A stretch of DNA of 64,000 nucleotides from an uncultured bacterium (GTDB lineage Bacteria; Patescibacteriota; Minisyncoccia; Phycocordibacterales; CAIZLB01). The stretch's first letter is position 1. Each line of letters begins with the position of its first letter. The position numbers and the translations under genes are program-made. Below the pieces are notes generated by a model that was not told where the DNA came from, made no database searches, and saw only the letters and a program-made list of their open reading frames with translations. Positions 1 through 64,000 of the stretch are shown piece after piece. The stretch spans positions 3,559-67,558 of the forward strand of contig CAIZVZ010000019.1 of the NCBI GenBank assembly GCA_903936565.1, written 5' to 3'.

Positions 1-1516
1 TCGCTTCTGTGATGTGGTGTTTTTCTATCTTAACCAACCTATTTGATATTTTTTTATAGCTGGCGTCTGAATTTTTAATAATTTCAATTAATGCAATTGT
101 TTCCGATATGTCCCTTATGTGATTCATGGCTCGCATTGATAATTTTCTATAGTCGGAGCTTTTCTGTAATAAATCTTCTGTAATTTCATCCCATTGAAAC
201 CCTATTCGGTGTTCAATGTTTGATTTGTGGAAGGTATTTATTGTTTTAAACATATCATTTCCTTGAGTAATGTTGGATCTTGACCGTCTGTTTTGGTGTG
301 TGTTTTCATAAGGTAGGTTTATACAAACATGAAATCTCTCTAAAAAAGGCTTAGAAACCTTTTGTTTGTATATATTTATTTTATTTCCCGTACATCTGCA
401 CTCCATGTTTGGTATACCCCTGTTTCCACATGGACACTGATTCATTGCACAAATACAAATTGTGTCGCACGGCATTGTTATTGTGTCATTCGCTCTATTA
501 ATCTGTATTATCTTTTGTTCCAAAGGCTGTCGAAGGGATTCGATTATGTTCTTGTTAAACTCAGGTAATTCATCTAGAAACAAAATACCCATGTGGGCTT
601 TTGTGATTTCCCCTGAGGTAATTGGGTTTCCTCCACCTACAATCGATGAATAACTGCTGGTGTGATGTGGAGATCTAAACGGTCTATTTAAACTATTATG
701 TGTGGATAGCAACTCCAAATATTCAGCTTTATTGGGCGTTGGAAGAAGTTGGTGAGCGCTGCTTGCAAGCATGGTTTTTCCAACCCCAGGTGGCCCAGAT
801 ATAATCATGTTATATTTTCCACACAAACTTATAAGTAAGGCCCTCTTTGCTTTTTCTTGACCAATTATATTGTCTATTTTGAATTTATCTGGGGGTGTGT
901 TTAACTCGCAGTTGGTCGCCCTACCTTCCTCTTTGGAATACTTTGCCTTAATAATATTCCTTGTTTCATTATTAAAGTTCAGGTTGTGTATTAATTCCTG
1001 TAGGTGTGTGCAATTATTTATTCTAACATTTGGTAATTCTAGTTCAGTTATTAGATCAACCTGCTCATCATTAAAGTTACTGTATAAATTAATGACCTCT
1101 TGTGAATTTATTTTATTATCTAGTATAAACTTTGCGACTGAAGCTAGTGAATCATTTTGTTTTATAGACCCATCTAGTCCTAGTTCGCCAATAAAGATGG
1201 AGTTATTTAAGTTTTTATTTTGTATTTTGCCTGTTGCTGTTAAATAAGCTATTGATATTGGTAAGTCCAACAAAACACCTTCCTTTTTTATTCCAGCAGG
1301 TACTAATGAAACCGTTATTTTATGATTTTTTGTTTTAGGAGAATCAAAACCGCTATTTTTTATAGCGGACATAATTCTCTCTCTTGATTCTGTAATACAC
1401 TTATCTGCAAGACCAACAATCAGGAATGAAAATAGTCCTCCTGATAAATCTAATTCAACCTCAACATTTTGGCACAATACCCCCTCTTTTATTATTCCTC
1501 TACAAGATATATACAT
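1..1516 (-). CDS. comM: ComM/YifB Mg-chelatase-like AAA+ ATPase (3' end runs off window)
   Basis: Missing from the ORF track because it is open at the edge. Manual translation from ATG 1516: MYISCRG...IVGLADKCITESRERIMSAIKNSG; Walker A GPPGVGKT; RPFRSPHHTSS; LFLDELPEF; LRQPLE; MNQCPCG...CRC. Confidence 0.92.
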   Translation of the reverse strand, partial: MYISCRGIIKEGVLCQNVEVELDLSGGLFSFLIVGLADKCITESRERIMSAIKNSGFDSPKTKNHKITVSLVPAGIKKEGVLLDLPISIAYLTATGKIQNKNLNNSIFIGELGLDGSIKQNDSLASVAKFILDNKINSQEVINLYSNFNDEQVDLITELELPNVRINNCTHLQELIHNLNFNNETRNIIKAKYSKEEGRATNCELNTPPDKFKIDNIIGQEKAKRALLISLCGKYNMIISGPPGVGKTMLASSAHQLLPTPNKAEYLELLSTHNSLNRPFRSPHHTSSYSSIVGGGNPITSGEITKAHMGILFLDELPEFNKNIIESLRQPLEQKIIQINRANDTITMPCDTICICAMNQCPCGNRGIPNMECRCTGNKINIYKQKVSKPFLERFHVCINLPYENTHQNRRSRSNITQGNDMFKTINTFHKSNIEHRIGFQWDEITEDLLQKSSDYRKLSMRAMNHIRDISETIALIEIIKNSDASYKKISNRLVKIEKHHITEA

Positions 1517-1583
1517 CTTTATAATGACACGACAAAAACACTGATTTGAGGTGGGTTGGTCTATATTCTAGTCAAATAAATAA

Positions 1584-1931
1584 CTACATGTGAGATTCAC
1601 AAGTTCTAGCTCCTGGGTATGCAATTAATCTTTCTTCCTCTATTTCCGCTTGGCATACTTCACAGACTCCATAGTTACCCGATTCTATTTTTGTAAGGGC
1701 GTCTCTAATATCGATTATTTCCCTTTCCAAATCAGATGTAACTGATGCGTTTGATTCATATGTTTCTATGGAGTTGGCTACCTCCTCTCTGTCGGCAGTA
1801 TCTTGGTCCTCCGTTTGTTTTGCTTCCCAAGTTGTATCACTTGATTTTTCTGCAACCTCAAGTATCTCTGTCTCTAGTCTTTTAAGTTCAACCTCTAAAG
1901 CATCTTTGTGTTTTTGTATGTCTATATTCAT
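1584..1931 (-). CDS. TraR/DksA family zinc-finger protein
   Basis: Coiled coil with DTAD tip; C-terminal YGVCEVC...ERLIAYP.ARTCESH. Confidence 0.85.
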   Translation of the reverse strand: MNIDIQKHKDALEVELKRLETEILEVAEKSSDTTWEAKQTEDQDTADREEVANSIETYESNASVTSDLEREIIDIRDALTKIESGNYGVCEVCQAEIEEERLIAYPGARTCESHM

Positions 1932-2028
1932 GGGTATATTATATCAAATTGAAAATAAACTTTCTATAAATAAAATATAAATTAAAAACAAGTTTACTGT
2001 CTAAATTATCCTATGTTCATATACCATC

Positions 2029-3255
2029 TTATCTAGTTATCTTACCTGATGTCAGTCTGTATATTAGCTCCTTAAGAGTCTGTTCGCTCGTGGCAATTAT
2101 TACCATATCCCTATTAAAGAATGTATAGAAGAAGGCTATACTTCCGTTGGCTCTGTATAATACCCTTGTGTCATTGTTTGAAACAACCTTATCAACAAAG
2201 GGTGTATCATACTCAGACCCATTTGATACAAACATCCTTTGACTACTGGAAGAGCTTGAACTTGAGGTTGTGGCTGGAGAACTCGATGTTGAAAACGTGG
2301 TTGAGGCTGTTGAAGAAGATTGTACCACTGCAGGTTCTTTAAATGAGAAGACACTCTCGTTTTTAAACATAAAATCGCTTAAATCTGCATACATACTTCC
2401 CTCCCATTCCAACATACCAGCAAAAACAGAATCGTAATTAGTTGATTTTAATATAATAAATGGCTCATTAGATTCATAAGAATAATAACCAAAAACATAT
2501 TCATTCTTTACGTTTCTCAGAAGTAAATCTGGAGCGCTGGGTGCAAATATTTTTAAAAACTCTGAGGCTAATATTGGTGCTGTGTTTGTGCTATTTGTCG
2601 TATTGAATGAAATTGATTTTACCTTGCCCGATGAAAACTTTATTGATGACTCCTTTAGAATTTCATTAATTAGCAACGTCCTGTTCTTGCCTTGTACAAA
2701 CATTGGGATACTTATTTCTGAATATAAAATTCCATTAACAACTTGTTGGCTCGGGTTTTTTTGAAGTTCAATTTGGTCTGGTGTTTTGGCAGAATTAAAA
2801 CCAATGTATGCAAAACCCCCTATAATCAAGATGCAAATTATAAAAACTAAGATTTTAGCAGCTACATGATTATTTTTTTTATTAAAATCGGTGGTGTTAT
2901 CCGCACTGCTGTGCATTTTCTGATTGTTTGCGGCCATTATTTTACCAAGAGAAAAACCTCCCTTAGATGATTCATTGGCTAAATCGTCTTTAAAGGTGTG
3001 GACAGAGCTTGTTTTATATATTGAGTTTGGATCGTTCGACGGTTCTGATGTTTGATTTTTGTTTGGATTCTGCATTACATCAGACAGGTGAAACAGAGGC
3101 CTTTCTGAGCCTTCTGAATTATTGTTTCCAAATGAAGTTTGAGCCTGATTAAGGTTTTGTGTTGCGGGGGTTGTCGAAATACCTCCCTCTCCACTTCCAC
3201 CAGCTCTATCAGCGTTTGGGTAAAGGTGTGTAGGTTTGTTTTCTGTTGGTTCCAT
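2029..3255 (-). CDS. Hypothetical single-pass membrane protein with Ser/Thr-rich linker
   Basis: 408 aa ORF; disordered N-terminus, TM ILVFIICILIIGGFAYIGF, poly-Ser tract. Confidence 0.7.
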   Translation of the reverse strand: MEPTENKPTHLYPNADRAGGSGEGGISTTPATQNLNQAQTSFGNNNSEGSERPLFHLSDVMQNPNKNQTSEPSNDPNSIYKTSSVHTFKDDLANESSKGGFSLGKIMAANNQKMHSSADNTTDFNKKNNHVAAKILVFIICILIIGGFAYIGFNSAKTPDQIELQKNPSQQVVNGILYSEISIPMFVQGKNRTLLINEILKESSIKFSSGKVKSISFNTTNSTNTAPILASEFLKIFAPSAPDLLLRNVKNEYVFGYYSYESNEPFIILKSTNYDSVFAGMLEWEGSMYADLSDFMFKNESVFSFKEPAVVQSSSTASTTFSTSSSPATTSSSSSSSSQRMFVSNGSEYDTPFVDKVVSNNDTRVLYRANGSIAFFYTFFNRDMVIIATSEQTLKELIYRLTSGKITR

Positions 3256-3263
3256 TTGATATA

Positions 3264-3995
3264 TTATATATCAAATTTGGAATCTGGTCTTGCATCTTCG
3301 TCGAAAAAATCAAAATCTTCCCTTTTTTGGCTAAACTTGGTGTTTGTATTCTTTAGTGTGGTGTTCGCTGAAATACCTGTATTTCTTGTTGTTGTTTTGT
3401 TTTGTCTTTTTGTCTTTAATGATGAATTGGAATTAGAGGAATTATTACTCCTATTTTCTATAGCCTGGTTTCCCTGTCCTCCGTTGCCCTGCATCATTAC
3501 ATACTTCGATGGCGTGTCGCACATGTCAATAAAGTCGTCAGCTACTTCTCTAAGTTTTTGTGATGATGATTTACCAAAAGATATTACCTCTACCTGACAA
3601 CCCTCGTTTGTTTGAAGATATTCTACAAGTGGAATAAAGTCCCCGTCTCCAGAGGCTATAATAACTGTGTCCAGTTTTGGTGCTAGTTTAATTGCGTCAA
3701 CAGCAAGACCTACGTCCCAGTCCCCTTTTTTGGCTCCGCCGCTGAATATTTGCAAGTTTTTTGTTTTAGTTTCTATTCCTAGTTTTCCAAGTGCATCGAA
3801 GAAGTTTGTTTCATCGCCACTTTCGGTTGTGATCACATAGGCAATGGCTCTAATTAGAGATCTGCCTGCGACTACCTCCTTCATTATTGCGCCGAAATTT
3901 ACTCTAGCGTGATATAGATTTTTTGCACTGTGATAAAGATTTTGAGTATCAATAAAAACTCCAACACGTTGTTGTTTGTGTTTAATTACTGTCAT
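3264..3995 (-). CDS. NYN domain (LabA/DUF88, PIN-like) protein
   Basis: VFIDTQNLY, KGDWDVGLAVD, SGDGDFIPL, LREVADDFID motifs. Confidence 0.9.
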   Translation of the reverse strand: MTVIKHKQQRVGVFIDTQNLYHSAKNLYHARVNFGAIMKEVVAGRSLIRAIAYVITTESGDETNFFDALGKLGIETKTKNLQIFSGGAKKGDWDVGLAVDAIKLAPKLDTVIIASGDGDFIPLVEYLQTNEGCQVEVISFGKSSSQKLREVADDFIDMCDTPSKYVMMQGNGGQGNQAIENRSNNSSNSNSSLKTKRQNKTTTRNTGISANTTLKNTNTKFSQKREDFDFFDEDARPDSKFDI

Positions 3996-4215
3996 GTTTT
4001 GAATTAAGTTTAAAATGAACCATTAATATGGTTTAAGTCTGTTTATTAAAATTCCATGCGTTACCGGTTCTGAATTTTTCTAACCTAGAAGCAAAACAAT
4101 AATTCTTATTTTTTAAAACTTAGAGATGTACGTATTTTATTCATGTAAATCTCTATTGCATATTCCGCTAGTAGTATTCTACTCTTCACACCCTAGGGTG
4201 TGTCTATAAAAATGG

Positions 4216-4491
4216 TTAGGCTGACTTTTTCTTCAAATCAAGCTTCTTTACCACAACATCATATCTTGCAACGTTCTTTTTCAATAGATATTTCAAAAGA
4301 GTTTGTCTGTCTGCAACCATTTGCAAAAGACCTCTTCTTGAGTGATTGTCTTTTGCATGAGTTTTAAGGTGTTTTGTTAATTCTGTAATTCTTGTACTTA
4401 AAATAGCGATCTGTGCTTCAGCACTTCCTGTATCGCTTGCGTGAATCTGAACCTCTTTTATAATTTTTTGCTTCTTTGCTTTGGTTAACAT
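4216..4491 (-). CDS. rpsO: 30S ribosomal protein S15
   Basis: HASDTGSAEAQIAILS...KDNHSRRGLLQMV; start placed at ATG 4491 (MLTKAKK). Confidence 0.97.
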   Translation of the reverse strand: MLTKAKKQKIIKEVQIHASDTGSAEAQIAILSTRITELTKHLKTHAKDNHSRRGLLQMVADRQTLLKYLLKKNVARYDVVVKKLDLKKKSA

Positions 4492-4606
4492 GGTGTGGTG
4501 ATAATAGCATGAAAGACTGTTGTGGGCAAGTGTTTTCAAGACCGTTTAGCAAAATTGCCCTAACTATGATTTTGGAGAATCACCCACCGGGTGCTATAAT
4601 TTTGAT

Positions 4607-5599
4607 ATGTCGCACAATAATATTGCCCCCAGTCCTAGCGGCGGCTCAAATTATAGGCCAAGATCTTCATCGGAGGTGGGTTTAACTACTCTTAAGAGGC
4701 ATTTTTTGGAATATACCGAGATAGAAAAGGGTCGCAGTCTAAAGACCGTTGAGAATTATGATCGATACTTGAATCTGTTCCTTGAGTTTTTAAAGTCCGA
4801 TTCCCCATCTGACATAACAGAGGATAGACTTAGGGAGTATCGATTGTTTCTAAATAGACGTTCATTTGCAACAAAATTGGGTAGTAGTCTAATAAAGAAA
4901 AGAACCCAAAACTACTACTTAATAGCACTTAGGGCGTATTTTAAGTATATTTCCAAGCGTGGAATACAAATATTGTCTCCTGACAATATTGAGCTGGCAA
5001 AGGTCCCAGAAAGGCAAATTGACCATATTTCTATAGAGGAGCTGGACAGGATATTAAGTGCACCCAACGATGAGAAGGAGGACAAGAAAAGACTAAGGGA
5101 TAAGGCGATTTTAGAACTACTATTCTCGACGGGTCTTCGTGTATCAGAATTGTGTTCCCTACCTCGAGATTTAGACTTAAATAAGGACGAGTTCTCTGTT
5201 AGGGGTAAGGGTGACAAAGTTAGGGTTGTCTTTATGTCAGAAGTCGCAAAACAGGCTTTAAGAAACCATTTAAATAAAAAGATTGATGTTTCTAGTGGTT
5301 TAATGTTTGGTATTACCCCAAGATCTGTAGAAAGGCTTGTAAAATACTACACAATTAAGGCTGGAGTCTCTAAAAAAGTCACTCCTCACGTTATAAGACA
5401 CAGTTTTGCTACTGATTTGTTGCAAAATGGAGCTGATTTACGCTCAGTGCAGGCGCTTCTCGGACACGCCAATATATCAACGACACAAATTTATACACAC
5501 GTGACCGATAAGCATCTCAAGGACATACATAAGAATTTTCACGGACACGGTGCGGCAGGAGCTAAGGGGAGAAATTTTGTTCAAGAAAGTGTGCGGTAA
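4607..5599 (+). CDS. XerC/XerD-family tyrosine recombinase
   Basis: STGLRVSEL, VRGKGDKVR, TPHVIRHSFAT, LLGHANISTTQIYTHV: full catalytic R-K-HxxR-H-Y set. Confidence 0.93.
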   Translation: MSHNNIAPSPSGGSNYRPRSSSEVGLTTLKRHFLEYTEIEKGRSLKTVENYDRYLNLFLEFLKSDSPSDITEDRLREYRLFLNRRSFATKLGSSLIKKRTQNYYLIALRAYFKYISKRGIQILSPDNIELAKVPERQIDHISIEELDRILSAPNDEKEDKKRLRDKAILELLFSTGLRVSELCSLPRDLDLNKDEFSVRGKGDKVRVVFMSEVAKQALRNHLNKKIDVSSGLMFGITPRSVERLVKYYTIKAGVSKKVTPHVIRHSFATDLLQNGADLRSVQALLGHANISTTQIYTHVTDKHLKDIHKNFHGHGAAGAKGRNFVQESVR

Positions 5600-5638
5600 T
5601 TTATAATGGACAGTAATTAATGGATGTCTTTTAAATAT

Positions 5639-6436
5639 ATGAAAAAACAAATAAGTATAATTTCATGGAATGTAAACGGAATTCGCGCTATTTATAAAAA
5701 AGGTGCGTTTGATGCAATAATGCAACACAACACAGATTTCTTGTGTTTTCAAGAGACAAAAGCTCATGTCGAACAGTTAGATAAAAATTTGGCTAATCCA
5801 GATGGTTATGTAAGTTATTTTGACCATGCAAAGACGAGAAAGGGTTATAGTGGTGTTGTTGTGTACATGAAAGACTCCTTACCTAAACCTAAAAAAGTTG
5901 AATACGGTTTTGGTATAAAAGAAATGGATCAAGAAGGAAGAATGATCTGCTTAGTCTTTGAAAAGTGGGCGCTAATTAATTGTTATTTTCCAAATGGTGG
6001 TGGGGCGCCGGAGAGGTTGACATACAAATTAGATTTCTACAAAGAATTTCTACAATACTGTAAAAAGCTCACAAAACAAGGGTTAAATGTAATCTTTTGT
6101 GGTGATGTTAATGCAGCGCATACAGAAATTGATCTTGCTAGGCCTAAAGAAAATGCTAAAAGTATCGGATTTTTACCAGAAGAACGTGCTTGCATCGATG
6201 GTTTTGTAAACGCTGGGTATGTTGACGTATTTAGAGAATTAAACCCCGAAACGAAAGACGTATATACGTGGTGGGACATGAAGACATTTTCACGAGATAG
6301 AAATGTTGGATGGAGAATAGATTACTTTTTTGCATCAAAAAAAATAATTAATGATGTTAAAAACTTTACAACAGAATCAAAATTTTTAGGTTCAGATCAC
6401 TGTCCAATCAAAATAGCTGTGGATAACTTATTTTAA
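5639..6436 (+). CDS. xth: Exodeoxyribonuclease III / AP endonuclease
   Basis: SWNVNGIRA, CFQETK, GYSGV, GDVN, WRIDYFF, GSDHCP (alternative start 5624). Confidence 0.95.
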   Translation: MKKQISIISWNVNGIRAIYKKGAFDAIMQHNTDFLCFQETKAHVEQLDKNLANPDGYVSYFDHAKTRKGYSGVVVYMKDSLPKPKKVEYGFGIKEMDQEGRMICLVFEKWALINCYFPNGGGAPERLTYKLDFYKEFLQYCKKLTKQGLNVIFCGDVNAAHTEIDLARPKENAKSIGFLPEERACIDGFVNAGYVDVFRELNPETKDVYTWWDMKTFSRDRNVGWRIDYFFASKKIINDVKNFTTESKFLGSDHCPIKIAVDNLF

Positions 6437-6478
6437 TAAAAATATTCCCCTCTGTAACCCCAAGCGTAAATTCCATAG

Positions 6479-6667
6479 TGTCCTTTATTAAAGGCCTTAA
6501 TCTAGCTTAAGGAAATTTAAAAAGTTATCCACAAGAATTATTGCAAATGTCCTTTACATGTCCTTTATTAGAATTATAATAAAGGACAGATGAGCAACCC
6601 AACATCGGGTAACAGAGTTCTTTCCGGAAGCTGTATAGTGGTAAGGATTAGTTGGTGATAAAGGACA
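6479..6667. repeat. Cluster of five TGTCCTTTA 9-mers (3 forward, 2 reverse)
   Basis: Copies at 6479, 6548, 6559 (+) and 6580, 6659 (-); 6559-6588 is a 12-6-12 inverted repeat. Confidence 0.85.
6553..6580 (+). promoter_or_regulatory. Sigma70-type promoter embedded in TGTCCTTTA repeats
   Basis: TTTACA (6553-6558), 16 bp, TATAAT (6575-6580). Confidence 0.5.
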
Positions 6668-6896
6668 TTTTACGTTCTCCCACAACCATCTTAGTGAGTC
6701 CTATATCTGGGCATCACATTTTAACAGAGAGCACAGTCTTAAACTGGCTTGTTCCCCAACCATAAAGGCGACCAATACAATTAAATAAATAAATTTTCAA
6801 TCTCATTTCAATCGTCTCGTCTCATCTCAATTTCGGTTTCGTTTCGGATTCGGTGGTTACGGGTTTTTTTCCACCATTTCCACACTTGTAACGGCA

Positions 6897-6960
6897 GGGC
6901 CTTAGTACGGCCGCACCATTTATAACCTTTGTTGCGCCCAGTACTGAGGCTCTTTTTATT
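6897..6960 (+). terminator. Stem-loop followed by U-tract
   Basis: gggccttagtac ... gtactgaggctc (pairs with G-U wobble) then tttttatt. Confidence 0.5.
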
Positions 6961-6984
6961 GCTTGTTTTTTTAATATATAAACG

Positions 6985-7028
6985 AATAGCCGTTACACAT
7001 GTAACATGTTACATGTGTAACGGCTATT
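6985..7028. repeat. Perfect 44-bp palindrome containing two parS-like 16-mers
   Basis: aatagccgttacacatgtaacatgttacatgtgtaacggctatt equals its own reverse complement. Confidence 0.9.
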
Positions 7029-7069
7029 GTTGTGATATGTGCGGTACACATCACCGACCTATTCTGAGG

Positions 7070-8674
7070 CTATCTTATATCATGCTTCTTTCTAATTTCT
7101 GCGACCTGGACATCCTCCAGATCCTTTTTCTTGCTAATTCCCTTCTCCGACAGCTCTTTTAAATGTTTCATGGGTAACATTGTTAGTTCCAGCGCTCTGT
7201 TTTTTAGATATTCTACTGTATTTAATTCAGGTTTTTCCAATACTTCTTCAAGTAATGCATTTAATGTTAGGCCTATAACAGGTCCCGCTTGAATGCTCAG
7301 CTCATTTAATAGTGTATTTCCGTCAATTTTAAGCATTCCCACGCTAATTGGATCCAACATAACTTCATCTATTAATGCCCTATACTTCCTTAATCTGTAT
7401 GGATTTTCTTTTGGCCTTCCTGTCCCTACCCTGTCGCATGTCCTTAAGTCCAATAGATCCCAAATGTTTTCCTTACCAACGTTCACAATCATTCTTCTGA
7501 CCGCAGATGCTGTTATTTGCTCTGTATCCGAGAAAAACATGTGCCAGCGTATAAGTTTCGTGACAAATTCAACTGTTTTGGTTGGATACTTCATTCTTTC
7601 CAGTATTACCTTTGTCATTTTAGCCCCAACAACCTCGTGCCCATAGAAAGTTATATCTTCAGTCGAGTCTCCTCTTTTTGTCGGCGGTTTACCGATGTCG
7701 TGAAATAATGCAGCTAGTCGTATATCAAGTCTCCAGTTCTTGTCTGCTGCGCATTGGCAGCTTCTAAGTAAATGTTCAAAAACATCATATGAATGTGCTT
7801 GATTCTGTTTCACGTGTACCGATGATTCGAGTTCTGGTAAAAATGACTTGGTTAAATTGAGTTTTTGGGCCATTGCAATACCCAATGCCGGCTGGCTGGA
7901 CATAAGTATCTTGTTGAATTCGTCTCTAATTCGCTCTATTGATATCTTATTTAGGTTATCAGACTGAGATATTATCGCGTTTTGTGTATCAATGTTAATC
8001 ATGAAACCTAATTCTGCGGTAAAACGCACCGCCCTTATTAGTCTTAATCCATCTTCATTAAACCTCTTTACAGGATCCCCTACCGCTCTAATGACCCTGT
8101 CCTCTATGTCCTTTATTCCATTGTACTCATCAATAACAATGTCCTTTACTGAGTCGTAAGCAATAGCATTCATTGTGAAGTCCCTTCTAAGTAGGTCGTC
8201 CTTTATATCATCGCTAAAGGACACCTCATCTGGATGTCTTCCGTCTGAATAGCCACCCTCTGTTCGGTATGGGGTTACTTCTATTATTTCAGTCAATTCA
8301 ATTGTGTCTACCACCCCTTCGGTTGAGTTGTCCACACCTGTGTTGTTTTTGTTGCCCGCCTCCTTTTTGCCGGCGTCTACTTCCCTTCTAATTTTAACCC
8401 CAACTGTTCCAAAGGTGTTTTCGTAAAAAGCATCTTCAAAAACCCCTAGTATTTGTTCAGGTTTAGCATTGGTTGTAACGTCCCAGTCTTTTGGTGTCCT
8501 CTTTAGAATAATGTCTCGTACGCATCCCCCCACTAGATATGCTGAAAAACCTGCGTTCTGCAGTTTGATTAAGACTTCCTGTACATATTCAGGTATTAGC
8601 TTCTTGTCGATTTTGTCAGAAAGCCTTTCCTTTGGCTCTATATTTGAATTGTTGTTCAAATGGTGTTTGTTCAT
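7070..8674 (-). CDS. cca: CCA tRNA nucleotidyltransferase (class II) with HD domain
   Basis: YLVGGCVRD, DWDVTT, DLLRRDFTMNA, EDGLRLIRAVRF, LFHDIGKP; start placed at ATG 8674. Confidence 0.9.
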   Translation of the reverse strand: MNKHHLNNNSNIEPKERLSDKIDKKLIPEYVQEVLIKLQNAGFSAYLVGGCVRDIILKRTPKDWDVTTNAKPEQILGVFEDAFYENTFGTVGVKIRREVDAGKKEAGNKNNTGVDNSTEGVVDTIELTEIIEVTPYRTEGGYSDGRHPDEVSFSDDIKDDLLRRDFTMNAIAYDSVKDIVIDEYNGIKDIEDRVIRAVGDPVKRFNEDGLRLIRAVRFTAELGFMINIDTQNAIISQSDNLNKISIERIRDEFNKILMSSQPALGIAMAQKLNLTKSFLPELESSVHVKQNQAHSYDVFEHLLRSCQCAADKNWRLDIRLAALFHDIGKPPTKRGDSTEDITFYGHEVVGAKMTKVILERMKYPTKTVEFVTKLIRWHMFFSDTEQITASAVRRMIVNVGKENIWDLLDLRTCDRVGTGRPKENPYRLRKYRALIDEVMLDPISVGMLKIDGNTLLNELSIQAGPVIGLTLNALLEEVLEKPELNTVEYLKNRALELTMLPMKHLKELSEKGISKKKDLEDVQVAEIRKKHDIR

Positions 8675-8755
8675 TAAATAGAATATTAGTACATCTTTTG
8701 ATTTTTTGCTATCTATGATGTAGACTACTGCCAAGATATTCAAAAGAGGGTATAT

Positions 8756-8827
8756 GCACCCGTAGTGAAATGGATATCACACCAGTCTTCGAAACTGTTA
8801 TTCTAGGTTCGAATCCTAGCGGGTGCA
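8756..8827 (+). tRNA. tRNA-Arg(UCG)
   Basis: Acceptor gcacccg/cgggtgc, anticodon loop CT-TCG-AA, GGTTCGAATCC; no encoded CCA. Confidence 0.93.
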
Positions 8828-8858
8828 CAATTATAATTTTATGTTATAATAAAAAAAA

Positions 8859-8929
8859 GCGGGTATGGTTTAGTGGTAGAATGCGTCCTTGCCAAGGACG
8901 AGACGAGAGTTCGATTCTCTCTATCCGCA
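8859..8929 (+). tRNA. tRNA-Gly(GCC)
   Basis: gcgggta/tatccgc acceptor, cgtcc-TT-GCC-AA-ggacg, GTTCGATTC; no CCA. Confidence 0.95.
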
Positions 8930-8949
8930 CTACATTACGGTCCTGATAT

Positions 8950-9529
8950 GTGAACCTTAAGACTTTTTTAGGTTATTTGGTGCTTATTTTGATTACTCTG
9001 TCTCTGTTGGTATCTAGGCCTGTACCCCACCGCCCAGCAAGGAACCATGTGTGTATATAGCCCGATCAAGGACTTGTCCCCAACAAAGTCCTATAAATGT
9101 CCTAAACTGTGGATAACTCTGGGGATATGTGTATAAAAGACATATTTGAATGGCTTTTACCGGAACGTTATTTTTCAACGATTAGTGGTTTGTGGGCCTA
9201 TAAATAAGGATTATAACTGTGGATATCTCAGAATAAGTGTCTTTTAGTTGTCCTCTAATATGTGGCACGTGAAACGCTGATTTTGTGTGTAAAACCATGT
9301 ATTTAGCTCATTTGGGTGGTTTCATGTGTACCAAATTTACGTTTAGGCTATGGCTAATGCTCAGTCTGTCAAAGTTAAAATATTGTTAATATGCTTATTT
9401 TGCTTAGCTTCTACACAAGAACAATGTGATTACAAATAAAATTACTAAATTCTTTAGGAAAAATTTATAGAGGCATTATGTGCTTTGTTTATGATTATCT
9501 TGTTATAAAATAATAAGTGAATAATAAAT
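8950..9529. promoter_or_regulatory. DnaA-box cluster / candidate oriC-like region
   Basis: TGTGGATAA 9108, TGTGTATAA 9128, TGTGGATAT 9218, all in the same orientation; parS-like 16-mer at 9261; AT-rich tract about 9370-9529. Confidence 0.45.
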
Positions 9530-10162
9530 ATGACTAGAACAAACAAAAGAGACTATAAAATAAAGGCCAATGGTAATTTACTGAATAAAAGTGACCTCAC
9601 TAGTAATAAAAATACTGGTAAAACAAAAAGGACAGATATTAAGAAAAGGACAGTGAAAACAGAACTTGAAAGTGAGGTTAATGAGGTTTGCGGTGTCTCC
9701 GTCAAGGACTCAAATAAGAAGATAGGTGGCTTGGGGGAGAATATTGCAATCGTCTTCCTTGAGAAAAGAGGCTTTCAGATTATAGACAGGAACCATAGAA
9801 ATAAAATAGGGGAATTAGATATAGTTGCCCAGAAGGATGACTTTTATTATGTCGTTGAGGTCAAAACTCTTAAGATACCTTCCAAGATGGATATTGAGAA
9901 GGGTGGTGGGTTTTTTGATCCCAATATAAGTATTATTAGGGATGGTGATAAAATTGATTGGCTAAAACCTGAAATGAGCCTTACTAAAGAGAAAATCCAA
10001 AAAATTAAGCAGACCACCTTAAGGTATTGCGCTGATTTTGGTATTAAAGAGGAAAGCGTTAAATTCTTGGGTATGTGTGTAAGTCTGTACCATTATGGTT
10101 CACGTGTAACTAAGGAGAACCTGTTGAGCTGTCGGGTTAAGATTGTTCCTTTGTTGAATTAG
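9530..10162 (+). CDS. yraN: YraN family (PD-(D/E)xK) nuclease with basic N-terminal extension
   Basis: GGLGENIAIVFLEKRGFQIIDRN...GELDIVA...VEVKT. Confidence 0.82.
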   Translation: MTRTNKRDYKIKANGNLLNKSDLTSNKNTGKTKRTDIKKRTVKTELESEVNEVCGVSVKDSNKKIGGLGENIAIVFLEKRGFQIIDRNHRNKIGELDIVAQKDDFYYVVEVKTLKIPSKMDIEKGGGFFDPNISIIRDGDKIDWLKPEMSLTKEKIQKIKQTTLRYCADFGIKEESVKFLGMCVSLYHYGSRVTKENLLSCRVKIVPLLN

Positions 10163-10258
10163 AGCTGGATAGGGTAGAGAGACTTGTGCTGCCCGTTATG
10201 TTAATAATGGACTCTAAATTGGCAAAAATAAAACATGTGTGATATGCTTGTTCCATCA

Positions 10259-10331
10259 CGGGGCGTGGTGTAACGGCTAACATGCTTGCTTTGGGAGCAA
10301 GTGACTCCGGGTTCGAATCCCGGCGCCCCGA
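10259..10331 (+). tRNA. tRNA-Pro(UGG)
   Basis: cggggcg/cgccccg acceptor, cttgc-TT-TGG-GA-gcaag, GGTTCGAATCC; no CCA. Confidence 0.95.
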
Positions 10332-10363
10332 CAAATTGGTTCCATATTGCTATAGGTTATTCT

Positions 10364-10696
10364 ATGACTAAAAAATTCACAAAGAAAAAAGAAAACTTTA
10401 CCTGCGATGTTTGCGGAGTTGATGTTAACGGCGATGGTTACACAGACCATTGTTCTAATTGTTTGTGGAGTAAACATGTGGACATTAATCCTGGGGATAG
10501 GCTTTCCGAATGCCAAGGTCTTATGAAGCCTACTAAAATAGAAATTAAAAAGGATAAATATCGAGTTACTAATAAATGTGAGACTTGTGGTTATGAAAAG
10601 GTAAATAATCTGGCGCCTGATGATAATTGGGACACAGTTATTAAAATTCAACAAAAGTTTGTATTAGATGCCTTCAATAATGGGGAAATAAAATAA
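10364..10696 (+). CDS. RNHCP-domain zinc-binding protein
   Basis: FTCDVCG...GYTDHCSNCLWSKHVD.NPGDR..CQGLM.P...CETCG; start ATG 10364. Confidence 0.8.
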   Translation: MTKKFTKKKENFTCDVCGVDVNGDGYTDHCSNCLWSKHVDINPGDRLSECQGLMKPTKIEIKKDKYRVTNKCETCGYEKVNNLAPDDNWDTVIKIQQKFVLDAFNNGEIK

Positions 10697-10768
10697 TAGG
10701 GGACAACGATACGTCGAATGATTTAACGCGGGTGTTTGTGGTATTTTGCTTTTACCACCACTGTCGCC

Positions 10769-11974
10769 TTATTGATTCATTTCATAAATCGACTTGCCAA
10801 GATTCATTCTAAGTTTATTGTCTATGTGTTTAATTGAGATCGCACGAATTTTATTCTTCAATAAAATTTCCGAAGAAACATAATTAGAAATTATTCCTAT
10901 TAGCTGTCCTTGATTGTTAAATATACCACCTCCTGAAGCCCCAGATTGGGCCAAGGAGCTTGGTTTAGTCTCTATCAGGTCATATGGACCATTTGAATCT
11001 CCATTGAAGTTAAAAACGTTTCCTATTGAGTTTGTTTCTGATTTTCTGGGTAGCACAGAAAAGACGCCAATTTTACCATAAACATCAGATGGATAAGACT
11101 TAATGGTGATTTGTTCATTCAAGTTAAATGGTAGGGGAGAGATTTTCGCCGGTAGTATATTTTTAAGTTCCGTAGCTGTTGCTGTGTTTATTGATGGGTT
11201 AGAAATATCAATCTGAAGAATGGCGATGTCACTTTCACCTGTCTCTGAATATGTATTTTCAAAATTTGAGTAGTGTTTATTGACCCAGTCACGGTCTATG
11301 AATACAACCTTTACTGGCAGTTTACCAGATGCTGGGTCCTTAATTCTTGCGTAACAACTATATTTTCCACCTGATTGTTCAGAATAAACAGGTGCAGCAA
11401 CATGAGCAGCTGTTAAAACTAAACCATTTGAACTTATGATTACGCCGCTGCCGGTTATAATTTTAAGAGTGTTGCTCGTTTTGTTTTCACATCTGATATT
11501 TACAACGCTATCGTCTGGGCTTGTTGATATGTGTGATTTGATGTTACTCGATGTGTTAGATGTTGGAGTTTTGTCTGTGTCGGATAATATATTCGATTTC
11601 TGAGGTTTTTTAATTTGATTCGGTGTTGAATTATCTTTACTTTGTTTGGTGCTTATTTTAAGAACAGAATAGTTTGGAGCTGTAATCTTCAGGTGTTTTA
11701 GTTTATCCACAGCACTTGTTATTTTGTCTGTCCCCATTGGAACATAAACTGCAGACGTGCTTGATGAGGGGTTTGAAAACGGTCTATTCAGGATATCCAC
11801 AATTTCTTTTGATTTTTCTGCCGATGTGCTTGCTTTGAGTCCTAATGAGCTTGTGGTGCTTGTTGATATTGAACTTGTTGTGGGGGACAGGAGGCTTAAA
11901 AAAGTTGCTACAAATAAAGCGCTTTTTTGAATTATTGATATTGTGCCGTTTACTAATACTCCAATATTATTCAT
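10769..11974 (-). CDS. Trypsin-like (S1) serine protease with Ser/Thr-rich N-terminal stalk
   Basis: GSGVII, LTAAHV (His), SDIAIL (Asp), GASGGG (Ser). Confidence 0.85.
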   Translation of the reverse strand: MNNIGVLVNGTISIIQKSALFVATFLSLLSPTTSSISTSTTSSLGLKASTSAEKSKEIVDILNRPFSNPSSSTSAVYVPMGTDKITSAVDKLKHLKITAPNYSVLKISTKQSKDNSTPNQIKKPQKSNILSDTDKTPTSNTSSNIKSHISTSPDDSVVNIRCENKTSNTLKIITGSGVIISSNGLVLTAAHVAAPVYSEQSGGKYSCYARIKDPASGKLPVKVVFIDRDWVNKHYSNFENTYSETGESDIAILQIDISNPSINTATATELKNILPAKISPLPFNLNEQITIKSYPSDVYGKIGVFSVLPRKSETNSIGNVFNFNGDSNGPYDLIETKPSSLAQSGASGGGIFNNQGQLIGIISNYVSSEILLKNKIRAISIKHIDNKLRMNLGKSIYEMNQ

Positions 11975-12081
11975 ATTTGTTGGGTGTGTTTTATTTGTGC
12001 AAATTTAACTTATTTACTATTTTAGCACGATTAATCAAAACTATTTACTTTTACGTTATTTTTGATATAGTTTAAAAACAA

Positions 12082-12152
12082 GCGGGATTGGTTTAGTGGT
12101 AGAATGACTGCCTTCCAAGCAGTAGACAAGGGTTCGATTCCCTTATCCCGCA
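12082..12152 (+). tRNA. tRNA-Gly(UCC)
   Basis: gcgggat/atcccgc acceptor, actgc-CT-TCC-AA-gcagt, GGTTCGATTCC; no CCA. Confidence 0.95.
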
Positions 12153-12157
12153 CAAAT

Positions 12158-12976
12158 ATGAGAATAAGAAATTATTTCTTTCTCGCTCTTCTTTTGTTGA
12201 TAATAGGTGGTATTTCTGGTTTGGAATACAAAAAGTTGTCCGCACCAGTCTTGCCCACCTCTGATAAAGCTGAAATAACCTCGCCAGACATTAAGGTTTC
12301 AAGCCCCACTGTCCCCACGTTGTCCCTCTCAAATTCTGTACCCACAACTACACCCGCCACGCCCAAAAGTGTGGTGTTTAAACTAGATGTTCCGTATTTT
12401 CATCAACAATACGCCAATAGTTGCGAAGCTGCGTCATTGAGAATGGCTCTGGCGTATTACGGCATTAAAATCGGTGATGATTTGGGTATTGTTAAAAGAT
12501 TTGGATATAAGCCAAGAGATAAGGATGTTGCAAATAATGAATGGGACGATCCTCAGGAAATGTTTGTTGGGAATATTGATATTGTTGGAAGTACAAAAGG
12601 GTACGGTGTGTATGGTAAGCCGGTAGTAAAAACAGCTATTTCTTATGGACGAGATGCATATCTAGAAACGAACATAACGGCAGGGCTATTATCAAAAGAA
12701 ATAAAGGCGGGTCACCCTATAATTTTATGGGGCTATACATCAATTACCGCACCGGCCTATACTTGGAATATTGCGGGTGGTGGGGAAGTGAAGGCTTTTA
12801 AGGGGGAACACGCCAGGCTAGTTATTGGATTTGAGGGCGATGTGACTAACCCAACGGGATTCTACGTTCACGATCCTTTTAATAATAAAAAATCTGAGTA
12901 CTGGACTGTAAAAAGGTTAATGAAACAGGTAAGTGCGGTGCCGGGGGTTACGAATCAAGCGGTAGTCGTTAAATAA
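12158..12976 (+). CDS. Exported C39-like cysteine peptidase
   Basis: Signal/TM segment, Pro/Thr linker, LDVPYFHQ...SCEAAS (Cys), EHARLVIG (His), VHDP (Asp). Confidence 0.82.
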   Translation: MRIRNYFFLALLLLIIGGISGLEYKKLSAPVLPTSDKAEITSPDIKVSSPTVPTLSLSNSVPTTTPATPKSVVFKLDVPYFHQQYANSCEAASLRMALAYYGIKIGDDLGIVKRFGYKPRDKDVANNEWDDPQEMFVGNIDIVGSTKGYGVYGKPVVKTAISYGRDAYLETNITAGLLSKEIKAGHPIILWGYTSITAPAYTWNIAGGGEVKAFKGEHARLVIGFEGDVTNPTGFYVHDPFNNKKSEYWTVKRLMKQVSAVPGVTNQAVVVK

Positions 12977-13131
12977 GCTCTATAAATAAGGACGCTTGAT
13001 AATGGGTCCCTAGGAATAATAAGAAACAAGGCTAATAACCTTGTTTTTTGTAGTTCCTGAATACACTGAAACACAATAGCTATATTTAAGGCCCTACTAC
13101 TCCTCAATATTCATATTGTCACACAAAACAG

Positions 13132-13160
13132 TTGACAAAATGAATAAAATAGTCTACAAT
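13132..13160 (+). promoter_or_regulatory. Sigma70 promoter of the first SBP gene
   Basis: TTGACA-17 bp-TACAAT. Confidence 0.7.
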
Positions 13161-13211
13161 ACACAATGTCGGAATAGTCAATACTTATAAATTATTCTAA
13201 AATCATAAATT

Positions 13212-14351
13212 ATGAAAAAAACAATTAAAATAAGCCTAGGAATTACAATCGTTGTAATTGCGATAATACTAATAATAATGGGCCTAAATAGTAATTCAAA
13301 TCAAAGTAATGTTATTAAAATAGGTTATATTGGTCCAATTACAGGCCCTTCTGCGGTCTTGGGAATGGATGCAATAAAGGCAATTGAAATAGCTGTTGAC
13401 GAAACAAATGCTAAGGGTGGAATAAATGGTAAGCAGGTACAACTAATTGCTGAAGATGATAAATATTTATCAAAAGACACAGTAAACGCTTATAATAAGC
13501 TTGTAAATGTAGATAAGGTAAAAATAATTCTAATTTCAACTTACGGTGGAGTGTTTGCTGTAGCTGATCAAGCTAAAAATGATGGGGTAGTGGTGATTGA
13601 CCCGCTTGATTGTAATAAGGATCTGGCAAATGCAGACAAAAACATCTTTTGTTTGGCAACAGAGACTGAGTCCATTGGTACTTCATTGGCTCAAAATTTA
13701 GCAAGCACTGGTGGTAAAAAGGCTGCAATCTTGTATTCAACAAAAGATAATTTTATGTCAATTGTTGCGAATTCATTTGATTATGAGTTCTCAGGGAACG
13801 GAGGAATTACCATGAAGGAAGGTTTTAACTATGGTGATACTGACTATAGAGCTCAGCTTCTAAAAATAAAAGAGTATAATCCAGATGCTTTGATTATATT
13901 AGGTCACGATGAACAGGGTTTCATCATGAAACAAGCAAGAGAACTTGGTGTTAAGGCTAAATTCATGACCACAGGTACTATTACAAGTCCTGTTGCACAA
14001 CAAAATGCAAACGGTGCAGCTGAAGGAACGCTACTTGCTTATTGGGACTCAGCAAAAAATGGTTCAAATGTTAAAAACTTTGAAGTTAAGTTTGCTGCAA
14101 AAGTTGGAAGACCAGCAATACTCCCATTAACCACTCATCCGGCATATGATACAGTCAAGATATTAACTGATATCGTACTTCCTAACATATATGGAAATGT
14201 AACTGGAAATAAAGTAGCATCTGAACTACTAAAGGTTTCGAATTATCAAGGTGTCACGGGAAATATAACGATTGATAAGGATGGTGGGGCAAGAATTAAG
14301 GAATCAGTGTTTAAACTAGTTAACGGTAGTCCAGTTAGTCTGCAAAAATAG
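13212..14351 (+). CDS. LivJ-like (branched-chain amino acid type) solute-binding protein, N-terminal TM anchor (SBP1)
   Basis: IKIGYIGPITGP, AVDETNAKGGINGK, DYRAQLLKIK, AYD, GVTGNITID. Confidence 0.88.
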   Translation: MKKTIKISLGITIVVIAIILIIMGLNSNSNQSNVIKIGYIGPITGPSAVLGMDAIKAIEIAVDETNAKGGINGKQVQLIAEDDKYLSKDTVNAYNKLVNVDKVKIILISTYGGVFAVADQAKNDGVVVIDPLDCNKDLANADKNIFCLATETESIGTSLAQNLASTGGKKAAILYSTKDNFMSIVANSFDYEFSGNGGITMKEGFNYGDTDYRAQLLKIKEYNPDALIILGHDEQGFIMKQARELGVKAKFMTTGTITSPVAQQNANGAAEGTLLAYWDSAKNGSNVKNFEVKFAAKVGRPAILPLTTHPAYDTVKILTDIVLPNIYGNVTGNKVASELLKVSNYQGVTGNITIDKDGGARIKESVFKLVNGSPVSLQK

Positions 14352-14395
14352 TTTTGTAAGTCGGAAAAAGTGATACAACTAAAATTATTCGAGTG

Positions 14396-14426
14396 ACAAA
14401 AACACCTTTAAACAAGGTGCTTTTGT
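14396..14426. terminator. Bidirectional intrinsic terminator
   Basis: acaaaaacacctt-taaac-aaggtgcttttgt between convergent genes. Confidence 0.7.
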
Positions 14427-14440
14427 ATACCATGCATAAA

Positions 14441-15187
14441 TTAGTTGCCCCAAAGTGTATTAAATAGGTTTAAATAGCCCTTAACTAAATTTTGGTCCTT
14501 GATCTTTATAGCTGTTACAGGCTGTTCTCTGTTTGAATAGATAATATTAAGAACCACTCCAGCTTCTGGATAAACATGGATGCCCGCTGGGTTTTCCGTG
14601 CTTGTGTCTAAGTATTTGATTTTATACGATCCTTCTCTCTCGGTCTCCTTTTGAAAGGATTCCTTTTGATTCTTATAGCCAATCATTTTTATTGTGATTT
14701 TGGCACCGTCTATGGCGTTGTGGTATTTTTTCCAAATGGGTCGCATTGTTTCTTCCATAAAGTCTTCACCGCCAGAACCAATTATGTATTTTGTTCCACC
14801 GTTTGGTAATTGTTTTATTAATGAAGTTAGGAGTGCTAAATATTCATCATTGCCTTTATGTATTGTGATTTCTTGGGTCTCGGCAGACATCTTGTGTTTA
14901 ATATTTTTGGAAACGCTTTCTGCAATCTTTTGCTTTTCTTCAAATTCTTCCACTAAAATATCTGGTGAGACAATAGAGAATGTCTTTTTGCCTTTTGTTT
15001 CAAATTCAGAAATCAATTTTCTGGCCACAAGGTGCTCTAATGATGTATAAACAAGACTCCTGTGTAGGCCGGTATTTGTAATTAGGGGATTTGATGTGGC
15101 TGTTTTTAGCTCAGCCAGTGCTAAATAGACCGTTGCATCGTTTTCAGAAAACCCAAGTTTCATTAAATCGTTAGTGGTTTTATTCAT
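14441..15187 (-). CDS. TrmB-family winged-helix transcriptional regulator (R1)
   Basis: LGFSENDATVYLAL...TGLHRSLVYTSLEHLVARKLI; C-terminal effector-type domain ending FNTLW. Confidence 0.85.
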   Translation of the reverse strand: MNKTTNDLMKLGFSENDATVYLALAELKTATSNPLITNTGLHRSLVYTSLEHLVARKLISEFETKGKKTFSIVSPDILVEEFEEKQKIAESVSKNIKHKMSAETQEITIHKGNDEYLALLTSLIKQLPNGGTKYIIGSGGEDFMEETMRPIWKKYHNAIDGAKITIKMIGYKNQKESFQKETEREGSYKIKYLDTSTENPAGIHVYPEAGVVLNIIYSNREQPVTAIKIKDQNLVKGYLNLFNTLWGN

Positions 15188-15363
15188 TTGGTGCTATTTT
15201 ATCACATTTAAATACAAAAGCACTTGATGTGTCGCCAAAATTTTCACCCAACAAAACACCCCAGCTTTCACTGGGGCACTTTGTTAAGTGGAAACTATCT
15301 AACCAATTTAGGAGCCCTTGGGTTCTATTAGATAGACCAAGGTAAATCTAAATTATATTTGAA

Positions 15364-15636
15364 TTATTTAACTGCTTCCTTAAGAGCCTTTGCTGCTCTA
15401 AACTTTGGAACATTCATAGCTGCAACCTTTACGATTTCACCTGTTCTTGGGTTACGAGCAGAACGTGCGGCTCTCTTCTTTGCAGAAAAGATACCGAAAC
15501 CAGCTACTGAAACTTCATCGCCCTTCTTAAGTGATGTTGTGATGCCATCAAAGATAGCATTTACAACTTCCTCAGCTTGAACTTTTGTTGTTCCTAGTAC
15601 TTCATTTACTTTATCAACTAATGCTGCTTTATTCAT
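15364..15636 (-). CDS. hup: DNA-binding protein HU
   Basis: MNKAAL...GFGIF...ARNPRTGE...PKFRAAKALK. Confidence 0.96.
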   Translation of the reverse strand: MNKAALVDKVNEVLGTTKVQAEEVVNAIFDGITTSLKKGDEVSVAGFGIFSAKKRAARSARNPRTGEIVKVAAMNVPKFRAAKALKEAVK

Positions 15637-15803
15637 ATTTGTAGAAGTAATTGTTTCTTTATAATTGTCGACCGCTATAACCTTGCTATTGATTATATAT
15701 TAAGCCATATTTTGAATCAAGTGTTGAAAAGGTCTAAAAAAGTTTTGACACGTTTTGATATTTTCGTCAAACATGCCGTCTTCTTCTCTAATTAAGCCTT
15801 TAT

Positions 15804-17357
15804 TTATCGAGCTAGTTCTGTAATTTTACTTTCTCGAATGACTGTTATTTTTATTTCTCCGGGGTATTTTAATTCCTTCTCTATCCTTAGGGCTATGTTT
15901 CTGGCCATATTTTTTGCTTCATAATCGGATACTTTTTCTGGTGACACAAAGATTCTAATTTCTCTTCCAGCTTGTAGCGCGTATGATTTTTCTACACCAC
16001 CAAATGAATTTGCGATGTCCTCTAAATCATTCAATCTCTTAATGTAATTCTCTAGTGTATCACTTCTTGCGCCAGGTCTACCGCCAGAGAGTGCATCAGC
16101 GGTCTGAACAATTCTTGCCTCTAGTGTCTCATATGGATATTCATCATGATGAGATTTCATTGCTTGAATAATTTTCTTGTCGACATTAAATTTCTCCAAT
16201 AGTTTAATTCCAATATCAACATGACTTCCGCTCACCTCGTGATCCAAAGCCTTTCCTATGTCGTGAAGTAGGGCGCCAGCCTTTGCTGTAGAAACATCTG
16301 CACCCAATTCTTCAGCTAGCATTCCCGCGATGTGTGCACATTCTATCGAGTGCTGTAAAACATTTTGTCCATAACTTGTCCTATATTGAAGTCGGCCAAG
16401 TATTGTAGAAATTCTTGGATCAAGTCCTATCACCCCGGTTTCATAACATGCCATGTCTCCTAATTTTTTTGTCTCCTTGATTATTGCCTCTTTTGCAATT
16501 TCAACCTCCTTCTCAATTCTTGCTGGTTGAATTCTTCCATCTTCAACAAGTGCGGTGAGTGCAATTTTTGCAATTTGTCTTCTAATTGGATCAAAACATG
16601 AAAGCATAATATATCCTTGCCCCTCATCCACCAAAACTTCAACACCAGTTTCTTTTTCAAAAGTTTTTATGTTTCTACCTTCTTTTCCAATAATTTTTCC
16701 TTTAATGTCTTCGGACGCAATTGGCACAGTTGAAGAAAACATTTCTCCGTTTACTGATGATGCAAGACGTTGAACTGTGGTTGTCAGTATTTCTTTTGCT
16801 TTTTCTTCAAGTTTGTCTTCTGCAAATAAATCAAATTTATTTATTCTGTTAATAAGATCGTCTCCCGCTTCTTTTTCTACTTTGCTGAACAAAATTGTTT
16901 TCGCTTCATCTTCGGTTAGATTGGAAATACGCTGTATTTCAAGGTTTTTTTCTTCCTCGAGTTTTATTACTACCTTTTCCCTTTCTAATAATTGCTCCGA
17001 CTTTACTGAGTTTTTTTCAATTGATAACTCTATTTTTTTCAGTTCCTTCTCAAGCTCGGTTTGTCTATTTTCAATTGTCTGTTCCTTTTTTATTAATCGG
17101 TCTTCGTTCTTTTGAATATTTTCTTCTTTTTCTTTTATCTCTTTTTTTGCGTTCGCCACAATATGCTTCGCCTCTTCTTGTGCATTTGAAATTATTAAGA
17201 CAGCGTCTTCCTTTGCAATCGTTTTAACTCTTTTTGCGTTTAAATCTAGAGAATTTCTTATGCTTAGTGAAATAAGTAGTCTAATCAAATATCCAATGAC
17301 GAAACCGACACCCCCCGCCATTACTATGTATGCGAGATCTGTTTGGTTTAATATCAT
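15804..17357 (-). CDS. rny: Ribonuclease Y
   Basis: TM, coiled coil, KH (KGKIIGKEGRNI), HD (LLHDIGK), RTSYGQNVL.H. Confidence 0.96.
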   Translation of the reverse strand: MILNQTDLAYIVMAGGVGFVIGYLIRLLISLSIRNSLDLNAKRVKTIAKEDAVLIISNAQEEAKHIVANAKKEIKEKEENIQKNEDRLIKKEQTIENRQTELEKELKKIELSIEKNSVKSEQLLEREKVVIKLEEEKNLEIQRISNLTEDEAKTILFSKVEKEAGDDLINRINKFDLFAEDKLEEKAKEILTTTVQRLASSVNGEMFSSTVPIASEDIKGKIIGKEGRNIKTFEKETGVEVLVDEGQGYIMLSCFDPIRRQIAKIALTALVEDGRIQPARIEKEVEIAKEAIIKETKKLGDMACYETGVIGLDPRISTILGRLQYRTSYGQNVLQHSIECAHIAGMLAEELGADVSTAKAGALLHDIGKALDHEVSGSHVDIGIKLLEKFNVDKKIIQAMKSHHDEYPYETLEARIVQTADALSGGRPGARSDTLENYIKRLNDLEDIANSFGGVEKSYALQAGREIRIFVSPEKVSDYEAKNMARNIALRIEKELKYPGEIKITVIRESKITELAR

Positions 17358-17375
17358 TTTAGTTTTGTTATTTTA

Positions 17376-17957
17376 TTAAGATAACACCTTGTCTATAAGT
17401 CCATATTTCCTTGCTTCATCCGCGGACATATAGAAGTCTCTATCAATATCGGCCGTTACTTTCTTTAGGTCTTGCCCTGTGTTGTCTGACATAATTTTAG
17501 CTAATCTTTCTTTTGTTTTTATGATTTGTCTTGCTGTGATTTCAATATCAGATGCTTGTCCTTCAATCCCTCCTTGGAGTGGTTGGTGAATCATCATCTC
17601 AGAATTTGATAATGCATATCGCTTTCCTTTTTTGCCAGCTGAAAGAAGCCATGCTCCACCTGATGCTGCCATACCAACACAAATTGTTGATACATCATTT
17701 TTGATATAGTTTATGGTGTCGATCATTGCAAGTGTTGCCGTAACTGATCCTCCTGGTGAATTAATGTACAAAGAGATATCCTTTTTTGGATCTTCTGCTT
17801 GTAAAAATAAAAGTTGTGCAATAACAATGTTTGCTACATTGTCATCAATTGGTCCTCCAAGAAAAATTATATTTTCTCTAAGAAGTCTTGAATATATATC
17901 ATAGGCACGCTCACCGAATTGTGATTTTTCTATAACTGTTGGAATTAACATGTTCAA
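17376..17957 (-). CDS. clpP: ATP-dependent Clp protease proteolytic subunit
   Basis: [32 protein letters not shown]. Confidence 0.97.
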
Positions 17958-18146
17958 AGTGTATTATATATAATAGTGGGGATAGCTGAGTTTAGGGAGA
18001 TTGGATTTTGTCCAGAATTTCTTTAGATTTTCTTATGAGAAACTAAAGAATTTATGGAAATTTTCTCAATCTTTACGCGGGAACAGGGTCTCTGTATAAC
18101 TCACAGAATACCCCTAATTTTAATAAAAATCAAACCAACATAAAAT

Positions 18147-18947
18147 ATGAGACTTCATCGATTCTACATAAAAGATAAAATTAATCCTAAGGAAAAGTTG
18201 GTTTTGCGATATTTTGATAATGAATCTACTTTAAATCAATGGAAGAAGGTCTTTAGATATCTTGCAGGAAGTAGGGTAATCCTTTTTGACGGATCAGGCA
18301 ATGATTATTTGGCTATAATTGAGAAGTTGGACACGGGGGAGGCGGTTTTGAGGATTTTGGAGGTTAGCAAAAGCGCTGAGGAGGAAGAGACTGGGTCTAA
18401 TAAAAAGGCTGGGGCGTCAGAAAAGAAGGTTGCAGCTCAGGTGAAAGTTAAGAAGCCTGGGGTGAAGGTAACAATATTGATGTCTTTAATTAAGAACGAC
18501 AACTTTGATTTGGTCCTACAAAAGGCAACAGAATTGGGCGTTACACAGATTGTTCCGGTAATTACAGATAGAACAATCAAAAAAGATTTGAATATGCAAC
18601 GTTCCCAAAGGATATTGGTTGAAGCATCAGAGCAGTGTGGAAGGGTGGATGTGCCTGTTATTACATCCGTTAAGCGATTAAATGAGTCCCTTTCTGAATT
18701 ATCTGAGTCAAAAACAAAAGAAGTTGGTGTCTTTGTATGTAACATGGGCGGTACAAATATCAAGGATGTTTTAAATAAAAAGAATACATATAAGGATTTG
18801 GTTTTTCTAATTGGACCTGAGGGTGGTTGGTCGCCAAAGGAAATAGCTTTATTTGAGAGTTCTAAAATTAAATCAGTTTCAATAAATCAGAATGTGTTGA
18901 GGGCGGAGACAGCGGCGCTTGCGCTTTTGGCAGTGGTGTTGGGGTAA
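18147..18947 (+). CDS. rsmE: 16S rRNA m3U1498 methyltransferase RsmE
   Basis: QKATELGV, EASEQCGR, IGPEGGWS, VLRAETA. Confidence 0.93.
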   Translation: MRLHRFYIKDKINPKEKLVLRYFDNESTLNQWKKVFRYLAGSRVILFDGSGNDYLAIIEKLDTGEAVLRILEVSKSAEEEETGSNKKAGASEKKVAAQVKVKKPGVKVTILMSLIKNDNFDLVLQKATELGVTQIVPVITDRTIKKDLNMQRSQRILVEASEQCGRVDVPVITSVKRLNESLSELSESKTKEVGVFVCNMGGTNIKDVLNKKNTYKDLVFLIGPEGGWSPKEIALFESSKIKSVSINQNVLRAETAALALLAVVLG

Positions 18948-18948
18948 C

Positions 18949-19716
18949 CTATTTTTTATCCGCTGATCCCCACAATACTTCAAAATTTTTCCAGAAACTC
19001 TCAACTACGACTTTGTTCTTGATTGAAAATACAATAGGCTTTTTACCCCAAACTGAAAGCATAACTTCACTTAGAGAGAGATTGATTGCTATTGGTCCAA
19101 AATAGTTTTTTGGAAGGAATCCAAGTTTGTATTTTTTTATATCCTTTCTTTCGTGAATGGTGTCAATTATTGGGTTTAGTTTTTTCTCAAGTAGCATTCT
19201 GACATCGCCAGTCTTTGGGAAGGTCCACTCATCTACTTTTACAAAGAAATTAGAAATCTTCTGTAGTGAACTTTTGTCAATTGCATTTGATCCAAAACCA
19301 ATAATTCCAAGGGGTTCATTTTTCTTTACGTTTTCAAGGTGTTGGCTAAATGCAAGTTGAAATCCATGCACACCTTCAAAAACGTTTATTTCATTCCTAT
19401 CCTGTTTATTCTGGGGAAGTGAGGCTATACTTTTGGATAATTTATTTAATTCCTCGAGGTTTTGTTTATATTCGTCGATTAATTGATTTGGCAATTCTGC
19501 ACGATAATACTTCACATTGTTTTTTACTAAATAAGAAACAAGACCTTTTTCTGTTAACAATCTCAGGGATTCATAAACACGTGAGCTTGAAATACCTGTC
19601 TCTTTAATTATCGCTCCGGTCTTGGATGTGCCAATAAGATACAGCGCTTCATAAACCTTTATATCATTATTGTGTAAACCAAATTGCTTTAATATTTCTA
19701 TTTTCATAATTACCAT
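18949..19716 (-). CDS. TrmB-family regulator (R2)
   Basis: FGLHNNDIKVYEAL...ISSSRVYESLRLLTEKGLV; ends NFEVLW. Confidence 0.85.
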   Translation of the reverse strand: MVIMKIEILKQFGLHNNDIKVYEALYLIGTSKTGAIIKETGISSSRVYESLRLLTEKGLVSYLVKNNVKYYRAELPNQLIDEYKQNLEELNKLSKSIASLPQNKQDRNEINVFEGVHGFQLAFSQHLENVKKNEPLGIIGFGSNAIDKSSLQKISNFFVKVDEWTFPKTGDVRMLLEKKLNPIIDTIHERKDIKKYKLGFLPKNYFGPIAINLSLSEVMLSVWGKKPIVFSIKNKVVVESFWKNFEVLWGSADKK

Positions 19717-19807
19717 ATTTAGTTATTACTCTCCTGTAAAGGAGGGTTTGATTTGTAATATATCAACAATATACACTACTCAAGATTATTAAACAAATAA
19801 AGAGAAA

Positions 19808-20944
19808 ATGAATAAATATTTAAAAGTTGTTCTTATATTATGTGTTATGGGGATTGGTGCCACTTTGCTATTTAGGAGTGTGTCTAACAATAATGAAAAC
19901 ATAAAGATTGGTGGTATCTCAGCTCTTTCTGGAGTTGGTGCTTCTGTGGGTGAGGATGAAAGAAAGGGCGCGGTTCTGGCGGTGGAAGAAGTAAATAAAA
20001 GAGGGGGAATAAACGGAAGAACAATCGAACTTATTTCTGAGGATCTTTCTATTGATAAAATTAATAAAGCCGTTTCTGTTGCGGAAAAACTTATTAATAT
20101 TGATAAGGTTGTAGCGATAGTGGGAGCACAGTGGGACGAGACTACTTTTCCAATATTACCCATCGCCGAGAAAGCTGAGGTTTCAATGGTAGGTGCTGAC
20201 AATTCTGATCAGCTTGAGAAAGATAAAGATTATCCATATTTTTTCTCTACTTGGTATGATAATCGAGTTGGGGTGAGAGAGATACTTCGCTATTCTGGTA
20301 CCCACAATATTAAAAGAATCTCAATAATTAAATTTCTCGCCGCTGGTTTCTGGGAATTTACAGCAAGAACCATGACAGATGAAGCTTCGAAGTATGATGT
20401 TGAGGTGGTAAATGAGTCCGATTTGGGGAATCCAACAGCTCTTGATTTTAGAACTGAACTACTTAAGGTAAATCAATACAATCCAGATGCAATTTTTATT
20501 GTCACAAATGACTTTAATCAATGTTCGTTTTTGAAGCAAAAAGCTGAGTTGGGAATAAATACTATTGCGTTAGGAACAGAGTCATCCGCTGATGGAACTT
20601 CAATTACAAATTGTCCTGACTTAATGGAAGACAGAGTTTGGAGTGCTCCGAAGGGCGGAAATAAATATTACGAATTTGAATCTAGATTCACGGCGCGTTT
20701 CGGTCAGAAACCAAATTCACCTTCTGCTGCAACTGCGTATGATGCCGTTATGGTCATTGCCAGTGCATTGCAAAAGACAAACGGTAGGGGTGGCGAAGAG
20801 TTACAAAACGCAATACAAGCAACAAATATCGATGGTGTTTCTGTAGATAAGATTGTATTTAATCAAAAAGGCTTTTTAGTTACTCCGGAGGATACTTTCT
20901 CCATGAAGGGATTTAAAGATGGAGAAGCGGTGGATTTGAAGTAG
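19808..20944 (+). CDS. LivJ-like solute-binding protein, TM-anchored (SBP2)
   Basis: IKIGGISALSG, AVEEVNKRGGINGR, DFRTELLK, AYDAV. Confidence 0.88.
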   Translation: MNKYLKVVLILCVMGIGATLLFRSVSNNNENIKIGGISALSGVGASVGEDERKGAVLAVEEVNKRGGINGRTIELISEDLSIDKINKAVSVAEKLINIDKVVAIVGAQWDETTFPILPIAEKAEVSMVGADNSDQLEKDKDYPYFFSTWYDNRVGVREILRYSGTHNIKRISIIKFLAAGFWEFTARTMTDEASKYDVEVVNESDLGNPTALDFRTELLKVNQYNPDAIFIVTNDFNQCSFLKQKAELGINTIALGTESSADGTSITNCPDLMEDRVWSAPKGGNKYYEFESRFTARFGQKPNSPSAATAYDAVMVIASALQKTNGRGGEELQNAIQATNIDGVSVDKIVFNQKGFLVTPEDTFSMKGFKDGEAVDLK

Positions 20945-20960
20945 ATTTGTAGTAAATAAT

Positions 20961-21005
20961 AAAAAACAAAACCAAGCCTATTTATAAAGCTCGGTTTTGT
21001 TTTTT
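20961..21005. terminator. Bidirectional terminator between SBP2 and SBP3
   Basis: aaaaaacaaaacc...ggttttgtttttt inverted repeat. Confidence 0.65.
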
Positions 21006-21022
21006 GAGAAATTGTATCAAGA

Positions 21023-22165
21023 CTATTTTACATTCACCCACTCACCACCTTTAATTGTCATAAGTAGAGTATCTCTTTGTGAAACCCCCTTCTCATTGAA
21101 GCTCAGTTTTCCAGATATTCCGTCGTGATTAATCTTTGTGAAGTTTGTTGTAAAACAAGTATTGTCTATTTTACCATCCGCATTTAGACACTTCTCAATA
21201 ACGCCAGACATTGCAATTACATCGTCATATGCGAATGTAACGTCCGCTGCCAACTTTACTCCAAATCTTTTTTCGTATCTATCTTTGAACTCCTTTTGTT
21301 TTTCAGTTAATGATCCATAGACGAATCCAAACCAACCTGTCACCGTCTTGTTTTTTTCGTAGAGATTTCTAATCTCTACGGTATCACCACTTGGCAAAAA
21401 TGGAGCGAGCATTTGATATGTTTGTATGTTAATCATGCCCAATTGATCCATTTGTCTCATTAAAATATCTGATTTTGTATGAGAGCATGTGAAAATAGCA
21501 TCTGGATTCACATTCTTAATCTTAGTTAGGGTTGTTTTGAAATCATTGTCCTCTGGGGTAAACATATATTCAGCAACAAGATTCTTTCCTTCTTTGTTAA
21601 ATATTTCCTTCGCTGTACCCAAGTATTCATTACAAGCTGTGTTGTTTTGACCAAAATATGCAATTCTAACGTGATTATCTGTGATCATTTGATTTGCCAT
21701 AGTCTTACCCATGTCTTTTGTATCAAAGTAATCTCTAAAGAATAAATCATTGTTTTCTGCGATTTCTGCAAAGGCTGAAGCATAGACCATTGGTATCTCT
21801 GCATTACCTGCTGTATCCTTTACAGCCTGCGTAATGTGAGTAAAGGCAGAGAATAGAATATCTACTTTGTCCACATTAATCAGTTTATTAACTCCTGATA
21901 CCGCTGGGTTAGCCAACCCCTGATTATCTTCAGTCTTTAGCTCCAGCATCCTACCTTTGATTCCTCCCGCTTTGTTTATATCTTCAACAGCCAATAGAAG
22001 TCCATTTCTTTCGGACTCTCCAATAAATGAAAGATTACCAGAAAGCGCCAAGGTAGCACCTATTTTAATAGTATCTGCTGACTTTTTCTGTTCATTAACG
22101 CTGATTACTGAAATAATGATTACTAATACGATTGCTATAATGGTCCAAATTGTTTTGTTTTTCAT
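21023..22165 (-). CDS. LivJ-like solute-binding protein, TM-anchored (SBP3)
   Basis: IKIGATLALSG, AVEDINKAGGIKGR, DFKTTLTKIK, AYDD, GISGKLSFN. Confidence 0.88.
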   Translation of the reverse strand: MKNKTIWTIIAIVLVIIISVISVNEQKKSADTIKIGATLALSGNLSFIGESERNGLLLAVEDINKAGGIKGRMLELKTEDNQGLANPAVSGVNKLINVDKVDILFSAFTHITQAVKDTAGNAEIPMVYASAFAEIAENNDLFFRDYFDTKDMGKTMANQMITDNHVRIAYFGQNNTACNEYLGTAKEIFNKEGKNLVAEYMFTPEDNDFKTTLTKIKNVNPDAIFTCSHTKSDILMRQMDQLGMINIQTYQMLAPFLPSGDTVEIRNLYEKNKTVTGWFGFVYGSLTEKQKEFKDRYEKRFGVKLAADVTFAYDDVIAMSGVIEKCLNADGKIDNTCFTTNFTKINHDGISGKLSFNEKGVSQRDTLLMTIKGGEWVNVK

Positions 22166-22291
22166 GATTTGTATATTAATTTACAAACACCATTATATGT
22201 TGCATTGTATATCTTGTCATAAAAATCGATTAAGTATTTTATATATTCCCAAATAACTAATCTATAAGCCATATTAAAGACTATTTACTGT

Positions 22292-22308
22292 TGTCGGTAT
22301 TTCTGACA
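22292..22308. promoter_or_regulatory. Candidate operator TGTC-N9-GACA
   Basis: tgtc-ggtatttct-gaca, 11 bp upstream of the R3 start. Confidence 0.55.
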
Positions 22309-22319
22309 CAATATGGAAT

Positions 22320-23090
22320 ATGGATGAAATATTACAAAAACTTGAGGAGTTTGGCATCAGTGAAAAGGCGGCAAAGATATATATTAGTCTGCTGCGTGAG
22401 CAAGATGTACCTGTATATAAGGTTGCTACGACCAGCAAAATACCTAGAACTACGGTTTATGCGATATTGGAGGAGTTGGAATCACAAGGTTTAGTGTCCA
22501 GTTGGAAGAAAAACAACGTAAAATACTACTCGGCAGAGAATCCTGAGAATCTTAAGAGAATATTGAAAAATAAGGAGATGGCACTTAATGAGATCTTTGG
22601 GGACTTAAGTGGAATGTTTAAGTTGGAGCGAGATAATCCTAAAACTAGGGTTTTGATTGGTGTGGAGGGAGTTAAAATAGCTTTTGAACACATGTTGGAG
22701 GTTATGGTCCAAGAGAGATTGAAGTTGGTTTATGCCTTTTTTGAATCTCAATTGACTGAATTATTCCCTAAATTCTTTTTTGAGTGGAGAGCGAGGAAAA
22801 ACAAGAAGACTGGAGCTACAACATTTCTTCTCGTTCCAAGTGGACTAGGTTTACACGAACACTACAAGAGCGATCCTTATAGAATAACCCGTGAGATGCC
22901 AAAAAAGTGGCCAGGTGGATCGTTTGCGATAATCGGAACCAATATATTTTTCTTCTCATTTAAGGAAAATGAGGTCTATTCTATAATTATTGAATCAAAA
23001 ATTATCTCCACCATGTTTGGGGGATTGTTTATGTATATTTGGAATACGCTGGATGATGATGTGGGGGTTAGAAATAAGGCTGAGTTTTAA
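22320..23090 (+). CDS. TrmB-family regulator (R3)
   Basis: FGISEKAAKIYISLL...IPRTTVYAILEELESQGLV...YYSAENP. Confidence 0.87.
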   Translation: MDEILQKLEEFGISEKAAKIYISLLREQDVPVYKVATTSKIPRTTVYAILEELESQGLVSSWKKNNVKYYSAENPENLKRILKNKEMALNEIFGDLSGMFKLERDNPKTRVLIGVEGVKIAFEHMLEVMVQERLKLVYAFFESQLTELFPKFFFEWRARKNKKTGATTFLLVPSGLGLHEHYKSDPYRITREMPKKWPGGSFAIIGTNIFFFSFKENEVYSIIIESKIISTMFGGLFMYIWNTLDDDVGVRNKAEF

Positions 23091-23135
23091 GTGTTCTTCT
23101 GACAATAATAATTATTAAGGTTGTGAAACGGTGTT

Positions 23136-23900
23136 TTATTTCCCCATATTCCACAAAACATCAAAAAACCTCCTATAACTCTCAACCATCTTCTGACTTT
23201 TAATTGAAAAGCGAATATGTGGTGTTCCAAATAGGTTAAACACCACTTCATTCGGAAAAATACTCATATTTACCTCATTTTCAAATCTACCATTCAATAA
23301 TCTTGATTTAAAGTTACTTCTCGGGTCATATTTTTCCTTAATTGCCTCTTCTTGCCCTAGTGACCCGACGTATTTCACGCTAATTTCTTTTTTGTTTCTC
23401 TGGTATTCATACTCCGTAAGAAGGTTTCCCATTGTTTCAGCCCACTGATCGCCAATCCCTCCAATAACAAGAAATTCAGATCCTTTTGGGGCGTCTTGCA
23501 GTGCCTTAAACTCAGATGCGATAAAAGACTCTGTTCCTTTAATAACATCAAAGTTCTGTTCATCTACATAATCAATCAAATTACTCAGGTTTTGCGATAG
23601 ATTTTCTGCAATAACCTTCTGCTTTTCAGCTTCAAGTACCAGAAGAGAGGGGTTTTGTGCTTCAAATTGCTTCCGACCGTTTTTAAGCGTGAAACGAACC
23701 ATGTTCTTTTCCTCTAGTTCTTTAAGTGAATTATAGACAAACTGGTTGTGTAACCCTGTCTCTTTAACTATCTTAGATGCTCCAACTCCACCGAGTCTGA
23801 GTAGGGAGTAGTAGACTCGTGCGGTTTTATCGCTAAAACCAAGCTTTTGGAAGTCATTTAAGAGTTTAGTGGGTATATTTTTATCAATATTGTTTGACAT
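23136..23900 (-). CDS. TrmB-family regulator (R4)
   Basis: LGFSDKTARVYYSLL...TGLHNQFVYNSLKEL; ends FFDVLW. Confidence 0.85.
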   Translation of the reverse strand: MSNNIDKNIPTKLLNDFQKLGFSDKTARVYYSLLRLGGVGASKIVKETGLHNQFVYNSLKELEEKNMVRFTLKNGRKQFEAQNPSLLVLEAEKQKVIAENLSQNLSNLIDYVDEQNFDVIKGTESFIASEFKALQDAPKGSEFLVIGGIGDQWAETMGNLLTEYEYQRNKKEISVKYVGSLGQEEAIKEKYDPRSNFKSRLLNGRFENEVNMSIFPNEVVFNLFGTPHIRFSIKSQKMVESYRRFFDVLWNMGK

Positions 23901-24017
23901 AGTTGTAATTTAAGCCTTTATATAAATACTATTTCATATATATAACTTTGTCAATAAATCATTGTAATAATTGACAAAACTGGAATAATATATTGTATTA
24001 AAAGATAAACAATATAT

Positions 24018-25145
24018 ATGAAAAACAAAAAGAACATATTTATAGCTATAGTTGGGATTATCGTAATAGTCTCACTCGTTTGGATGGGATCTAGGGATAA
24101 TTCCGTAGTAAGTGAAAATTCAGGTAATTTTAAAGCCAACAATCAAGAAATTGTTATTGGAGCAGTACTATCAGAAACTGGAATGGCTTCAATTGATGGG
24201 AATAACATAAAGAGTGGAATTGAATTTGCAAGAGAAGAATTAGCAAAGAAGGGGATTAATGTTAAGGTTGTTTATGAAGACGATCAAACTAATCCAAAGA
24301 ATACAGTTACTGCGATTCAAAAGTTAGTTGATATTAACCACCCCCAAGCTTTGATTGGTCCTACATGGAGTTTCTTGGCTGAAGCTGCTGGTCCTGTGGT
24401 TGAGAGAAATAAGATTGTTTCAATGAGTCCAGCAAATACTAGTGAGTTTGTTTCCGTTAATTCAGGATATTTCTTCTTTGGTGCACCAAAGAATGAGGCT
24501 AAGGAGAAATATGCAACAGATTGGATTAAGGAAAGGGGATTGAAGAGAATTGCAATTGTTGTTGAGAAAAGTGGTTGGTCAGATAGTCACATTGTACCGT
24601 TTGAGAATGCGATAAAGAATGCTGGTGCAGAGCTTGTGTTCACTGAAAAATTCACCTATGCACAAAACTCAGTTGATGGTGGATCTGTAAAGGATATTAT
24701 TATGAAAGCAAAGAACGCTGGAGTTGATGGAGTGCTTTATACAGGTTTTGATCAATCAACTGCTGTTCTAATTTCAAAGAAGCAAGAATTGAAAGCAGAT
24801 TTTCAAATGCTCATGGCAACAGAAATTCCAGTGGGACTTCAAAAGAAGGGGGTTGTGAATATAAAGGATTCTGACAATATGTTTATCATTAGCCCTAAGG
24901 ATTCAGAATCTTTCAGTGATGCATACAAGGCAAGATACAATGAGTATCCAGGTGCGTATGCGGACAGAGGATATGATAGTTTGATGCTACTCGTTTCCGC
25001 TTTACAGAATAAGGGCGATATGGATCTTAAGGATTATCTAAAATCTGATTCAAGTATAAAGTATAATGGTTATGCTGGAGTGTATGACTTTGATCAGAAG
25101 GGAGATATTAAAGATAGTACTTGGAAGGTGGTGAAGATAAAATAG
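24018..25145 (+). CDS. LivJ-like solute-binding protein, TM-anchored (SBP4)
   Basis: IVIGAVLSETG, VVYEDDQTNP, GYDSL, GYAGVYDFD..GD. Confidence 0.87.
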   Translation: MKNKKNIFIAIVGIIVIVSLVWMGSRDNSVVSENSGNFKANNQEIVIGAVLSETGMASIDGNNIKSGIEFAREELAKKGINVKVVYEDDQTNPKNTVTAIQKLVDINHPQALIGPTWSFLAEAAGPVVERNKIVSMSPANTSEFVSVNSGYFFFGAPKNEAKEKYATDWIKERGLKRIAIVVEKSGWSDSHIVPFENAIKNAGAELVFTEKFTYAQNSVDGGSVKDIIMKAKNAGVDGVLYTGFDQSTAVLISKKQELKADFQMLMATEIPVGLQKKGVVNIKDSDNMFIISPKDSESFSDAYKARYNEYPGAYADRGYDSLMLLVSALQNKGDMDLKDYLKSDSSIKYNGYAGVYDFDQKGDIKDSTWKVVKIK

Positions 25146-25171
25146 AAAAATAGTAAACAAAAGTTTGTTAT

Positions 25172-25199
25172 ACAAAACCTATAGAAATATAGGTTTTGT
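25172..25199. terminator. Bidirectional terminator
   Basis: acaaaacctata-gaaa-tataggttttgt perfect stem. Confidence 0.75.
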
Positions 25200-25208
25200 T
25201 TTTACATT

Positions 25209-25976
25209 TTATTTATCAAACTGCTTCGCACCAAGCCAGGATAATGCGTGAATTTTCTTAAACGCATCAGCAATTTCTTTACTTTCAATTATAATACCAA
25301 GCTTTTCTTTCCAAGACGCTATCATTATCTTGTTATTATAGATATTAATTTCAGGTGTGAAGTTGAACATTTCATTGGGAACCAGAAGGGTCTCTCGTAA
25401 TTCATTAGAGTCCTCCTTCTTTCTGAGTTTTCCCAACTCTGTATCTGGTACAATGGCGTGTGCCCATATCTTTTTGGCAGCTCTTCTTTTGTAATACTTT
25501 GGAAAATAGTTTGGCATTCCATCGTGCATTTCATCAACATTGGCAAATCCTAGTATTCCATCATCACTTGTGAGTGTGTCTTCATATACTTTCATCAAAC
25601 CATCTTCTCCTTCATAAAACTTCACAGAAGGTTTACTTCCTTTTGATTGAATTGCCAATAAGCGGGGGACAAGATCTTGAGCCTTATTCAGATTCTCTTC
25701 AAGTATGTTTTGCTGTCTTTTGACGTAATTGGCGATGGAGATTGGCGCTTCTGCCATAAATTCTTGCCTACTTCCTTTACCGAGCGCATTAACAATACCT
25801 TTATTGGCAAGAGAATTTAAAATGTCATATCCTGTTGTTCTGTTAATGCCTGCTTTCTTGGAAATATCAGCTACTTTTGCGTTACCTAATTCAAGTAGGG
25901 ATACGTAAACCTTGGCTTCTTTGTCGGATAGTCCTAATTTTTCTAATATAGTCTCAAGATTTGTGTACTGGCTCAT
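25209..25976 (-). CDS. TrmB-family regulator (R5)
   Basis: LGLSDKEAKVYVSLLELG...GINRTTGYDIL; PSVKFYEG; EINIYNNKI. Confidence 0.88.
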   Translation of the reverse strand: MSQYTNLETILEKLGLSDKEAKVYVSLLELGNAKVADISKKAGINRTTGYDILNSLANKGIVNALGKGSRQEFMAEAPISIANYVKRQQNILEENLNKAQDLVPRLLAIQSKGSKPSVKFYEGEDGLMKVYEDTLTSDDGILGFANVDEMHDGMPNYFPKYYKRRAAKKIWAHAIVPDTELGKLRKKEDSNELRETLLVPNEMFNFTPEINIYNNKIMIASWKEKLGIIIESKEIADAFKKIHALSWLGAKQFDK

Positions 25977-25985
25977 ATTACCCTT

Positions 25986-26123
25986 ATTATAATAAAACTA
26001 GTACTTGTGTCAATCGTGTTCCACAGTAATGTATTTATTATGTGTTTACATATAATGCTTGTATTGCAAATAACTGTAAACTTGGCGCAATGTTTTGACA
26101 GTATTTGATCACAATATTATAAT
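25986..26123. promoter_or_regulatory. Divergent sigma70 promoters of R5 and SBP5
   Basis: + strand TTGACA(26095)-17-TATAAT(26118); - strand TTGACA(26013)-16-TATAAT(25991). Confidence 0.75.
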
Positions 26124-26152
26124 TTGTCCAATTATAAATAATAATCAAATAT

Positions 26153-27259
26153 ATGAAAAAGAAAGTCATTTGGACAGTAGTTGTAGGTATGGTAGTTATA
26201 GCGGTTATATTTGCTGTAGGTAACAATGACAAAAAAGACACGAATACGATTAAAATTGGTAGTGTTAGCGCCCTCACGGGAGACGGTGCTGTTTATGGGG
26301 AGGTTTCTAAGAGGGGGCTCGATATTGCCGTTGAGGAAATAAACGCAGTTGGGGGTGTAAATGGTAAGAAAATAGAGATGGTTTATGAGGATGGAAAGTG
26401 TGATGGCAAGTCAGCTCTAAATGGTGCGCAAAAACTACACGGCCAAGGAATTGATATTCTTTTGGGTGTGACTTGTAGTGGAGAGGTACTCTCTATTGCT
26501 CCGTTTGCCGAACAAAACAAGATGGTGTTAATCAGTCCATCTGGATCAAATCCTGATATAACAAAGGCGGGGGACTATATATTTAGAAACAACCCATCAG
26601 ACGCGAGCAGGTCTGTCGTTTTTGTCCAAAAGATTCTGGACTTGGGATATAAAAATGTGGCGATAATATCTGAACAAACTGATTTTTCACAAGGCCTTAG
26701 AAAATCAATAATTGAAGAAGGAAACAAAAAGGGGCTGAAGATTGTTTTTGATGAGGTGTTTGATAAAGACTCTAAGGATTTTAGGACAACTTTGTCTAAG
26801 TTAAAAAACACGCAGGCAGATTCATTGATACTTCTACCACAGACTGATGTAACAATGGTCCCTCTGTACTCTCAAGCTTATCAGCTGGGAATCAGATTAC
26901 CAACTTTTGTTGCTGGGGAACAGATGACTGCAAAAACAGAACAATCTTTGGGAAGTATAGTGAAGGGTGTTTACGTTGTAGAAGCTCCTGGTTTGGATTC
27001 TAATAACGAGATTGCAAATAAATTGCTGGCTAAGTATAAGGCTAAATATGGTCAGCTTACTTTGGATTTTTATATGGCAGCATCATATGACAATGCGTAT
27101 ATAATCAAGAGGGCAATTGAAATTGCTGGGACTGAAGACCCTACTAGGGTAAAAGAAGCCCTTTATAAAATCAAAGATTTCAAGGGTGCGATAGGAACTT
27201 ATGGTTTTGATTCTAATGGAGATATTCAGGGGGTGGGGTTTGTGATGAATCAAAGGTAG
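26153..27259 (+). CDS. LivJ-like solute-binding protein, TM-anchored (SBP5)
   Basis: IKIGSVSALTG, EDGKCD...GVTCSG (LivJ-type Cys pair), YIFRNNPSD, SYDN. Confidence 0.9.
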   Translation: MKKKVIWTVVVGMVVIAVIFAVGNNDKKDTNTIKIGSVSALTGDGAVYGEVSKRGLDIAVEEINAVGGVNGKKIEMVYEDGKCDGKSALNGAQKLHGQGIDILLGVTCSGEVLSIAPFAEQNKMVLISPSGSNPDITKAGDYIFRNNPSDASRSVVFVQKILDLGYKNVAIISEQTDFSQGLRKSIIEEGNKKGLKIVFDEVFDKDSKDFRTTLSKLKNTQADSLILLPQTDVTMVPLYSQAYQLGIRLPTFVAGEQMTAKTEQSLGSIVKGVYVVEAPGLDSNNEIANKLLAKYKAKYGQLTLDFYMAASYDNAYIIKRAIEIAGTEDPTRVKEALYKIKDFKGAIGTYGFDSNGDIQGVGFVMNQR

Positions 27260-27311
27260 GATTCTGGTGGGAAGAATATTTGGGAATAAAACGTCTAGTA
27301 AAATAGGCGTT

Positions 27312-28073
27312 TTATTCTTGATTAGCAACCTTTTCTGCAACATTATTCCAAATCATGTTAAAGAATGATAAAAAGATACTACTAAATGGCTCTGATTCTA
27401 TGATTAGTGAATAAATCTTTTGATTATCCATAAAAAATAGGGCGGTCTTGTTGCCGTAGATATACATTGAACTTTTAATATCTTGCGGACCTTTGACCTC
27501 TCTAGTCTCTCTGAATGAGTTACTTTCATAGCCTTCATCAATGTCCCCTGGCACAAATTCAGGTCTGATTATTCTAATATGTATATTTGACTGCTCTCTT
27601 GTTTTAATCCATTCCCGGCTGACTTTTGGAAAATACTTAATAAAATCTGGTCTAAGGTATGCACTTATGGTTTTTACTTTTGTAAGCTTGGAATGATCTA
27701 AAATATCTTGAAGTACTGCTTTAGATCCTTCTTTTCCAGTGTATAACTTTGCGGAGGGAACAGCTCTGCCATCTTCGGAAAGTAGTCTGAGCTCTGGAAC
27801 CAGCTCCTTCATTTTCTCCAGCTTTTCTTCTTGAATTTTTAATAATCGGTTAGGACTCTCTGCTCCATAGTATTTAACTCCATTTTTCCTCCACATGCTT
27901 ACCAAACCCATTCTCTGCATTGATAGTAGGGTGTCATATATGGTTGTTTTAGCAATTCCAGTATCTTGAACGATCTGGGTAATTGAACAGTCTTTGAGCT
28001 TAAGGAGACTTAAATAGACCTGAGATTCCTTATCGGAAAAGCCAATTTGTGATAGTTGTTGAATATAATTCAT
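27312..28073 (-). CDS. TrmB-family regulator (R6)
   Basis: IGFSDKESQVYLSLL...GIAKTTIYDTL; MYIYGNKTA; FFNMIW. Confidence 0.87.
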   Translation of the reverse strand: MNYIQQLSQIGFSDKESQVYLSLLKLKDCSITQIVQDTGIAKTTIYDTLLSMQRMGLVSMWRKNGVKYYGAESPNRLLKIQEEKLEKMKELVPELRLLSEDGRAVPSAKLYTGKEGSKAVLQDILDHSKLTKVKTISAYLRPDFIKYFPKVSREWIKTREQSNIHIRIIRPEFVPGDIDEGYESNSFRETREVKGPQDIKSSMYIYGNKTALFFMDNQKIYSLIIESEPFSSIFLSFFNMIWNNVAEKVANQE

Positions 28074-28076
28074 AAA

Positions 28077-28095
28077 TGGTCGGAAAAAGCGACCA
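28077..28095. promoter_or_regulatory. Candidate operator TGGTC-N9-GACCA
   Basis: tggtc-ggaaaaagc-gacca immediately upstream of the R6 start. Confidence 0.55.
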
Positions 28096-28221
28096 ATATA
28101 TTATACATTATGAACCTTATAATACAAGTCAATTTCTGTTTCATATAAAATAGCGATTATAAAATGCGATTTAATTGACAAAGTCTAATATGATGTTGCT
28201 GTAATAATTTAAATCAAAAAT

Positions 28222-29358
28222 ATGAAAAAATACAAAATTATATGGATATCTATAGTCGTAGTACTTGCGATGGCGGTTGTGATTGCGGTTAGTGGTGGTG
28301 TGGATAGTTCCAATAATTCAGATACTATCAAGATTGGCTTTATTGGTGCTCTTTCGGGGGCTGACCCTTCATACGGAGAGGCCATGAAAGGTGGGGTAGA
28401 AATTGCTGTCGAGGAGATAAATTCTCAAGGTGGAATAGGTGGAAAAAAAGTTGAGGTAATATATGAGGATGGAAAATGTATTGATTCAAAAAGTGCCATA
28501 TCAGCTTTTCAGAAGCTGAATGATATAGATCGTGTTAAAGCCATAATTGGCGGTGGTTGTTCAAATGAAGTGGCTTCTATCACCAAAATGGTTGATAGTA
28601 ACGAGGTATTCTTGATATCCTCTGGCGCATCTAGTCCCGACATTTCTGGTTCAAGTAAATACATCTTTAGAAATTCTATAAACGATACAGAATCTAGTAA
28701 ACAATTGGCGATTCAAATCATTAAAGATGGTTACAACGATATTGCGATTATTACCGATAATTCAGATTATGCCTCAGGGTTTAGAAAATCATTTATAAAT
28801 GAGTTTGATAAGGTTGGTGGTGTCGTGAGTGTTGATACGATTGTTCAAGCCAATCAATCTGATTATAGATCTGATATTGCTAAACTAAAAGCCGTTAATC
28901 CAAAGGTAATATTTATTAATCCGGCTGTTCCAAAAACTGCGGGTATTATAATAAAACAAATAAAGGAAGCTGGTTTGAATTCTAAAATATATTTAACTTT
29001 CATGGCTACACCTGCATTTTTCAATATTGCAGGGGATAGTGCTGATGGAGCAACTGTGATTGATTTACCAAAGGTTACTGGTGATCTTTCTCGTAATATT
29101 CTTACAAAGTTTGAAACTATATACGGTCACAAAACTGTTTATGAATATAATACAGTTGCCGCCTATGATGCGGTGATGGTAATAAAAGAGGCGATAGTAA
29201 AGGTTGGATATGATTCTAACAAGATATCTAATTATTTATCTAAACATAATTTCTCTGGTGGGCTGGGTAATTTTAGTTTCAATGATCAGGGTGATGTTTC
29301 TGGAATGAAATACACACTTCAAATTATTAAGGGGCATGAGTTGGTGGAGATAAAATAG
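28222..29358 (+). CDS. LivJ-like solute-binding protein, TM-anchored (SBP6)
   Basis: IKIGFIGALSG, EDGKC...GGGCS, DYRSDIAKLK, AYDAV. Confidence 0.9.
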   Translation: MKKYKIIWISIVVVLAMAVVIAVSGGVDSSNNSDTIKIGFIGALSGADPSYGEAMKGGVEIAVEEINSQGGIGGKKVEVIYEDGKCIDSKSAISAFQKLNDIDRVKAIIGGGCSNEVASITKMVDSNEVFLISSGASSPDISGSSKYIFRNSINDTESSKQLAIQIIKDGYNDIAIITDNSDYASGFRKSFINEFDKVGGVVSVDTIVQANQSDYRSDIAKLKAVNPKVIFINPAVPKTAGIIIKQIKEAGLNSKIYLTFMATPAFFNIAGDSADGATVIDLPKVTGDLSRNILTKFETIYGHKTVYEYNTVAAYDAVMVIKEAIVKVGYDSNKISNYLSKHNFSGGLGNFSFNDQGDVSGMKYTLQIIKGHELVEIK

Positions 29359-29365
29359 CTTATAA

Positions 29366-29401
29366 ATAAAGGGCCCCGCAGATATCTGCGGGGCCCTTTA
29401 T
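29366..29401. terminator. Perfect 36-bp GC-rich palindrome, probable bidirectional terminator
   Basis: ataaagggccccgcagat|atctgcggggccctttat between convergent SBP6 and SBP7. Confidence 0.75.
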
Positions 29402-29416
29402 CGTAGGTTCTCGTAA

Positions 29417-30499
29417 TTATTTTATTAACATCATCACTCCATTCTCAATCTTTGCTGGAAAAAGCGGAAAATTTATTTCTCCTTTTTCATTAACATTTAA
29501 TTTCCCCATCAATCCATCAAAGTCTTTTACGTTCTTAAGATTATTGAATACTTCTTTTGAATTATTTGCGCCCTTGAGCGATTGACTATATATCCCTGTA
29601 AGATCATAACCTATTGCTGAATATGCACTTGGTTTGGTTTTATATTTATTTTCGTAAGCAGCAGAGAAGTCCATCACTTTCTGATTACCAGATAAATAAT
29701 ATTCTGGAGTTGTAAGATAGACTCCTTCGGCTAAGTTACCTGCTTTTTCTTGAACAGTTTGTGATGATAATATCCAGTTTGTCATTTTGACTTTATCGAA
29801 ATTCATTTCTTTCATCTGCTTAAGAATGCTAACAAGTTGATTATCTAATCCTATGATGTACACACCTTCAGCTTCAGAGTTTTTAATTTTAGTAATTTGA
29901 GTTTTGAAATCTTGATCCTTTTTATCAAACTCCTCAATATCTACAATAGAAGCGCCTGATTTTTCTGCAACATCTTTAAACACTTCTCCATAAGTTTTTC
30001 CATACTCGTCATTACTTACAAGAAAGGAAATCTTCTTAAGATTAAGTGATTTGGTGGCGAAGTTTGCCATGATTGGAGCTTCTTGCTCAGCTGAAGTAAA
30101 ATATCTTATAGACAAATCTCCTTGTGCTTTTCTTGCAGAAACTAATGTTTGCATAGAGAAGATTCCATCCTTTTCTGCTATCGGAACGACAGCATTAGCA
30201 ACTGAGCTTAAGGAAAGTATAACGGAACCAAGGTTGTTCTGTGATTTTAACTTCTGATATGCTGAAATTGCTGAATTGGTATTTGATTGGCTGTCTTCAT
30301 AAACTAAATTGATCTTTGTATCTTGATTAGCTAAATCCATTCCTTTCTTCATTTCCTCACCAAAAAACTGAGCGGGGCCAGTAAGGGGAAGTACGGCACC
30401 TATTACAAGAGGTTTGCTGTTACTTGAATTAGTGAATAATATTGTGCCTATTGTGATAACAAGAATAACTGCGACTATTGATATAATTTTGTTTTTCAT
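29417..30499 (-). CDS. LivJ-like solute-binding protein, TM-anchored (SBP7)
   Basis: IGAVLPLTGP, DFKTQITKIK, GYD, GLMGKL; start placed at ATG 30499 (MKNKII). Confidence 0.88.
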   Translation of the reverse strand: MKNKIISIVAVILVITIGTILFTNSSNSKPLVIGAVLPLTGPAQFFGEEMKKGMDLANQDTKINLVYEDSQSNTNSAISAYQKLKSQNNLGSVILSLSSVANAVVPIAEKDGIFSMQTLVSARKAQGDLSIRYFTSAEQEAPIMANFATKSLNLKKISFLVSNDEYGKTYGEVFKDVAEKSGASIVDIEEFDKKDQDFKTQITKIKNSEAEGVYIIGLDNQLVSILKQMKEMNFDKVKMTNWILSSQTVQEKAGNLAEGVYLTTPEYYLSGNQKVMDFSAAYENKYKTKPSAYSAIGYDLTGIYSQSLKGANNSKEVFNNLKNVKDFDGLMGKLNVNEKGEINFPLFPAKIENGVMMLIK

Positions 30500-30604
30500 A
30501 TTTGTGTCAATATAATAAAACGATATGATAGCTCTGTCAAAGATGTATGACATAATCTAGGAATATACCGCTATAAACAAAGCCAGAACGGAAAATATGA
30601 AATG

Positions 30605-30645
30605 TTGTCACGGATTTTGACAAAATACATACCAAGAGATATTAT
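30605..30645 (+). promoter_or_regulatory. R7 promoter with overlapping TTGTC-N9-GACAA operator
   Basis: ttgtc-acggatttt-gacaa (30605-30623) overlaps TTGACA(30617)-17-TATTAT(30640). Confidence 0.6.
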
Positions 30646-30655
30646 TGTAATTATA

Positions 30656-31402
30656 ATGGATACACTAGAATACAAAAATAAGCTGATTTCTCTTGGTTTA
30701 ACAGATAGGCAGGCTGTTGTTTATATTAAAGCTTTGGAATTCGGATCATTTTCAGTTGCGAGTTTGGCCCATGCTACGGGTATTAAAAGGCCAACTTGCT
30801 ATCTTGTTTTGGATGAATTATCTCAAAAGGGCTTAGTTTCTGTTATTCCTAATGCTAAGAAGACCAAATATAAAGCGGAGTCACCGGAGATTCTGATCAA
30901 ACAGATTGAAACGCAGATGGTTACCGCTAAAAGAGTTTCAAATGATTTGCTCAAGCTCTATAATCCGAAGGCAGAAGGACCTACTTTGCTGTATTTCTCT
31001 GGACAGAAGGCAATCAGAGGTATATTTGATGATGTCTTGAAGGTAAAAAGTAAGGAGTATTTGTATATTGGATCAGGAAGAGATGTTATTGATATGGTTG
31101 GAAAGGAATATATTGACCATTGGCTAACGGAAAGAGTTGAAAAGGAGATAATAGCAAGAAGTATTAGAATGAAGAGTACAGAGGTTATGGAGGATATATA
31201 TCAAACAAATATTATGCGTGATTTGCGTCTTGCTCCTGATTTTATCCATATTGCTGAGACTATATTTATTTATGACAACAAAGTCTCCATCATATCTACT
31301 TCTAATGAGAACTTTGGTTTTGTTGTAGAAAACAAAGAGTTTGCAAATACCATGCGTGGCTTGTTTGAGGCACTTTGGGCAGTTTCAGAAAATAGATCAT
31401 AA
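30656..31402 (+). CDS. TrmB-family regulator (R7)
   Basis: LGLTDRQAVVYIKAL...GIKRPTCYLVLDELSQKGLV; FIYDNKVSII; LFEALW; start ATG 30656. Confidence 0.88.
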   Translation: MDTLEYKNKLISLGLTDRQAVVYIKALEFGSFSVASLAHATGIKRPTCYLVLDELSQKGLVSVIPNAKKTKYKAESPEILIKQIETQMVTAKRVSNDLLKLYNPKAEGPTLLYFSGQKAIRGIFDDVLKVKSKEYLYIGSGRDVIDMVGKEYIDHWLTERVEKEIIARSIRMKSTEVMEDIYQTNIMRDLRLAPDFIHIAETIFIYDNKVSIISTSNENFGFVVENKEFANTMRGLFEALWAVSENRS

Positions 31403-31464
31403 CAAAAACACCTTAGATTTAATTTCTAAGGTGTTTTCGTGATTATATATTGTTTGAGATTATA

Positions 31465-32514
31465 TTATTTCTGTTCTTCCAACCATTTCCATACAGCCTC
31501 GTTTAGCATAATTGTCTCAACATAAATTGTAGCTCTCACGCGGTCTGCATCTTTGTAGTAGTTAAGTAGGGCGTCAACTTCTTTCTTGATTGCATCCTCT
31601 GAAACTTCAATCTTTTCTTCAATTGCAATCTTGTTCAAGAGTAGTTGTGTCTTTGCTCTTTTCTCTGCATCTGGTCTCCATTCTTTCTTTATATCCTCAA
31701 GTGTCTTTCCAATGTGTCTCAAGTAGTCCTCGATAGAAAGTCCCATTTGAGAAATGTTTGATGACATCTCAGCAACCATTTTCTCAAGTTCTGAAAGAAT
31801 TAGCATCTCTGGCATTTCTATTTCAGATTCCTTGATAATTTCCTCCATTATCTTTAATCTCTTCTTTTCCTTTTCTTTGCGAGTTTTGTCTGCTGTGATT
31901 CCTTCTTTAACTTTTTCCTTAAATTCCTCAACTGTTTTTAGGTCGCCAAATTTCTTTATAAAATCTTCATTCACTTCTGGAAGTTCCAGTTCTCCATGAT
32001 TGTGATCATGATCATCTGGATTATTTGCATGATGCTCATCGTGAGCAACTTGTTTTCTAAGTTCCTCTACAGCTTCATCGACTTCTTTGTCGTTTACTGT
32101 AACTTCAACTTTTTCAGCCATTATCTTACTAGCTGATTTCTTATACTTTCCAATTTTTACTTCTGGCATTAGAGCTGTTCTAACTTTAAAACCAAATGCC
32201 TCATTTGGTGCTACTTTTGTAATTGTAAATGCAGGTGATCCAACAGCCTTTATATCAAGAGATGTAATTATTTCTGTATAGTGATGTTCAAGTGCCAACC
32301 TTCCAGCTTCCTCGGTTATTGCCATTTCTCCCAGCTTGTCCACAAGTTGTTTTTCTGGAATATGACCTGGTCTGAAGCCGTCAATTTTAACTTCTTCATT
32401 AAAGCTCTTTAGGGCTTTGGCTCTAAACTCTGCGACTGTTTCTGCATTGATTTCACCTTCAACTTCGAATTCTGAATTAGGAAGTTTTTGTTTGTTGGTT
32501 ATTGTAAAAGACAT
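31465..32514 (-). CDS. tig: Trigger factor lacking the central FKBP domain
   Basis: Ribosome-binding motif IDGFRPGHIP; only 349 aa; C-terminal chaperone domain present. Confidence 0.88.
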   Translation of the reverse strand: MSFTITNKQKLPNSEFEVEGEINAETVAEFRAKALKSFNEEVKIDGFRPGHIPEKQLVDKLGEMAITEEAGRLALEHHYTEIITSLDIKAVGSPAFTITKVAPNEAFGFKVRTALMPEVKIGKYKKSASKIMAEKVEVTVNDKEVDEAVEELRKQVAHDEHHANNPDDHDHNHGELELPEVNEDFIKKFGDLKTVEEFKEKVKEGITADKTRKEKEKKRLKIMEEIIKESEIEMPEMLILSELEKMVAEMSSNISQMGLSIEDYLRHIGKTLEDIKKEWRPDAEKRAKTQLLLNKIAIEEKIEVSEDAIKKEVDALLNYYKDADRVRATIYVETIMLNEAVWKWLEEQK

Positions 32515-32537
32515 TTTATTTGATTTATTCTGAATAA

Positions 32538-33092
32538 TTATTTTGCCACACTATCCTTATTGCCATACTTCTCTTCATAGAGTTTCTTGGCTCTATCAAA
32601 GGCTTTCTTTGCATCCTCTGCTCCACCTATGCTATCAATTGTAACAATTTTCTTTTGCATTTGCTTGTATGTCAAAAAGAAGTGTTCAATCTCTTCAATT
32701 GTGTGAGGATTAACATCTGACAAATCGTGAACATTATTCCATCTTGGATCCCCTACAGGAACGGCGACGATCTTTGCATCTGAATCTCCATCGTCAACCA
32801 TGTTTAAAATTGCAACAGGGCGAATACGCGCCATTACTCCTGGGATAAGGGCGTGAGTTGTAAGAATTACAGTATCAAGTGGGTCACCATCATCCCAAAG
32901 TGTTCTTGGAATAAATCCATAATCAAATGGATAATCTTGTGTTGTATAACCAACTCTGTCAAGTGAGATTAATCCTGTCTTTTTATCTATTTCATATTTG
33001 TTTTTTGATCCCTTGTTGATTTCAATGATTGTTATCATTTCCTCTGGAGTTCCGGAATCAATATCGTGCCATAAGTTCATTCTTGTCATCAT
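32538..33092 (-). CDS. ppa: Inorganic pyrophosphatase (family I)
   Basis: NKYEID, YPFDYGFIPRT, DDGDPLD, D.GD.D.K. Confidence 0.95.
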   Translation of the reverse strand: MMTRMNLWHDIDSGTPEEMITIIEINKGSKNKYEIDKKTGLISLDRVGYTTQDYPFDYGFIPRTLWDDGDPLDTVILTTHALIPGVMARIRPVAILNMVDDGDSDAKIVAVPVGDPRWNNVHDLSDVNPHTIEEIEHFFLTYKQMQKKIVTIDSIGGAEDAKKAFDRAKKLYEEKYGNKDSVAK

Positions 33093-33217
33093 TTTGTCAT
33101 TAATTAAGTTCTTATAATTTAATTGTTTAGATATCTTCTGAAATAAGTAACAAAGGGACTTTCCAACGGGTTCGTGTTAGAACCACTTTTGTTTCCATTT
33201 GGAAAGTTGGTTCTTAT

Positions 33218-34510
33218 TTACTCTGCTTCCTTCACTCCATCCTCTGCTTCCACTAGTACTCCGTCTGAAATTAGTTTTGCCACATCGCTATCATTGATTA
33301 CCATTTCTTGTTCATCTTGCAAATCCGCTGCCTCTTCATTGTTATTTCCTTTTCCAAACTTTCCACCAATATCTTCACCACTTAGGTCTTCTACTTTTAC
33401 GGATTGAATGTCGATTCTCCATCCGGTCAGCTTTGCTGCGAGTCTTACGTTTTGTCCTCCTTTTCCGATAGCTAGTGATTGTTGGTCTTCCGCGACTTCA
33501 ACTACTGCTGTCTTATCTTGCTCATTAATCTTGATATTTATAATCTTTGCTGGAGATAGAGCGTCGGCGATGAATTCTGCTGGATTTTCTGACCAATCAA
33601 CGATATCAATTTTTTCTCCATTTAATTCACCTGTTACTGTATTTACTCTGACCCCACGTTGCCCAACCATTGATCCGATTGGATCGATATGTGAGTCTGC
33701 TGCGTAAACTGCAATTTTTGACCTTGCTCCCGCCTCTCTTGCTACTGACTTAACTTCCACTGTTCCTGCTGCAATCTCTGGTACCTCAATCTTGAACAGC
33801 TCTGCCAGGAAGTGGGGTGTTGCACGTGAGAGTCTGAGGAATATTCCTCTTGGAGTTTCCTCAACACGCATGAGGCACGCCCTGATTCTTTCTCCTTGAT
33901 TGTAATGCTCTCCTGGAATTTGCTCATCATATGGAAGCAAACCGATTGCACGTCCCATGTTGATAAATACTGTTCCTCTTTCTATTCTTTCTACTGTCCC
34001 TGAAACAATTTCTCCTTCCTTCTTTCCAAATTCATTGAGTACTGATATCTTCTCTGCCTCTCTGATCTTTTGAATAATGACTTGTTTTGCTGTTTGAGCT
34101 GCGATTCTTCCGTAATCCTCCTTTGTTTCTAGCGGGAAGACTAGTTCTTCGCCCACTTGCACATCCTTCTTAATTTTTCTGGCGATATCCAGCAAAATGT
34201 GCTGTTCGTCGTTGAAAATGACTCTTTCCTCATCTTCTCTGTTGATATCATAGGCTGATTCTGGGAGTGTACCGTCTTCATTGGGGAATATTGTTTTTTC
34301 TGGATCGACGGCGGTTTTTACCTGACAAAACTCTACTTTTCCGGTGTTAATATCAAAAATAGCCCTGATATATTGACCCTTTCTGCCGTACTCCTTCTTA
34401 TAGGCGGTGGCGAGGGCTAATTCTATGGCTTCTAGTATTTTTTCTCTGGGGATTCCTCTCTCTTCTTCTAATTGGTCAAGGACTGAATGTATTACTTTTA
34501 GATCAAACAT
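33218..34510 (-). CDS. nusA: Transcription termination/antitermination factor NusA
   Basis: GRIAAQTAKQVI, S1 domain, AREAGARSKIAV, AIGKGGQNVRLA. Confidence 0.97.
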   Translation of the reverse strand: MFDLKVIHSVLDQLEEERGIPREKILEAIELALATAYKKEYGRKGQYIRAIFDINTGKVEFCQVKTAVDPEKTIFPNEDGTLPESAYDINREDEERVIFNDEQHILLDIARKIKKDVQVGEELVFPLETKEDYGRIAAQTAKQVIIQKIREAEKISVLNEFGKKEGEIVSGTVERIERGTVFINMGRAIGLLPYDEQIPGEHYNQGERIRACLMRVEETPRGIFLRLSRATPHFLAELFKIEVPEIAAGTVEVKSVAREAGARSKIAVYAADSHIDPIGSMVGQRGVRVNTVTGELNGEKIDIVDWSENPAEFIADALSPAKIINIKINEQDKTAVVEVAEDQQSLAIGKGGQNVRLAAKLTGWRIDIQSVKVEDLSGEDIGGKFGKGNNNEEAADLQDEQEMVINDSDVAKLISDGVLVEAEDGVKEAE

Positions 34511-34669
34511 GATATTTAATTGTTATTTAGTTGTTTAAGTTTGTTTGGCTGGCGCCGATTCGGGCCTTTTTAAGGCTTTGTTTGGTCGAATTTGACCTTG
34601 CGACACCCGTCTCTTTTGGATAAACCCTTTATTTAAGCCGTATAATATGGCTCTTTGTGAGTTTTTGGG

Positions 34670-34745
34670 AAAAAAATTAGCCCGCCTTTCGGGCGAACAT
34701 AACTTGAGACCTCATTAATATAGCATTGTTTGGTAAAATGGTCAA
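34670..34745 (-). promoter_or_regulatory. nusA promoter and leader hairpin with U-tract
   Basis: TTGACC-17-TATATT (34745-34717), then GCCCG-aaagg-CGGGC-taa-T7. Confidence 0.6.
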
Positions 34746-34787
34746 AAAAAGTTGTAATATTAATGTTTGACTAACGACTCATTAAGT

Positions 34788-36620
34788 ATGCAACAGGCTA
34801 TTACAAATACTAAAGATTCGACTGAAAAGAAAGAAAAGGACGTTTTTATAGGATTAAACTTCTATAGAATCCTTAAGCTTGTTTGGGCGTATGATAAAAC
34901 CTACTTGATAGTGGAGTTTCTTTTGACTGTATTGAGGTCGGTTTTGCCGTTCGTCTTGGCTTGGTATTCGGCGTTGTTTATTAATAAAATAACATCTGGA
35001 GAATTAACTAGTATTTTTGATCCAGGACTAATTAGCATTGTCGTTGTTTACTTATCGTTGCCGCTTGTGATGGGACTAGCTGATGTTTGGTATACGTACT
35101 TTTTCAATAAATTCTATGTGTTTTTTGCTCAATATATACACTTGATGTTTATAGAAAAAAGGCATGAAATTGACGTTCAAACTTATGAAAACGCTGATTT
35201 TAACAACCTTGTCGTTAGGGTTAATGAGAATGAAGAAAAGATACTCTGGTTTACCGACTGGTTCTTTTATATAGTTGGTAAGTTTGTAGTACTAGCTTCT
35301 GTTGCCTTCATTCTTTTCAATTATAGATGGTGGTTTTTACCAATACTAATATTGTCTATACTTCCAGATTTAGTTTTGCAAATTAAGTTTGGTAAAATTA
35401 AGTATGGCATTTGGGATGCTAAATCAGAAGTTAAGCGTAAATTTAACTTGTTAACATTTTATTTTTCTGATATCGCCTCTTTAACTGAAATTAAGATATT
35501 TAAAAACAAGGATTATTTTAAAAATATAATAAGTAGCCTACTCGGGTCTTTTAATGTCGAATTAAACAACAATGAGAATCGAAGAACAAAATATAAAAAT
35601 CTAACCACCTTGATTGAGGTTTTTGTGGGTGCTGTAATTGTCTTTTATTTAATGAATGATGTGATTGGTAAAACCTTAGCAGTTGGAACATTCATCTTTC
35701 TTTTGGGTAGAATGTCTGATACTAGAGAATCAATCTCGGAACTATTTAGGGGATTTTCTATCTTGAGCAGTGATAATAAATTTATTACAGATGTTTTTAA
35801 ATTCCTTGATACAAAAAAGGTTGTGAAGAACGGTCGTGTTAAAATAGATAAGGGGACTCCTGAAATTGAATTTTCAAATGTGTCATTTGCTTACCCTGAT
35901 ACAAAAAAGAATGTACTAAATAATTTCGATTTTAAAATTAAAGCGGGGGAAAAGATTGCTATTGTTGGAGTTAATGGAGCTGGAAAGACGACTCTTACAA
36001 AATTAATAATGAGATTCTATGATGTAACAAAAGGGTCAATATCGATTGGAGGGGAAAACATAAAGAATATTGATCTATCTGATTATTACCAAAGAGTTGG
36101 ACACCTGTCTCAAAATTATGCGCATTATAAATTACCTGCTAAAGAAATTATTGCACTTGGAAACACAGAACTACCTTTAGATATTGATCGGGTGATTGAA
36201 TCTGCTAAAAAGTCTGGTGCGCATGAATTTATTTCGGCGTGGGAAAAGGGGTATGATACTCAGCTTGGAAAGGAGTTTGACGACGGTGTCGAACCGTCTG
36301 TTGGTCAGTGGCAAAAGCTTGCGCTTGCTAGAATGTTTTACAAAAATCCACAAATTTGGATATTGGATGAGCCAACAGCTTCGATTGACTCTGTTGCTGA
36401 AATGGAAATATTCCAAGAGCTAGAAAATCTACCAGAAGATAAGACTGTCATATTAATTTCTCACAGATTTAATACGGTAAAGAATGCTAACAGAATTATG
36501 GTTATTGAAGATGGGGAGGTGAAGGAGTTTGATAGCCATCACAAATTGATGAAAATCAAAGATGGAATTTATAAGAAATTATTTGAGATGCAGAAGAAGT
36601 CTTATGAGACGGTGGTATAG
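34788..36620 (+). CDS. ABC exporter, fused permease/ATP-binding protein
   Basis: Multiple TM helices, GVNGAGKT, PSVGQWQ signature variant, ILDEPT, ISHR (alternative TTG start 34767). Confidence 0.9.
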   Translation: MQQAITNTKDSTEKKEKDVFIGLNFYRILKLVWAYDKTYLIVEFLLTVLRSVLPFVLAWYSALFINKITSGELTSIFDPGLISIVVVYLSLPLVMGLADVWYTYFFNKFYVFFAQYIHLMFIEKRHEIDVQTYENADFNNLVVRVNENEEKILWFTDWFFYIVGKFVVLASVAFILFNYRWWFLPILILSILPDLVLQIKFGKIKYGIWDAKSEVKRKFNLLTFYFSDIASLTEIKIFKNKDYFKNIISSLLGSFNVELNNNENRRTKYKNLTTLIEVFVGAVIVFYLMNDVIGKTLAVGTFIFLLGRMSDTRESISELFRGFSILSSDNKFITDVFKFLDTKKVVKNGRVKIDKGTPEIEFSNVSFAYPDTKKNVLNNFDFKIKAGEKIAIVGVNGAGKTTLTKLIMRFYDVTKGSISIGGENIKNIDLSDYYQRVGHLSQNYAHYKLPAKEIIALGNTELPLDIDRVIESAKKSGAHEFISAWEKGYDTQLGKEFDDGVEPSVGQWQKLALARMFYKNPQIWILDEPTASIDSVAEMEIFQELENLPEDKTVILISHRFNTVKNANRIMVIEDGEVKEFDSHHKLMKIKDGIYKKLFEMQKKSYETVV

Positions 36621-36630
36621 TTCATTGTCA

Positions 36631-37572
36631 TTATTCTTGAATTTTTTCAAATGATGTCTTGGCATCGTTTACCCTAAAACCTGTCGCGGGGACCAGTCTC
36701 GATCTAAGTTTGTATTTTGCAAGAAAATCATCGTAAGAGTCTCGCATTCTATTTTGATCGCCATTTGTCCAATTTCTCCACAGGTCTTTTTCGTATTTAT
36801 TGGTGGCTCTTTTGAATTTAAAATTTTTCCACCAGGCTTTAATTTTGTTACCTTTTTTTAATTCTGAAACTACCGAGAGGGGAGATTCTTTCGTCTTGGT
36901 TAGAACATTGTATCCCAACACGGCGCCAGATTTTGGATCTCTAACAGCGATTGTCGTATATTTCATTTTGTCGTGAGCTAGAAAAATTCGCATGTCAGGA
37001 GTGGAATGGAGAAGGTTTGGATATGAATTTTCCATTTTTTCTGGTTTATGACCCCTAATCCAGTTGGAAAACCTTGTAAAGAAACCTAACTTCTTTGGCA
37101 CTGGCGGTCTCATAGTCTCTGACGGATGTGTATGTATAAGATGGTATTTTTCATCTGTATTGCGCTCTTGTTTAAATAAGTTGAGTTTTATATGGTTTGG
37201 TGAAGATTCTATGGTTTCTAATTCTCTTGCACCTTTACCATCCTTATATTTTATAAACGCATGCTCGATGTGAGGCCTGGTTGTACCTTCTATAACCTCA
37301 ACAGTTCTTCTTTTGGGTAACGGGGGTGGATCTATAGTACTCCTTATTGTTTTTGGAGCTGTACCAGCAAGGTCTTTTCTCTTCAGTCTTTCTGCGGTGC
37401 GTGTGGATTCATAGTCTAGGTGTGAAATTTCTGAATCTTGTACTCCATACGGGTCCCTGGCTCTTTCGAGGGTAACTGGCATGGATTCCTTCGTAGTATA
37501 ATCATCTGAGATGGCAGGCTCGGATTCATAAGTGGTTTTCGGATCTTCCACAAAACTAAAGCTCTCTTTCAT
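36631..37572 (-). CDS. Hypothetical protein with JAB/MPN-like metal motif
   Basis: IEHAF...LIHTHP...HSTPD; N-terminal PPPLP; start placed at ATG 37572. Confidence 0.5.
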   Translation of the reverse strand: MKESFSFVEDPKTTYESEPAISDDYTTKESMPVTLERARDPYGVQDSEISHLDYESTRTAERLKRKDLAGTAPKTIRSTIDPPPLPKRRTVEVIEGTTRPHIEHAFIKYKDGKGARELETIESSPNHIKLNLFKQERNTDEKYHLIHTHPSETMRPPVPKKLGFFTRFSNWIRGHKPEKMENSYPNLLHSTPDMRIFLAHDKMKYTTIAVRDPKSGAVLGYNVLTKTKESPLSVVSELKKGNKIKAWWKNFKFKRATNKYEKDLWRNWTNGDQNRMRDSYDDFLAKYKLRSRLVPATGFRVNDAKTSFEKIQE

Positions 37573-37736
37573 AGTTAATTTAATTATAATTTTTTTGTTT
37601 AGAATAAACAAGCTTGAAGCAGGTGGGGTGTTTTATTCAAAATTTTATCCATTTGTTGCTCATGTTTATTTTTTTTAGCATCTTATACCCTGATTTTTAT
37701 AGAATTAAATTTCTTGGCGTGATATAATTTACATAA

Positions 37737-39533
37737 ATGATTATCGACTCTAATCAGCTTAAAAAACTCGTGATTGATTCTGGGCTTGTTCCAGCGCCAG
37801 ATCTTGATGAAATAGAACAAAAATCGATAAAGGAAAATAGATCACTGGGGGAGACTTTGGTTAATAGTGGAAAAATTTCTGCTGATGACTACAGAAGGAT
37901 GCAGGCCTACATATTGGGAATTCCTTTTATTGATATAAGTAGCCAAAAACTTGAGTTTGCAGTTCTCTCTTTAATTCCGGAGCCTATTGCTAGAAAGCAT
38001 AACATTATTTCATTCAGAAAAAGAGATGATTCTCTTGAGGTTGCGATGCTTGATACTGCTGATCTTTCTGCTATTAACTTCGTTCAGAAGAAAACTGGTC
38101 TAAAAATTCTTCCAAGACTGACAACAACAGAATCGATGAAGTCGGCGTTGATTCAATATCAAAAGAGTTTAAAGGCAGATTTCGGAGACATTATTCAACA
38201 AGAGGTTTCCACCTTGAAGGGTAGGGGTGGTGCCGGGATGGCTCATGCGGCAGGGGAGATGGTGAGTGGCGTTGGAACGGTTGATGATACAAGTGGAGAA
38301 GACCTCAGAAAGTTAGCTGAAGATTTGCCGGTGGTTCGAATTATCGATACTCTTCTTAAGCACGCGATCTTACAGGGTGCATCTGACATTCACATTGAGC
38401 AAATGGAGAATGAGGTCGTTATTCGATATAGAATTGATGGAATGTTACACGATGCCATGGTTTTGCCAAAAAACATTGGTCCAAGTGTTACTGCGAGAAT
38501 AAAGGTGTTGGCAAATCTTAAGTTGGACGAAAAAAGGCTTCCCCAAGACGGGCGTTTCAAGATTGAATCAAATGGAGAAAATGTTTCATTTCGTGTTTCC
38601 GTCTTGCCAACGTACTATGGTGAAAAGACCGTCATGAGACTCCTTAGAGAGAATATGACAGGCTTCACGCTTGAGCACTTAGGTTTTCACGGTAGAAATT
38701 TGGAATTAATTCACGAAGCAACTGGCTATTCTGAGGGTTTAATCCTTACTACTGGACCAACTGGATCTGGAAAGACCACGACCCTCTATACCCTGCTTGA
38801 TATTTTGAATCAACCAGATGTAAACATCTCAACTGTTGAAGACCCTGTTGAGTATCAAATGAATAGGGTCAATCAGACTCAGGTTAAGCCTGATATCGGT
38901 TTAACCTTCGCCTCTGGTTTGCGTTCACTTCTCAGACAAGACCCTGATATTATAATGGTGGGGGAGATTCGTGATAATGAAACGGCATCTCTTGCTATAA
39001 ACGCCTCTCTTACTGGTCACTTGGTGCTTTCCACTCTTCACACAAACTCATCTGCTGGTGCAATTCCCCGTTTGATTGATATGAAGTGTGAGCCGTTCCT
39101 CTTGGTTTCAACCATTAGAATTATTATTGCACAGAGACTTGTCCGTGAGTTAGGTTCGTCAAAGGAGAGATACATTTTAACGAAAGAGCAACTAGAGTCA
39201 CTTAGAAAATACACTGACTTGGATATGGTGTTGAAGTCTCTTAAGGATGAACATGTTGTGGCAGATGACGTAGATTGGTCAAGTATTTATTTTTACAAGC
39301 CTGTACCTGATAAAGAAAGTGAAGATGGATATAAGGGTAGAGTCGGAATTCACGAAGTTTTGAAGGTATCGTCGTCCATTAAGGAAATGATTATGAAGGG
39401 TGTTGCATCCGATCAAATTCAAGAGCAAGCCCGCAAAGAGGGGATGCTTACGATGTTTGAAGATGGAATATTTAAGGCGGTTCAGGGCCACACTTCAATT
39501 GAAGAGATTCTGAGAGTCGCGTCATCGGAATAG
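37737..39533 (+). CDS. pilB: Type IV pilus assembly ATPase (PilB/GspE)
   Basis: ASDIHIE, RLPQDGR, GPTGSGKTTT, EDPVEY, LRQDPD, GEIRD, STLHTN. Confidence 0.93.
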   Translation: MIIDSNQLKKLVIDSGLVPAPDLDEIEQKSIKENRSLGETLVNSGKISADDYRRMQAYILGIPFIDISSQKLEFAVLSLIPEPIARKHNIISFRKRDDSLEVAMLDTADLSAINFVQKKTGLKILPRLTTTESMKSALIQYQKSLKADFGDIIQQEVSTLKGRGGAGMAHAAGEMVSGVGTVDDTSGEDLRKLAEDLPVVRIIDTLLKHAILQGASDIHIEQMENEVVIRYRIDGMLHDAMVLPKNIGPSVTARIKVLANLKLDEKRLPQDGRFKIESNGENVSFRVSVLPTYYGEKTVMRLLRENMTGFTLEHLGFHGRNLELIHEATGYSEGLILTTGPTGSGKTTTLYTLLDILNQPDVNISTVEDPVEYQMNRVNQTQVKPDIGLTFASGLRSLLRQDPDIIMVGEIRDNETASLAINASLTGHLVLSTLHTNSSAGAIPRLIDMKCEPFLLVSTIRIIIAQRLVRELGSSKERYILTKEQLESLRKYTDLDMVLKSLKDEHVVADDVDWSSIYFYKPVPDKESEDGYKGRVGIHEVLKVSSSIKEMIMKGVASDQIQEQARKEGMLTMFEDGIFKAVQGHTSIEEILRVASSE

Positions 39534-39594
39534 TGAAGTAAGGGTGTCGGTGTGGTGAGGAGATTGAAAAATAGGTAGGGATCAAAATAAAAAC

Positions 39595-40803
39595 ATGAAA
39601 TATTATTTTACAGCAATAAACAAAGATGGAAAAAAGTATAGTGGAGATATTGAAGCTGAAAGCAAGTCTTCATTTTTTAACGAATTTAAAAAGACTGGAG
39701 ATACTCTAGTTTCTGTAAAAGAAAAGAATAAGAGTACTTTTGCAAAAGGAAATATCGTCCTGTTCTCTAAGGTTAAGACTATCGATAAGATAATATTCGC
39801 CAGAAACATGGCTAATATGATTGAGGCTGGATTGCCGCTGTCTCGCGCTCTTGGTGTATCTGAAAGGCAATCTACCAAGCCAAAACTAAAAGAGATTTTT
39901 AAAAAAATAAATGTTTCCATTTCAAGTGGTAAGACGTTTTATGAATCTTTAGCAGAATACCCTAAGATTTTTCCAACGGTATTTATATCTATGGTTAAAT
40001 CAGGTGAGGAGTCTGGTAATCTCGCTCAGTCTCTGAAGGACATCTCAATTCAGATGGAGAAAACATATCTTTTACAAAAAAAGATTAAGGGAGCGATGAT
40101 GTACCCAACAATTATCTTTATGGTGATGATAATTGTGGCGTTCTTGATGATGATTTATGTTGTTCCGAGATTAACTAAGACATTTAAGGATTTAAAAACA
40201 GCCCTACCGTCCAGTACTAAGATAATTATCTTTATCTCTGATTTTCTTGCCCAAAACGCCTTGTTATCTTTGGGTGGATTAATCTTGGTTATTTTTGGTT
40301 TCTTCTATTTCATTAAAACATCTATAGGGAAAAGTATAATGGATTCAGTTGTATTAAAACTCCCAGTAATATCAGGGATTGTCATTGAGAGTAATTCAGC
40401 AAAAACAGCCAGAACAATGTCCTCACTTTTATCTGCCGGAGTTGATATTGTAACTGCGGTAAAGATTACAGGAGAGGTCTTGCAAAATGGATATTACAAG
40501 CGCGCCCTAAAAAGATTGGAGGCTGTGGTTGAGAAGGGAGATTCAATGTCCTCGGTTTTTGAAAAGGAGACTAAGATTTATCCTGCTTTTGTTACAGAAA
40601 TGATTAGTGTTGGTGAGGAGACAGGAAAGCTTTCTAGTATGTTGTTGGGGGTTGCGACTTTTTATGAAAATGAGGTGGATCAAAAAACAAAGGATCTTTC
40701 AACAATAATCGAGCCAGTATTGATGGTGTTTATTGGAGCAGCTGTTGGATTCTTCGCTATTTCAATGATTAGTCCTATGTATTCGGTGATGAATAATATC
40801 TAA
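39595..40803 (+). CDS. pilC: Type IV pilus platform protein (PilC/GspF)
   Basis: GEESGNL, AMMYP, VGEETGKL, IEP motifs. Confidence 0.92.
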   Translation: MKYYFTAINKDGKKYSGDIEAESKSSFFNEFKKTGDTLVSVKEKNKSTFAKGNIVLFSKVKTIDKIIFARNMANMIEAGLPLSRALGVSERQSTKPKLKEIFKKINVSISSGKTFYESLAEYPKIFPTVFISMVKSGEESGNLAQSLKDISIQMEKTYLLQKKIKGAMMYPTIIFMVMIIVAFLMMIYVVPRLTKTFKDLKTALPSSTKIIIFISDFLAQNALLSLGGLILVIFGFFYFIKTSIGKSIMDSVVLKLPVISGIVIESNSAKTARTMSSLLSAGVDIVTAVKITGEVLQNGYYKRALKRLEAVVEKGDSMSSVFEKETKIYPAFVTEMISVGEETGKLSSMLLGVATFYENEVDQKTKDLSTIIEPVLMVFIGAAVGFFAISMISPMYSVMNNI

Positions 40804-40806
40804 AAT

Positions 40807-41262
40807 ATGAATAAATTAAAAAATAGAGGATTTACTTTGGTAGAAATATTGATAGTTTTATCAATAATGGTGGTGCTGTCGGTCGTTTCCATTAGTACAT
40901 ATTTAAGTTTAAGAGATAAGCAGTCTGTTCAAAAAGATGCTGATTCTATTGTTTCTGTATTACAGAAGGCGCAGGGTATGTCATCAAATAGAAAAAACGA
41001 CTCTTCTTATGGTGTTAAAATTGCTTCTTCAACCATAACCACTTTCTCTGGTTCAAGTTATGCAACAGGCAACGTGTTATCAAAGTATACCTTGGAAAAA
41101 AATGTGAAAATCAGTTCAGTTGACCTGTCTTCTCATGAAACAGAAATTGTCTTCATGAAGATAACTGGAAACCCATTAGCTACGGGAACAATCACCTTGG
41201 GTACATCTGTATACAAAAAAATTGTAACAATTTACGGAACTGGTATAATTGAGTTGAAGTGA
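40807..41262 (+). CDS. Type IV (pseudo)pilin
   Basis: RG/FTLVEILIV prepilin cleavage motif. Confidence 0.88.
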   Translation: MNKLKNRGFTLVEILIVLSIMVVLSVVSISTYLSLRDKQSVQKDADSIVSVLQKAQGMSSNRKNDSSYGVKIASSTITTFSGSSYATGNVLSKYTLEKNVKISSVDLSSHETEIVFMKITGNPLATGTITLGTSVYKKIVTIYGTGIIELK

Positions 41263-41762
41263 TAAATAAAAATTCTAATAATATTTTAAAAAGAGGTTTC
41301 AGCTTGGTCGAGATTTTAATCGGCGCAAGCATAATCAGTCTGTCTTTAATTTTTATTATCAATCTTGAGACGGGGATTAGTAAAATAGGGTTTAATTCTG
41401 TACATAGCGTGCAGGCAGGTATGTTGGTCGAAGAGGGGGCTGCTGCAATTATAAACTTAAGAAATGTGTCTTGGCAAAATATTGTGGCATTAAATAATAA
41501 TGTTCCATATAGATTATTTTGGGATCAAGGTGACGGGCTTTGGAAAACAACTACGTATGCTAATTTAATTGACGGCAGGTTTGATAGAACAGTTACTTTT
41601 TATCCAGTCTACAGAGATGCTAGTACTTTTAATGTTGTTCCAAGTGGGGGTGTCCTTGATTTAGGGACAAGAAAGTTTGTTGTTAATGTTACCTGGAACG
41701 ATAGCAGTGGAACCTCTACGAGGACCGCAACATCTTTTGTCCATAATATATTTAATAAATAG
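41259..41762 (+). CDS. Type IV minor pilin (PilV-like position)
   Basis: RG/FSLVEILIG; GTG start overlaps the upstream stop. Confidence 0.85.
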   Translation: MINKNSNNILKRGFSLVEILIGASIISLSLIFIINLETGISKIGFNSVHSVQAGMLVEEGAAAIINLRNVSWQNIVALNNNVPYRLFWDQGDGLWKTTTYANLIDGRFDRTVTFYPVYRDASTFNVVPSGGVLDLGTRKFVVNVTWNDSSGTSTRTATSFVHNIFNK

Positions 41763-41763
41763 C

Positions 41764-42285
41764 ATGTTTCTACGCACAAAAAAACAAAAAACGAAAGAAG
41801 GGTTTTCTCTGGTAGAAACAGTTATTTATATAGGTTTGATGTCTGTAATTTTGTTCTGTTTGATTAGTTTAATTTCTTCTGCCACAAGAACGTATTTATT
41901 TTTGAAGAGCTCTAGAAACATTGAAAGGAGCGCCATTAATGTGTTTGATAGTTTGAATGACAAAACCAACGTGTCTTCGAAAATTGATATTCCAAACACT
42001 GTCTTTGACAATGCAAGCGGTTCCATTTCATTAATTTTATATAACGGAAATACTTCGATTACAAATAGAATATATTTATCCAACGGACAAGTTCTTTGGA
42101 ATAAGAACGGTGTTCTTTTGGGGCCGCTTACTCTATCTGATGTTAGGGTAACCAGCTTGACCTTTAGAAACATGACCAACTCTACTTTTAACGGTTTTAA
42201 GGTTGAGATGACAATAGATAATGGCACAAGCTCAGAAAAATATATGTCAGAAGATTTTTATGATTCATTCATACTTAGAAACTAA
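41764..42285 (+). CDS. Type IV minor pilin (PilW-like position)
   Basis: EG/FSLVETVIY; start ATG 41764. Confidence 0.85.
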   Translation: MFLRTKKQKTKEGFSLVETVIYIGLMSVILFCLISLISSATRTYLFLKSSRNIERSAINVFDSLNDKTNVSSKIDIPNTVFDNASGSISLILYNGNTSITNRIYLSNGQVLWNKNGVLLGPLTLSDVRVTSLTFRNMTNSTFNGFKVEMTIDNGTSSEKYMSEDFYDSFILRN

Positions 42286-42295
42286 CTAAAACAAT

Positions 42296-43468
42296 ATGAT
42301 AATTTTCAATTCTAAATTTAAAAAAGAAAGGAGTGCTTGCGGTATGTTATATGCCAATAGGGAGTCTGGACAAGTGGTGTTGGTCGCTGTTGTTTTAACC
42401 CTCTCTATTTCTGTATTGATTTTATTTGGATTATCGCTTCCTGTTGCTGATCAGGTAAGAAGTGCAGGCGACTATCTGTCTTCAAAACAAACTTTGATAA
42501 ACTCCGAATCTTTAAATGGCGAGGTGTTATATAGATTAAATAATAACAAGACAATGCCGGAGGTTTTGAACATGTCTGTCGTTGGTGATGCTTCATATTC
42601 CATAATTGCACAGTGGGACGCAAATGATAAGTTGGTGACTTCAAACAGTGATTATCGTGGTTTTACAAGAAAAATTCAAGCGATGTTTACCTCAAATAGA
42701 ACTGTTATTTTTGATTTTGGCGTTTGGCTTTCAAATGGAGGGCTTCGAATGGAGAACAGTTCTCATATTGATGGTAATGTTTTTTCTATGGGCAATGTAT
42801 TAAGACTTGGTTCATCATCAATCGGTGGAACACTCTCGACTTCTACAACTCCAGTTAATCAACCCATGTCTGATACTGATATCGATAATTGGAAAGTTCA
42901 GGGAAGTGCTGGAAAAATAGTTAATGGAAATTTGACTATAACCAATAGTACAGCAACAACTACAGCGGGAGCTCTAAAGGTTGTTGGAAATTTAACAATT
43001 ACAAACAGTAGTATTTTGACACTTAATGGTCCTGTCTACATAACTGGCGATTTGGTTCTTGATAACTCAGCGAGAATAAAACTCAGTTCAAGCTATGCTG
43101 AAAAGTCAGAAACAATAGTTGTTAACGGCACTATTAATTTGGGAAACAGCACGTATTTGGGTGGTAGTGGTCAATCGGGAAGTACTATAATATTGGCAAC
43201 TCAAAACACTAATGGTTGTGCTAATACCAGTTGTACTGGGGGGACTCCAGCAATTAAGCTTACTAACTCCGCTGAGGCAAGCGCAATCCTTCTGGCACCT
43301 CATGGTGCTGTCTACCTATCAAACAGCGCTCAAACAAAAAGTGTTTTAGCAAACTATTTGTATATGTCAAACAGTGCACAAGTTGAATATGATCCAAATA
43401 TTGTAAATACAAGCTTCAAATCGAGTACGTCGACATCTTGGAGCATTAGTAGTCTGAAGGAAATATAG
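42296..43468 (+). CDS. PilX-like tip pilin with beta-helix-like C-terminal domain
   Basis: SG/QVVLVAVVL (no Glu5), repeated GNLTITNS / L.NSA motifs. Confidence 0.7.
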   Translation: MIIFNSKFKKERSACGMLYANRESGQVVLVAVVLTLSISVLILFGLSLPVADQVRSAGDYLSSKQTLINSESLNGEVLYRLNNNKTMPEVLNMSVVGDASYSIIAQWDANDKLVTSNSDYRGFTRKIQAMFTSNRTVIFDFGVWLSNGGLRMENSSHIDGNVFSMGNVLRLGSSSIGGTLSTSTTPVNQPMSDTDIDNWKVQGSAGKIVNGNLTITNSTATTTAGALKVVGNLTITNSSILTLNGPVYITGDLVLDNSARIKLSSSYAEKSETIVVNGTINLGNSTYLGGSGQSGSTIILATQNTNGCANTSCTGGTPAIKLTNSAEASAILLAPHGAVYLSNSAQTKSVLANYLYMSNSAQVEYDPNIVNTSFKSSTSTSWSISSLKEI

Positions 43469-43593
43469 TTCGCAGGTAAATTTTAGGAGGATTAGTCTAG
43501 GAAGGTAATGCCTGTTATTTAAGTTAAATTACAACACAAAAAAAGTTTAAAATTTGTGACTAGCCACAAATTTTTTTGATATAATTTGAATAT

Positions 43594-44412
43594 ATGAAAC
43601 CAAAAAAGATTTTAGTTATCGGCAATTGGAAGATGACACCAAATACATTAGTAGAAGCAAAAGCAAAAATGGCCGTTATTAAGAGGTTTTCAGACAAAAT
43701 GAGACTAACTGAAACTGTTATTTGTCCACCCTCAACTTTTATCGCCACACTATCTCAAGTGGCCGGTGGAGCAAAAGGAAAGGTTAAAATTGGCGCACAA
43801 GATGTTTCTAAGTTTGAATCTGGGGCTCATACTGGGGAAATCTCTTCAGTAATGTTAAAAAGCTCTGGGGTAACATATGTAATTGTTGGTCATTCAGAGA
43901 GAAGGGCTATGGGGGAAGATCCTGCACTTATCGCTCAAAAGCTTCAAAAGGTTCTAGCGGCTGGAATGACTGGAATTGTTTGTGTAGGTGAAACCGAAAG
44001 AGATAATGACGCTGAGTACCTCTCTGTAATTAAAGCTCAGTTAAAGGAAGTTCTAATTTACACATCTCGTCAGCAATTTGCTAATCTTGTGATTGCATAT
44101 GAACCACTTTGGGCAGTTAATAATTCTCGCAATGTCGCAATAACACCACATGAGATTCATCAGATTGTTATTCTGATTAGAAAGTACTTGAAAGATAATT
44201 GGGGAGAAAGTATTGCAAGTATTGTTAAAATTGTTTATGGAGGTTCTGTTACCCCTGATAATGCACAAGACTTGGTTCATAACGGTGATGTTGATGGATT
44301 GCTTATTGGGCGTGCGAGTTGGCAACCAGAAGATTTGAAGAGTGTTGTTCAGTCTCTAAATGTTGTTAAGAAAAAGCCGAGAATAAAAATAAAGAAAAAG
44401 GGCAAGAAATAA
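43594..44412 (+). CDS. tpiA: Triosephosphate isomerase
   Basis: GNWKM, GAHTGEIS, GHSERR, AYEPLWA, YGGSV. Confidence 0.96.
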   Translation: MKPKKILVIGNWKMTPNTLVEAKAKMAVIKRFSDKMRLTETVICPPSTFIATLSQVAGGAKGKVKIGAQDVSKFESGAHTGEISSVMLKSSGVTYVIVGHSERRAMGEDPALIAQKLQKVLAAGMTGIVCVGETERDNDAEYLSVIKAQLKEVLIYTSRQQFANLVIAYEPLWAVNNSRNVAITPHEIHQIVILIRKYLKDNWGESIASIVKIVYGGSVTPDNAQDLVHNGDVDGLLIGRASWQPEDLKSVVQSLNVVKKKPRIKIKKKGKK

Positions 44413-44495
44413 TCATAAATCAGATAGTTAAATTAAAAATGCATCTTGTAGGTGGAAGGAAAACAATAATTGATAAATAAAATAATCCATATAAA

Positions 44496-45677
44496 ATGTT
44501 AGAAAATAATTCAAAAATAGTTGGAATAGAGGAATTTGTTAAAGGACAGGAATTAGGAAATCTCGCATCAAAGACTTTTCTGATAAGGGCAGATTTCAAT
44601 GTTCCAATTGAAAATGGGATAGTTGTTGAAGATTTGCGTATGAGATCTGTTTTACCAACTGTGAATCTTTTGCGTGAAGTCGGTGCAAAAATAATTTTAA
44701 TTTCACACATAGAAACAAAGGATGGATCTGGAATGGAGGTTGTGGCTAAACACTTTAATGACAATCTTGGTCTGTCTGTTAAATATGTTGATGAAGTAAT
44801 TGGCGAAGCAGTCAATAGTGCTGTATCAGAGCTCGAAGATGGAGAGGTTTTACTTTTGCAAAATTTACGTGTTAATGAAGGCGAGAAAAATAACGATGAA
44901 AACTTTGCAAAGGAACTTGCGGGACTCGCAGATTTTTATGTAAATGATGCATTTGCCGTTTCTCACAGGAAACACGCGTCTGTAGTTGGAATTCCCAAAT
45001 TCCTTAAGCATTTTGCTGGAATGCAATTAATGAAAGAAATAAAATCTTTAACGGAAGCAATTAATCCACCGCATCCTTTTGTTTTCATTTTAGGTGGTGC
45101 AAAGTTTGATACAAAATTGCCTTTGATTAAAAAGTATTTAGATAAGGCTGATTCTGTGGTCTTGGGTGGAGCATTGGTTAATGATGTATTTAAGGCTCGA
45201 GGGTTTAATGTTGGTAAATCATTGGTCTCTGATGGGGCAACGGATATCAGCGACATTATATCTAATCCAAAGTTAATTATCGTCGACGATGTAATTGTCC
45301 ATGATGCTGACGATGTTGCAAAAGTCACAGTTAAGAAAATATCTGAAGTTGCTGATAATGATGTTGTTGCAGATGCGGGACCTTCTTTTGGCGATGTACT
45401 TAGGTCAATAGTCTCTGATGCTAAGTTTGTTTTATGGAATGGACCCCTTGGTAACTATGAGAGCGGTTTTACTGATCAAACAATTTTGTGCGCCAAGATT
45501 TTAATGGAGTGTGGAGTGCGGGGGGCAATAGGGGGAGGAGATACTGTAGCGGCGGTTAAGTCGTTGGGATTGGATGATTTAGATCAGAAAAGTAACTTGT
45601 TTGTTTCAACTGGAGGAGGTGCAATGATTGATTTTTTGGTGAATGAGACATTGCCGGGGATTGAGGCGTTAGAGTAG
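44496..45677 (+). CDS. pgk: Phosphoglycerate kinase
   Basis: RADFNVP, VNDAFAVSHR, GGAK, WNGPLG, GGGDT, STGGGA. Confidence 0.96.
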   Translation: MLENNSKIVGIEEFVKGQELGNLASKTFLIRADFNVPIENGIVVEDLRMRSVLPTVNLLREVGAKIILISHIETKDGSGMEVVAKHFNDNLGLSVKYVDEVIGEAVNSAVSELEDGEVLLLQNLRVNEGEKNNDENFAKELAGLADFYVNDAFAVSHRKHASVVGIPKFLKHFAGMQLMKEIKSLTEAINPPHPFVFILGGAKFDTKLPLIKKYLDKADSVVLGGALVNDVFKARGFNVGKSLVSDGATDISDIISNPKLIIVDDVIVHDADDVAKVTVKKISEVADNDVVADAGPSFGDVLRSIVSDAKFVLWNGPLGNYESGFTDQTILCAKILMECGVRGAIGGGDTVAAVKSLGLDDLDQKSNLFVSTGGGAMIDFLVNETLPGIEALE

Positions 45678-45726
45678 TTTAATGGTCACAAATTTTGACC
45701 ATAAATGCGGATACGGTAAAATTGGC

Positions 45727-45767
45727 ATATAAACTAGAGGTCACAAGTTGTGACCTCTAGTTTATAT
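45727..45767. terminator. 41-bp palindrome between convergent pgk and HIT genes
   Basis: atataaactagaggtcacaa-g-ttgtgacctctagtttatat. Confidence 0.7.
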
Positions 45768-45787
45768 TTTGACCAACTATATATTTT

Positions 45788-46255
45788 TTATAATTCCGCC
45801 TTTATTTTATCTTGATATACCTGCATGTCTCCCTCTTTGTATTCTTTGTGAGGCCACTCAACTAATCCGTCTTCGTTTAGTCTGGGAATAATGTGAATAT
45901 GAGCATGGATGTCCACCAATTGCCCTGGCACATTACTATTCATTGATATTGTAATTCCGTCAGCATCCGTTCCGTTTTTAACTGATATGGCCAATTTCTG
46001 AGCGGTGAGCATCATTCGGCAGGCTAATTCTGGAGGTAGGGTATATAGATTTTCTGTATGATCCTTTGGAATAACTAATGTGTGGCCGTAATTTATTGGT
46101 CTTATGTCCAAAATAGCCAAGGTTTCATCATCTTCATACACTTTGAACGCTGGAATATCACCAACTATAATCTTACAAAACACGCAGTCTTCATTATGAT
46201 TGTTATTTGTGTTTTGATTTGTTTGGTCGTTTGTTTTATCAGTCATATTAGTCAT
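45788..46255 (-). CDS. HIT family nucleotide hydrolase
   Basis: CVFCKI, GHTLVIPK.H, HAHIHIIPR. Confidence 0.93.
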   Translation of the reverse strand: MTNMTDKTNDQTNQNTNNNHNEDCVFCKIIVGDIPAFKVYEDDETLAILDIRPINYGHTLVIPKDHTENLYTLPPELACRMMLTAQKLAISVKNGTDADGITISMNSNVPGQLVDIHAHIHIIPRLNEDGLVEWPHKEYKEGDMQVYQDKIKAEL

Positions 46256-46269
46256 TTTATGATAGAATC

Positions 46270-48078
46270 ATGATATTGAAAAGCTCTAAATTGAAAAAAG
46301 CCAAAAAAGTGAAGAATTATAGTGTCAGAGACTGGTCAGGGGACACTATTCTTGATCATTTGTTGAATGCCAGAGGAGTTTCTGCTGATGAAAAGCAGGC
46401 CTTTCTTAATCCTGATTATGATAAGCATGTTCATGACCCATTTCTAATGGCTGGAATGGAGACTGCTGTAGAAAGGATTAATAAGGCGATAGAAAATAAT
46501 GAAAAAATCGTTATTTATGGAGATTTTGATGCCGATGGCATCCCAGCTTCAGTTGTTCTTCATGATTTCTTTAAAAAAGTCGCATATCACAATTTTGTAA
46601 ATTATATTCCCCACAGACACAAGGAGGGTTTTGGATTTCATTTGCATGTTATAGAGGGTCTGGCTGAGGAGAATAAGGGAGATGTTAACCATAAGGGCAT
46701 GTTGGTTATAACGGTTGATTGTGGAATTACAGATGTTTCGACAGTTAAAAGAGCTACAGAGCTAGGGATTGATGTAATCATCACCGATCACCACTTACCA
46801 GACAAGGAATTACCTCCAGCTGTTGCCGTTGTTGATCCAAAGCGTCTAGATTGTGCCTACCCTGACAAGATGCTTTGTGGTGCCGGAGTAGCGTACAAGC
46901 TTGTTCAGGCCTTAATTTTCCATGATAGGTCTCATGGAAATAAGTTTGATATTAAAGAAGGTTGGGAAAAGTGGTTGCTTGATATGGTTGGAATAGCAAC
47001 GCTTTCTGATATGGTGCCCCTGGTGAATGAAAACAGGGTCTTTGCAAAATTTGGACTGATGGTGCTTCGTAAAACACAAAGATTGGGTTTGGTAAAGCTT
47101 TTCAGGGCTCTAAAGGTTTCCCAGAAGGATTTGGTTGAGGAGGATATCACATTCTTAATAACCCCGAGAATTAATGCAGCATCCAGAATGGCTGATCCAA
47201 GAGATGCTTTTCTTCTACTTTCAACAACTGACTCTGCAGAAGCGGAGAGCATGGTGAAACACCTAAATTCTATTAACGATGAGAGAAAGGTGGTGGTTGC
47301 TAAGATGAGCAAGGAGATACATAAGGTTATTCGCGAATTGAAGTTGGACGACGATGAGATATTAGTAGTTGGTAATCCTGACTGGAGTCCGACATTACTA
47401 GGTCTGGTTTCCACAACCCTGGTTAAAGACTATGGTGTACCTGTATTTTTATGGGGAAGAAGTGAGGGGGTTATCAAGGGGTCCTGTAGATCGGACGGAG
47501 TGTGTAATGTTGTGGATATAATGCGTGATATTCAGGAAAAGCATCCGCAAATATTCCTTAACGCGGGCGGTCACTCTTTTGCTGGAGGATACTCTGTTAA
47601 TGAGGAATTTATACATGAATTCAGGGATAGGATTAAGGAGAGTTATGGCAATCTGTCTGGGGTAGGTATTCAGGTAGGAACCGAGACTGACGCAGGAGGG
47701 GGATTGATAGATCGACCAGAAAAAACTATTACATACCTAGCTGACGCAATTCTGCAACCCGAACAGGTTACATGGAATACTTGGAACGATATAGAAAAGT
47801 TGATGCCGTATGGTGAAGGCAACTCAAAGCCTCTATTTGTATTTAAGGATGTAAAGATAGATAGTATCAAGATGTTCGGCAAGCAAAAGGAACATTTGGA
47901 GATTAGCTTCTCTGGTCTTAAGGCGATCGCCTTCTTTGCAGATGCAGAGATGTATGAAGATATTGAAAGTGAACTGGGAAAGGGTAATGTGGTAAGGAAG
48001 ACGGTCTTGGGTAATTTGGAGAAATCGACCTTCACATATACACCAGTGTTACGAATCAGAATTGTTGATATAATCTAA
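46270..48078 (+). CDS. recJ: Single-stranded DNA exonuclease RecJ
   Basis: YGDFDADG, ITVDCG, TDHH, PRINA, GSCRS, GGH. Confidence 0.95.
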   Translation: MILKSSKLKKAKKVKNYSVRDWSGDTILDHLLNARGVSADEKQAFLNPDYDKHVHDPFLMAGMETAVERINKAIENNEKIVIYGDFDADGIPASVVLHDFFKKVAYHNFVNYIPHRHKEGFGFHLHVIEGLAEENKGDVNHKGMLVITVDCGITDVSTVKRATELGIDVIITDHHLPDKELPPAVAVVDPKRLDCAYPDKMLCGAGVAYKLVQALIFHDRSHGNKFDIKEGWEKWLLDMVGIATLSDMVPLVNENRVFAKFGLMVLRKTQRLGLVKLFRALKVSQKDLVEEDITFLITPRINAASRMADPRDAFLLLSTTDSAEAESMVKHLNSINDERKVVVAKMSKEIHKVIRELKLDDDEILVVGNPDWSPTLLGLVSTTLVKDYGVPVFLWGRSEGVIKGSCRSDGVCNVVDIMRDIQEKHPQIFLNAGGHSFAGGYSVNEEFIHEFRDRIKESYGNLSGVGIQVGTETDAGGGLIDRPEKTITYLADAILQPEQVTWNTWNDIEKLMPYGEGNSKPLFVFKDVKIDSIKMFGKQKEHLEISFSGLKAIAFFADAEMYEDIESELGKGNVVRKTVLGNLEKSTFTYTPVLRIRIVDII

Positions 48079-48144
48079 TGAATAGATTCAGGACTGACAA
48101 TACAATTGAAAAAACAAAGAACAAAATCAAAACAAAATAAAAAT

Positions 48145-48975
48145 ATGAAAAACAGAGTCTTAATATTTGCAGATGGTGCATCAAGAGGAAATCCAGGAAG
48201 AGGGGGCCACGGTACGGTTGTCGTAAGTGGACTGGCCGAAAACTTTAATAGCAACTCAGGAGCTCTTGAAATTAAGGAATTGGGAGGACGGGGTAATATG
48301 ACCACCAACAACAAGATGGAACTAAGTGCAGTTATTGAGGGTCTGAGATATTGCGGGAAGATTGGTCTTGATAATCAGAATACAGAATTTAGTATTTACA
48401 CTGATTCTAAATATGTGATGAATGGAGCAGAGGGTTGGATTTTTGGTTGGAAGAAAAATGGATGGAAAACGAAAGCGGGGGAGGAAGTAAAAAATCAAGA
48501 ATTGTGGGAAGACTTATCGGATCTGATGCAAGGAAAGAAAATTGATTGGGTTCTACTTCCGGGGCATGCGGGCGTTGCGGGCAATGAGAGATGTGATCAA
48601 ATTGCAACTCTGTTTGCTGATAATATCAGTGAAGAGATTTCGGGTAATCCAAAATTGTTTGAAGGTAGTTTTGAAAAATACGGGGAAATTAAATCAGGAG
48701 AAATTGCAATTGACACCTCAAAACTTTTGGATGTTTTTTATAATCCAAGTTTGATCAAAATGGCGAAGGACGAAAAAAATGCGAGTGGGACAAAAAAGTC
48801 AGGAAGCTCTGCAAAAGCCTTTTCATATGTAAGTAAGGTTGATGGAAAAATATATATTGATAAAAATTGGTCAGATTGTGAGAAGAGAGTGAAGGGGACA
48901 AAGGGGGCACTTTACAAGAAGTCAGTGTCTCTAAATGATCAGGAAAATATTTCAAGAGATTTCATGTCTCGATAA
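48145..48975 (+). CDS. rnhA: Ribonuclease HI with C-terminal hybrid-binding-like domain
   Basis: ADGASRGNPG, TTNNKMEL, YTDSKY, WKKNGWK, GHAG..GNERCD. Confidence 0.9.
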   Translation: MKNRVLIFADGASRGNPGRGGHGTVVVSGLAENFNSNSGALEIKELGGRGNMTTNNKMELSAVIEGLRYCGKIGLDNQNTEFSIYTDSKYVMNGAEGWIFGWKKNGWKTKAGEEVKNQELWEDLSDLMQGKKIDWVLLPGHAGVAGNERCDQIATLFADNISEEISGNPKLFEGSFEKYGEIKSGEIAIDTSKLLDVFYNPSLIKMAKDEKNASGTKKSGSSAKAFSYVSKVDGKIYIDKNWSDCEKRVKGTKGALYKKSVSLNDQENISRDFMSR

Positions 48976-49034
48976 TCTTCTTTGAGTTTTCTTTAGATTT
49001 TTTTTATAGAAGCATTATGTCGATCTGATATGGT

Positions 49035-50537
49035 GTGGGGATGAACTTTGATTGGTTTTACAAAAAGAAAAGCAAAAGCACTTTGTGGGCGATTTGGATT
49101 TTTGTGATTGTCTTGTCTTTTGTAATAATTTATCTTCGATATAATTTTGTGACATCAAGATCGAAGTTCTTAATGGATAGGGTCGACAGGGAGGTCGAGT
49201 TACGAGGGGTGATTGTCGAGGAGTCGACTGATTTTGGTTTCAAAAAAAGTCTGATTGTCGAGGTGTCCGAAATCAAAATTAATGGCGAGGAAATTTCAAT
49301 TAATCCTGCAGGGTCGGATTTTTGGTTGAAAGATTTTTTGGACATAAGGAGGTATTTTGATTCAAGCTTTAGGAAAAATAAAATACGAGTTATTGCAAGT
49401 TGCTCGGATTGCAGTTTTGGTCACTTCGTAAATCTTGTTGGGACTTTGAGCTTACCAAAAGTTACAGAGGATTTTGACTCAAATATTTTTCTACTTTCTC
49501 GGGGAATACAGTTTGAAATTGTGAATGCGAAAATCAAGAAAGTTGGTGGATTCAACTCGAGGTTTACATTGGAAAATTATCTGTATGAATTCAAAAATCT
49601 CTTTGTGGAGAAAATTAAAATTGCTCTACCAAATAGAGAGGAGTCGGCACTTGGTGCTGGGATTTTGATCACAGGTAAAGGTGAGTTGTCCAAGAAAACT
49701 CTAGAAGACTTTAAAAGGTCTGGACTGGTACATATGGTGGTGTTATCCGGATTCAATGTTTCAATTGTCGCCCAGGTGATAATTTCTGTTTTATCTTTTC
49801 TGCCAAAAATAATCACAGGCACACTTGGGTCAATCAGTATCATTTTGTTTTGCATTATGGTCGGCGGAGGGGCAACGGTTATTAGGTCATTGATCATGTC
49901 CTTGATAGGAATTTTTTCTCAAGTCTTTGACCTTAATCATTCAGCACTCCGCGCTGTCCTTATTGCGGGAGGGCTGATGATAATTCAAAATCCAATAATC
50001 ATAATTGGTGATCCGTCTTTTCAATTGTCCTTTGCGTGTACAATGGGTTTGATACTTTTAGGTAATTCATCCAAACATTTTTTCAGTTTTGTGACCGATA
50101 GATTTGGTCTTCGTGAAGTCCTCTCATCTACCGTTGCGGTTCAGATATTTTCACTTCCGCTTCTCTTAAAATTCTCCGGTTCAATATCAGCTTACGGAAT
50201 CTTTGCAAATATTATGGTGGTACCCCTTATACCCTTTGCAATGCTCTTTGTGTTCTTTTCTGGTGTCTTCTGTTTCATCAACCAAAATTTGAGTATGGTA
50301 TTCAGTCTTGTTTCACATCTTATCCTATCTTATATATTGTTTGTAGTTAAGTACATTTCAGGTTTAAATAATGCGATGCTGGATATTGGGAAGACTAATA
50401 ACTTTTTTATCGTCTGTTGGTATGTCGTTGTAATTCCACTCTCTGTGATGCTTTATAGAAAGTTTTCGGATGATTCAAGTGTGTTGGGTATACGAGAGAT
50501 AAAGGAAGATATCAACAAAAAAATCCATCAGGTTTGA
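49035..50537 (+). CDS. comEC: ComEC membrane (Competence-domain) subunit
   Basis: FKRSGLVHMVVLSGFNV, VIRSLIM, SFQLSF; multiple TMs; OB-like N-terminal region. Confidence 0.88.
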   Translation: MGMNFDWFYKKKSKSTLWAIWIFVIVLSFVIIYLRYNFVTSRSKFLMDRVDREVELRGVIVEESTDFGFKKSLIVEVSEIKINGEEISINPAGSDFWLKDFLDIRRYFDSSFRKNKIRVIASCSDCSFGHFVNLVGTLSLPKVTEDFDSNIFLLSRGIQFEIVNAKIKKVGGFNSRFTLENYLYEFKNLFVEKIKIALPNREESALGAGILITGKGELSKKTLEDFKRSGLVHMVVLSGFNVSIVAQVIISVLSFLPKIITGTLGSISIILFCIMVGGGATVIRSLIMSLIGIFSQVFDLNHSALRAVLIAGGLMIIQNPIIIIGDPSFQLSFACTMGLILLGNSSKHFFSFVTDRFGLREVLSSTVAVQIFSLPLLLKFSGSISAYGIFANIMVVPLIPFAMLFVFFSGVFCFINQNLSMVFSLVSHLILSYILFVVKYISGLNNAMLDIGKTNNFFIVCWYVVVIPLSVMLYRKFSDDSSVLGIREIKEDINKKIHQV

Positions 50538-50704
50538 TGGATGAAACATAAAGTTTATGGATGCTGAGGTTCGGGGGACATACGTTTTGCCTGCATTCTG
50601 AATGACAAAAATATTTCTTGTGAGACTTTTGAAATTGAGATATCGGGGGAGTGGTCGGAGTTCTTGGTTGGGTGAATGAAATCTAATTGAATCTAGTATT
50701 GAGA

Positions 50705-51304
50705 CTACTTTGCTTCTAAGAATCTTTTCTCGGAAACAGAGAAATTTAAATTTTCGAAGAATGCCTCAACATATCTTTTCTTCTCGCTTGGGACAAAGTC
50801 TAACATGTATGAGTGCTCCCACATATCAAGGGCAAGAATTACAGAGCAACCAGCCAAGTGTCCTAGATGCTGTTCCTCAACCCATGAGTGATTAAGTGTC
50901 CCTGTCTTTTTATCAAAATAAAGGACGGCCCACCCAACACCTCGAGTCATTGCAATTTCTTTGAATCTAAAAAGCCATGAGTCGAATGACCCCCATGTCT
51001 CATTGATCTTTTGAACCAATTCACTCAGGTCACTTTTTGCTTGTGCGCCACCTTCAAATTGTTCGAAATAATATTCATGATTTCTCATGCCGTCAAACTC
51101 AAAAGAAAATCTTCTCTGAAGTTCAGAAATCAAGTAAGTGTTTTTTGTAATCTCTTCTTCACTTGTTCGAAGACCATCAATCTTCTCTAGAATCAAATTT
51201 GCACTTTTGGTGTATCCGGAGTAGAGCTTCAAATGTTCCTCTATGGTCTTCTGGCTAATTCCCTTGAGCTCCGAAATCGAGAATGTTTTTTCTGTAAATT
51301 TCAT
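50705..51304 (-). CDS. sod: Fe/Mn superoxide dismutase family protein
   Basis: EEHLKLY, NHEYYF, GVGWA, LDMWEHSY. Confidence 0.88.
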   Translation of the reverse strand: MKFTEKTFSISELKGISQKTIEEHLKLYSGYTKSANLILEKIDGLRTSEEEITKNTYLISELQRRFSFEFDGMRNHEYYFEQFEGGAQAKSDLSELVQKINETWGSFDSWLFRFKEIAMTRGVGWAVLYFDKKTGTLNHSWVEEQHLGHLAGCSVILALDMWEHSYMLDFVPSEKKRYVEAFFENLNFSVSEKRFLEAK

Positions 51305-51318
51305 ATTTTAAATTTATT

Positions 51319-52461
51319 ATGATTAATAATCTTCCTCAATTTTCTCAATCAATATGGCAAAGAATATTTGAAATATTTTTGCGATTTGCAGATGCCTTTT
51401 ATAGGGTCTCTGTCCGTCTATTATATCATAGTAAAATTGTGGGAGTTTTGTTCGTATTCTCTGGGGTTATTTTTGTGACATCCATCAGTTTCTACATTTC
51501 GGTTTTTAATGAAGCTAAAACACAAAGCGAAGTAGCTCAAAATAATCATCAGGGATTTTATGTTATTGATGTTGGTCAGGGTGACTCGTCTCTCTTTATC
51601 ACAAAAGAGAATCAAACTATTCTCACGGACACTGGAAGACCAGGAAGTGGAATTGTGCAAAAGTTAGAAAAGATTTTAGGAAAGTATAGAAAGAAAATTG
51701 ACGTGATTGTTTTGACTCATCCAGATTCAGATCATGCTGGGGAGATTGAAAATATTCTAGCCAACTTTGAAGTTGGATTAATTTTATATTCTCCAATTTA
51801 TGATGTCCGACCGGACTCAGCAAAATCAATTGAAAATATTAGAATGAAAAATCATGGATTGACCATGCCTGTTTTTACTGGTGAGAATTTGAATTTATCA
51901 TCGAAGGAAAAAATATATTTCCTCTCTCCTGCATTTTCTGGTATGGGAACGTTTGCTAGTAAAAAAGAATTGGCAGAGGATAATTACTTCTCGGTCGTAT
52001 CTCTTATAAAAAGCAAGGATTTAATTTTCATGATGGCCGATGCACCGCAAAAGATTGAAAAAGTTTTAGCGTCGTCTGTCAGCAACACCCTCTTGAGTTC
52101 ATCGTCTAACCGGGAGCAGGTTTCAGAATACACAGAAATTTTCTCTCAACTTTCAAATCTCACAGGAGAAGAATTTCAAAGAAATCAGTTTGATAGAATA
52201 ATTTTGAAGATTGGACACCATGGTTCAAAGACTTCATCAGCGCCAGAGTTTATTAAGAAACTTTCACCAACAGATGTAATTTTATCTTATGGAAAAAATA
52301 ACAGATACGGTCATCCTCATAAGGAAGTTTTGGATTTGTTGATGGGTGGATTTCTGACATCAGCCTCAACTGCTTCATCAACACTGCCAACCTCATCGTC
52401 TCCAATCACTAAAATCAAAATACACCGGACCATTTCTGGTGCGGTGTATTTTGGGGAGTAA
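51319..52461 (+). CDS. ComEC-type metallo-beta-lactamase-fold nuclease (stand-alone)
   Basis: IDVGQGDS, DTG, LTHPDSDH, GHHGS, NRYGHPH. Confidence 0.88.
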   Translation: MINNLPQFSQSIWQRIFEIFLRFADAFYRVSVRLLYHSKIVGVLFVFSGVIFVTSISFYISVFNEAKTQSEVAQNNHQGFYVIDVGQGDSSLFITKENQTILTDTGRPGSGIVQKLEKILGKYRKKIDVIVLTHPDSDHAGEIENILANFEVGLILYSPIYDVRPDSAKSIENIRMKNHGLTMPVFTGENLNLSSKEKIYFLSPAFSGMGTFASKKELAEDNYFSVVSLIKSKDLIFMMADAPQKIEKVLASSVSNTLLSSSSNREQVSEYTEIFSQLSNLTGEEFQRNQFDRIILKIGHHGSKTSSAPEFIKKLSPTDVILSYGKNNRYGHPHKEVLDLLMGGFLTSASTASSTLPTSSSPITKIKIHRTISGAVYFGE

Positions 52462-52476
52462 TCCGATTACTTGTAA

Positions 52477-52728
52477 TTATTTCATTTTTATCAAACCAGC
52501 TTTCTTGAGAGTGGCAAAGGCGCCATTCTTTTGAATAGTTTTGATTGCTCTAGTTGATAGAGTTAATGTAACTGATTGTCCAAGCTCTGGAACATAAATA
52601 CGCTTCTTTTGAAGATTGGCGCGTCTACGTCTCAACCCTGTTGGGTTGAATTGAGTAGCACGAGTACGGTTAGAATACCCGCCTCCATTAATTGAACTTC
52701 TTTTTGTTATTGCGCAAACTTTTGCCAT
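52477..52728 (-). CDS. rpmB: 50S ribosomal protein L28
   Basis: MAKVCAIT...RRRRANLQKKRI...LSTRAIKTI.K.G. Confidence 0.9.
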   Translation of the reverse strand: MAKVCAITKRSSINGGGYSNRTRATQFNPTGLRRRRANLQKKRIYVPELGQSVTLTLSTRAIKTIQKNGAFATLKKAGLIKMK

Positions 52729-52754
52729 ATGTTTTGGTATGCTATCATACTTCT

Positions 52755-53375
52755 ATGGACATAGCAACAATAATAATTTCGATAGCGATACTGGTATTTT
52801 CCGTGGTAATTCACGAAGTGGCCCATGGGCTAGCTGCACTTAGCCAGGGTGACCAAACAGCCAAAATCATGGGTCGCCTTACTCTAAACCCAATAAAGCA
52901 TATAGATCCATTCGGCTCTATAATATTACCTCTGTTCTGTGCTATTTTACCCGGTGGAATCATCCTTGGATGGGCAAAGCCTGTACCTGTAAACTTCAAC
53001 GCCCTTAGGTCTGGAAAGAAGGGTGAAGCACTGGTTGCCTTTGCTGGCCCCCTATCAAATATAATATTGGCTGTTGTTGCTGGCTTGGTTATAAGAGGGT
53101 TTGCTTCATCGCTCCCAGACCCTGCTGTCATTGCACTATCTATAGTAATCATAACCAACTTGGTTCTTGCTGTATTTAACCTCGTCCCTCTTCCTCCGTT
53201 GGATGGCTCCCGTATCCTCGCCGCTATTTTACCCCACAAGGCAAGATACATAATGGGTATACTTGATAGATATGGCTTGATATTTGCTCTAGTCTTCATA
53301 TTCTTTATCTGGCAACTGGTTGTCCCCGTGGTGTATTTTATAGCTAATTTGATTATTGGAGCTAGAGTTTTCTAG
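52755..53375 (+). CDS. Site-2 protease (M50) family
   Basis: HEVAH, GWAKPVP, AGPLSN, FNLVPLPPLDG; start ATG 52755. Confidence 0.92.
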   Translation: MDIATIIISIAILVFSVVIHEVAHGLAALSQGDQTAKIMGRLTLNPIKHIDPFGSIILPLFCAILPGGIILGWAKPVPVNFNALRSGKKGEALVAFAGPLSNIILAVVAGLVIRGFASSLPDPAVIALSIVIITNLVLAVFNLVPLPPLDGSRILAAILPHKARYIMGILDRYGLIFALVFIFFIWQLVVPVVYFIANLIIGARVF

Positions 53376-53514
53376 TCTTTGGAATGATTTTAGGTATCTA
53401 ATGTATAATTCAGTCCCATCGGAGCTTATAGAAGGTTACGACCCTTGCATTAAGCACCTATATATAGTAGTCTATGACAACTAGTGTATTTTACATACGC
53501 TCGTAAATTTAAGT

Positions 53515-53931
53515 ATGCCAACTTTAAATCAATTAGTTAAGAAGAACCGTTCAAAAGCTCGCAAAAAGAGTAAGGCTATTGCACTTACTCGTGGTTTTAA
53601 CACATTGCAAAACAGACCAATCTTTTATAATTCACCTTTTAAAAGAGGAGTTTGTACAAAGGTTACAACCAAAACACCTAAGAAGCCTAACTCTGCTATC
53701 AGAAAGATCGCTAGAGTTCGTCTTACAAACGGTATAGAAGTTACTGCTTACATCCCAGGAATGGGACACAACCTACAAGAGCACTCCGTGGTACTACTAC
53801 GTGGTGGTCGTGTTAAGGACGTTGGTATTAGATATACCGTTGTTCGCGGAAAGCTAGACTGTGCAGGTGTTGAAAAGCGTAGAAAGCAACGTTCAGCTTA
53901 CGGCGCAAAGCGCCCAAAGGCAGCTAAGTAA
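53515..53931 (+). CDS. rpsL: 30S ribosomal protein S12
   Basis: [19 protein letters not shown]. Confidence 0.98.
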
Positions 53932-54071
53932 TTAGCTGTTTCGTCTCGGAATGTACACTCGTACAAAAAATGATTTATAGAGTAAGTTTTTGACGAAGCG
54001 GTCAAAAGTCTGAAAAAAGTCTATAAATCGCGTATTATCAATATTATTAAAAATTACGTAACTTACAGAAA

Positions 54072-54542
54072 ATGCGAAGAAAATTAAAAAAGAAGGTTGT
54101 TATAAAACCTGATATAAAATATAAGTCAGAAGTAGTTTCAAAATTCATAAACTATGTTATGTGGAGTGGTAAGAAAGAGACCGCTGCAAAGATTGTTTAT
54201 TCATGTTTTGACACTATTAAGGATTTAGCCAAGACAGAAAATCCATTAGAGATTTTTGAAACAGCCCTTAAAAATGCAGCTCCTCAAGTTGAGGTTAGAT
54301 CAAGAAGAGTTGGAGGTGCAAACTATCAAGTTCCTAGAGAAGTTAGAGCTGAAAGAAGAGCTTTCCTATCTATGAAATGGATTATTGATGCAGCTCGTGC
54401 AAAAAAGGGTAAGGCTATCCATTTAAAACTAGCAGATGAAATTTTTGCAGCTTCAAAGAATGAAGGAGAAGCAGTAAGAAAGAAAGAGAATACCCACAAG
54501 ATGGCAGATGCCAACAAGGCCTTTGCTCACTTTGCTTGGTAA
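54072..54542 (+). CDS. rpsG: 30S ribosomal protein S7
   Basis: [27 protein letters not shown]. Confidence 0.98.
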
Positions 54543-54643
54543 TTCTAATCACAAACCCCAAGCAAACTCTATCCAGAGCTCATTGTTGGGGTTTGTTGAT
54601 TTATGGTAAACTATATTTATAAAAATTAAATAAAAAATAATAT

Positions 54644-56797
54644 ATGCAACGTGATTATCCATTAGAGCGAATTAGAAACTTTGGTATCATCGCTCACATT
54701 GACGCTGGTAAGACAACAACATCAGAACGTGTTCTTTACTACACAGGAATGAGCCATAAAATTGGTGAAGTTCATGAAGGAGAGGCAGTAACAGACTGGA
54801 TGGAACAAGAAAAAGAGCGTGGTATTACAATTACCGCAGCTGCTATTACTTGTTTCTGGAACCCAACATACATGGGAGCAGATAAGTCTATTATGCATCG
54901 TTTCAACATTATCGACACTCCTGGTCACGTGGACTTTACAGTTGAGGTTGAAAGATCTCTAAAGGTTCTTGATGGAGGAGTTGTGGTATTTGATGGAGTT
55001 GCCGGAGTTGAAGCTCAATCAGAAACAGTTTGGAGACAAGCTGATAAGTATCACGTTCCACGTATTTGTTTTATTAACAAGCTAGACAGAATGGGAGCAT
55101 CATTTGAAAGATCATATCAATCAATCTTGGACAGACTAAACAAGAATGCAATCAGAATGCAGCTTCCAATCGGAGAAGAAGAGAACTTGGCGGGAGTTGT
55201 TGATCTTCTAAAGATGAAGGCTTACAAGTTTGAAGGAGACATGGGAAGTACTGTTACAGAATATGAAGTCCCAGCTGAGATGCTTGATGAAGCTAAGATG
55301 AGAAGACAAGAACTAGTTGAGAAGTGTGTAGAGTTCGATGAAGAATTGATGAACAGATACCTAGAAGAAGGTGAGTCTGCGGTATTCACAATCGATGAAC
55401 TTAAAGCATCTCTAAGAAAGGGAGTTATCTCAAATAAGGTTTTCCCAGTTTTCACAGGTTCAGCTCTTAAGAACAAAGGAGTTCAACTAGTATTGGATGC
55501 CGTTATTGATTACCTACCATGTCCACTAGACGTTCCTCCAATAAAAGGACTTGATCCAGAGACAAATGAAGAAATTGAAAGACACGCATCAGATGAAGAA
55601 CCTTTTGCAGCACTTGCATTCAAATTGCAAACTGACCCATTCGTAGGACAACTTACATTCTTCCGTGTATATTCCGGAACAATTGAAGCTGGTTCATATA
55701 TTTACAATGCTACAACTGGTAACAAGGAGAGACTTGGACGTATTGTTAGACTTCAAGCTAATAAGAGAGAAGATGTTAAGAAAGTTTTTGCTGGAGAAAT
55801 TGCAGCAGCCGTAGGTCTTAAGGAAGCAAAGACATCTCACACTTTCTGTGATGAATCTCATCCGATTCTGCTTGATCCTATTAAGTTCGCAGAGCCTGTT
55901 GTGTCTCTAAGAATCGAGCCAAAGACAAAGGCAGATCAAGAGAAGATGGGTGTTGCTCTTAAGAAACTAGGAGATGAAGATCCAACATTTAGAATTTCTT
56001 CAAACTCAGAGACAGGAGATACTGTTATCTCAGGAATGGGTGAACTTCACCTTGAAATCATGGTTGATAGAATGAAGAGAGAGTTCAATGTTGAGGCTAA
56101 CGTGGGTGCTCCTCAAGTTGCATACAGAGAGACAATTCTTGGAAGTGCAGAGGCAGAACACAAATATGTTAAGCAATCTGGAGGTAAGGGGCAATATGGT
56201 CACGTTAAGATTACAATTAAGCACCTAGAGCCACTAGAGGAAGGAGCTAAGATTCCTAAAAACGTGCACAGAACTGCTGACTTTGAGTTTATTGACTCAA
56301 TTAAAGGAGGAGTTATCCCAGCAGAATTTATTCCTGCAGTTGAGAAGGGGGTTAAAGAGGCAATGGAAAGAGGTATTGTTGCTGGATTCCCACTAACAAA
56401 CGTATCTTGTGAGCTAACATTTGGATCATATCACGATGTTGACTCATCAGAAATCGCTTACAAGATTGCAGCTTCTCAAGCTTTCCAAGAGGGAGCAAAG
56501 AGAGCGAGACCTGTTATTCTTGAGCCTATAATGAAGGTTGAAGCCCTAACACCAGAGCAATTCATGGGTGACGTTACAGGATCACTTTCATCAAAGAGAG
56601 GACAAATTGAAGGAATGGACGATAGACTAGGCGGAATCAAGGTTATCAGAGCGATGGTTCCACTATCAGAAATGTTTGGTTACACAACAGATATACGATC
56701 AATGACACAAGGAAGAGGCTCAGTAACAATGGAATTCGATCACTATGATACAGTTCCAGCAAACGTGGAGAAGACAATCGTTGAGTCAAGGAAATAA
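54644..56797 (+). CDS. fusA: Elongation factor G
   Basis: [30 protein letters not shown]. Confidence 0.98.
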
Positions 56798-56857
56798 AAA
56801 AAGATAGCAACAGAGCCGTATTAAGGACAATTTCCCAAAAACGTCTAATATATTCTG

Positions 56858-56887
56858 ACAAAAGCACCCCGAGAGGGGTGTTTTTGT
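56858..56887 (+). terminator. Intrinsic terminator after fusA
   Basis: acaaaagcacccc-gaga-ggggtgtttttgt. Confidence 0.75.
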
Positions 56888-57001
56888 GTTGGTTTGAGTC
56901 TAGATCCGCAGTAGAAAAGATTATTTGACTTTATGTTTTTTGGTGCCATTATGGTTATAGCGTTCTTTCTTAAAACCATTCACCAACAACCCCCGATAAA
57001 C

Positions 57002-57334
57002 ATGCAAACTGGATTACGAGACCATGACGATATGAAAAGACGACTAGAGGAACTTGAACTTGCTGACTATCTGAATCTTCTACTTTTGCAACGCGCTGGA
57101 GAGGCGATGGACGGAATTGGCATAGTTGACCTACTGCGGGGTGCTTTTGCTGAGTATATCGTCGAAACGGAACTTCCTCAATCTAAAATGGCGGAGCTGA
57201 ATGCAAAAATGACAAGCTACGTTGACGCTGTGATGGAAGATCTTGATTTGGCAGATTCAGCCTGTCTTTATTGGATTGAATTGAATCGATCTACCGGATT
57301 TGGTCAAATCCCTGAGGATATTAGACCATTTTAA
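57002..57334 (+). CDS. Small acidic hypothetical protein between fusA and tuf
   Basis: ORF 56933-57334, probable ATG 57002; no recognised motif. Confidence 0.55.
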   Translation: MQTGLRDHDDMKRRLEELELADYLNLLLLQRAGEAMDGIGIVDLLRGAFAEYIVETELPQSKMAELNAKMTSYVDAVMEDLDLADSACLYWIELNRSTGFGQIPEDIRPF

Positions 57335-57411
57335 GGCTCAATCAGCGTCTTTTACCCCACTAATTATACCGCCGGACCCGACAGGGTCCGGCGCTCCTCT
57401 TTTCAAGATCC

Positions 57412-57578
57412 ATATCCCGAAGGTGGGGGTTTGTTTGTATATTAAGGACCTTACCCAACCCCTTAAAGAGACTTGCGAACTGCAGTGAGCAGAGGAGATT
57501 TCTTGCTAGAAATCTCCGTGCTCTTTAAGGGGTTGGGTAGGGGACGTTTTGTATTGACAAACCCCCACCTTCTGATAT
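57412..57578. repeat. Nested inverted-repeat element (about 167 bp)
   Basis: 16-bp arms 57419-57434/57557-57572, 19-bp arms 57452-57470/57521-57539, inner hairpin ggagatttct-tgct-agaaatctcc. Confidence 0.8.
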
Positions 57579-57819
57579 TATCCAGTATGACGCCAAATGG
57601 CGGTTTTTTATCCCAACTCTTCTTTTTGATTTAAGGCAAGTATTAAAGAATCAAACATAATAAAGCTATTTACAAGAAGAAGCACTGGGGATGAAATTTA
57701 AGAAAATTTATTAATTTTAATTTTTATTAATTAGTAAATATTGGGCCTGCGGAGATATCCGCGCCTTATGGAGATATCCATATTTAAAGCCCTGTATTTA
57801 TATAATTATCAACAAATAT

Positions 57820-59013
57820 ATGGCAGTAGAAGCTTTTGATCGTTCAAAACCTCACTTAAACGTAGGTACAATTGGTCACGTTGATCACGGAAAGACTACC
57901 TTAACAGCTGCAATCCTTAATGTTCTTCACAGAGCAGGTATGCAAGCAACAATCAAGGATGTTAGTGAAATTGACAAGGCCCCAGAAGAGAAGGCTCGTG
58001 GTATTACAATTTCATTGTCACACAGTGAATACACAACAAATGTAAGACACTATGCTCACATTGATGCTCCAGGTCACGCCGACTACATCAAGAACATGAT
58101 TACTGGTGCCGCTCAAATGGACGGTGCTATCTTGGTAGTTGCTGCAACAGATGGACCAATGCCACAAACACGTGAGCACGTTCTTCTTGCAAAGCAAGTT
58201 GGTGTTCCAAAGATTATCGTATTCATGAACAAGTGTGACATGGTAGATGATGCAGACATGCTTGATCTAGTTGAGGCAGAAATTAGAGAGTTGCTAGTAA
58301 AGAACGGATTTGACGAAAATGCTCCAATTATCAGAGGTTCAGCGCTTAAGGCACTTGAAGCTCCAGATAATACAGATCAATGGTCAATGAAAGTTCTAGA
58401 ACTTGCAGAGGCTCTTGACACATATCTTCCACAACCAGTGAGAGAGACTGACAAACCATTCCTTATGCCTATTGAGGACATCTTCTCAATTGAAGGAAGA
58501 GGAACAGTAGTTACAGGAAAGATTGAAAAAGGTATGATTAAGATTGGTGAAGAAATAGAAATCGTTGGAATCAAAGATACTCAAAAGACAGTTGTTACAG
58601 GAATCGAAATGTTCAACAAGCAACTAACAGAGGGTATGGCTGGAGACAACGCTGGTATTCTTCTAAGATCTGTTAAGAAGGATGATCTTACAAGAGGTCA
58701 AGTTCTTTCAAAGCCAGGTTCAGTTAAGCCACACACAGATTTTGAAGCAGAAGTCTATATCCTTAAGAAGGAAGAAGGCGGTCGACACACTCCATTCTTC
58801 TCAGGTTACAAACCACAGTTCTACGTACGTACAACTGACGTTACAGGAGAGGTTACATTAAAAGAAGGTGTAGACATGGTTATGCCAGGTGACACAGTTA
58901 CATTCAAAGTTAAATTGGTAGCCCCAATTGCTCTTGAAGACAATACAAGATTCGCTATTCGCGAGGGAGGTAGAACTGTTGGAGCTGGAGTTGTAACTAA
59001 GATCGTAGCCTAA
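57820..59013 (+). CDS. tuf: Elongation factor Tu
   Basis: [31 protein letters not shown]. Confidence 0.98.
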
Positions 59014-59069
59014 CTTTTAGTTAACGGAAGATTGAATTTTACTCAGAAAACATTAAAAAAAACGCCATT

Positions 59070-59423
59070 ATGGCAACAAAAGAAGCACATAAAAAGAAAA
59101 CTGCAAAAGAAGATAGCGTATCAAGATTACGTATTCGTGTTCGCGCATACGAGTCAAAGATCATTGATGCATCCATTAAACAAATTATGGATACAGCTCT
59201 AAGATTTGATGCTACTATCGTAGGTCCTATTCCTCTTCCAACAGAAATCAAGAAGTATACAGTAAATCGTTCATCGTTTATTTTCAAAAATTCACGTGAG
59301 CAATTTGAGATGAGAATACACAAGCGTTTGATTGATATAATCAATCCAAATGCAAAGGTAATTGAAGCTCTAACTAACTTGAGTCTGCCATCAGGAGTGA
59401 ATATTGACGTAAAAATGATGTAG
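59070..59423 (+). CDS. rpsJ: 30S ribosomal protein S10
   Basis: GPIPLPT, SREQFEMRIHKRLID. Confidence 0.97.
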   Translation: MATKEAHKKKTAKEDSVSRLRIRVRAYESKIIDASIKQIMDTALRFDATIVGPIPLPTEIKKYTVNRSSFIFKNSREQFEMRIHKRLIDIINPNAKVIEALTNLSLPSGVNIDVKMM

Positions 59424-59457
59424 TTAAACTTTCTTCAGTGAATTCCTAAAAACTACC

Positions 59458-60057
59458 ATGAAATTTATTCTCGGAACAAAACAGAATATGACCCAGCTTT
59501 TCGACGAAGAAGGCAGAGTTCATCCTGTGACAGTTCTTAAAACCTCTCCGATGGTTGTAACGCAAGTTAAGACCGAAGGTAAAGATGGTTACGATGCTGT
59601 TCAAGTTGGATTTGGGACAAGAAGTCCTCGTCGTATAAACAAGGCACAAAAAGGGCAAATGAAAGATCTCGGCAGTTTCCAATATCTAAGAGAAATTTCT
59701 GGTGTAAAGGACTCATCAATTGGTGAGAACATTAATCCAGAACTTGCTCCTGGGGAAAAAGTGGAGGTGTCAGCTATTTCAAAATCAAAAGGATTTCAGG
59801 GTGTTGTAAAACGCCATGGATTTCACGGTGGACCACGTTCTCACGGTCAAAAGCACAGTGAGCGCGAGCCAGGTTCTATTGGCGCCGGCGGATACCAACG
59901 TGTATTTAAAGGTACACGTATGGCAGGACGTATGGGTGGCGATAGAGTAACCGTTAAGAATCTAACTGTTATTTCTTACGATAAAACAACAGGGGAATTA
60001 TGCATCAGGGGTGCAATCCCAGGTCGAAGAGGCACATTAGTAGAAGTGCGCGCCTAG
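59458..60057 (+). CDS. rplC: 50S ribosomal protein L3
   Basis: DGYDAVQ, KGFQGVVKRH, PGSIG, MAGRMG. Confidence 0.97.
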   Translation: MKFILGTKQNMTQLFDEEGRVHPVTVLKTSPMVVTQVKTEGKDGYDAVQVGFGTRSPRRINKAQKGQMKDLGSFQYLREISGVKDSSIGENINPELAPGEKVEVSAISKSKGFQGVVKRHGFHGGPRSHGQKHSEREPGSIGAGGYQRVFKGTRMAGRMGGDRVTVKNLTVISYDKTTGELCIRGAIPGRRGTLVEVRA

Positions 60058-60087
60058 CACAATTATCTTAAACCTTAAATTAAATTT

Positions 60088-60840
60088 ATGGCACAGACAA
60101 AATCTAAAAGAGCAGCAAGTAAAGTCGAAAAGACTCCAAAAATTGCTAAGACAAAGAAGGAAAAAGTAGAAGTTTCTCTAGAAGGAACAATATACGATGT
60201 GGGAGGTAATAGTGCAGGCACAGTAGCTCTTCCAAAAGAAATCTTCGGAATTCCTTGGAATGGTGATCTTGTTGCACAAGTTGTAAACTCGATACAGTCA
60301 TCTGCAAGACAACCAGTTGCACACACAAAAGATAGATCAGAAGTTGCCGGTGGTGGTAAAAAGCCATGGAAGCAAAAGGGAACAGGACGTGCTCGTCACG
60401 GTTCATCTCGTTCTCCTATCTGGGTAGGTGGAGGTGTTGCTCACGGACCTCGTAACGAGAAAGATTACGACAGAAAGGTAAACAAGAAAATGAAAGCTAA
60501 GGCACTATTTACAATTCTTTCCGCAAAGTGGAGAGATGGTGAAATCCTCTTCGTAAAAAATCTTGAACTAGTTGAACCTAAAACAAAGCTAGCAATAGCT
60601 ATGATCGATAGACTCTCAAAGGTTACAGGCTTTGATAAGTTGGCAACAAAGCATAAGAATGCTGCTCTTATCACAGTTCCTGCACTTGAAGAGAATGTAA
60701 AGAGAGGTTTCTCAAACCTAAAGAGTTTTGAGGTTTCAGAACTTCGAAATATTAATCCAATTGCGCTTCTTCAATATAAGTACTTGGTCATTGCTTCACC
60801 TGAAGATGCGTTTGTTACTCTTACTTCAAAAATAAAGTAA
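60088..60840 (+). CDS. rplD: 50S ribosomal protein L4
   Basis: KKPWKQKGTGRARHGS.RSP.W.GGG. Confidence 0.97.
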   Translation: MAQTKSKRAASKVEKTPKIAKTKKEKVEVSLEGTIYDVGGNSAGTVALPKEIFGIPWNGDLVAQVVNSIQSSARQPVAHTKDRSEVAGGGKKPWKQKGTGRARHGSSRSPIWVGGGVAHGPRNEKDYDRKVNKKMKAKALFTILSAKWRDGEILFVKNLELVEPKTKLAIAMIDRLSKVTGFDKLATKHKNAALITVPALEENVKRGFSNLKSFEVSELRNINPIALLQYKYLVIASPEDAFVTLTSKIK

Positions 60841-60859
60841 CCAACATAATATCAAACAT

Positions 60860-61156
60860 ATGACAAAGATATCAATAAAGAAGCATCAATTGGAAGTTAT
60901 AAAGAGCCCTCGTATTACTGAGAAGGCAACTGTAAAGGCTGGTGAAAACCAATACGTCTTTGAAGTTACTGACAGATCTACAAAGGCATCTATCGCAAAG
61001 TCTATTGAGGCACTATACAAGGTAAAGCCTGTAAAGGTTAACATTGTGAACATTCCTGCAAAAACAGTGTTTGTTCGTGGAAAGGTCGGCAAGAAAAGCG
61101 CTATTAAGAAAGCTTATGTTTTCTTAAAGAAAGGCGACAAGATCGACTTAGCATAA
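60860..61156 (+). CDS. rplW: 50S ribosomal protein L23
   Basis: PRITEKA, KVN, KKAYVFL. Confidence 0.96.
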   Translation: MTKISIKKHQLEVIKSPRITEKATVKAGENQYVFEVTDRSTKASIAKSIEALYKVKPVKVNIVNIPAKTVFVRGKVGKKSAIKKAYVFLKKGDKIDLA

Positions 61157-61186
61157 TCAGCGTGATACGCAAAGTAAAATAAATAT

Positions 61187-62029
61187 ATGAAAAGATTTAA
61201 ACCAACAAGCCCCTCACGCCGAAACATGGCTATAGTCAACTATGCCCAGATTCTTACTACTGACGAGCCATATAAGCCCCTTACAAACGGGTTTAAGCGT
61301 GGATCAGGACGTAATAACACTGGACGTATTACAACTAGACACAAGGGAGGAGGTCACAAGAGACTTTATCGTCAAATTGACTTCAAGTATGACAAAAGAG
61401 ATATTCCTGCAAAGATAGATACAATTGAATACGATCCAAACCGTACATCATTTATTTCTCTCGTAACTTATGCCGATGGAGAAAAGCGTTATGTTATTCT
61501 TCCAAAGACATTAAAGGTTGGAGATAAATTTATAGTAGGTGAGAAGGTTGAGGTAAAGGCAGGTAACAGACTTCCATTAAAGAACATTCCTGTTGGAACA
61601 TTCATTTACAACATCGAATTGAAATTTGAAGGAGGTTCAAAACTTGTTCGTTCAGCTGGATCTTTTGCTGAAGTGATTGCTCATGACGGGGGCTATGCTC
61701 TTGTTAAGATGCCATCAACTGAAGTTAGAAAGGTTATAGAAACAGCATGGGCGTCAATCGGAGAAGTATCAAATGATGAGAATCGTTTGCAAAATATTGG
61801 AAAGGCTGGAGCAAGTAGACACCGTGGTATCAGACCAACTGTCCGTGGTACTGCTATGAACCCAGTTGATCACCCACACGGAGGAGGAGAAGGTAGACAA
61901 GGAAGAGGACGCAGACGCGCAATTTCTATCTACGGAAAGCCAACCGGAAAGGGACAAAAATCAAGACGCGCAAAGAAGTATTCAAACAAACATATTGTTT
62001 CAAGAAGAAAGGTTGGAAAGAGAAGATAA
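61187..62029 (+). CDS. rplB: 50S ribosomal protein L2
   Basis: GRNNTGRIT, EYDPNR, MNPVDHPHGGGEG. Confidence 0.98.
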   Translation: MKRFKPTSPSRRNMAIVNYAQILTTDEPYKPLTNGFKRGSGRNNTGRITTRHKGGGHKRLYRQIDFKYDKRDIPAKIDTIEYDPNRTSFISLVTYADGEKRYVILPKTLKVGDKFIVGEKVEVKAGNRLPLKNIPVGTFIYNIELKFEGGSKLVRSAGSFAEVIAHDGGYALVKMPSTEVRKVIETAWASIGEVSNDENRLQNIGKAGASRHRGIRPTVRGTAMNPVDHPHGGGEGRQGRGRRRAISIYGKPTGKGQKSRRAKKYSNKHIVSRRKVGKRR

Positions 62030-62056
62030 TTCTTTTATCGGCCAGCAAGTCTTATA

Positions 62057-62087
62057 TACAAAACCCCGCAGAAATACGGGGTTTTGT
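62057..62087 (+). terminator. Intrinsic terminator after rplB
   Basis: acaaaacccc-gcagaaatac-ggggttttgt. Confidence 0.7.
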
Positions 62088-62135
62088 GTTGCCTTTACAT
62101 TTTGATATCTTTGTGACAATATTTCGGTAGACCCC

Positions 62136-62345
62136 ATGATTACAATACATGTAAAAATAGCTGGCTGGTACAAGAAGAAAAAGAGAACCTTTGATTTTAC
62201 CTGCGCGATTGAGCCTGTAGAGGATTTGTCGGCATGTATGCAAGAGTATATTGAAAAGGAACAAGCTCTCGCTATCTTCAAAAAAACTCACCCCAAACTC
62301 CATGACGCCTTTGTGTATTGGGGGATGCGAGTACCAACCAAATAA
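62136..62345 (+). CDS. Small hypothetical protein
   Basis: 69 aa ORF flanked by terminator-like hairpins. Confidence 0.45.
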   Translation: MITIHVKIAGWYKKKKRTFDFTCAIEPVEDLSACMQEYIEKEQALAIFKKTHPKLHDAFVYWGMRVPTK

Positions 62346-62409
62346 TGATTTTGTGGTTTTGAACGCTAAACCATAGCAAGTCCCCCTCGAAAGATGGGGG
62401 ACCTTGTCT

Positions 62410-63159
62410 TTACACCTCTCCTGCCGATTGCCAAATTATTTCAAACTGTTCTTCTTGTAATTGTATTATTCCAGGATTTTCTATGACGATAGTAAGAATA
62501 GGCGAGACCATTTGAGTAATAATGACTTTATCTTTTAATATAACTAGGTTACTAATAAGATCCACATCCTTTGGTAAATATCTAATGTCCCAATTGATTC
62601 TCTTTCCATATTCTTTGTATTTCTCGGCCTCAGGTGTTCTTTGGAGTAGGGTTCGGAGAGACAGGTGTAGGTGACTTCTTTTCTCCACCCAATCCTCAAA
62701 GAAATCTTTATCAATTTTCATAAACTTTTCAATATCAGATATAATCAGGTATTTATCTCCATATCTCAAATCCTTTAACATATCAGTGTAGACCTTTTTA
62801 AAACCGGATACCCCTTCGTAATATTTAATAAAATTGAGACCAGTGTGTATTTGGTATTTACTTGATAGCTCGGGGATAATTTTTGATAGGTTATCTTTCT
62901 TTAGCTCGTAAGTCTTCATTAGATTCTCTGGATTGGAGGCAACAAAGAGCTTTTTTAGACCATTAATTTCAATGCTGATTAGCCCCTTAATTTTAAGTGC
63001 CTCTATTACGGAGTAGGCGGTGGTCCTTATGACCCCCGCTTCTTTAGCGATATTTATGGCTGTTGCGGGCCCGAGGCTTAAATTAGCAAGGTATATTTTA
63101 GCTTCATTTTCTGTCAGCCCAATATCTTTGATTATCTCTACGGTTCTGTTGGTTAGCAT
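62410..63159 (-). CDS. TrmB-family regulator (R8)
   Basis: IGLTENEAKIYLANLSLG...GVIRTTAYSVI; IKYYEG; FEIIW. Confidence 0.88.
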   Translation of the reverse strand: MLTNRTVEIIKDIGLTENEAKIYLANLSLGPATAINIAKEAGVIRTTAYSVIEALKIKGLISIEINGLKKLFVASNPENLMKTYELKKDNLSKIIPELSSKYQIHTGLNFIKYYEGVSGFKKVYTDMLKDLRYGDKYLIISDIEKFMKIDKDFFEDWVEKRSHLHLSLRTLLQRTPEAEKYKEYGKRINWDIRYLPKDVDLISNLVILKDKVIITQMVSPILTIVIENPGIIQLQEEQFEIIWQSAGEV

Positions 63160-63256
63160 GTTTGTTTAATGGTTATATTGATTGTATTAAAATGTCGATT
63201 ACTTCGTCGTCTAAATATACTATATGTTGCTTATATAATATAGCATTTATACATAC

Positions 63257-63297
63257 ATGTCGACAAAACAGACATAAGTAATCTTTAGAACTATAAT
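63257..63297 (+). promoter_or_regulatory. SBP8 promoter with overlapping ATGTC-N9-GACAT operator
   Basis: atgtc-gacaaaaca-gacat (63257-63275) overlaps CAGACA(63269)-17-TATAAT(63292). Confidence 0.6.
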
Positions 63298-63328
63298 TAC
63301 GACACATTAATAATAAAAAGCAAATTAT

Positions 63329-64000
63329 ATGAAAAATAATTATAAGAAGATAGTATTTATGTCAGTTGTATTTATAGCCTTAATATTGGCCGTAGTTTTG
63401 GGTACATCGGGTCAATTTGGCAATAAGGATTTAACAATTACTGCAATGTTCCCTATGACCGGCGGACTGTCATCTTATGGGGACTCTGCATCTAGGGCTT
63501 CAATCCTGGCTGTGGAAGAAATTAATGCAAGCGGCGGAATTAACGGCAAGACCTTGAAGTTAAATCTTCAAGATCATAAATGTGACACCAAGGAGGCTGT
63601 TGCAATATACAAGCAGTTCAAGTCTAAAACTAATGTGTTCACATCTGCGGCTTGTAGTGGTACAGCGCTTGCGATAGCTCCGATGCTTGAAAATGACGGA
63701 TCTGTCCTATTGGGTTCAACACTTTCTACGCCTAAGATAAGTGGTGTATCTAAAAACCTATTTAGAAATTGGTCCTCAGATGCAAAGGAAGCAGAATTGT
63801 TTGCAGGTCTACTGAAGGGTATAGATTATAAAAAGATTGGAATAATCTATGAAGAAACAGACTATGCGAAGGGGCTAAAGGATTCTTTAGAAAAGAACAT
63901 TTTAGCCAGCTCTACAGCGACACTACCTGGTCCAAAGCAAGTTTATTCTGAGGGGTTTGTTAGTGGATCAATGGATGTCCGAAGTCAATTGCTTAAACTT
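63329..64000 (+). CDS. LivJ-like solute-binding protein, TM-anchored (SBP8, runs off window)
   Basis: Manual translation: MKNNYKKIVFMSVVFIALILAVVLG...MFPMTGG...AVEEINASGGINGK...DHKCD...SAACSG. Confidence 0.88.
   Translation, partial: MKNNYKKIVFMSVVFIALILAVVLGTSGQFGNKDLTITAMFPMTGGLSSYGDSASRASILAVEEINASGGINGKTLKLNLQDHKCDTKEAVAIYKQFKSKTNVFTSAACSGTALAIAPMLENDGSVLLGSTLSTPKISGVSKNLFRNWSSDAKEAELFAGLLKGIDYKKIGIIYEETDYAKGLKDSLEKNILASSTATLPGPKQVYSEGFVSGSMDVRSQLLKL

Follow-up and report, generated by a model that had tools for sequence, protein, structure and literature searches.

Nutrient receptors likely swapped and switched on a single shared importer in a Patescibacteria-type genome

What do LivJ-fold receptors do when each one accompanies a regulator and no transporter gene is in sight? 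This question is raised by a 64-kb stretch of DNA from an uncultured bacterium (the window), where profile searches detected no PF02653 permease or Liv ATPase. Our analysis indicates that stand-alone sensing is not their likely role: the bacterium probably has one importer common to all its nutrient receptors, which it exchanges and switches on or off. We found no paper on this receptor/regulator system in the literature.

Anatomy of the array

Positions 18949-31402 hold 12 successive ORFs in strict alternation, which form six head-to-head regulator/receptor pairs. In profile searches, six of these ORFs match TrmB (PF01978, E 7e-11 to 5e-17) and the other six match Peripla_BP_6 (PF13458, E 5e-36 to 1e-56), as the initial annotation had claimed. 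The PF01978 wHTH is found on all eight regulators in the window. The features are given in window coordinates, and G numbers denote genomes.

13212..14351, plus: SBP1, array receptor family
14441..15187, minus: R1, array regulator family; tail-to-tail with SBP1, same layout in G001
18949..19716, minus: R2, TrmBL2-type regulator (wHTH, dimer helix, PLD-like C-terminal domain), 255 aa
19730..19745: R2-SBP2 module, predicted operator of TCTCC-N6-GGAG type; conserved in G004 and distant modules
19808..20944, plus: SBP2, membrane-anchored LivJ-fold receptor, 378 aa; amino-acid pocket residues not retained
20961..21005: bidirectional terminator-like hairpin, SBP2/SBP3
21023..22165, minus: SBP3, membrane-anchored LivJ-fold receptor, 380 aa
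22215..22231: second predicted operator, the weaker one, with the SBP3 -35 box as its outer half
22292..22308: predicted operator GTC-N9-GAC adjoining the R3 start; identical in G001 and G003
22320..23090, plus: R3, TrmBL2-type regulator, 256 aa
23136..23900, minus: R4, TrmBL2-type regulator, 254 aa
23948..23983: R4-SBP4 module, conserved back-to-back -35-like boxes; clear GTC-N9-GAC site absent
24018..25145, plus: SBP4, membrane-anchored LivJ-fold receptor, 375 aa
25172..25199: terminator-like hairpin, SBP4/R5
25209..25976, minus: R5, TrmBL2-type regulator, 255 aa; structure modelled
26006..26025: predicted operator formed by a 20-bp palindrome across the R5 -35 box; G017 and G021 conserve it
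26153..27259, plus: SBP5, membrane-anchored LivJ-fold receptor, 368 aa; pocket retains the Cys-Ser and Ser positions in LivJ-like form
27312..28073, minus: R6, TrmBL2-type regulator, 253 aa
28078..28094: predicted operator GGTC-N9-GACC adjoining the R6 start
28164..28180: predicted second operator; outer half is the SBP6 -35 box
28222..29358, plus: SBP6, membrane-anchored LivJ-fold receptor, 378 aa
29354..29421: SBP6/SBP7 junction, strong hairpin (z -8.4)
29417..30553, minus: SBP7, membrane-anchored LivJ-fold receptor; translation probably begins at ORF Met19
30535..30552: predicted GTC-N10-GAC operator across the SBP7 -35 box
30602..31402, plus: R7, TrmBL2-type regulator; translation probably begins at ORF Met19
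30606..30622: predicted GTC-N9-GAC operator across the R7 -35 box
62410..63159, minus: R8, regulator of the head-to-head R8-SBP8 module
63193..63274: R8-SBP8 module, two predicted operators at 63193-63209 and 63258-63274
63329..64000, plus: SBP8, truncated by the window edge; 385 aa in the genome (G000:C19:66887-68044)

Folding revealed strong hairpins in four of the five internal tail-to-tail junctions (z -3.6 to -8.4), which agrees with the proposal that the pairs are mostly joined through bidirectional terminators; the R3-R4 junction has no strong hairpin (z +1.1). Public DNA contigs, possibly the source data themselves, span 12974-29392 as one piece at even depth, making a chimeric assembly unlikely. 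Just one of the 12 array proteins is closest to a paralog within the array, and median pairwise identity across the genome is 22% for receptors and 19% for regulators, so the paralogs are indeed old and highly diverged. Two further pairs had been claimed for the window. One, R8/SBP8, is head-to-head and sits between rplB and rpsS, but SBP1/R1 is tail-to-tail. A 21-bp palindrome (13117-13137) lies over the SBP1 -35 box and is retained in G001.

Receptors and the translocator of the genome

The genome (G000; 1.04 Mb, Patescibacteria-type, 98% complete) encodes 31 LivJ-fold receptors, all above the Pfam cut-off for PF13458, and 24 regulators, with 20 head-to-head pairs. Together these genes occupy 53 kb, or 5.1% of the genome. 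The strict 1:1 ratio reported earlier is thus a property of the window but not of the genome, where 11 of the 31 receptors lack a regulator placed head-to-head and 4 of the 24 regulators lack a receptor; both counts speak against the explanation favored below. Likewise, the receptors are "orphan" within the window but not in the genome. A second array on another contig (G000:C1:134.7-167.6 kb) carries 10 more pairs interspersed with livH/M/G/F.

Exactly two PF02653 genes are present (G000:C1:134753-135628 and 166724-167590), with best matches to LivH/UrtB and LivM/UrtC, together with one LivG-like ATPase carrying BCA_ABC_TP_C (G000:C1:146827-147615) and one LivF-like ATPase (G000:C1:135670-136395). 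The Walker A/B, signature and His motifs of both ATPases are all intact, and dN/dS of livH/M/G/F against G000 is 0.01-0.02 (G001, G003, G004) and 0.05 (G005). A single shared transporter had been raised as one option, and this single set fits it, as do co-occurrence and gene order. Among 41 sampled genomes, nine carry 5-31 receptors and have one or two permease genes (both in seven), and the 27 with no receptor have no permease. In a set of 15 receptor-bearing genomes taken from other parts of the phylum, all four with three or more receptors have both permeases. Counting against the favored explanation, no permease was seen in four of five relatives with 1-3 receptors or in 4 of the 15 receptor-bearing genomes of the phylum set. 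In a set of 80 livH loci, a receptor lies within 10 kb in 74 (two or more in 47), a regulator-receptor pair in 27 and a second livH in none. These loci form a gradient from plain S-H-M-G-F operons to operons with interleaved cassettes.

Each of the 31 receptors begins with a hydrophobic anchor that lacks a lipobox, and across the family the scaffold is conserved while pocket positions vary. Their family profile matches HAAT structures (E 5e-79), the predicted receptor structure is confident, and pocket motifs are stable within ortholog groups. Of the LivJ residues that we take to form the amino-acid pocket (Ser79, Thr102, Tyr202 and Glu226), the Ser79 and Thr/Ser102 positions are kept in just 12 of 31 receptors; at Tyr202 and Glu226 the alignment, at ~20% identity, is unreliable. 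NCBIfam Liv/Urt cut-offs were reached by none of the six array receptors and none of the four translocator subunits. We rejected an assignment as E. coli-type LivJ/LivK equivalogs, as the scores are below these cut-offs and the LivJ pocket is mostly replaced.

Regulators, predicted operators and module inheritance

The assignment of the regulators to the TrmB type was right for the DNA-binding domain, but the C-terminal sugar-binding domain of TrmB is absent: the regulator model ends after a PLD-like domain, giving a TrmBL2 architecture. As called, the 24 regulators are 234-283 aa long, and positions 11-250 of the family profile match TrmBL2 5BOX (E 5e-17). The R5 model matches TrmBL2 5BPD (Foldseek E 6e-14). 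According to published accounts, TrmB and TrmBL1 have an additional sugar-binding domain (~340 aa overall), and TrmBL2, which lacks that domain, is a single, highly conserved chromatin protein and global repressor. Both the missing domain and the chromatin role of this closest solved relative count against the favored explanation, in which a TrmB-like ligand response is presumed.

The palindromes over module promoters are predicted operators that vary with the recognition helix. Among 89 module intergenic regions, 26 contain GTC-N9-GAC and 11 contain GTC-N10-GAC; neither is present in any of 48 other divergent regions. In out-of-sample modules the counts are 9/42 and 5/42, with 0.3 expected for each, and a trained operator matrix reaches at least 8 bits in 19 of 39 out-of-sample regions compared to 4.5% of shuffles. 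Recognition-helix similarity tracks operator similarity (rho 0.41, p 0.0004, 16 lineages), and the TCTCC-N6-GGAG type goes with Ser-rich recognition helices. A perfect sigma70 promoter ends 9 nt ahead of the R5 start. Two observations count against the favored explanation: (i) the exact GTC-N9/10-GAC core is present in just 8 of the genome's own 20 modules, and (ii) one palindrome half-site is often the -35 box itself. Full-length regulator homologs in proteobacteria lie head-to-head with one operon for ABC uptake and one for an acyl-CoA ligase, and the region of the Cupriavidus homolog has two GTC-N10-GAC sites.

Modules are inherited, gained and lost as wholes, under purifying selection. All 20 head-to-head junctions among these genes join a regulator to a receptor, whereas 5000 label shuffles averaged 10 such junctions and never exceeded 17. 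Each of the 23 multi-member receptor clusters has a single common regulator cluster, and no receptor pair at 55% identity or above has unrelated regulators. In 72 of 141 modules (~5 by chance), the receptor of the nearest regulator ranks in the top five. This co-inheritance and the operator-like palindromes agree with the earlier idea of self-contained one-regulator/one-receptor cassettes. The suggested co-phylogeny is weak at depth (39 lineages; r 0.22, p 0.006 for tree distance; r 0.02, p 0.41 for identity), which counts against the favored explanation. Where two modules have regulators that are at least 70% identical (55 pairs), the receptors fall below 40% in eight, reflecting about five swap events. 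At least one swap changed the pocket motifs completely behind a kept regulator, an outcome that a strict ligand match would not lead one to expect; the swaps, too, count against the favored explanation.

The shared importer, its rivals and known systems

The explanation that we consider the best overall, and rather probable, is a shared importer served by a library of separately repressed receptors. All 31 membrane-tethered receptors likely feed solutes to the single LivHMGF importer; judging from co-occurrence and gene order, each very probably docks on LivHM. Each head-to-head regulator would repress its own promoter and the partner receptor through module-specific palindromes, and we regard such operator binding and repression as probable. 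The repressor would then let go once imported solute appears; the chances that the ligand acts in the PLD-like C-terminal domain are about even. The odds are likewise about even that amino acids and related small organics make up most of the substrates. The likely gain for an auxotroph that has a single channel for import is to make only receptors whose cargo is present, so that idle ones would not crowd that channel.

The same importer and operators would also serve if the ligand were a co-repressor that shuts off the receptor when solute is plentiful in the cell. The whole anatomy fits this equally well, and it would balance supply in an auxotroph. Searches of the 98% complete genome for a PF00528 permease, IlvD, chorismate synthase, ketoacyl synthase and AMP-binding enzymes all came back empty, which also supports the favored explanation. 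As the genome shows no route to branched-chain or aromatic amino acids, the cell probably imports building blocks for end use, and feedback repression is the usual control for these. We nevertheless rate co-repression as rather improbable, since the proteobacterial homologs face uptake and catabolic operons, a setting typical of induction, and TrmB is released from DNA by inducers. Alternatively, the regulators could be ligand-blind oligomers of the TrmBL2 kind, which would control expression through autoregulation or noise and give each cell a differing receptor coat for bet-hedging or phage-receptor evasion. The missing sugar-binding domain, the receptors swapped behind kept regulators, the faster divergence (dN/dS) of receptors than regulators and the fusion of the regulator to extra sensor domains in other Patescibacteria, as if it needed one, are all in line with this. 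It is improbable, however: the C-terminal domain is as conserved as the DNA-binding domain among orthologs (86% versus 85%) while only 15% similar between paralogs, receptor dN/dS is ~0.08 as in ordinary genes, and the majority of regulators have stayed with one receptor subfamily for long periods.

The initial annotation had also considered receptors that act without a transporter, as sensors signalling to the regulator or as host adhesins. Thirty-one receptors per channel is extreme, in a few genomes a single receptor occurs with no permease, and G285 encodes a regulator fused to a LivJ-fold domain; that domain, however, is from a different, UrtA/AmiC-like subfamily. Against this reading, livH/M/G/F are intact, all nine sampled genomes with at least five receptors have a permease, and liv operons have this receptor family as their native partner. 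The cytoplasmic tail is ~5 residues, and tail plus anchor, the least conserved part, is 45% conserved while the soluble part reaches 81%, a difference in this direction being seen in 46 of 48 ortholog pairs; thus there is no conserved signalling element. The receptors are under purifying selection, with no gene-wide positive selection by dN/dS. Transport-independent action is therefore unlikely, distinctly so for the sensor or adhesin as proposed. Least credible is that the regulators are non-specific chromatin proteins paired with receptors as a by-product of duplication or insertion. The closest solved structure is TrmBL2, described as binding coding and intergenic DNA, but the invariant regulator-receptor junctions, the palindromes that follow the recognition helix, a regulator dN/dS of 0.03-0.05 and 24 paralogs at 19% identity, where TrmBL2 is single and conserved, make this very improbable.

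A bolder form of the shared-importer explanation is tentative, and we think it doubtful as a whole: one promiscuous ABC channel would handle most small-molecule uptake, programmed by a mobile library of plug-in cassettes, each comprising an own-pocket receptor, a TrmBL2-type repressor with the PLD-like domain as an undescribed effector site, and a helix-coded operator. If true, cassette content would directly show what an uncultured Patescibacterium takes up from a host or its surroundings, and at least 20 near-orthogonal sensor-promoter pairs would be available in nature as one library. The system bears on how Patescibacteria get building blocks that they cannot make, and probes both the substrate-range limit of one ABC translocator and whether TrmBL2-length proteins can be sequence-specific and ligand-controlled. 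The predicted operators make these questions testable in E. coli, and ligand screens of the 31 soluble domains would reveal the diet of an uncultured organism without growth.

The HAAT importers of E. coli (LIV-I/LS) likewise have LivJ-fold receptors, two PF02653 permeases, two ATPases and more than one receptor per translocator, as LivJ and LivK share LivHMGF. There, livJ, livK and livHMGF lie together under the global regulator Lrp; here there are 31 receptors instead of 2, with uncleaved membrane anchors, ~20% identity to LivJ and mostly replaced pocket residues, and the translocator genes are dispersed, with one dedicated regulator per receptor. Group II ECF transporters are alike in function only: many substrate receptors, made by need, compete for one energising module, and the same source calls classical importers with several binding proteins "a small number" (PMC7755397). 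Our system differs from them in having anchored soluble LivJ folds instead of integral S-components, a PF02653 translocator instead of EcfAA'T, and control by protein regulators. TrmBL2 of Thermococcales (5BOX, 5BPD) shares the wHTH, dimer helix, PLD-like C-terminal domain, a conserved helix Tyr and length (~255-265 aa) but not the 24 divergent paralogs per genome with module-specific palindromes. With TrmB/TrmBL1/Tgr the regulators share the PF01978 domain and, as predicted for the regulators here, ABC uptake control, palindromic operators and autoregulation; they differ in having no extra sugar-binding domain, scores far below NCBIfam cut-offs, bacterial sigma70 promoters and one gene per regulator.

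Receptor cassettes and a single importer

The twelve open reading frames at 18949-31402 of the window form six head-to-head regulator/receptor pairs, an arrangement proposed in the initial annotation and borne out by ORF calls and profile matches. Each of the six regulators (253-266 aa) has a TrmB winged helix-turn-helix (wHTH) domain, and the six receptors (368-380 aa) are Peripla_BP_6 proteins. The terminator-like hairpins described between pairs are strong at four of the five internal junctions, but the fifth has no strong hairpin. Two further pairs had been counted in the window: R8/SBP8, between rplB and rpsS, is indeed head-to-head and is the seventh such pair, whereas SBP1/R1 is tail-to-tail. 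Recent tandem duplication as the origin of the array was ruled out by paralog divergence and nearest-paralog positions, in keeping with the earlier view that the paralogs are not recent duplicates.

A profile search of the 64-kb window found no Liv permease or ATPase, as annotated. The further claim that the receptors are orphans was rejected at the genome level. The genome holding the window (G000; 1,038,417 bases in 21 contigs, 98% complete) has exactly two PF02653 permease genes, one LivG-like ATPase and one LivF-like ATPase, the ATPases with intact motifs. This one livHMGF set, found by the genome search that the annotation had suggested, is dispersed within an array on contig C1 (134.7-167.6 kb), and dN/dS places its genes under strong purifying selection. 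LivH gave no match to solved structures by sequence. PF00528 permeases, IlvD, ketoacyl synthase, AMP-binding enzyme and chorismate synthase were sought in G000 and none was found. The C1 array also includes a KilA-N protein, an NYN protein, several orphans and a protein of 216 aa whose C-terminus weakly resembles PEP-CTERM (L003:10962-11612).

Profile searches gave a total of 31 receptors and 24 regulators in G000, whose genes occupy 53 kb (5.1% of the genome). A receptor lies opposite 20 of the regulators (10 on C1, 3 on C6 and 7 on C19, the window's contig). Every one of the 20 head-to-head junctions in this gene set joins a regulator to a receptor, as against a mean of 10 and a maximum of 17 in label shuffles. 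An unpaired receptor on contig C7 (L006:6577-7816) begins 80 nt past a tRNA-Gln gene.

Each of the 31 receptors opens with a short tail followed by a hydrophobic helix; none has a lipobox. The predicted structure of SBP2 is confident (pLDDT 93). HAAT binding proteins rank first against the receptor-family profile, and the receptors share 15-25% identity with E. coli LivJ. Ser79 and Thr/Ser102, pocket positions of LivJ, are retained in 12 of the 31 in an alignment to the E. coli protein; SBP5 carries a LivJ-like Cys-Ser where SBP2 has Trp-Asp.

Distribution and inheritance of the cassettes

Because related genomes are not independent, the genome and livH-locus counts below are patterns rather than statistics. 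A receptor match was present in 14 of 41 genomes. Nine of the 41, all of the window's family, have 5-31 receptors and only one or two permease genes each; a permease gene occurs in just one of the five genomes with 1-3 receptors and in none of the 27 without a receptor. In a wider phylum sample, in which at most six receptors were scored per genome, receptors turned up in 15 of 300 other genomes; 11 of these have a permease, and the four that do not carry one receptor each. Adjacent receptor/TrmB pairs, which the annotation had proposed to seek across Patescibacteria, are also found in eight expanded relatives, where 75 of 94 regulators in fetched loci face a receptor (loci picked around matches, with some copies outside, and one 365-aa dual-profile protein counted as a receptor), and as head-to-head pairs by coordinates in four phylum-sample genomes of four other families. 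Across 80 livH loci (mostly Patescibacteria groups by record; three Gammaproteobacteria, several recorded just as "bacterium") the arrangements form a gradient: S-H-M-G-F operons stand at one end, operons filled with receptors in tandem come between, and operons with regulator-receptor cassettes interspersed among their genes stand at the other. None of the 80 has a second livH.

The array site, the rsmE-tig interval, holds six modules in G000, three in the relative G003, one foreign module in G005, and five in G001 and four in G004, each of the last two split over two contigs. Modules common to these genomes keep their order and orientation. In G001, the module in place of R5-SBP5 (L014; G001:C45:2177-3100) has its receptor in two pieces of 262 and 99 aa, either decay or an assembly error. 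The R8-SBP8 module (window 62030-64000) lies inside the S10 ribosomal protein operon, with the same placement in G003 and G004.

Partners largely travel together. Among 89 full-length pairs, all 23 multi-member receptor clusters keep a single regulator cluster, and across 141 modules (153 before removal of 12 duplicates) more similar regulators go with more similar receptors, a trend that holds down to about 40% identity. The receptor of the nearest-regulator neighbour is in the top five for 72 of the 141. A strict match is contradicted by 8 of 55 module pairs whose regulators are at least 70% identical and whose receptors fall below 40%; the pocket motifs survive in some of the receptors swapped in behind a kept regulator and are lost in at least one. 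One swapped pair, G000:C1:152567/151412 and G001:C27:4153/2883, combines regulators 73-74% identical with receptors 19% identical. Co-phylogeny is weak at the deepest branches. Receptors have a median dN/dS of 0.08-0.11, regulators 0.03-0.05 and adjacent genes 0.06-0.07; no gene-wide positive selection on receptors was detected by dN/dS, with synonymous sites saturated for G003 and G005.

Predicted operators and control of the receptors

A generic promoter and terminator scan of window 13000-32000 did no better than chance overall (67 vs 69.7 and 16 vs 12.2), so only position-specific tests were relied on. The regulator-receptor intergenic regions (median 153 nt) are conserved at both ends and divergent in the middle. 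Of 89 regions, 26 contain GTC-N9-GAC and 11 contain GTC-N10-GAC, spread over 16 of 39 lineages; neither is present in G000's 48 other divergent regions. Out of sample (64 pairs less 18 near the training set, reduced to 42) the two spacings were present in 9 and 5 of the 42 regions, where chance predicts 0.3 for each. A sigma70 promoter ends 5-9 nt 5' of the regulator start in 16 of 40 out-of-sample regions (0.6 expected) and in 9 of G000's own 20 modules. The strong palindrome site covers the regulator promoter or start, and several modules have a weaker second palindrome whose outer half is the receptor -35 box; second sites of at least 4 bits occur in 11 of 37 and 17 of 39 regions and in 3% of shuffles. 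Ser-rich recognition helices pair with TCTCC-N6-GGAG palindromes and PKS(S/T) helices with TTCG-N8-CGAA, a correspondence that may reflect shared descent instead of an independent code; modules with similar helices could cross-talk. Helical phasing between the two operators seemed possible in the training set; the out-of-sample regions gave it no significant support (Rayleigh p about 0.3, n 7), and DNA looping is therefore not claimed. Palindromes at window 45683 and 45738 also scored as operators and were rejected, as they lie between the convergent pgk and HIT genes; the related palindromes in 45683-45760 are probably terminator hairpins. An R6-type operator-like sequence directly 3' of SBP1 (window 14359-14375) faces no promoter and is possibly a relic of a lost module, or possibly chance.

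In the most likely reading of this layout, a regulator dimer or tetramer would occlude its own promoter and the receptor -35 box. Basal receptor would deliver its solute through the single LivHMGF, the imported solute would release the repressor, and the released receptor would take a larger share of the LivHMGF channel. Leaderless regulator transcripts would be expected, as would receptor levels that differ from one another and shift with conditions. The sequencing runs listed include no RNA run, and runs X5 and X6, with small shares, were left aside. Docking on LivHMGF, the ligands, operator binding and the sign of control are what we infer here. Group II ECF transporters, as portrayed in PMC7755397, are a functional precedent for a shared channel. 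The parts and the multi-receptor principle are already known; no published account of the operator family, of cassettes with one regulator per receptor or of a system on this scale was found among the papers listed in searches of the open-access literature.

A 122-sequence regulator profile aligns with TrmBL2 across positions 11-250 (E 5e-17); its TrmB match is confined to 6-157. A fold search with the R5 model (pLDDT 94) returns TrmBL2 first, TrmB second and then PLD/Nuc folds. TrmBL2 is described as a chromatin protein and repressor, and TrmB and TrmBL1 as possessing an extra sugar-binding domain absent from TrmBL2, in PMC4877046 and PMC4158304. Given this TrmBL2-like architecture without the sugar-binding domain, the ligand response ascribed to the regulators in the initial annotation is not inherited by homology. 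Within orthologs the C-terminal domain is conserved to the same degree as the DNA-binding domain, and between paralogs it is only 15% alike, a contrast that lends indirect support to a putative effector site there; an Atlas search with it returned unnamed clusters (0.92-0.93) and sub-threshold TrmB/FilR1 leads. Ligand-blind switching by the regulators is unlikely, slightly more so than co-repression, in which the solute would act as co-repressor of its receptor's regulator and which is itself improbable. Transport-independent sensing by the receptors is the most remote of the three: over 48 ortholog pairs the anchor region is 45% conserved, lower than any other part of the receptor, compared with 81%, and the tail has about five residues. 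These features speak against a signal crossing the membrane, and signalling via the anchor was rejected on conservation.

Related regulators and neighbouring loci

Regulators of this kind face other single cargo genes as well, among them a sodium:solute symporter, an NMT1 binding protein, a class V aminotransferase and, in three genomes, inositol monophosphatases. In Azospirillum and Cupriavidus, full-length homologs lie head-to-head with operons for uptake and catabolism. G012 has 11 TrmB matches and no receptor, and its regulator array shows that the cassette design extends beyond receptors. A search for long regulator fusions gave 1 match among 7996 scored candidates and missed fusions found elsewhere in this analysis, so its count is uninformative. 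The individual loci are as follows.

G000:C6:79571-81723 (L004:3572-5724), regulator facing a sodium:solute symporter, operator-like palindrome at C6:80285
G012:C1:42000-55000 (L029), regulator array facing unrelated genes without Pfam matches
G280:C15:27400-30600 (L184), four same-family regulators in tandem on one strand, no receptor in the 13 kb fetched
L176:4387-6321, minus strand (G285:C46), 644-aa fusion of a full same-family regulator and a UrtA/AmiC-like LivJ-fold domain (PF13433, E 2e-155), no anchor between them
L177:4482-7058, minus strand (G292:C9), 858-aa fusion of an arginase-family domain and a UrtA-like binding domain
L178:3211-5493, L179:4010-6193, L180:2753-4888 and L180:5574-7193, same-family regulator fused to helices in the membrane and to extracellular domains of Cache-like type (weak dCache_1 matches)

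Judged from its domains, the 644-aa fusion is a predicted one-component sensor. The Cache-like fusions, from three genomes of one other family, are apparent transmembrane one-component regulators. Elsewhere in the window lie a type IV pilus or competence cluster at 37737-43468 (PilB-like ATPase, PilC-like protein and pilins) and ComEC at 49035-50537.
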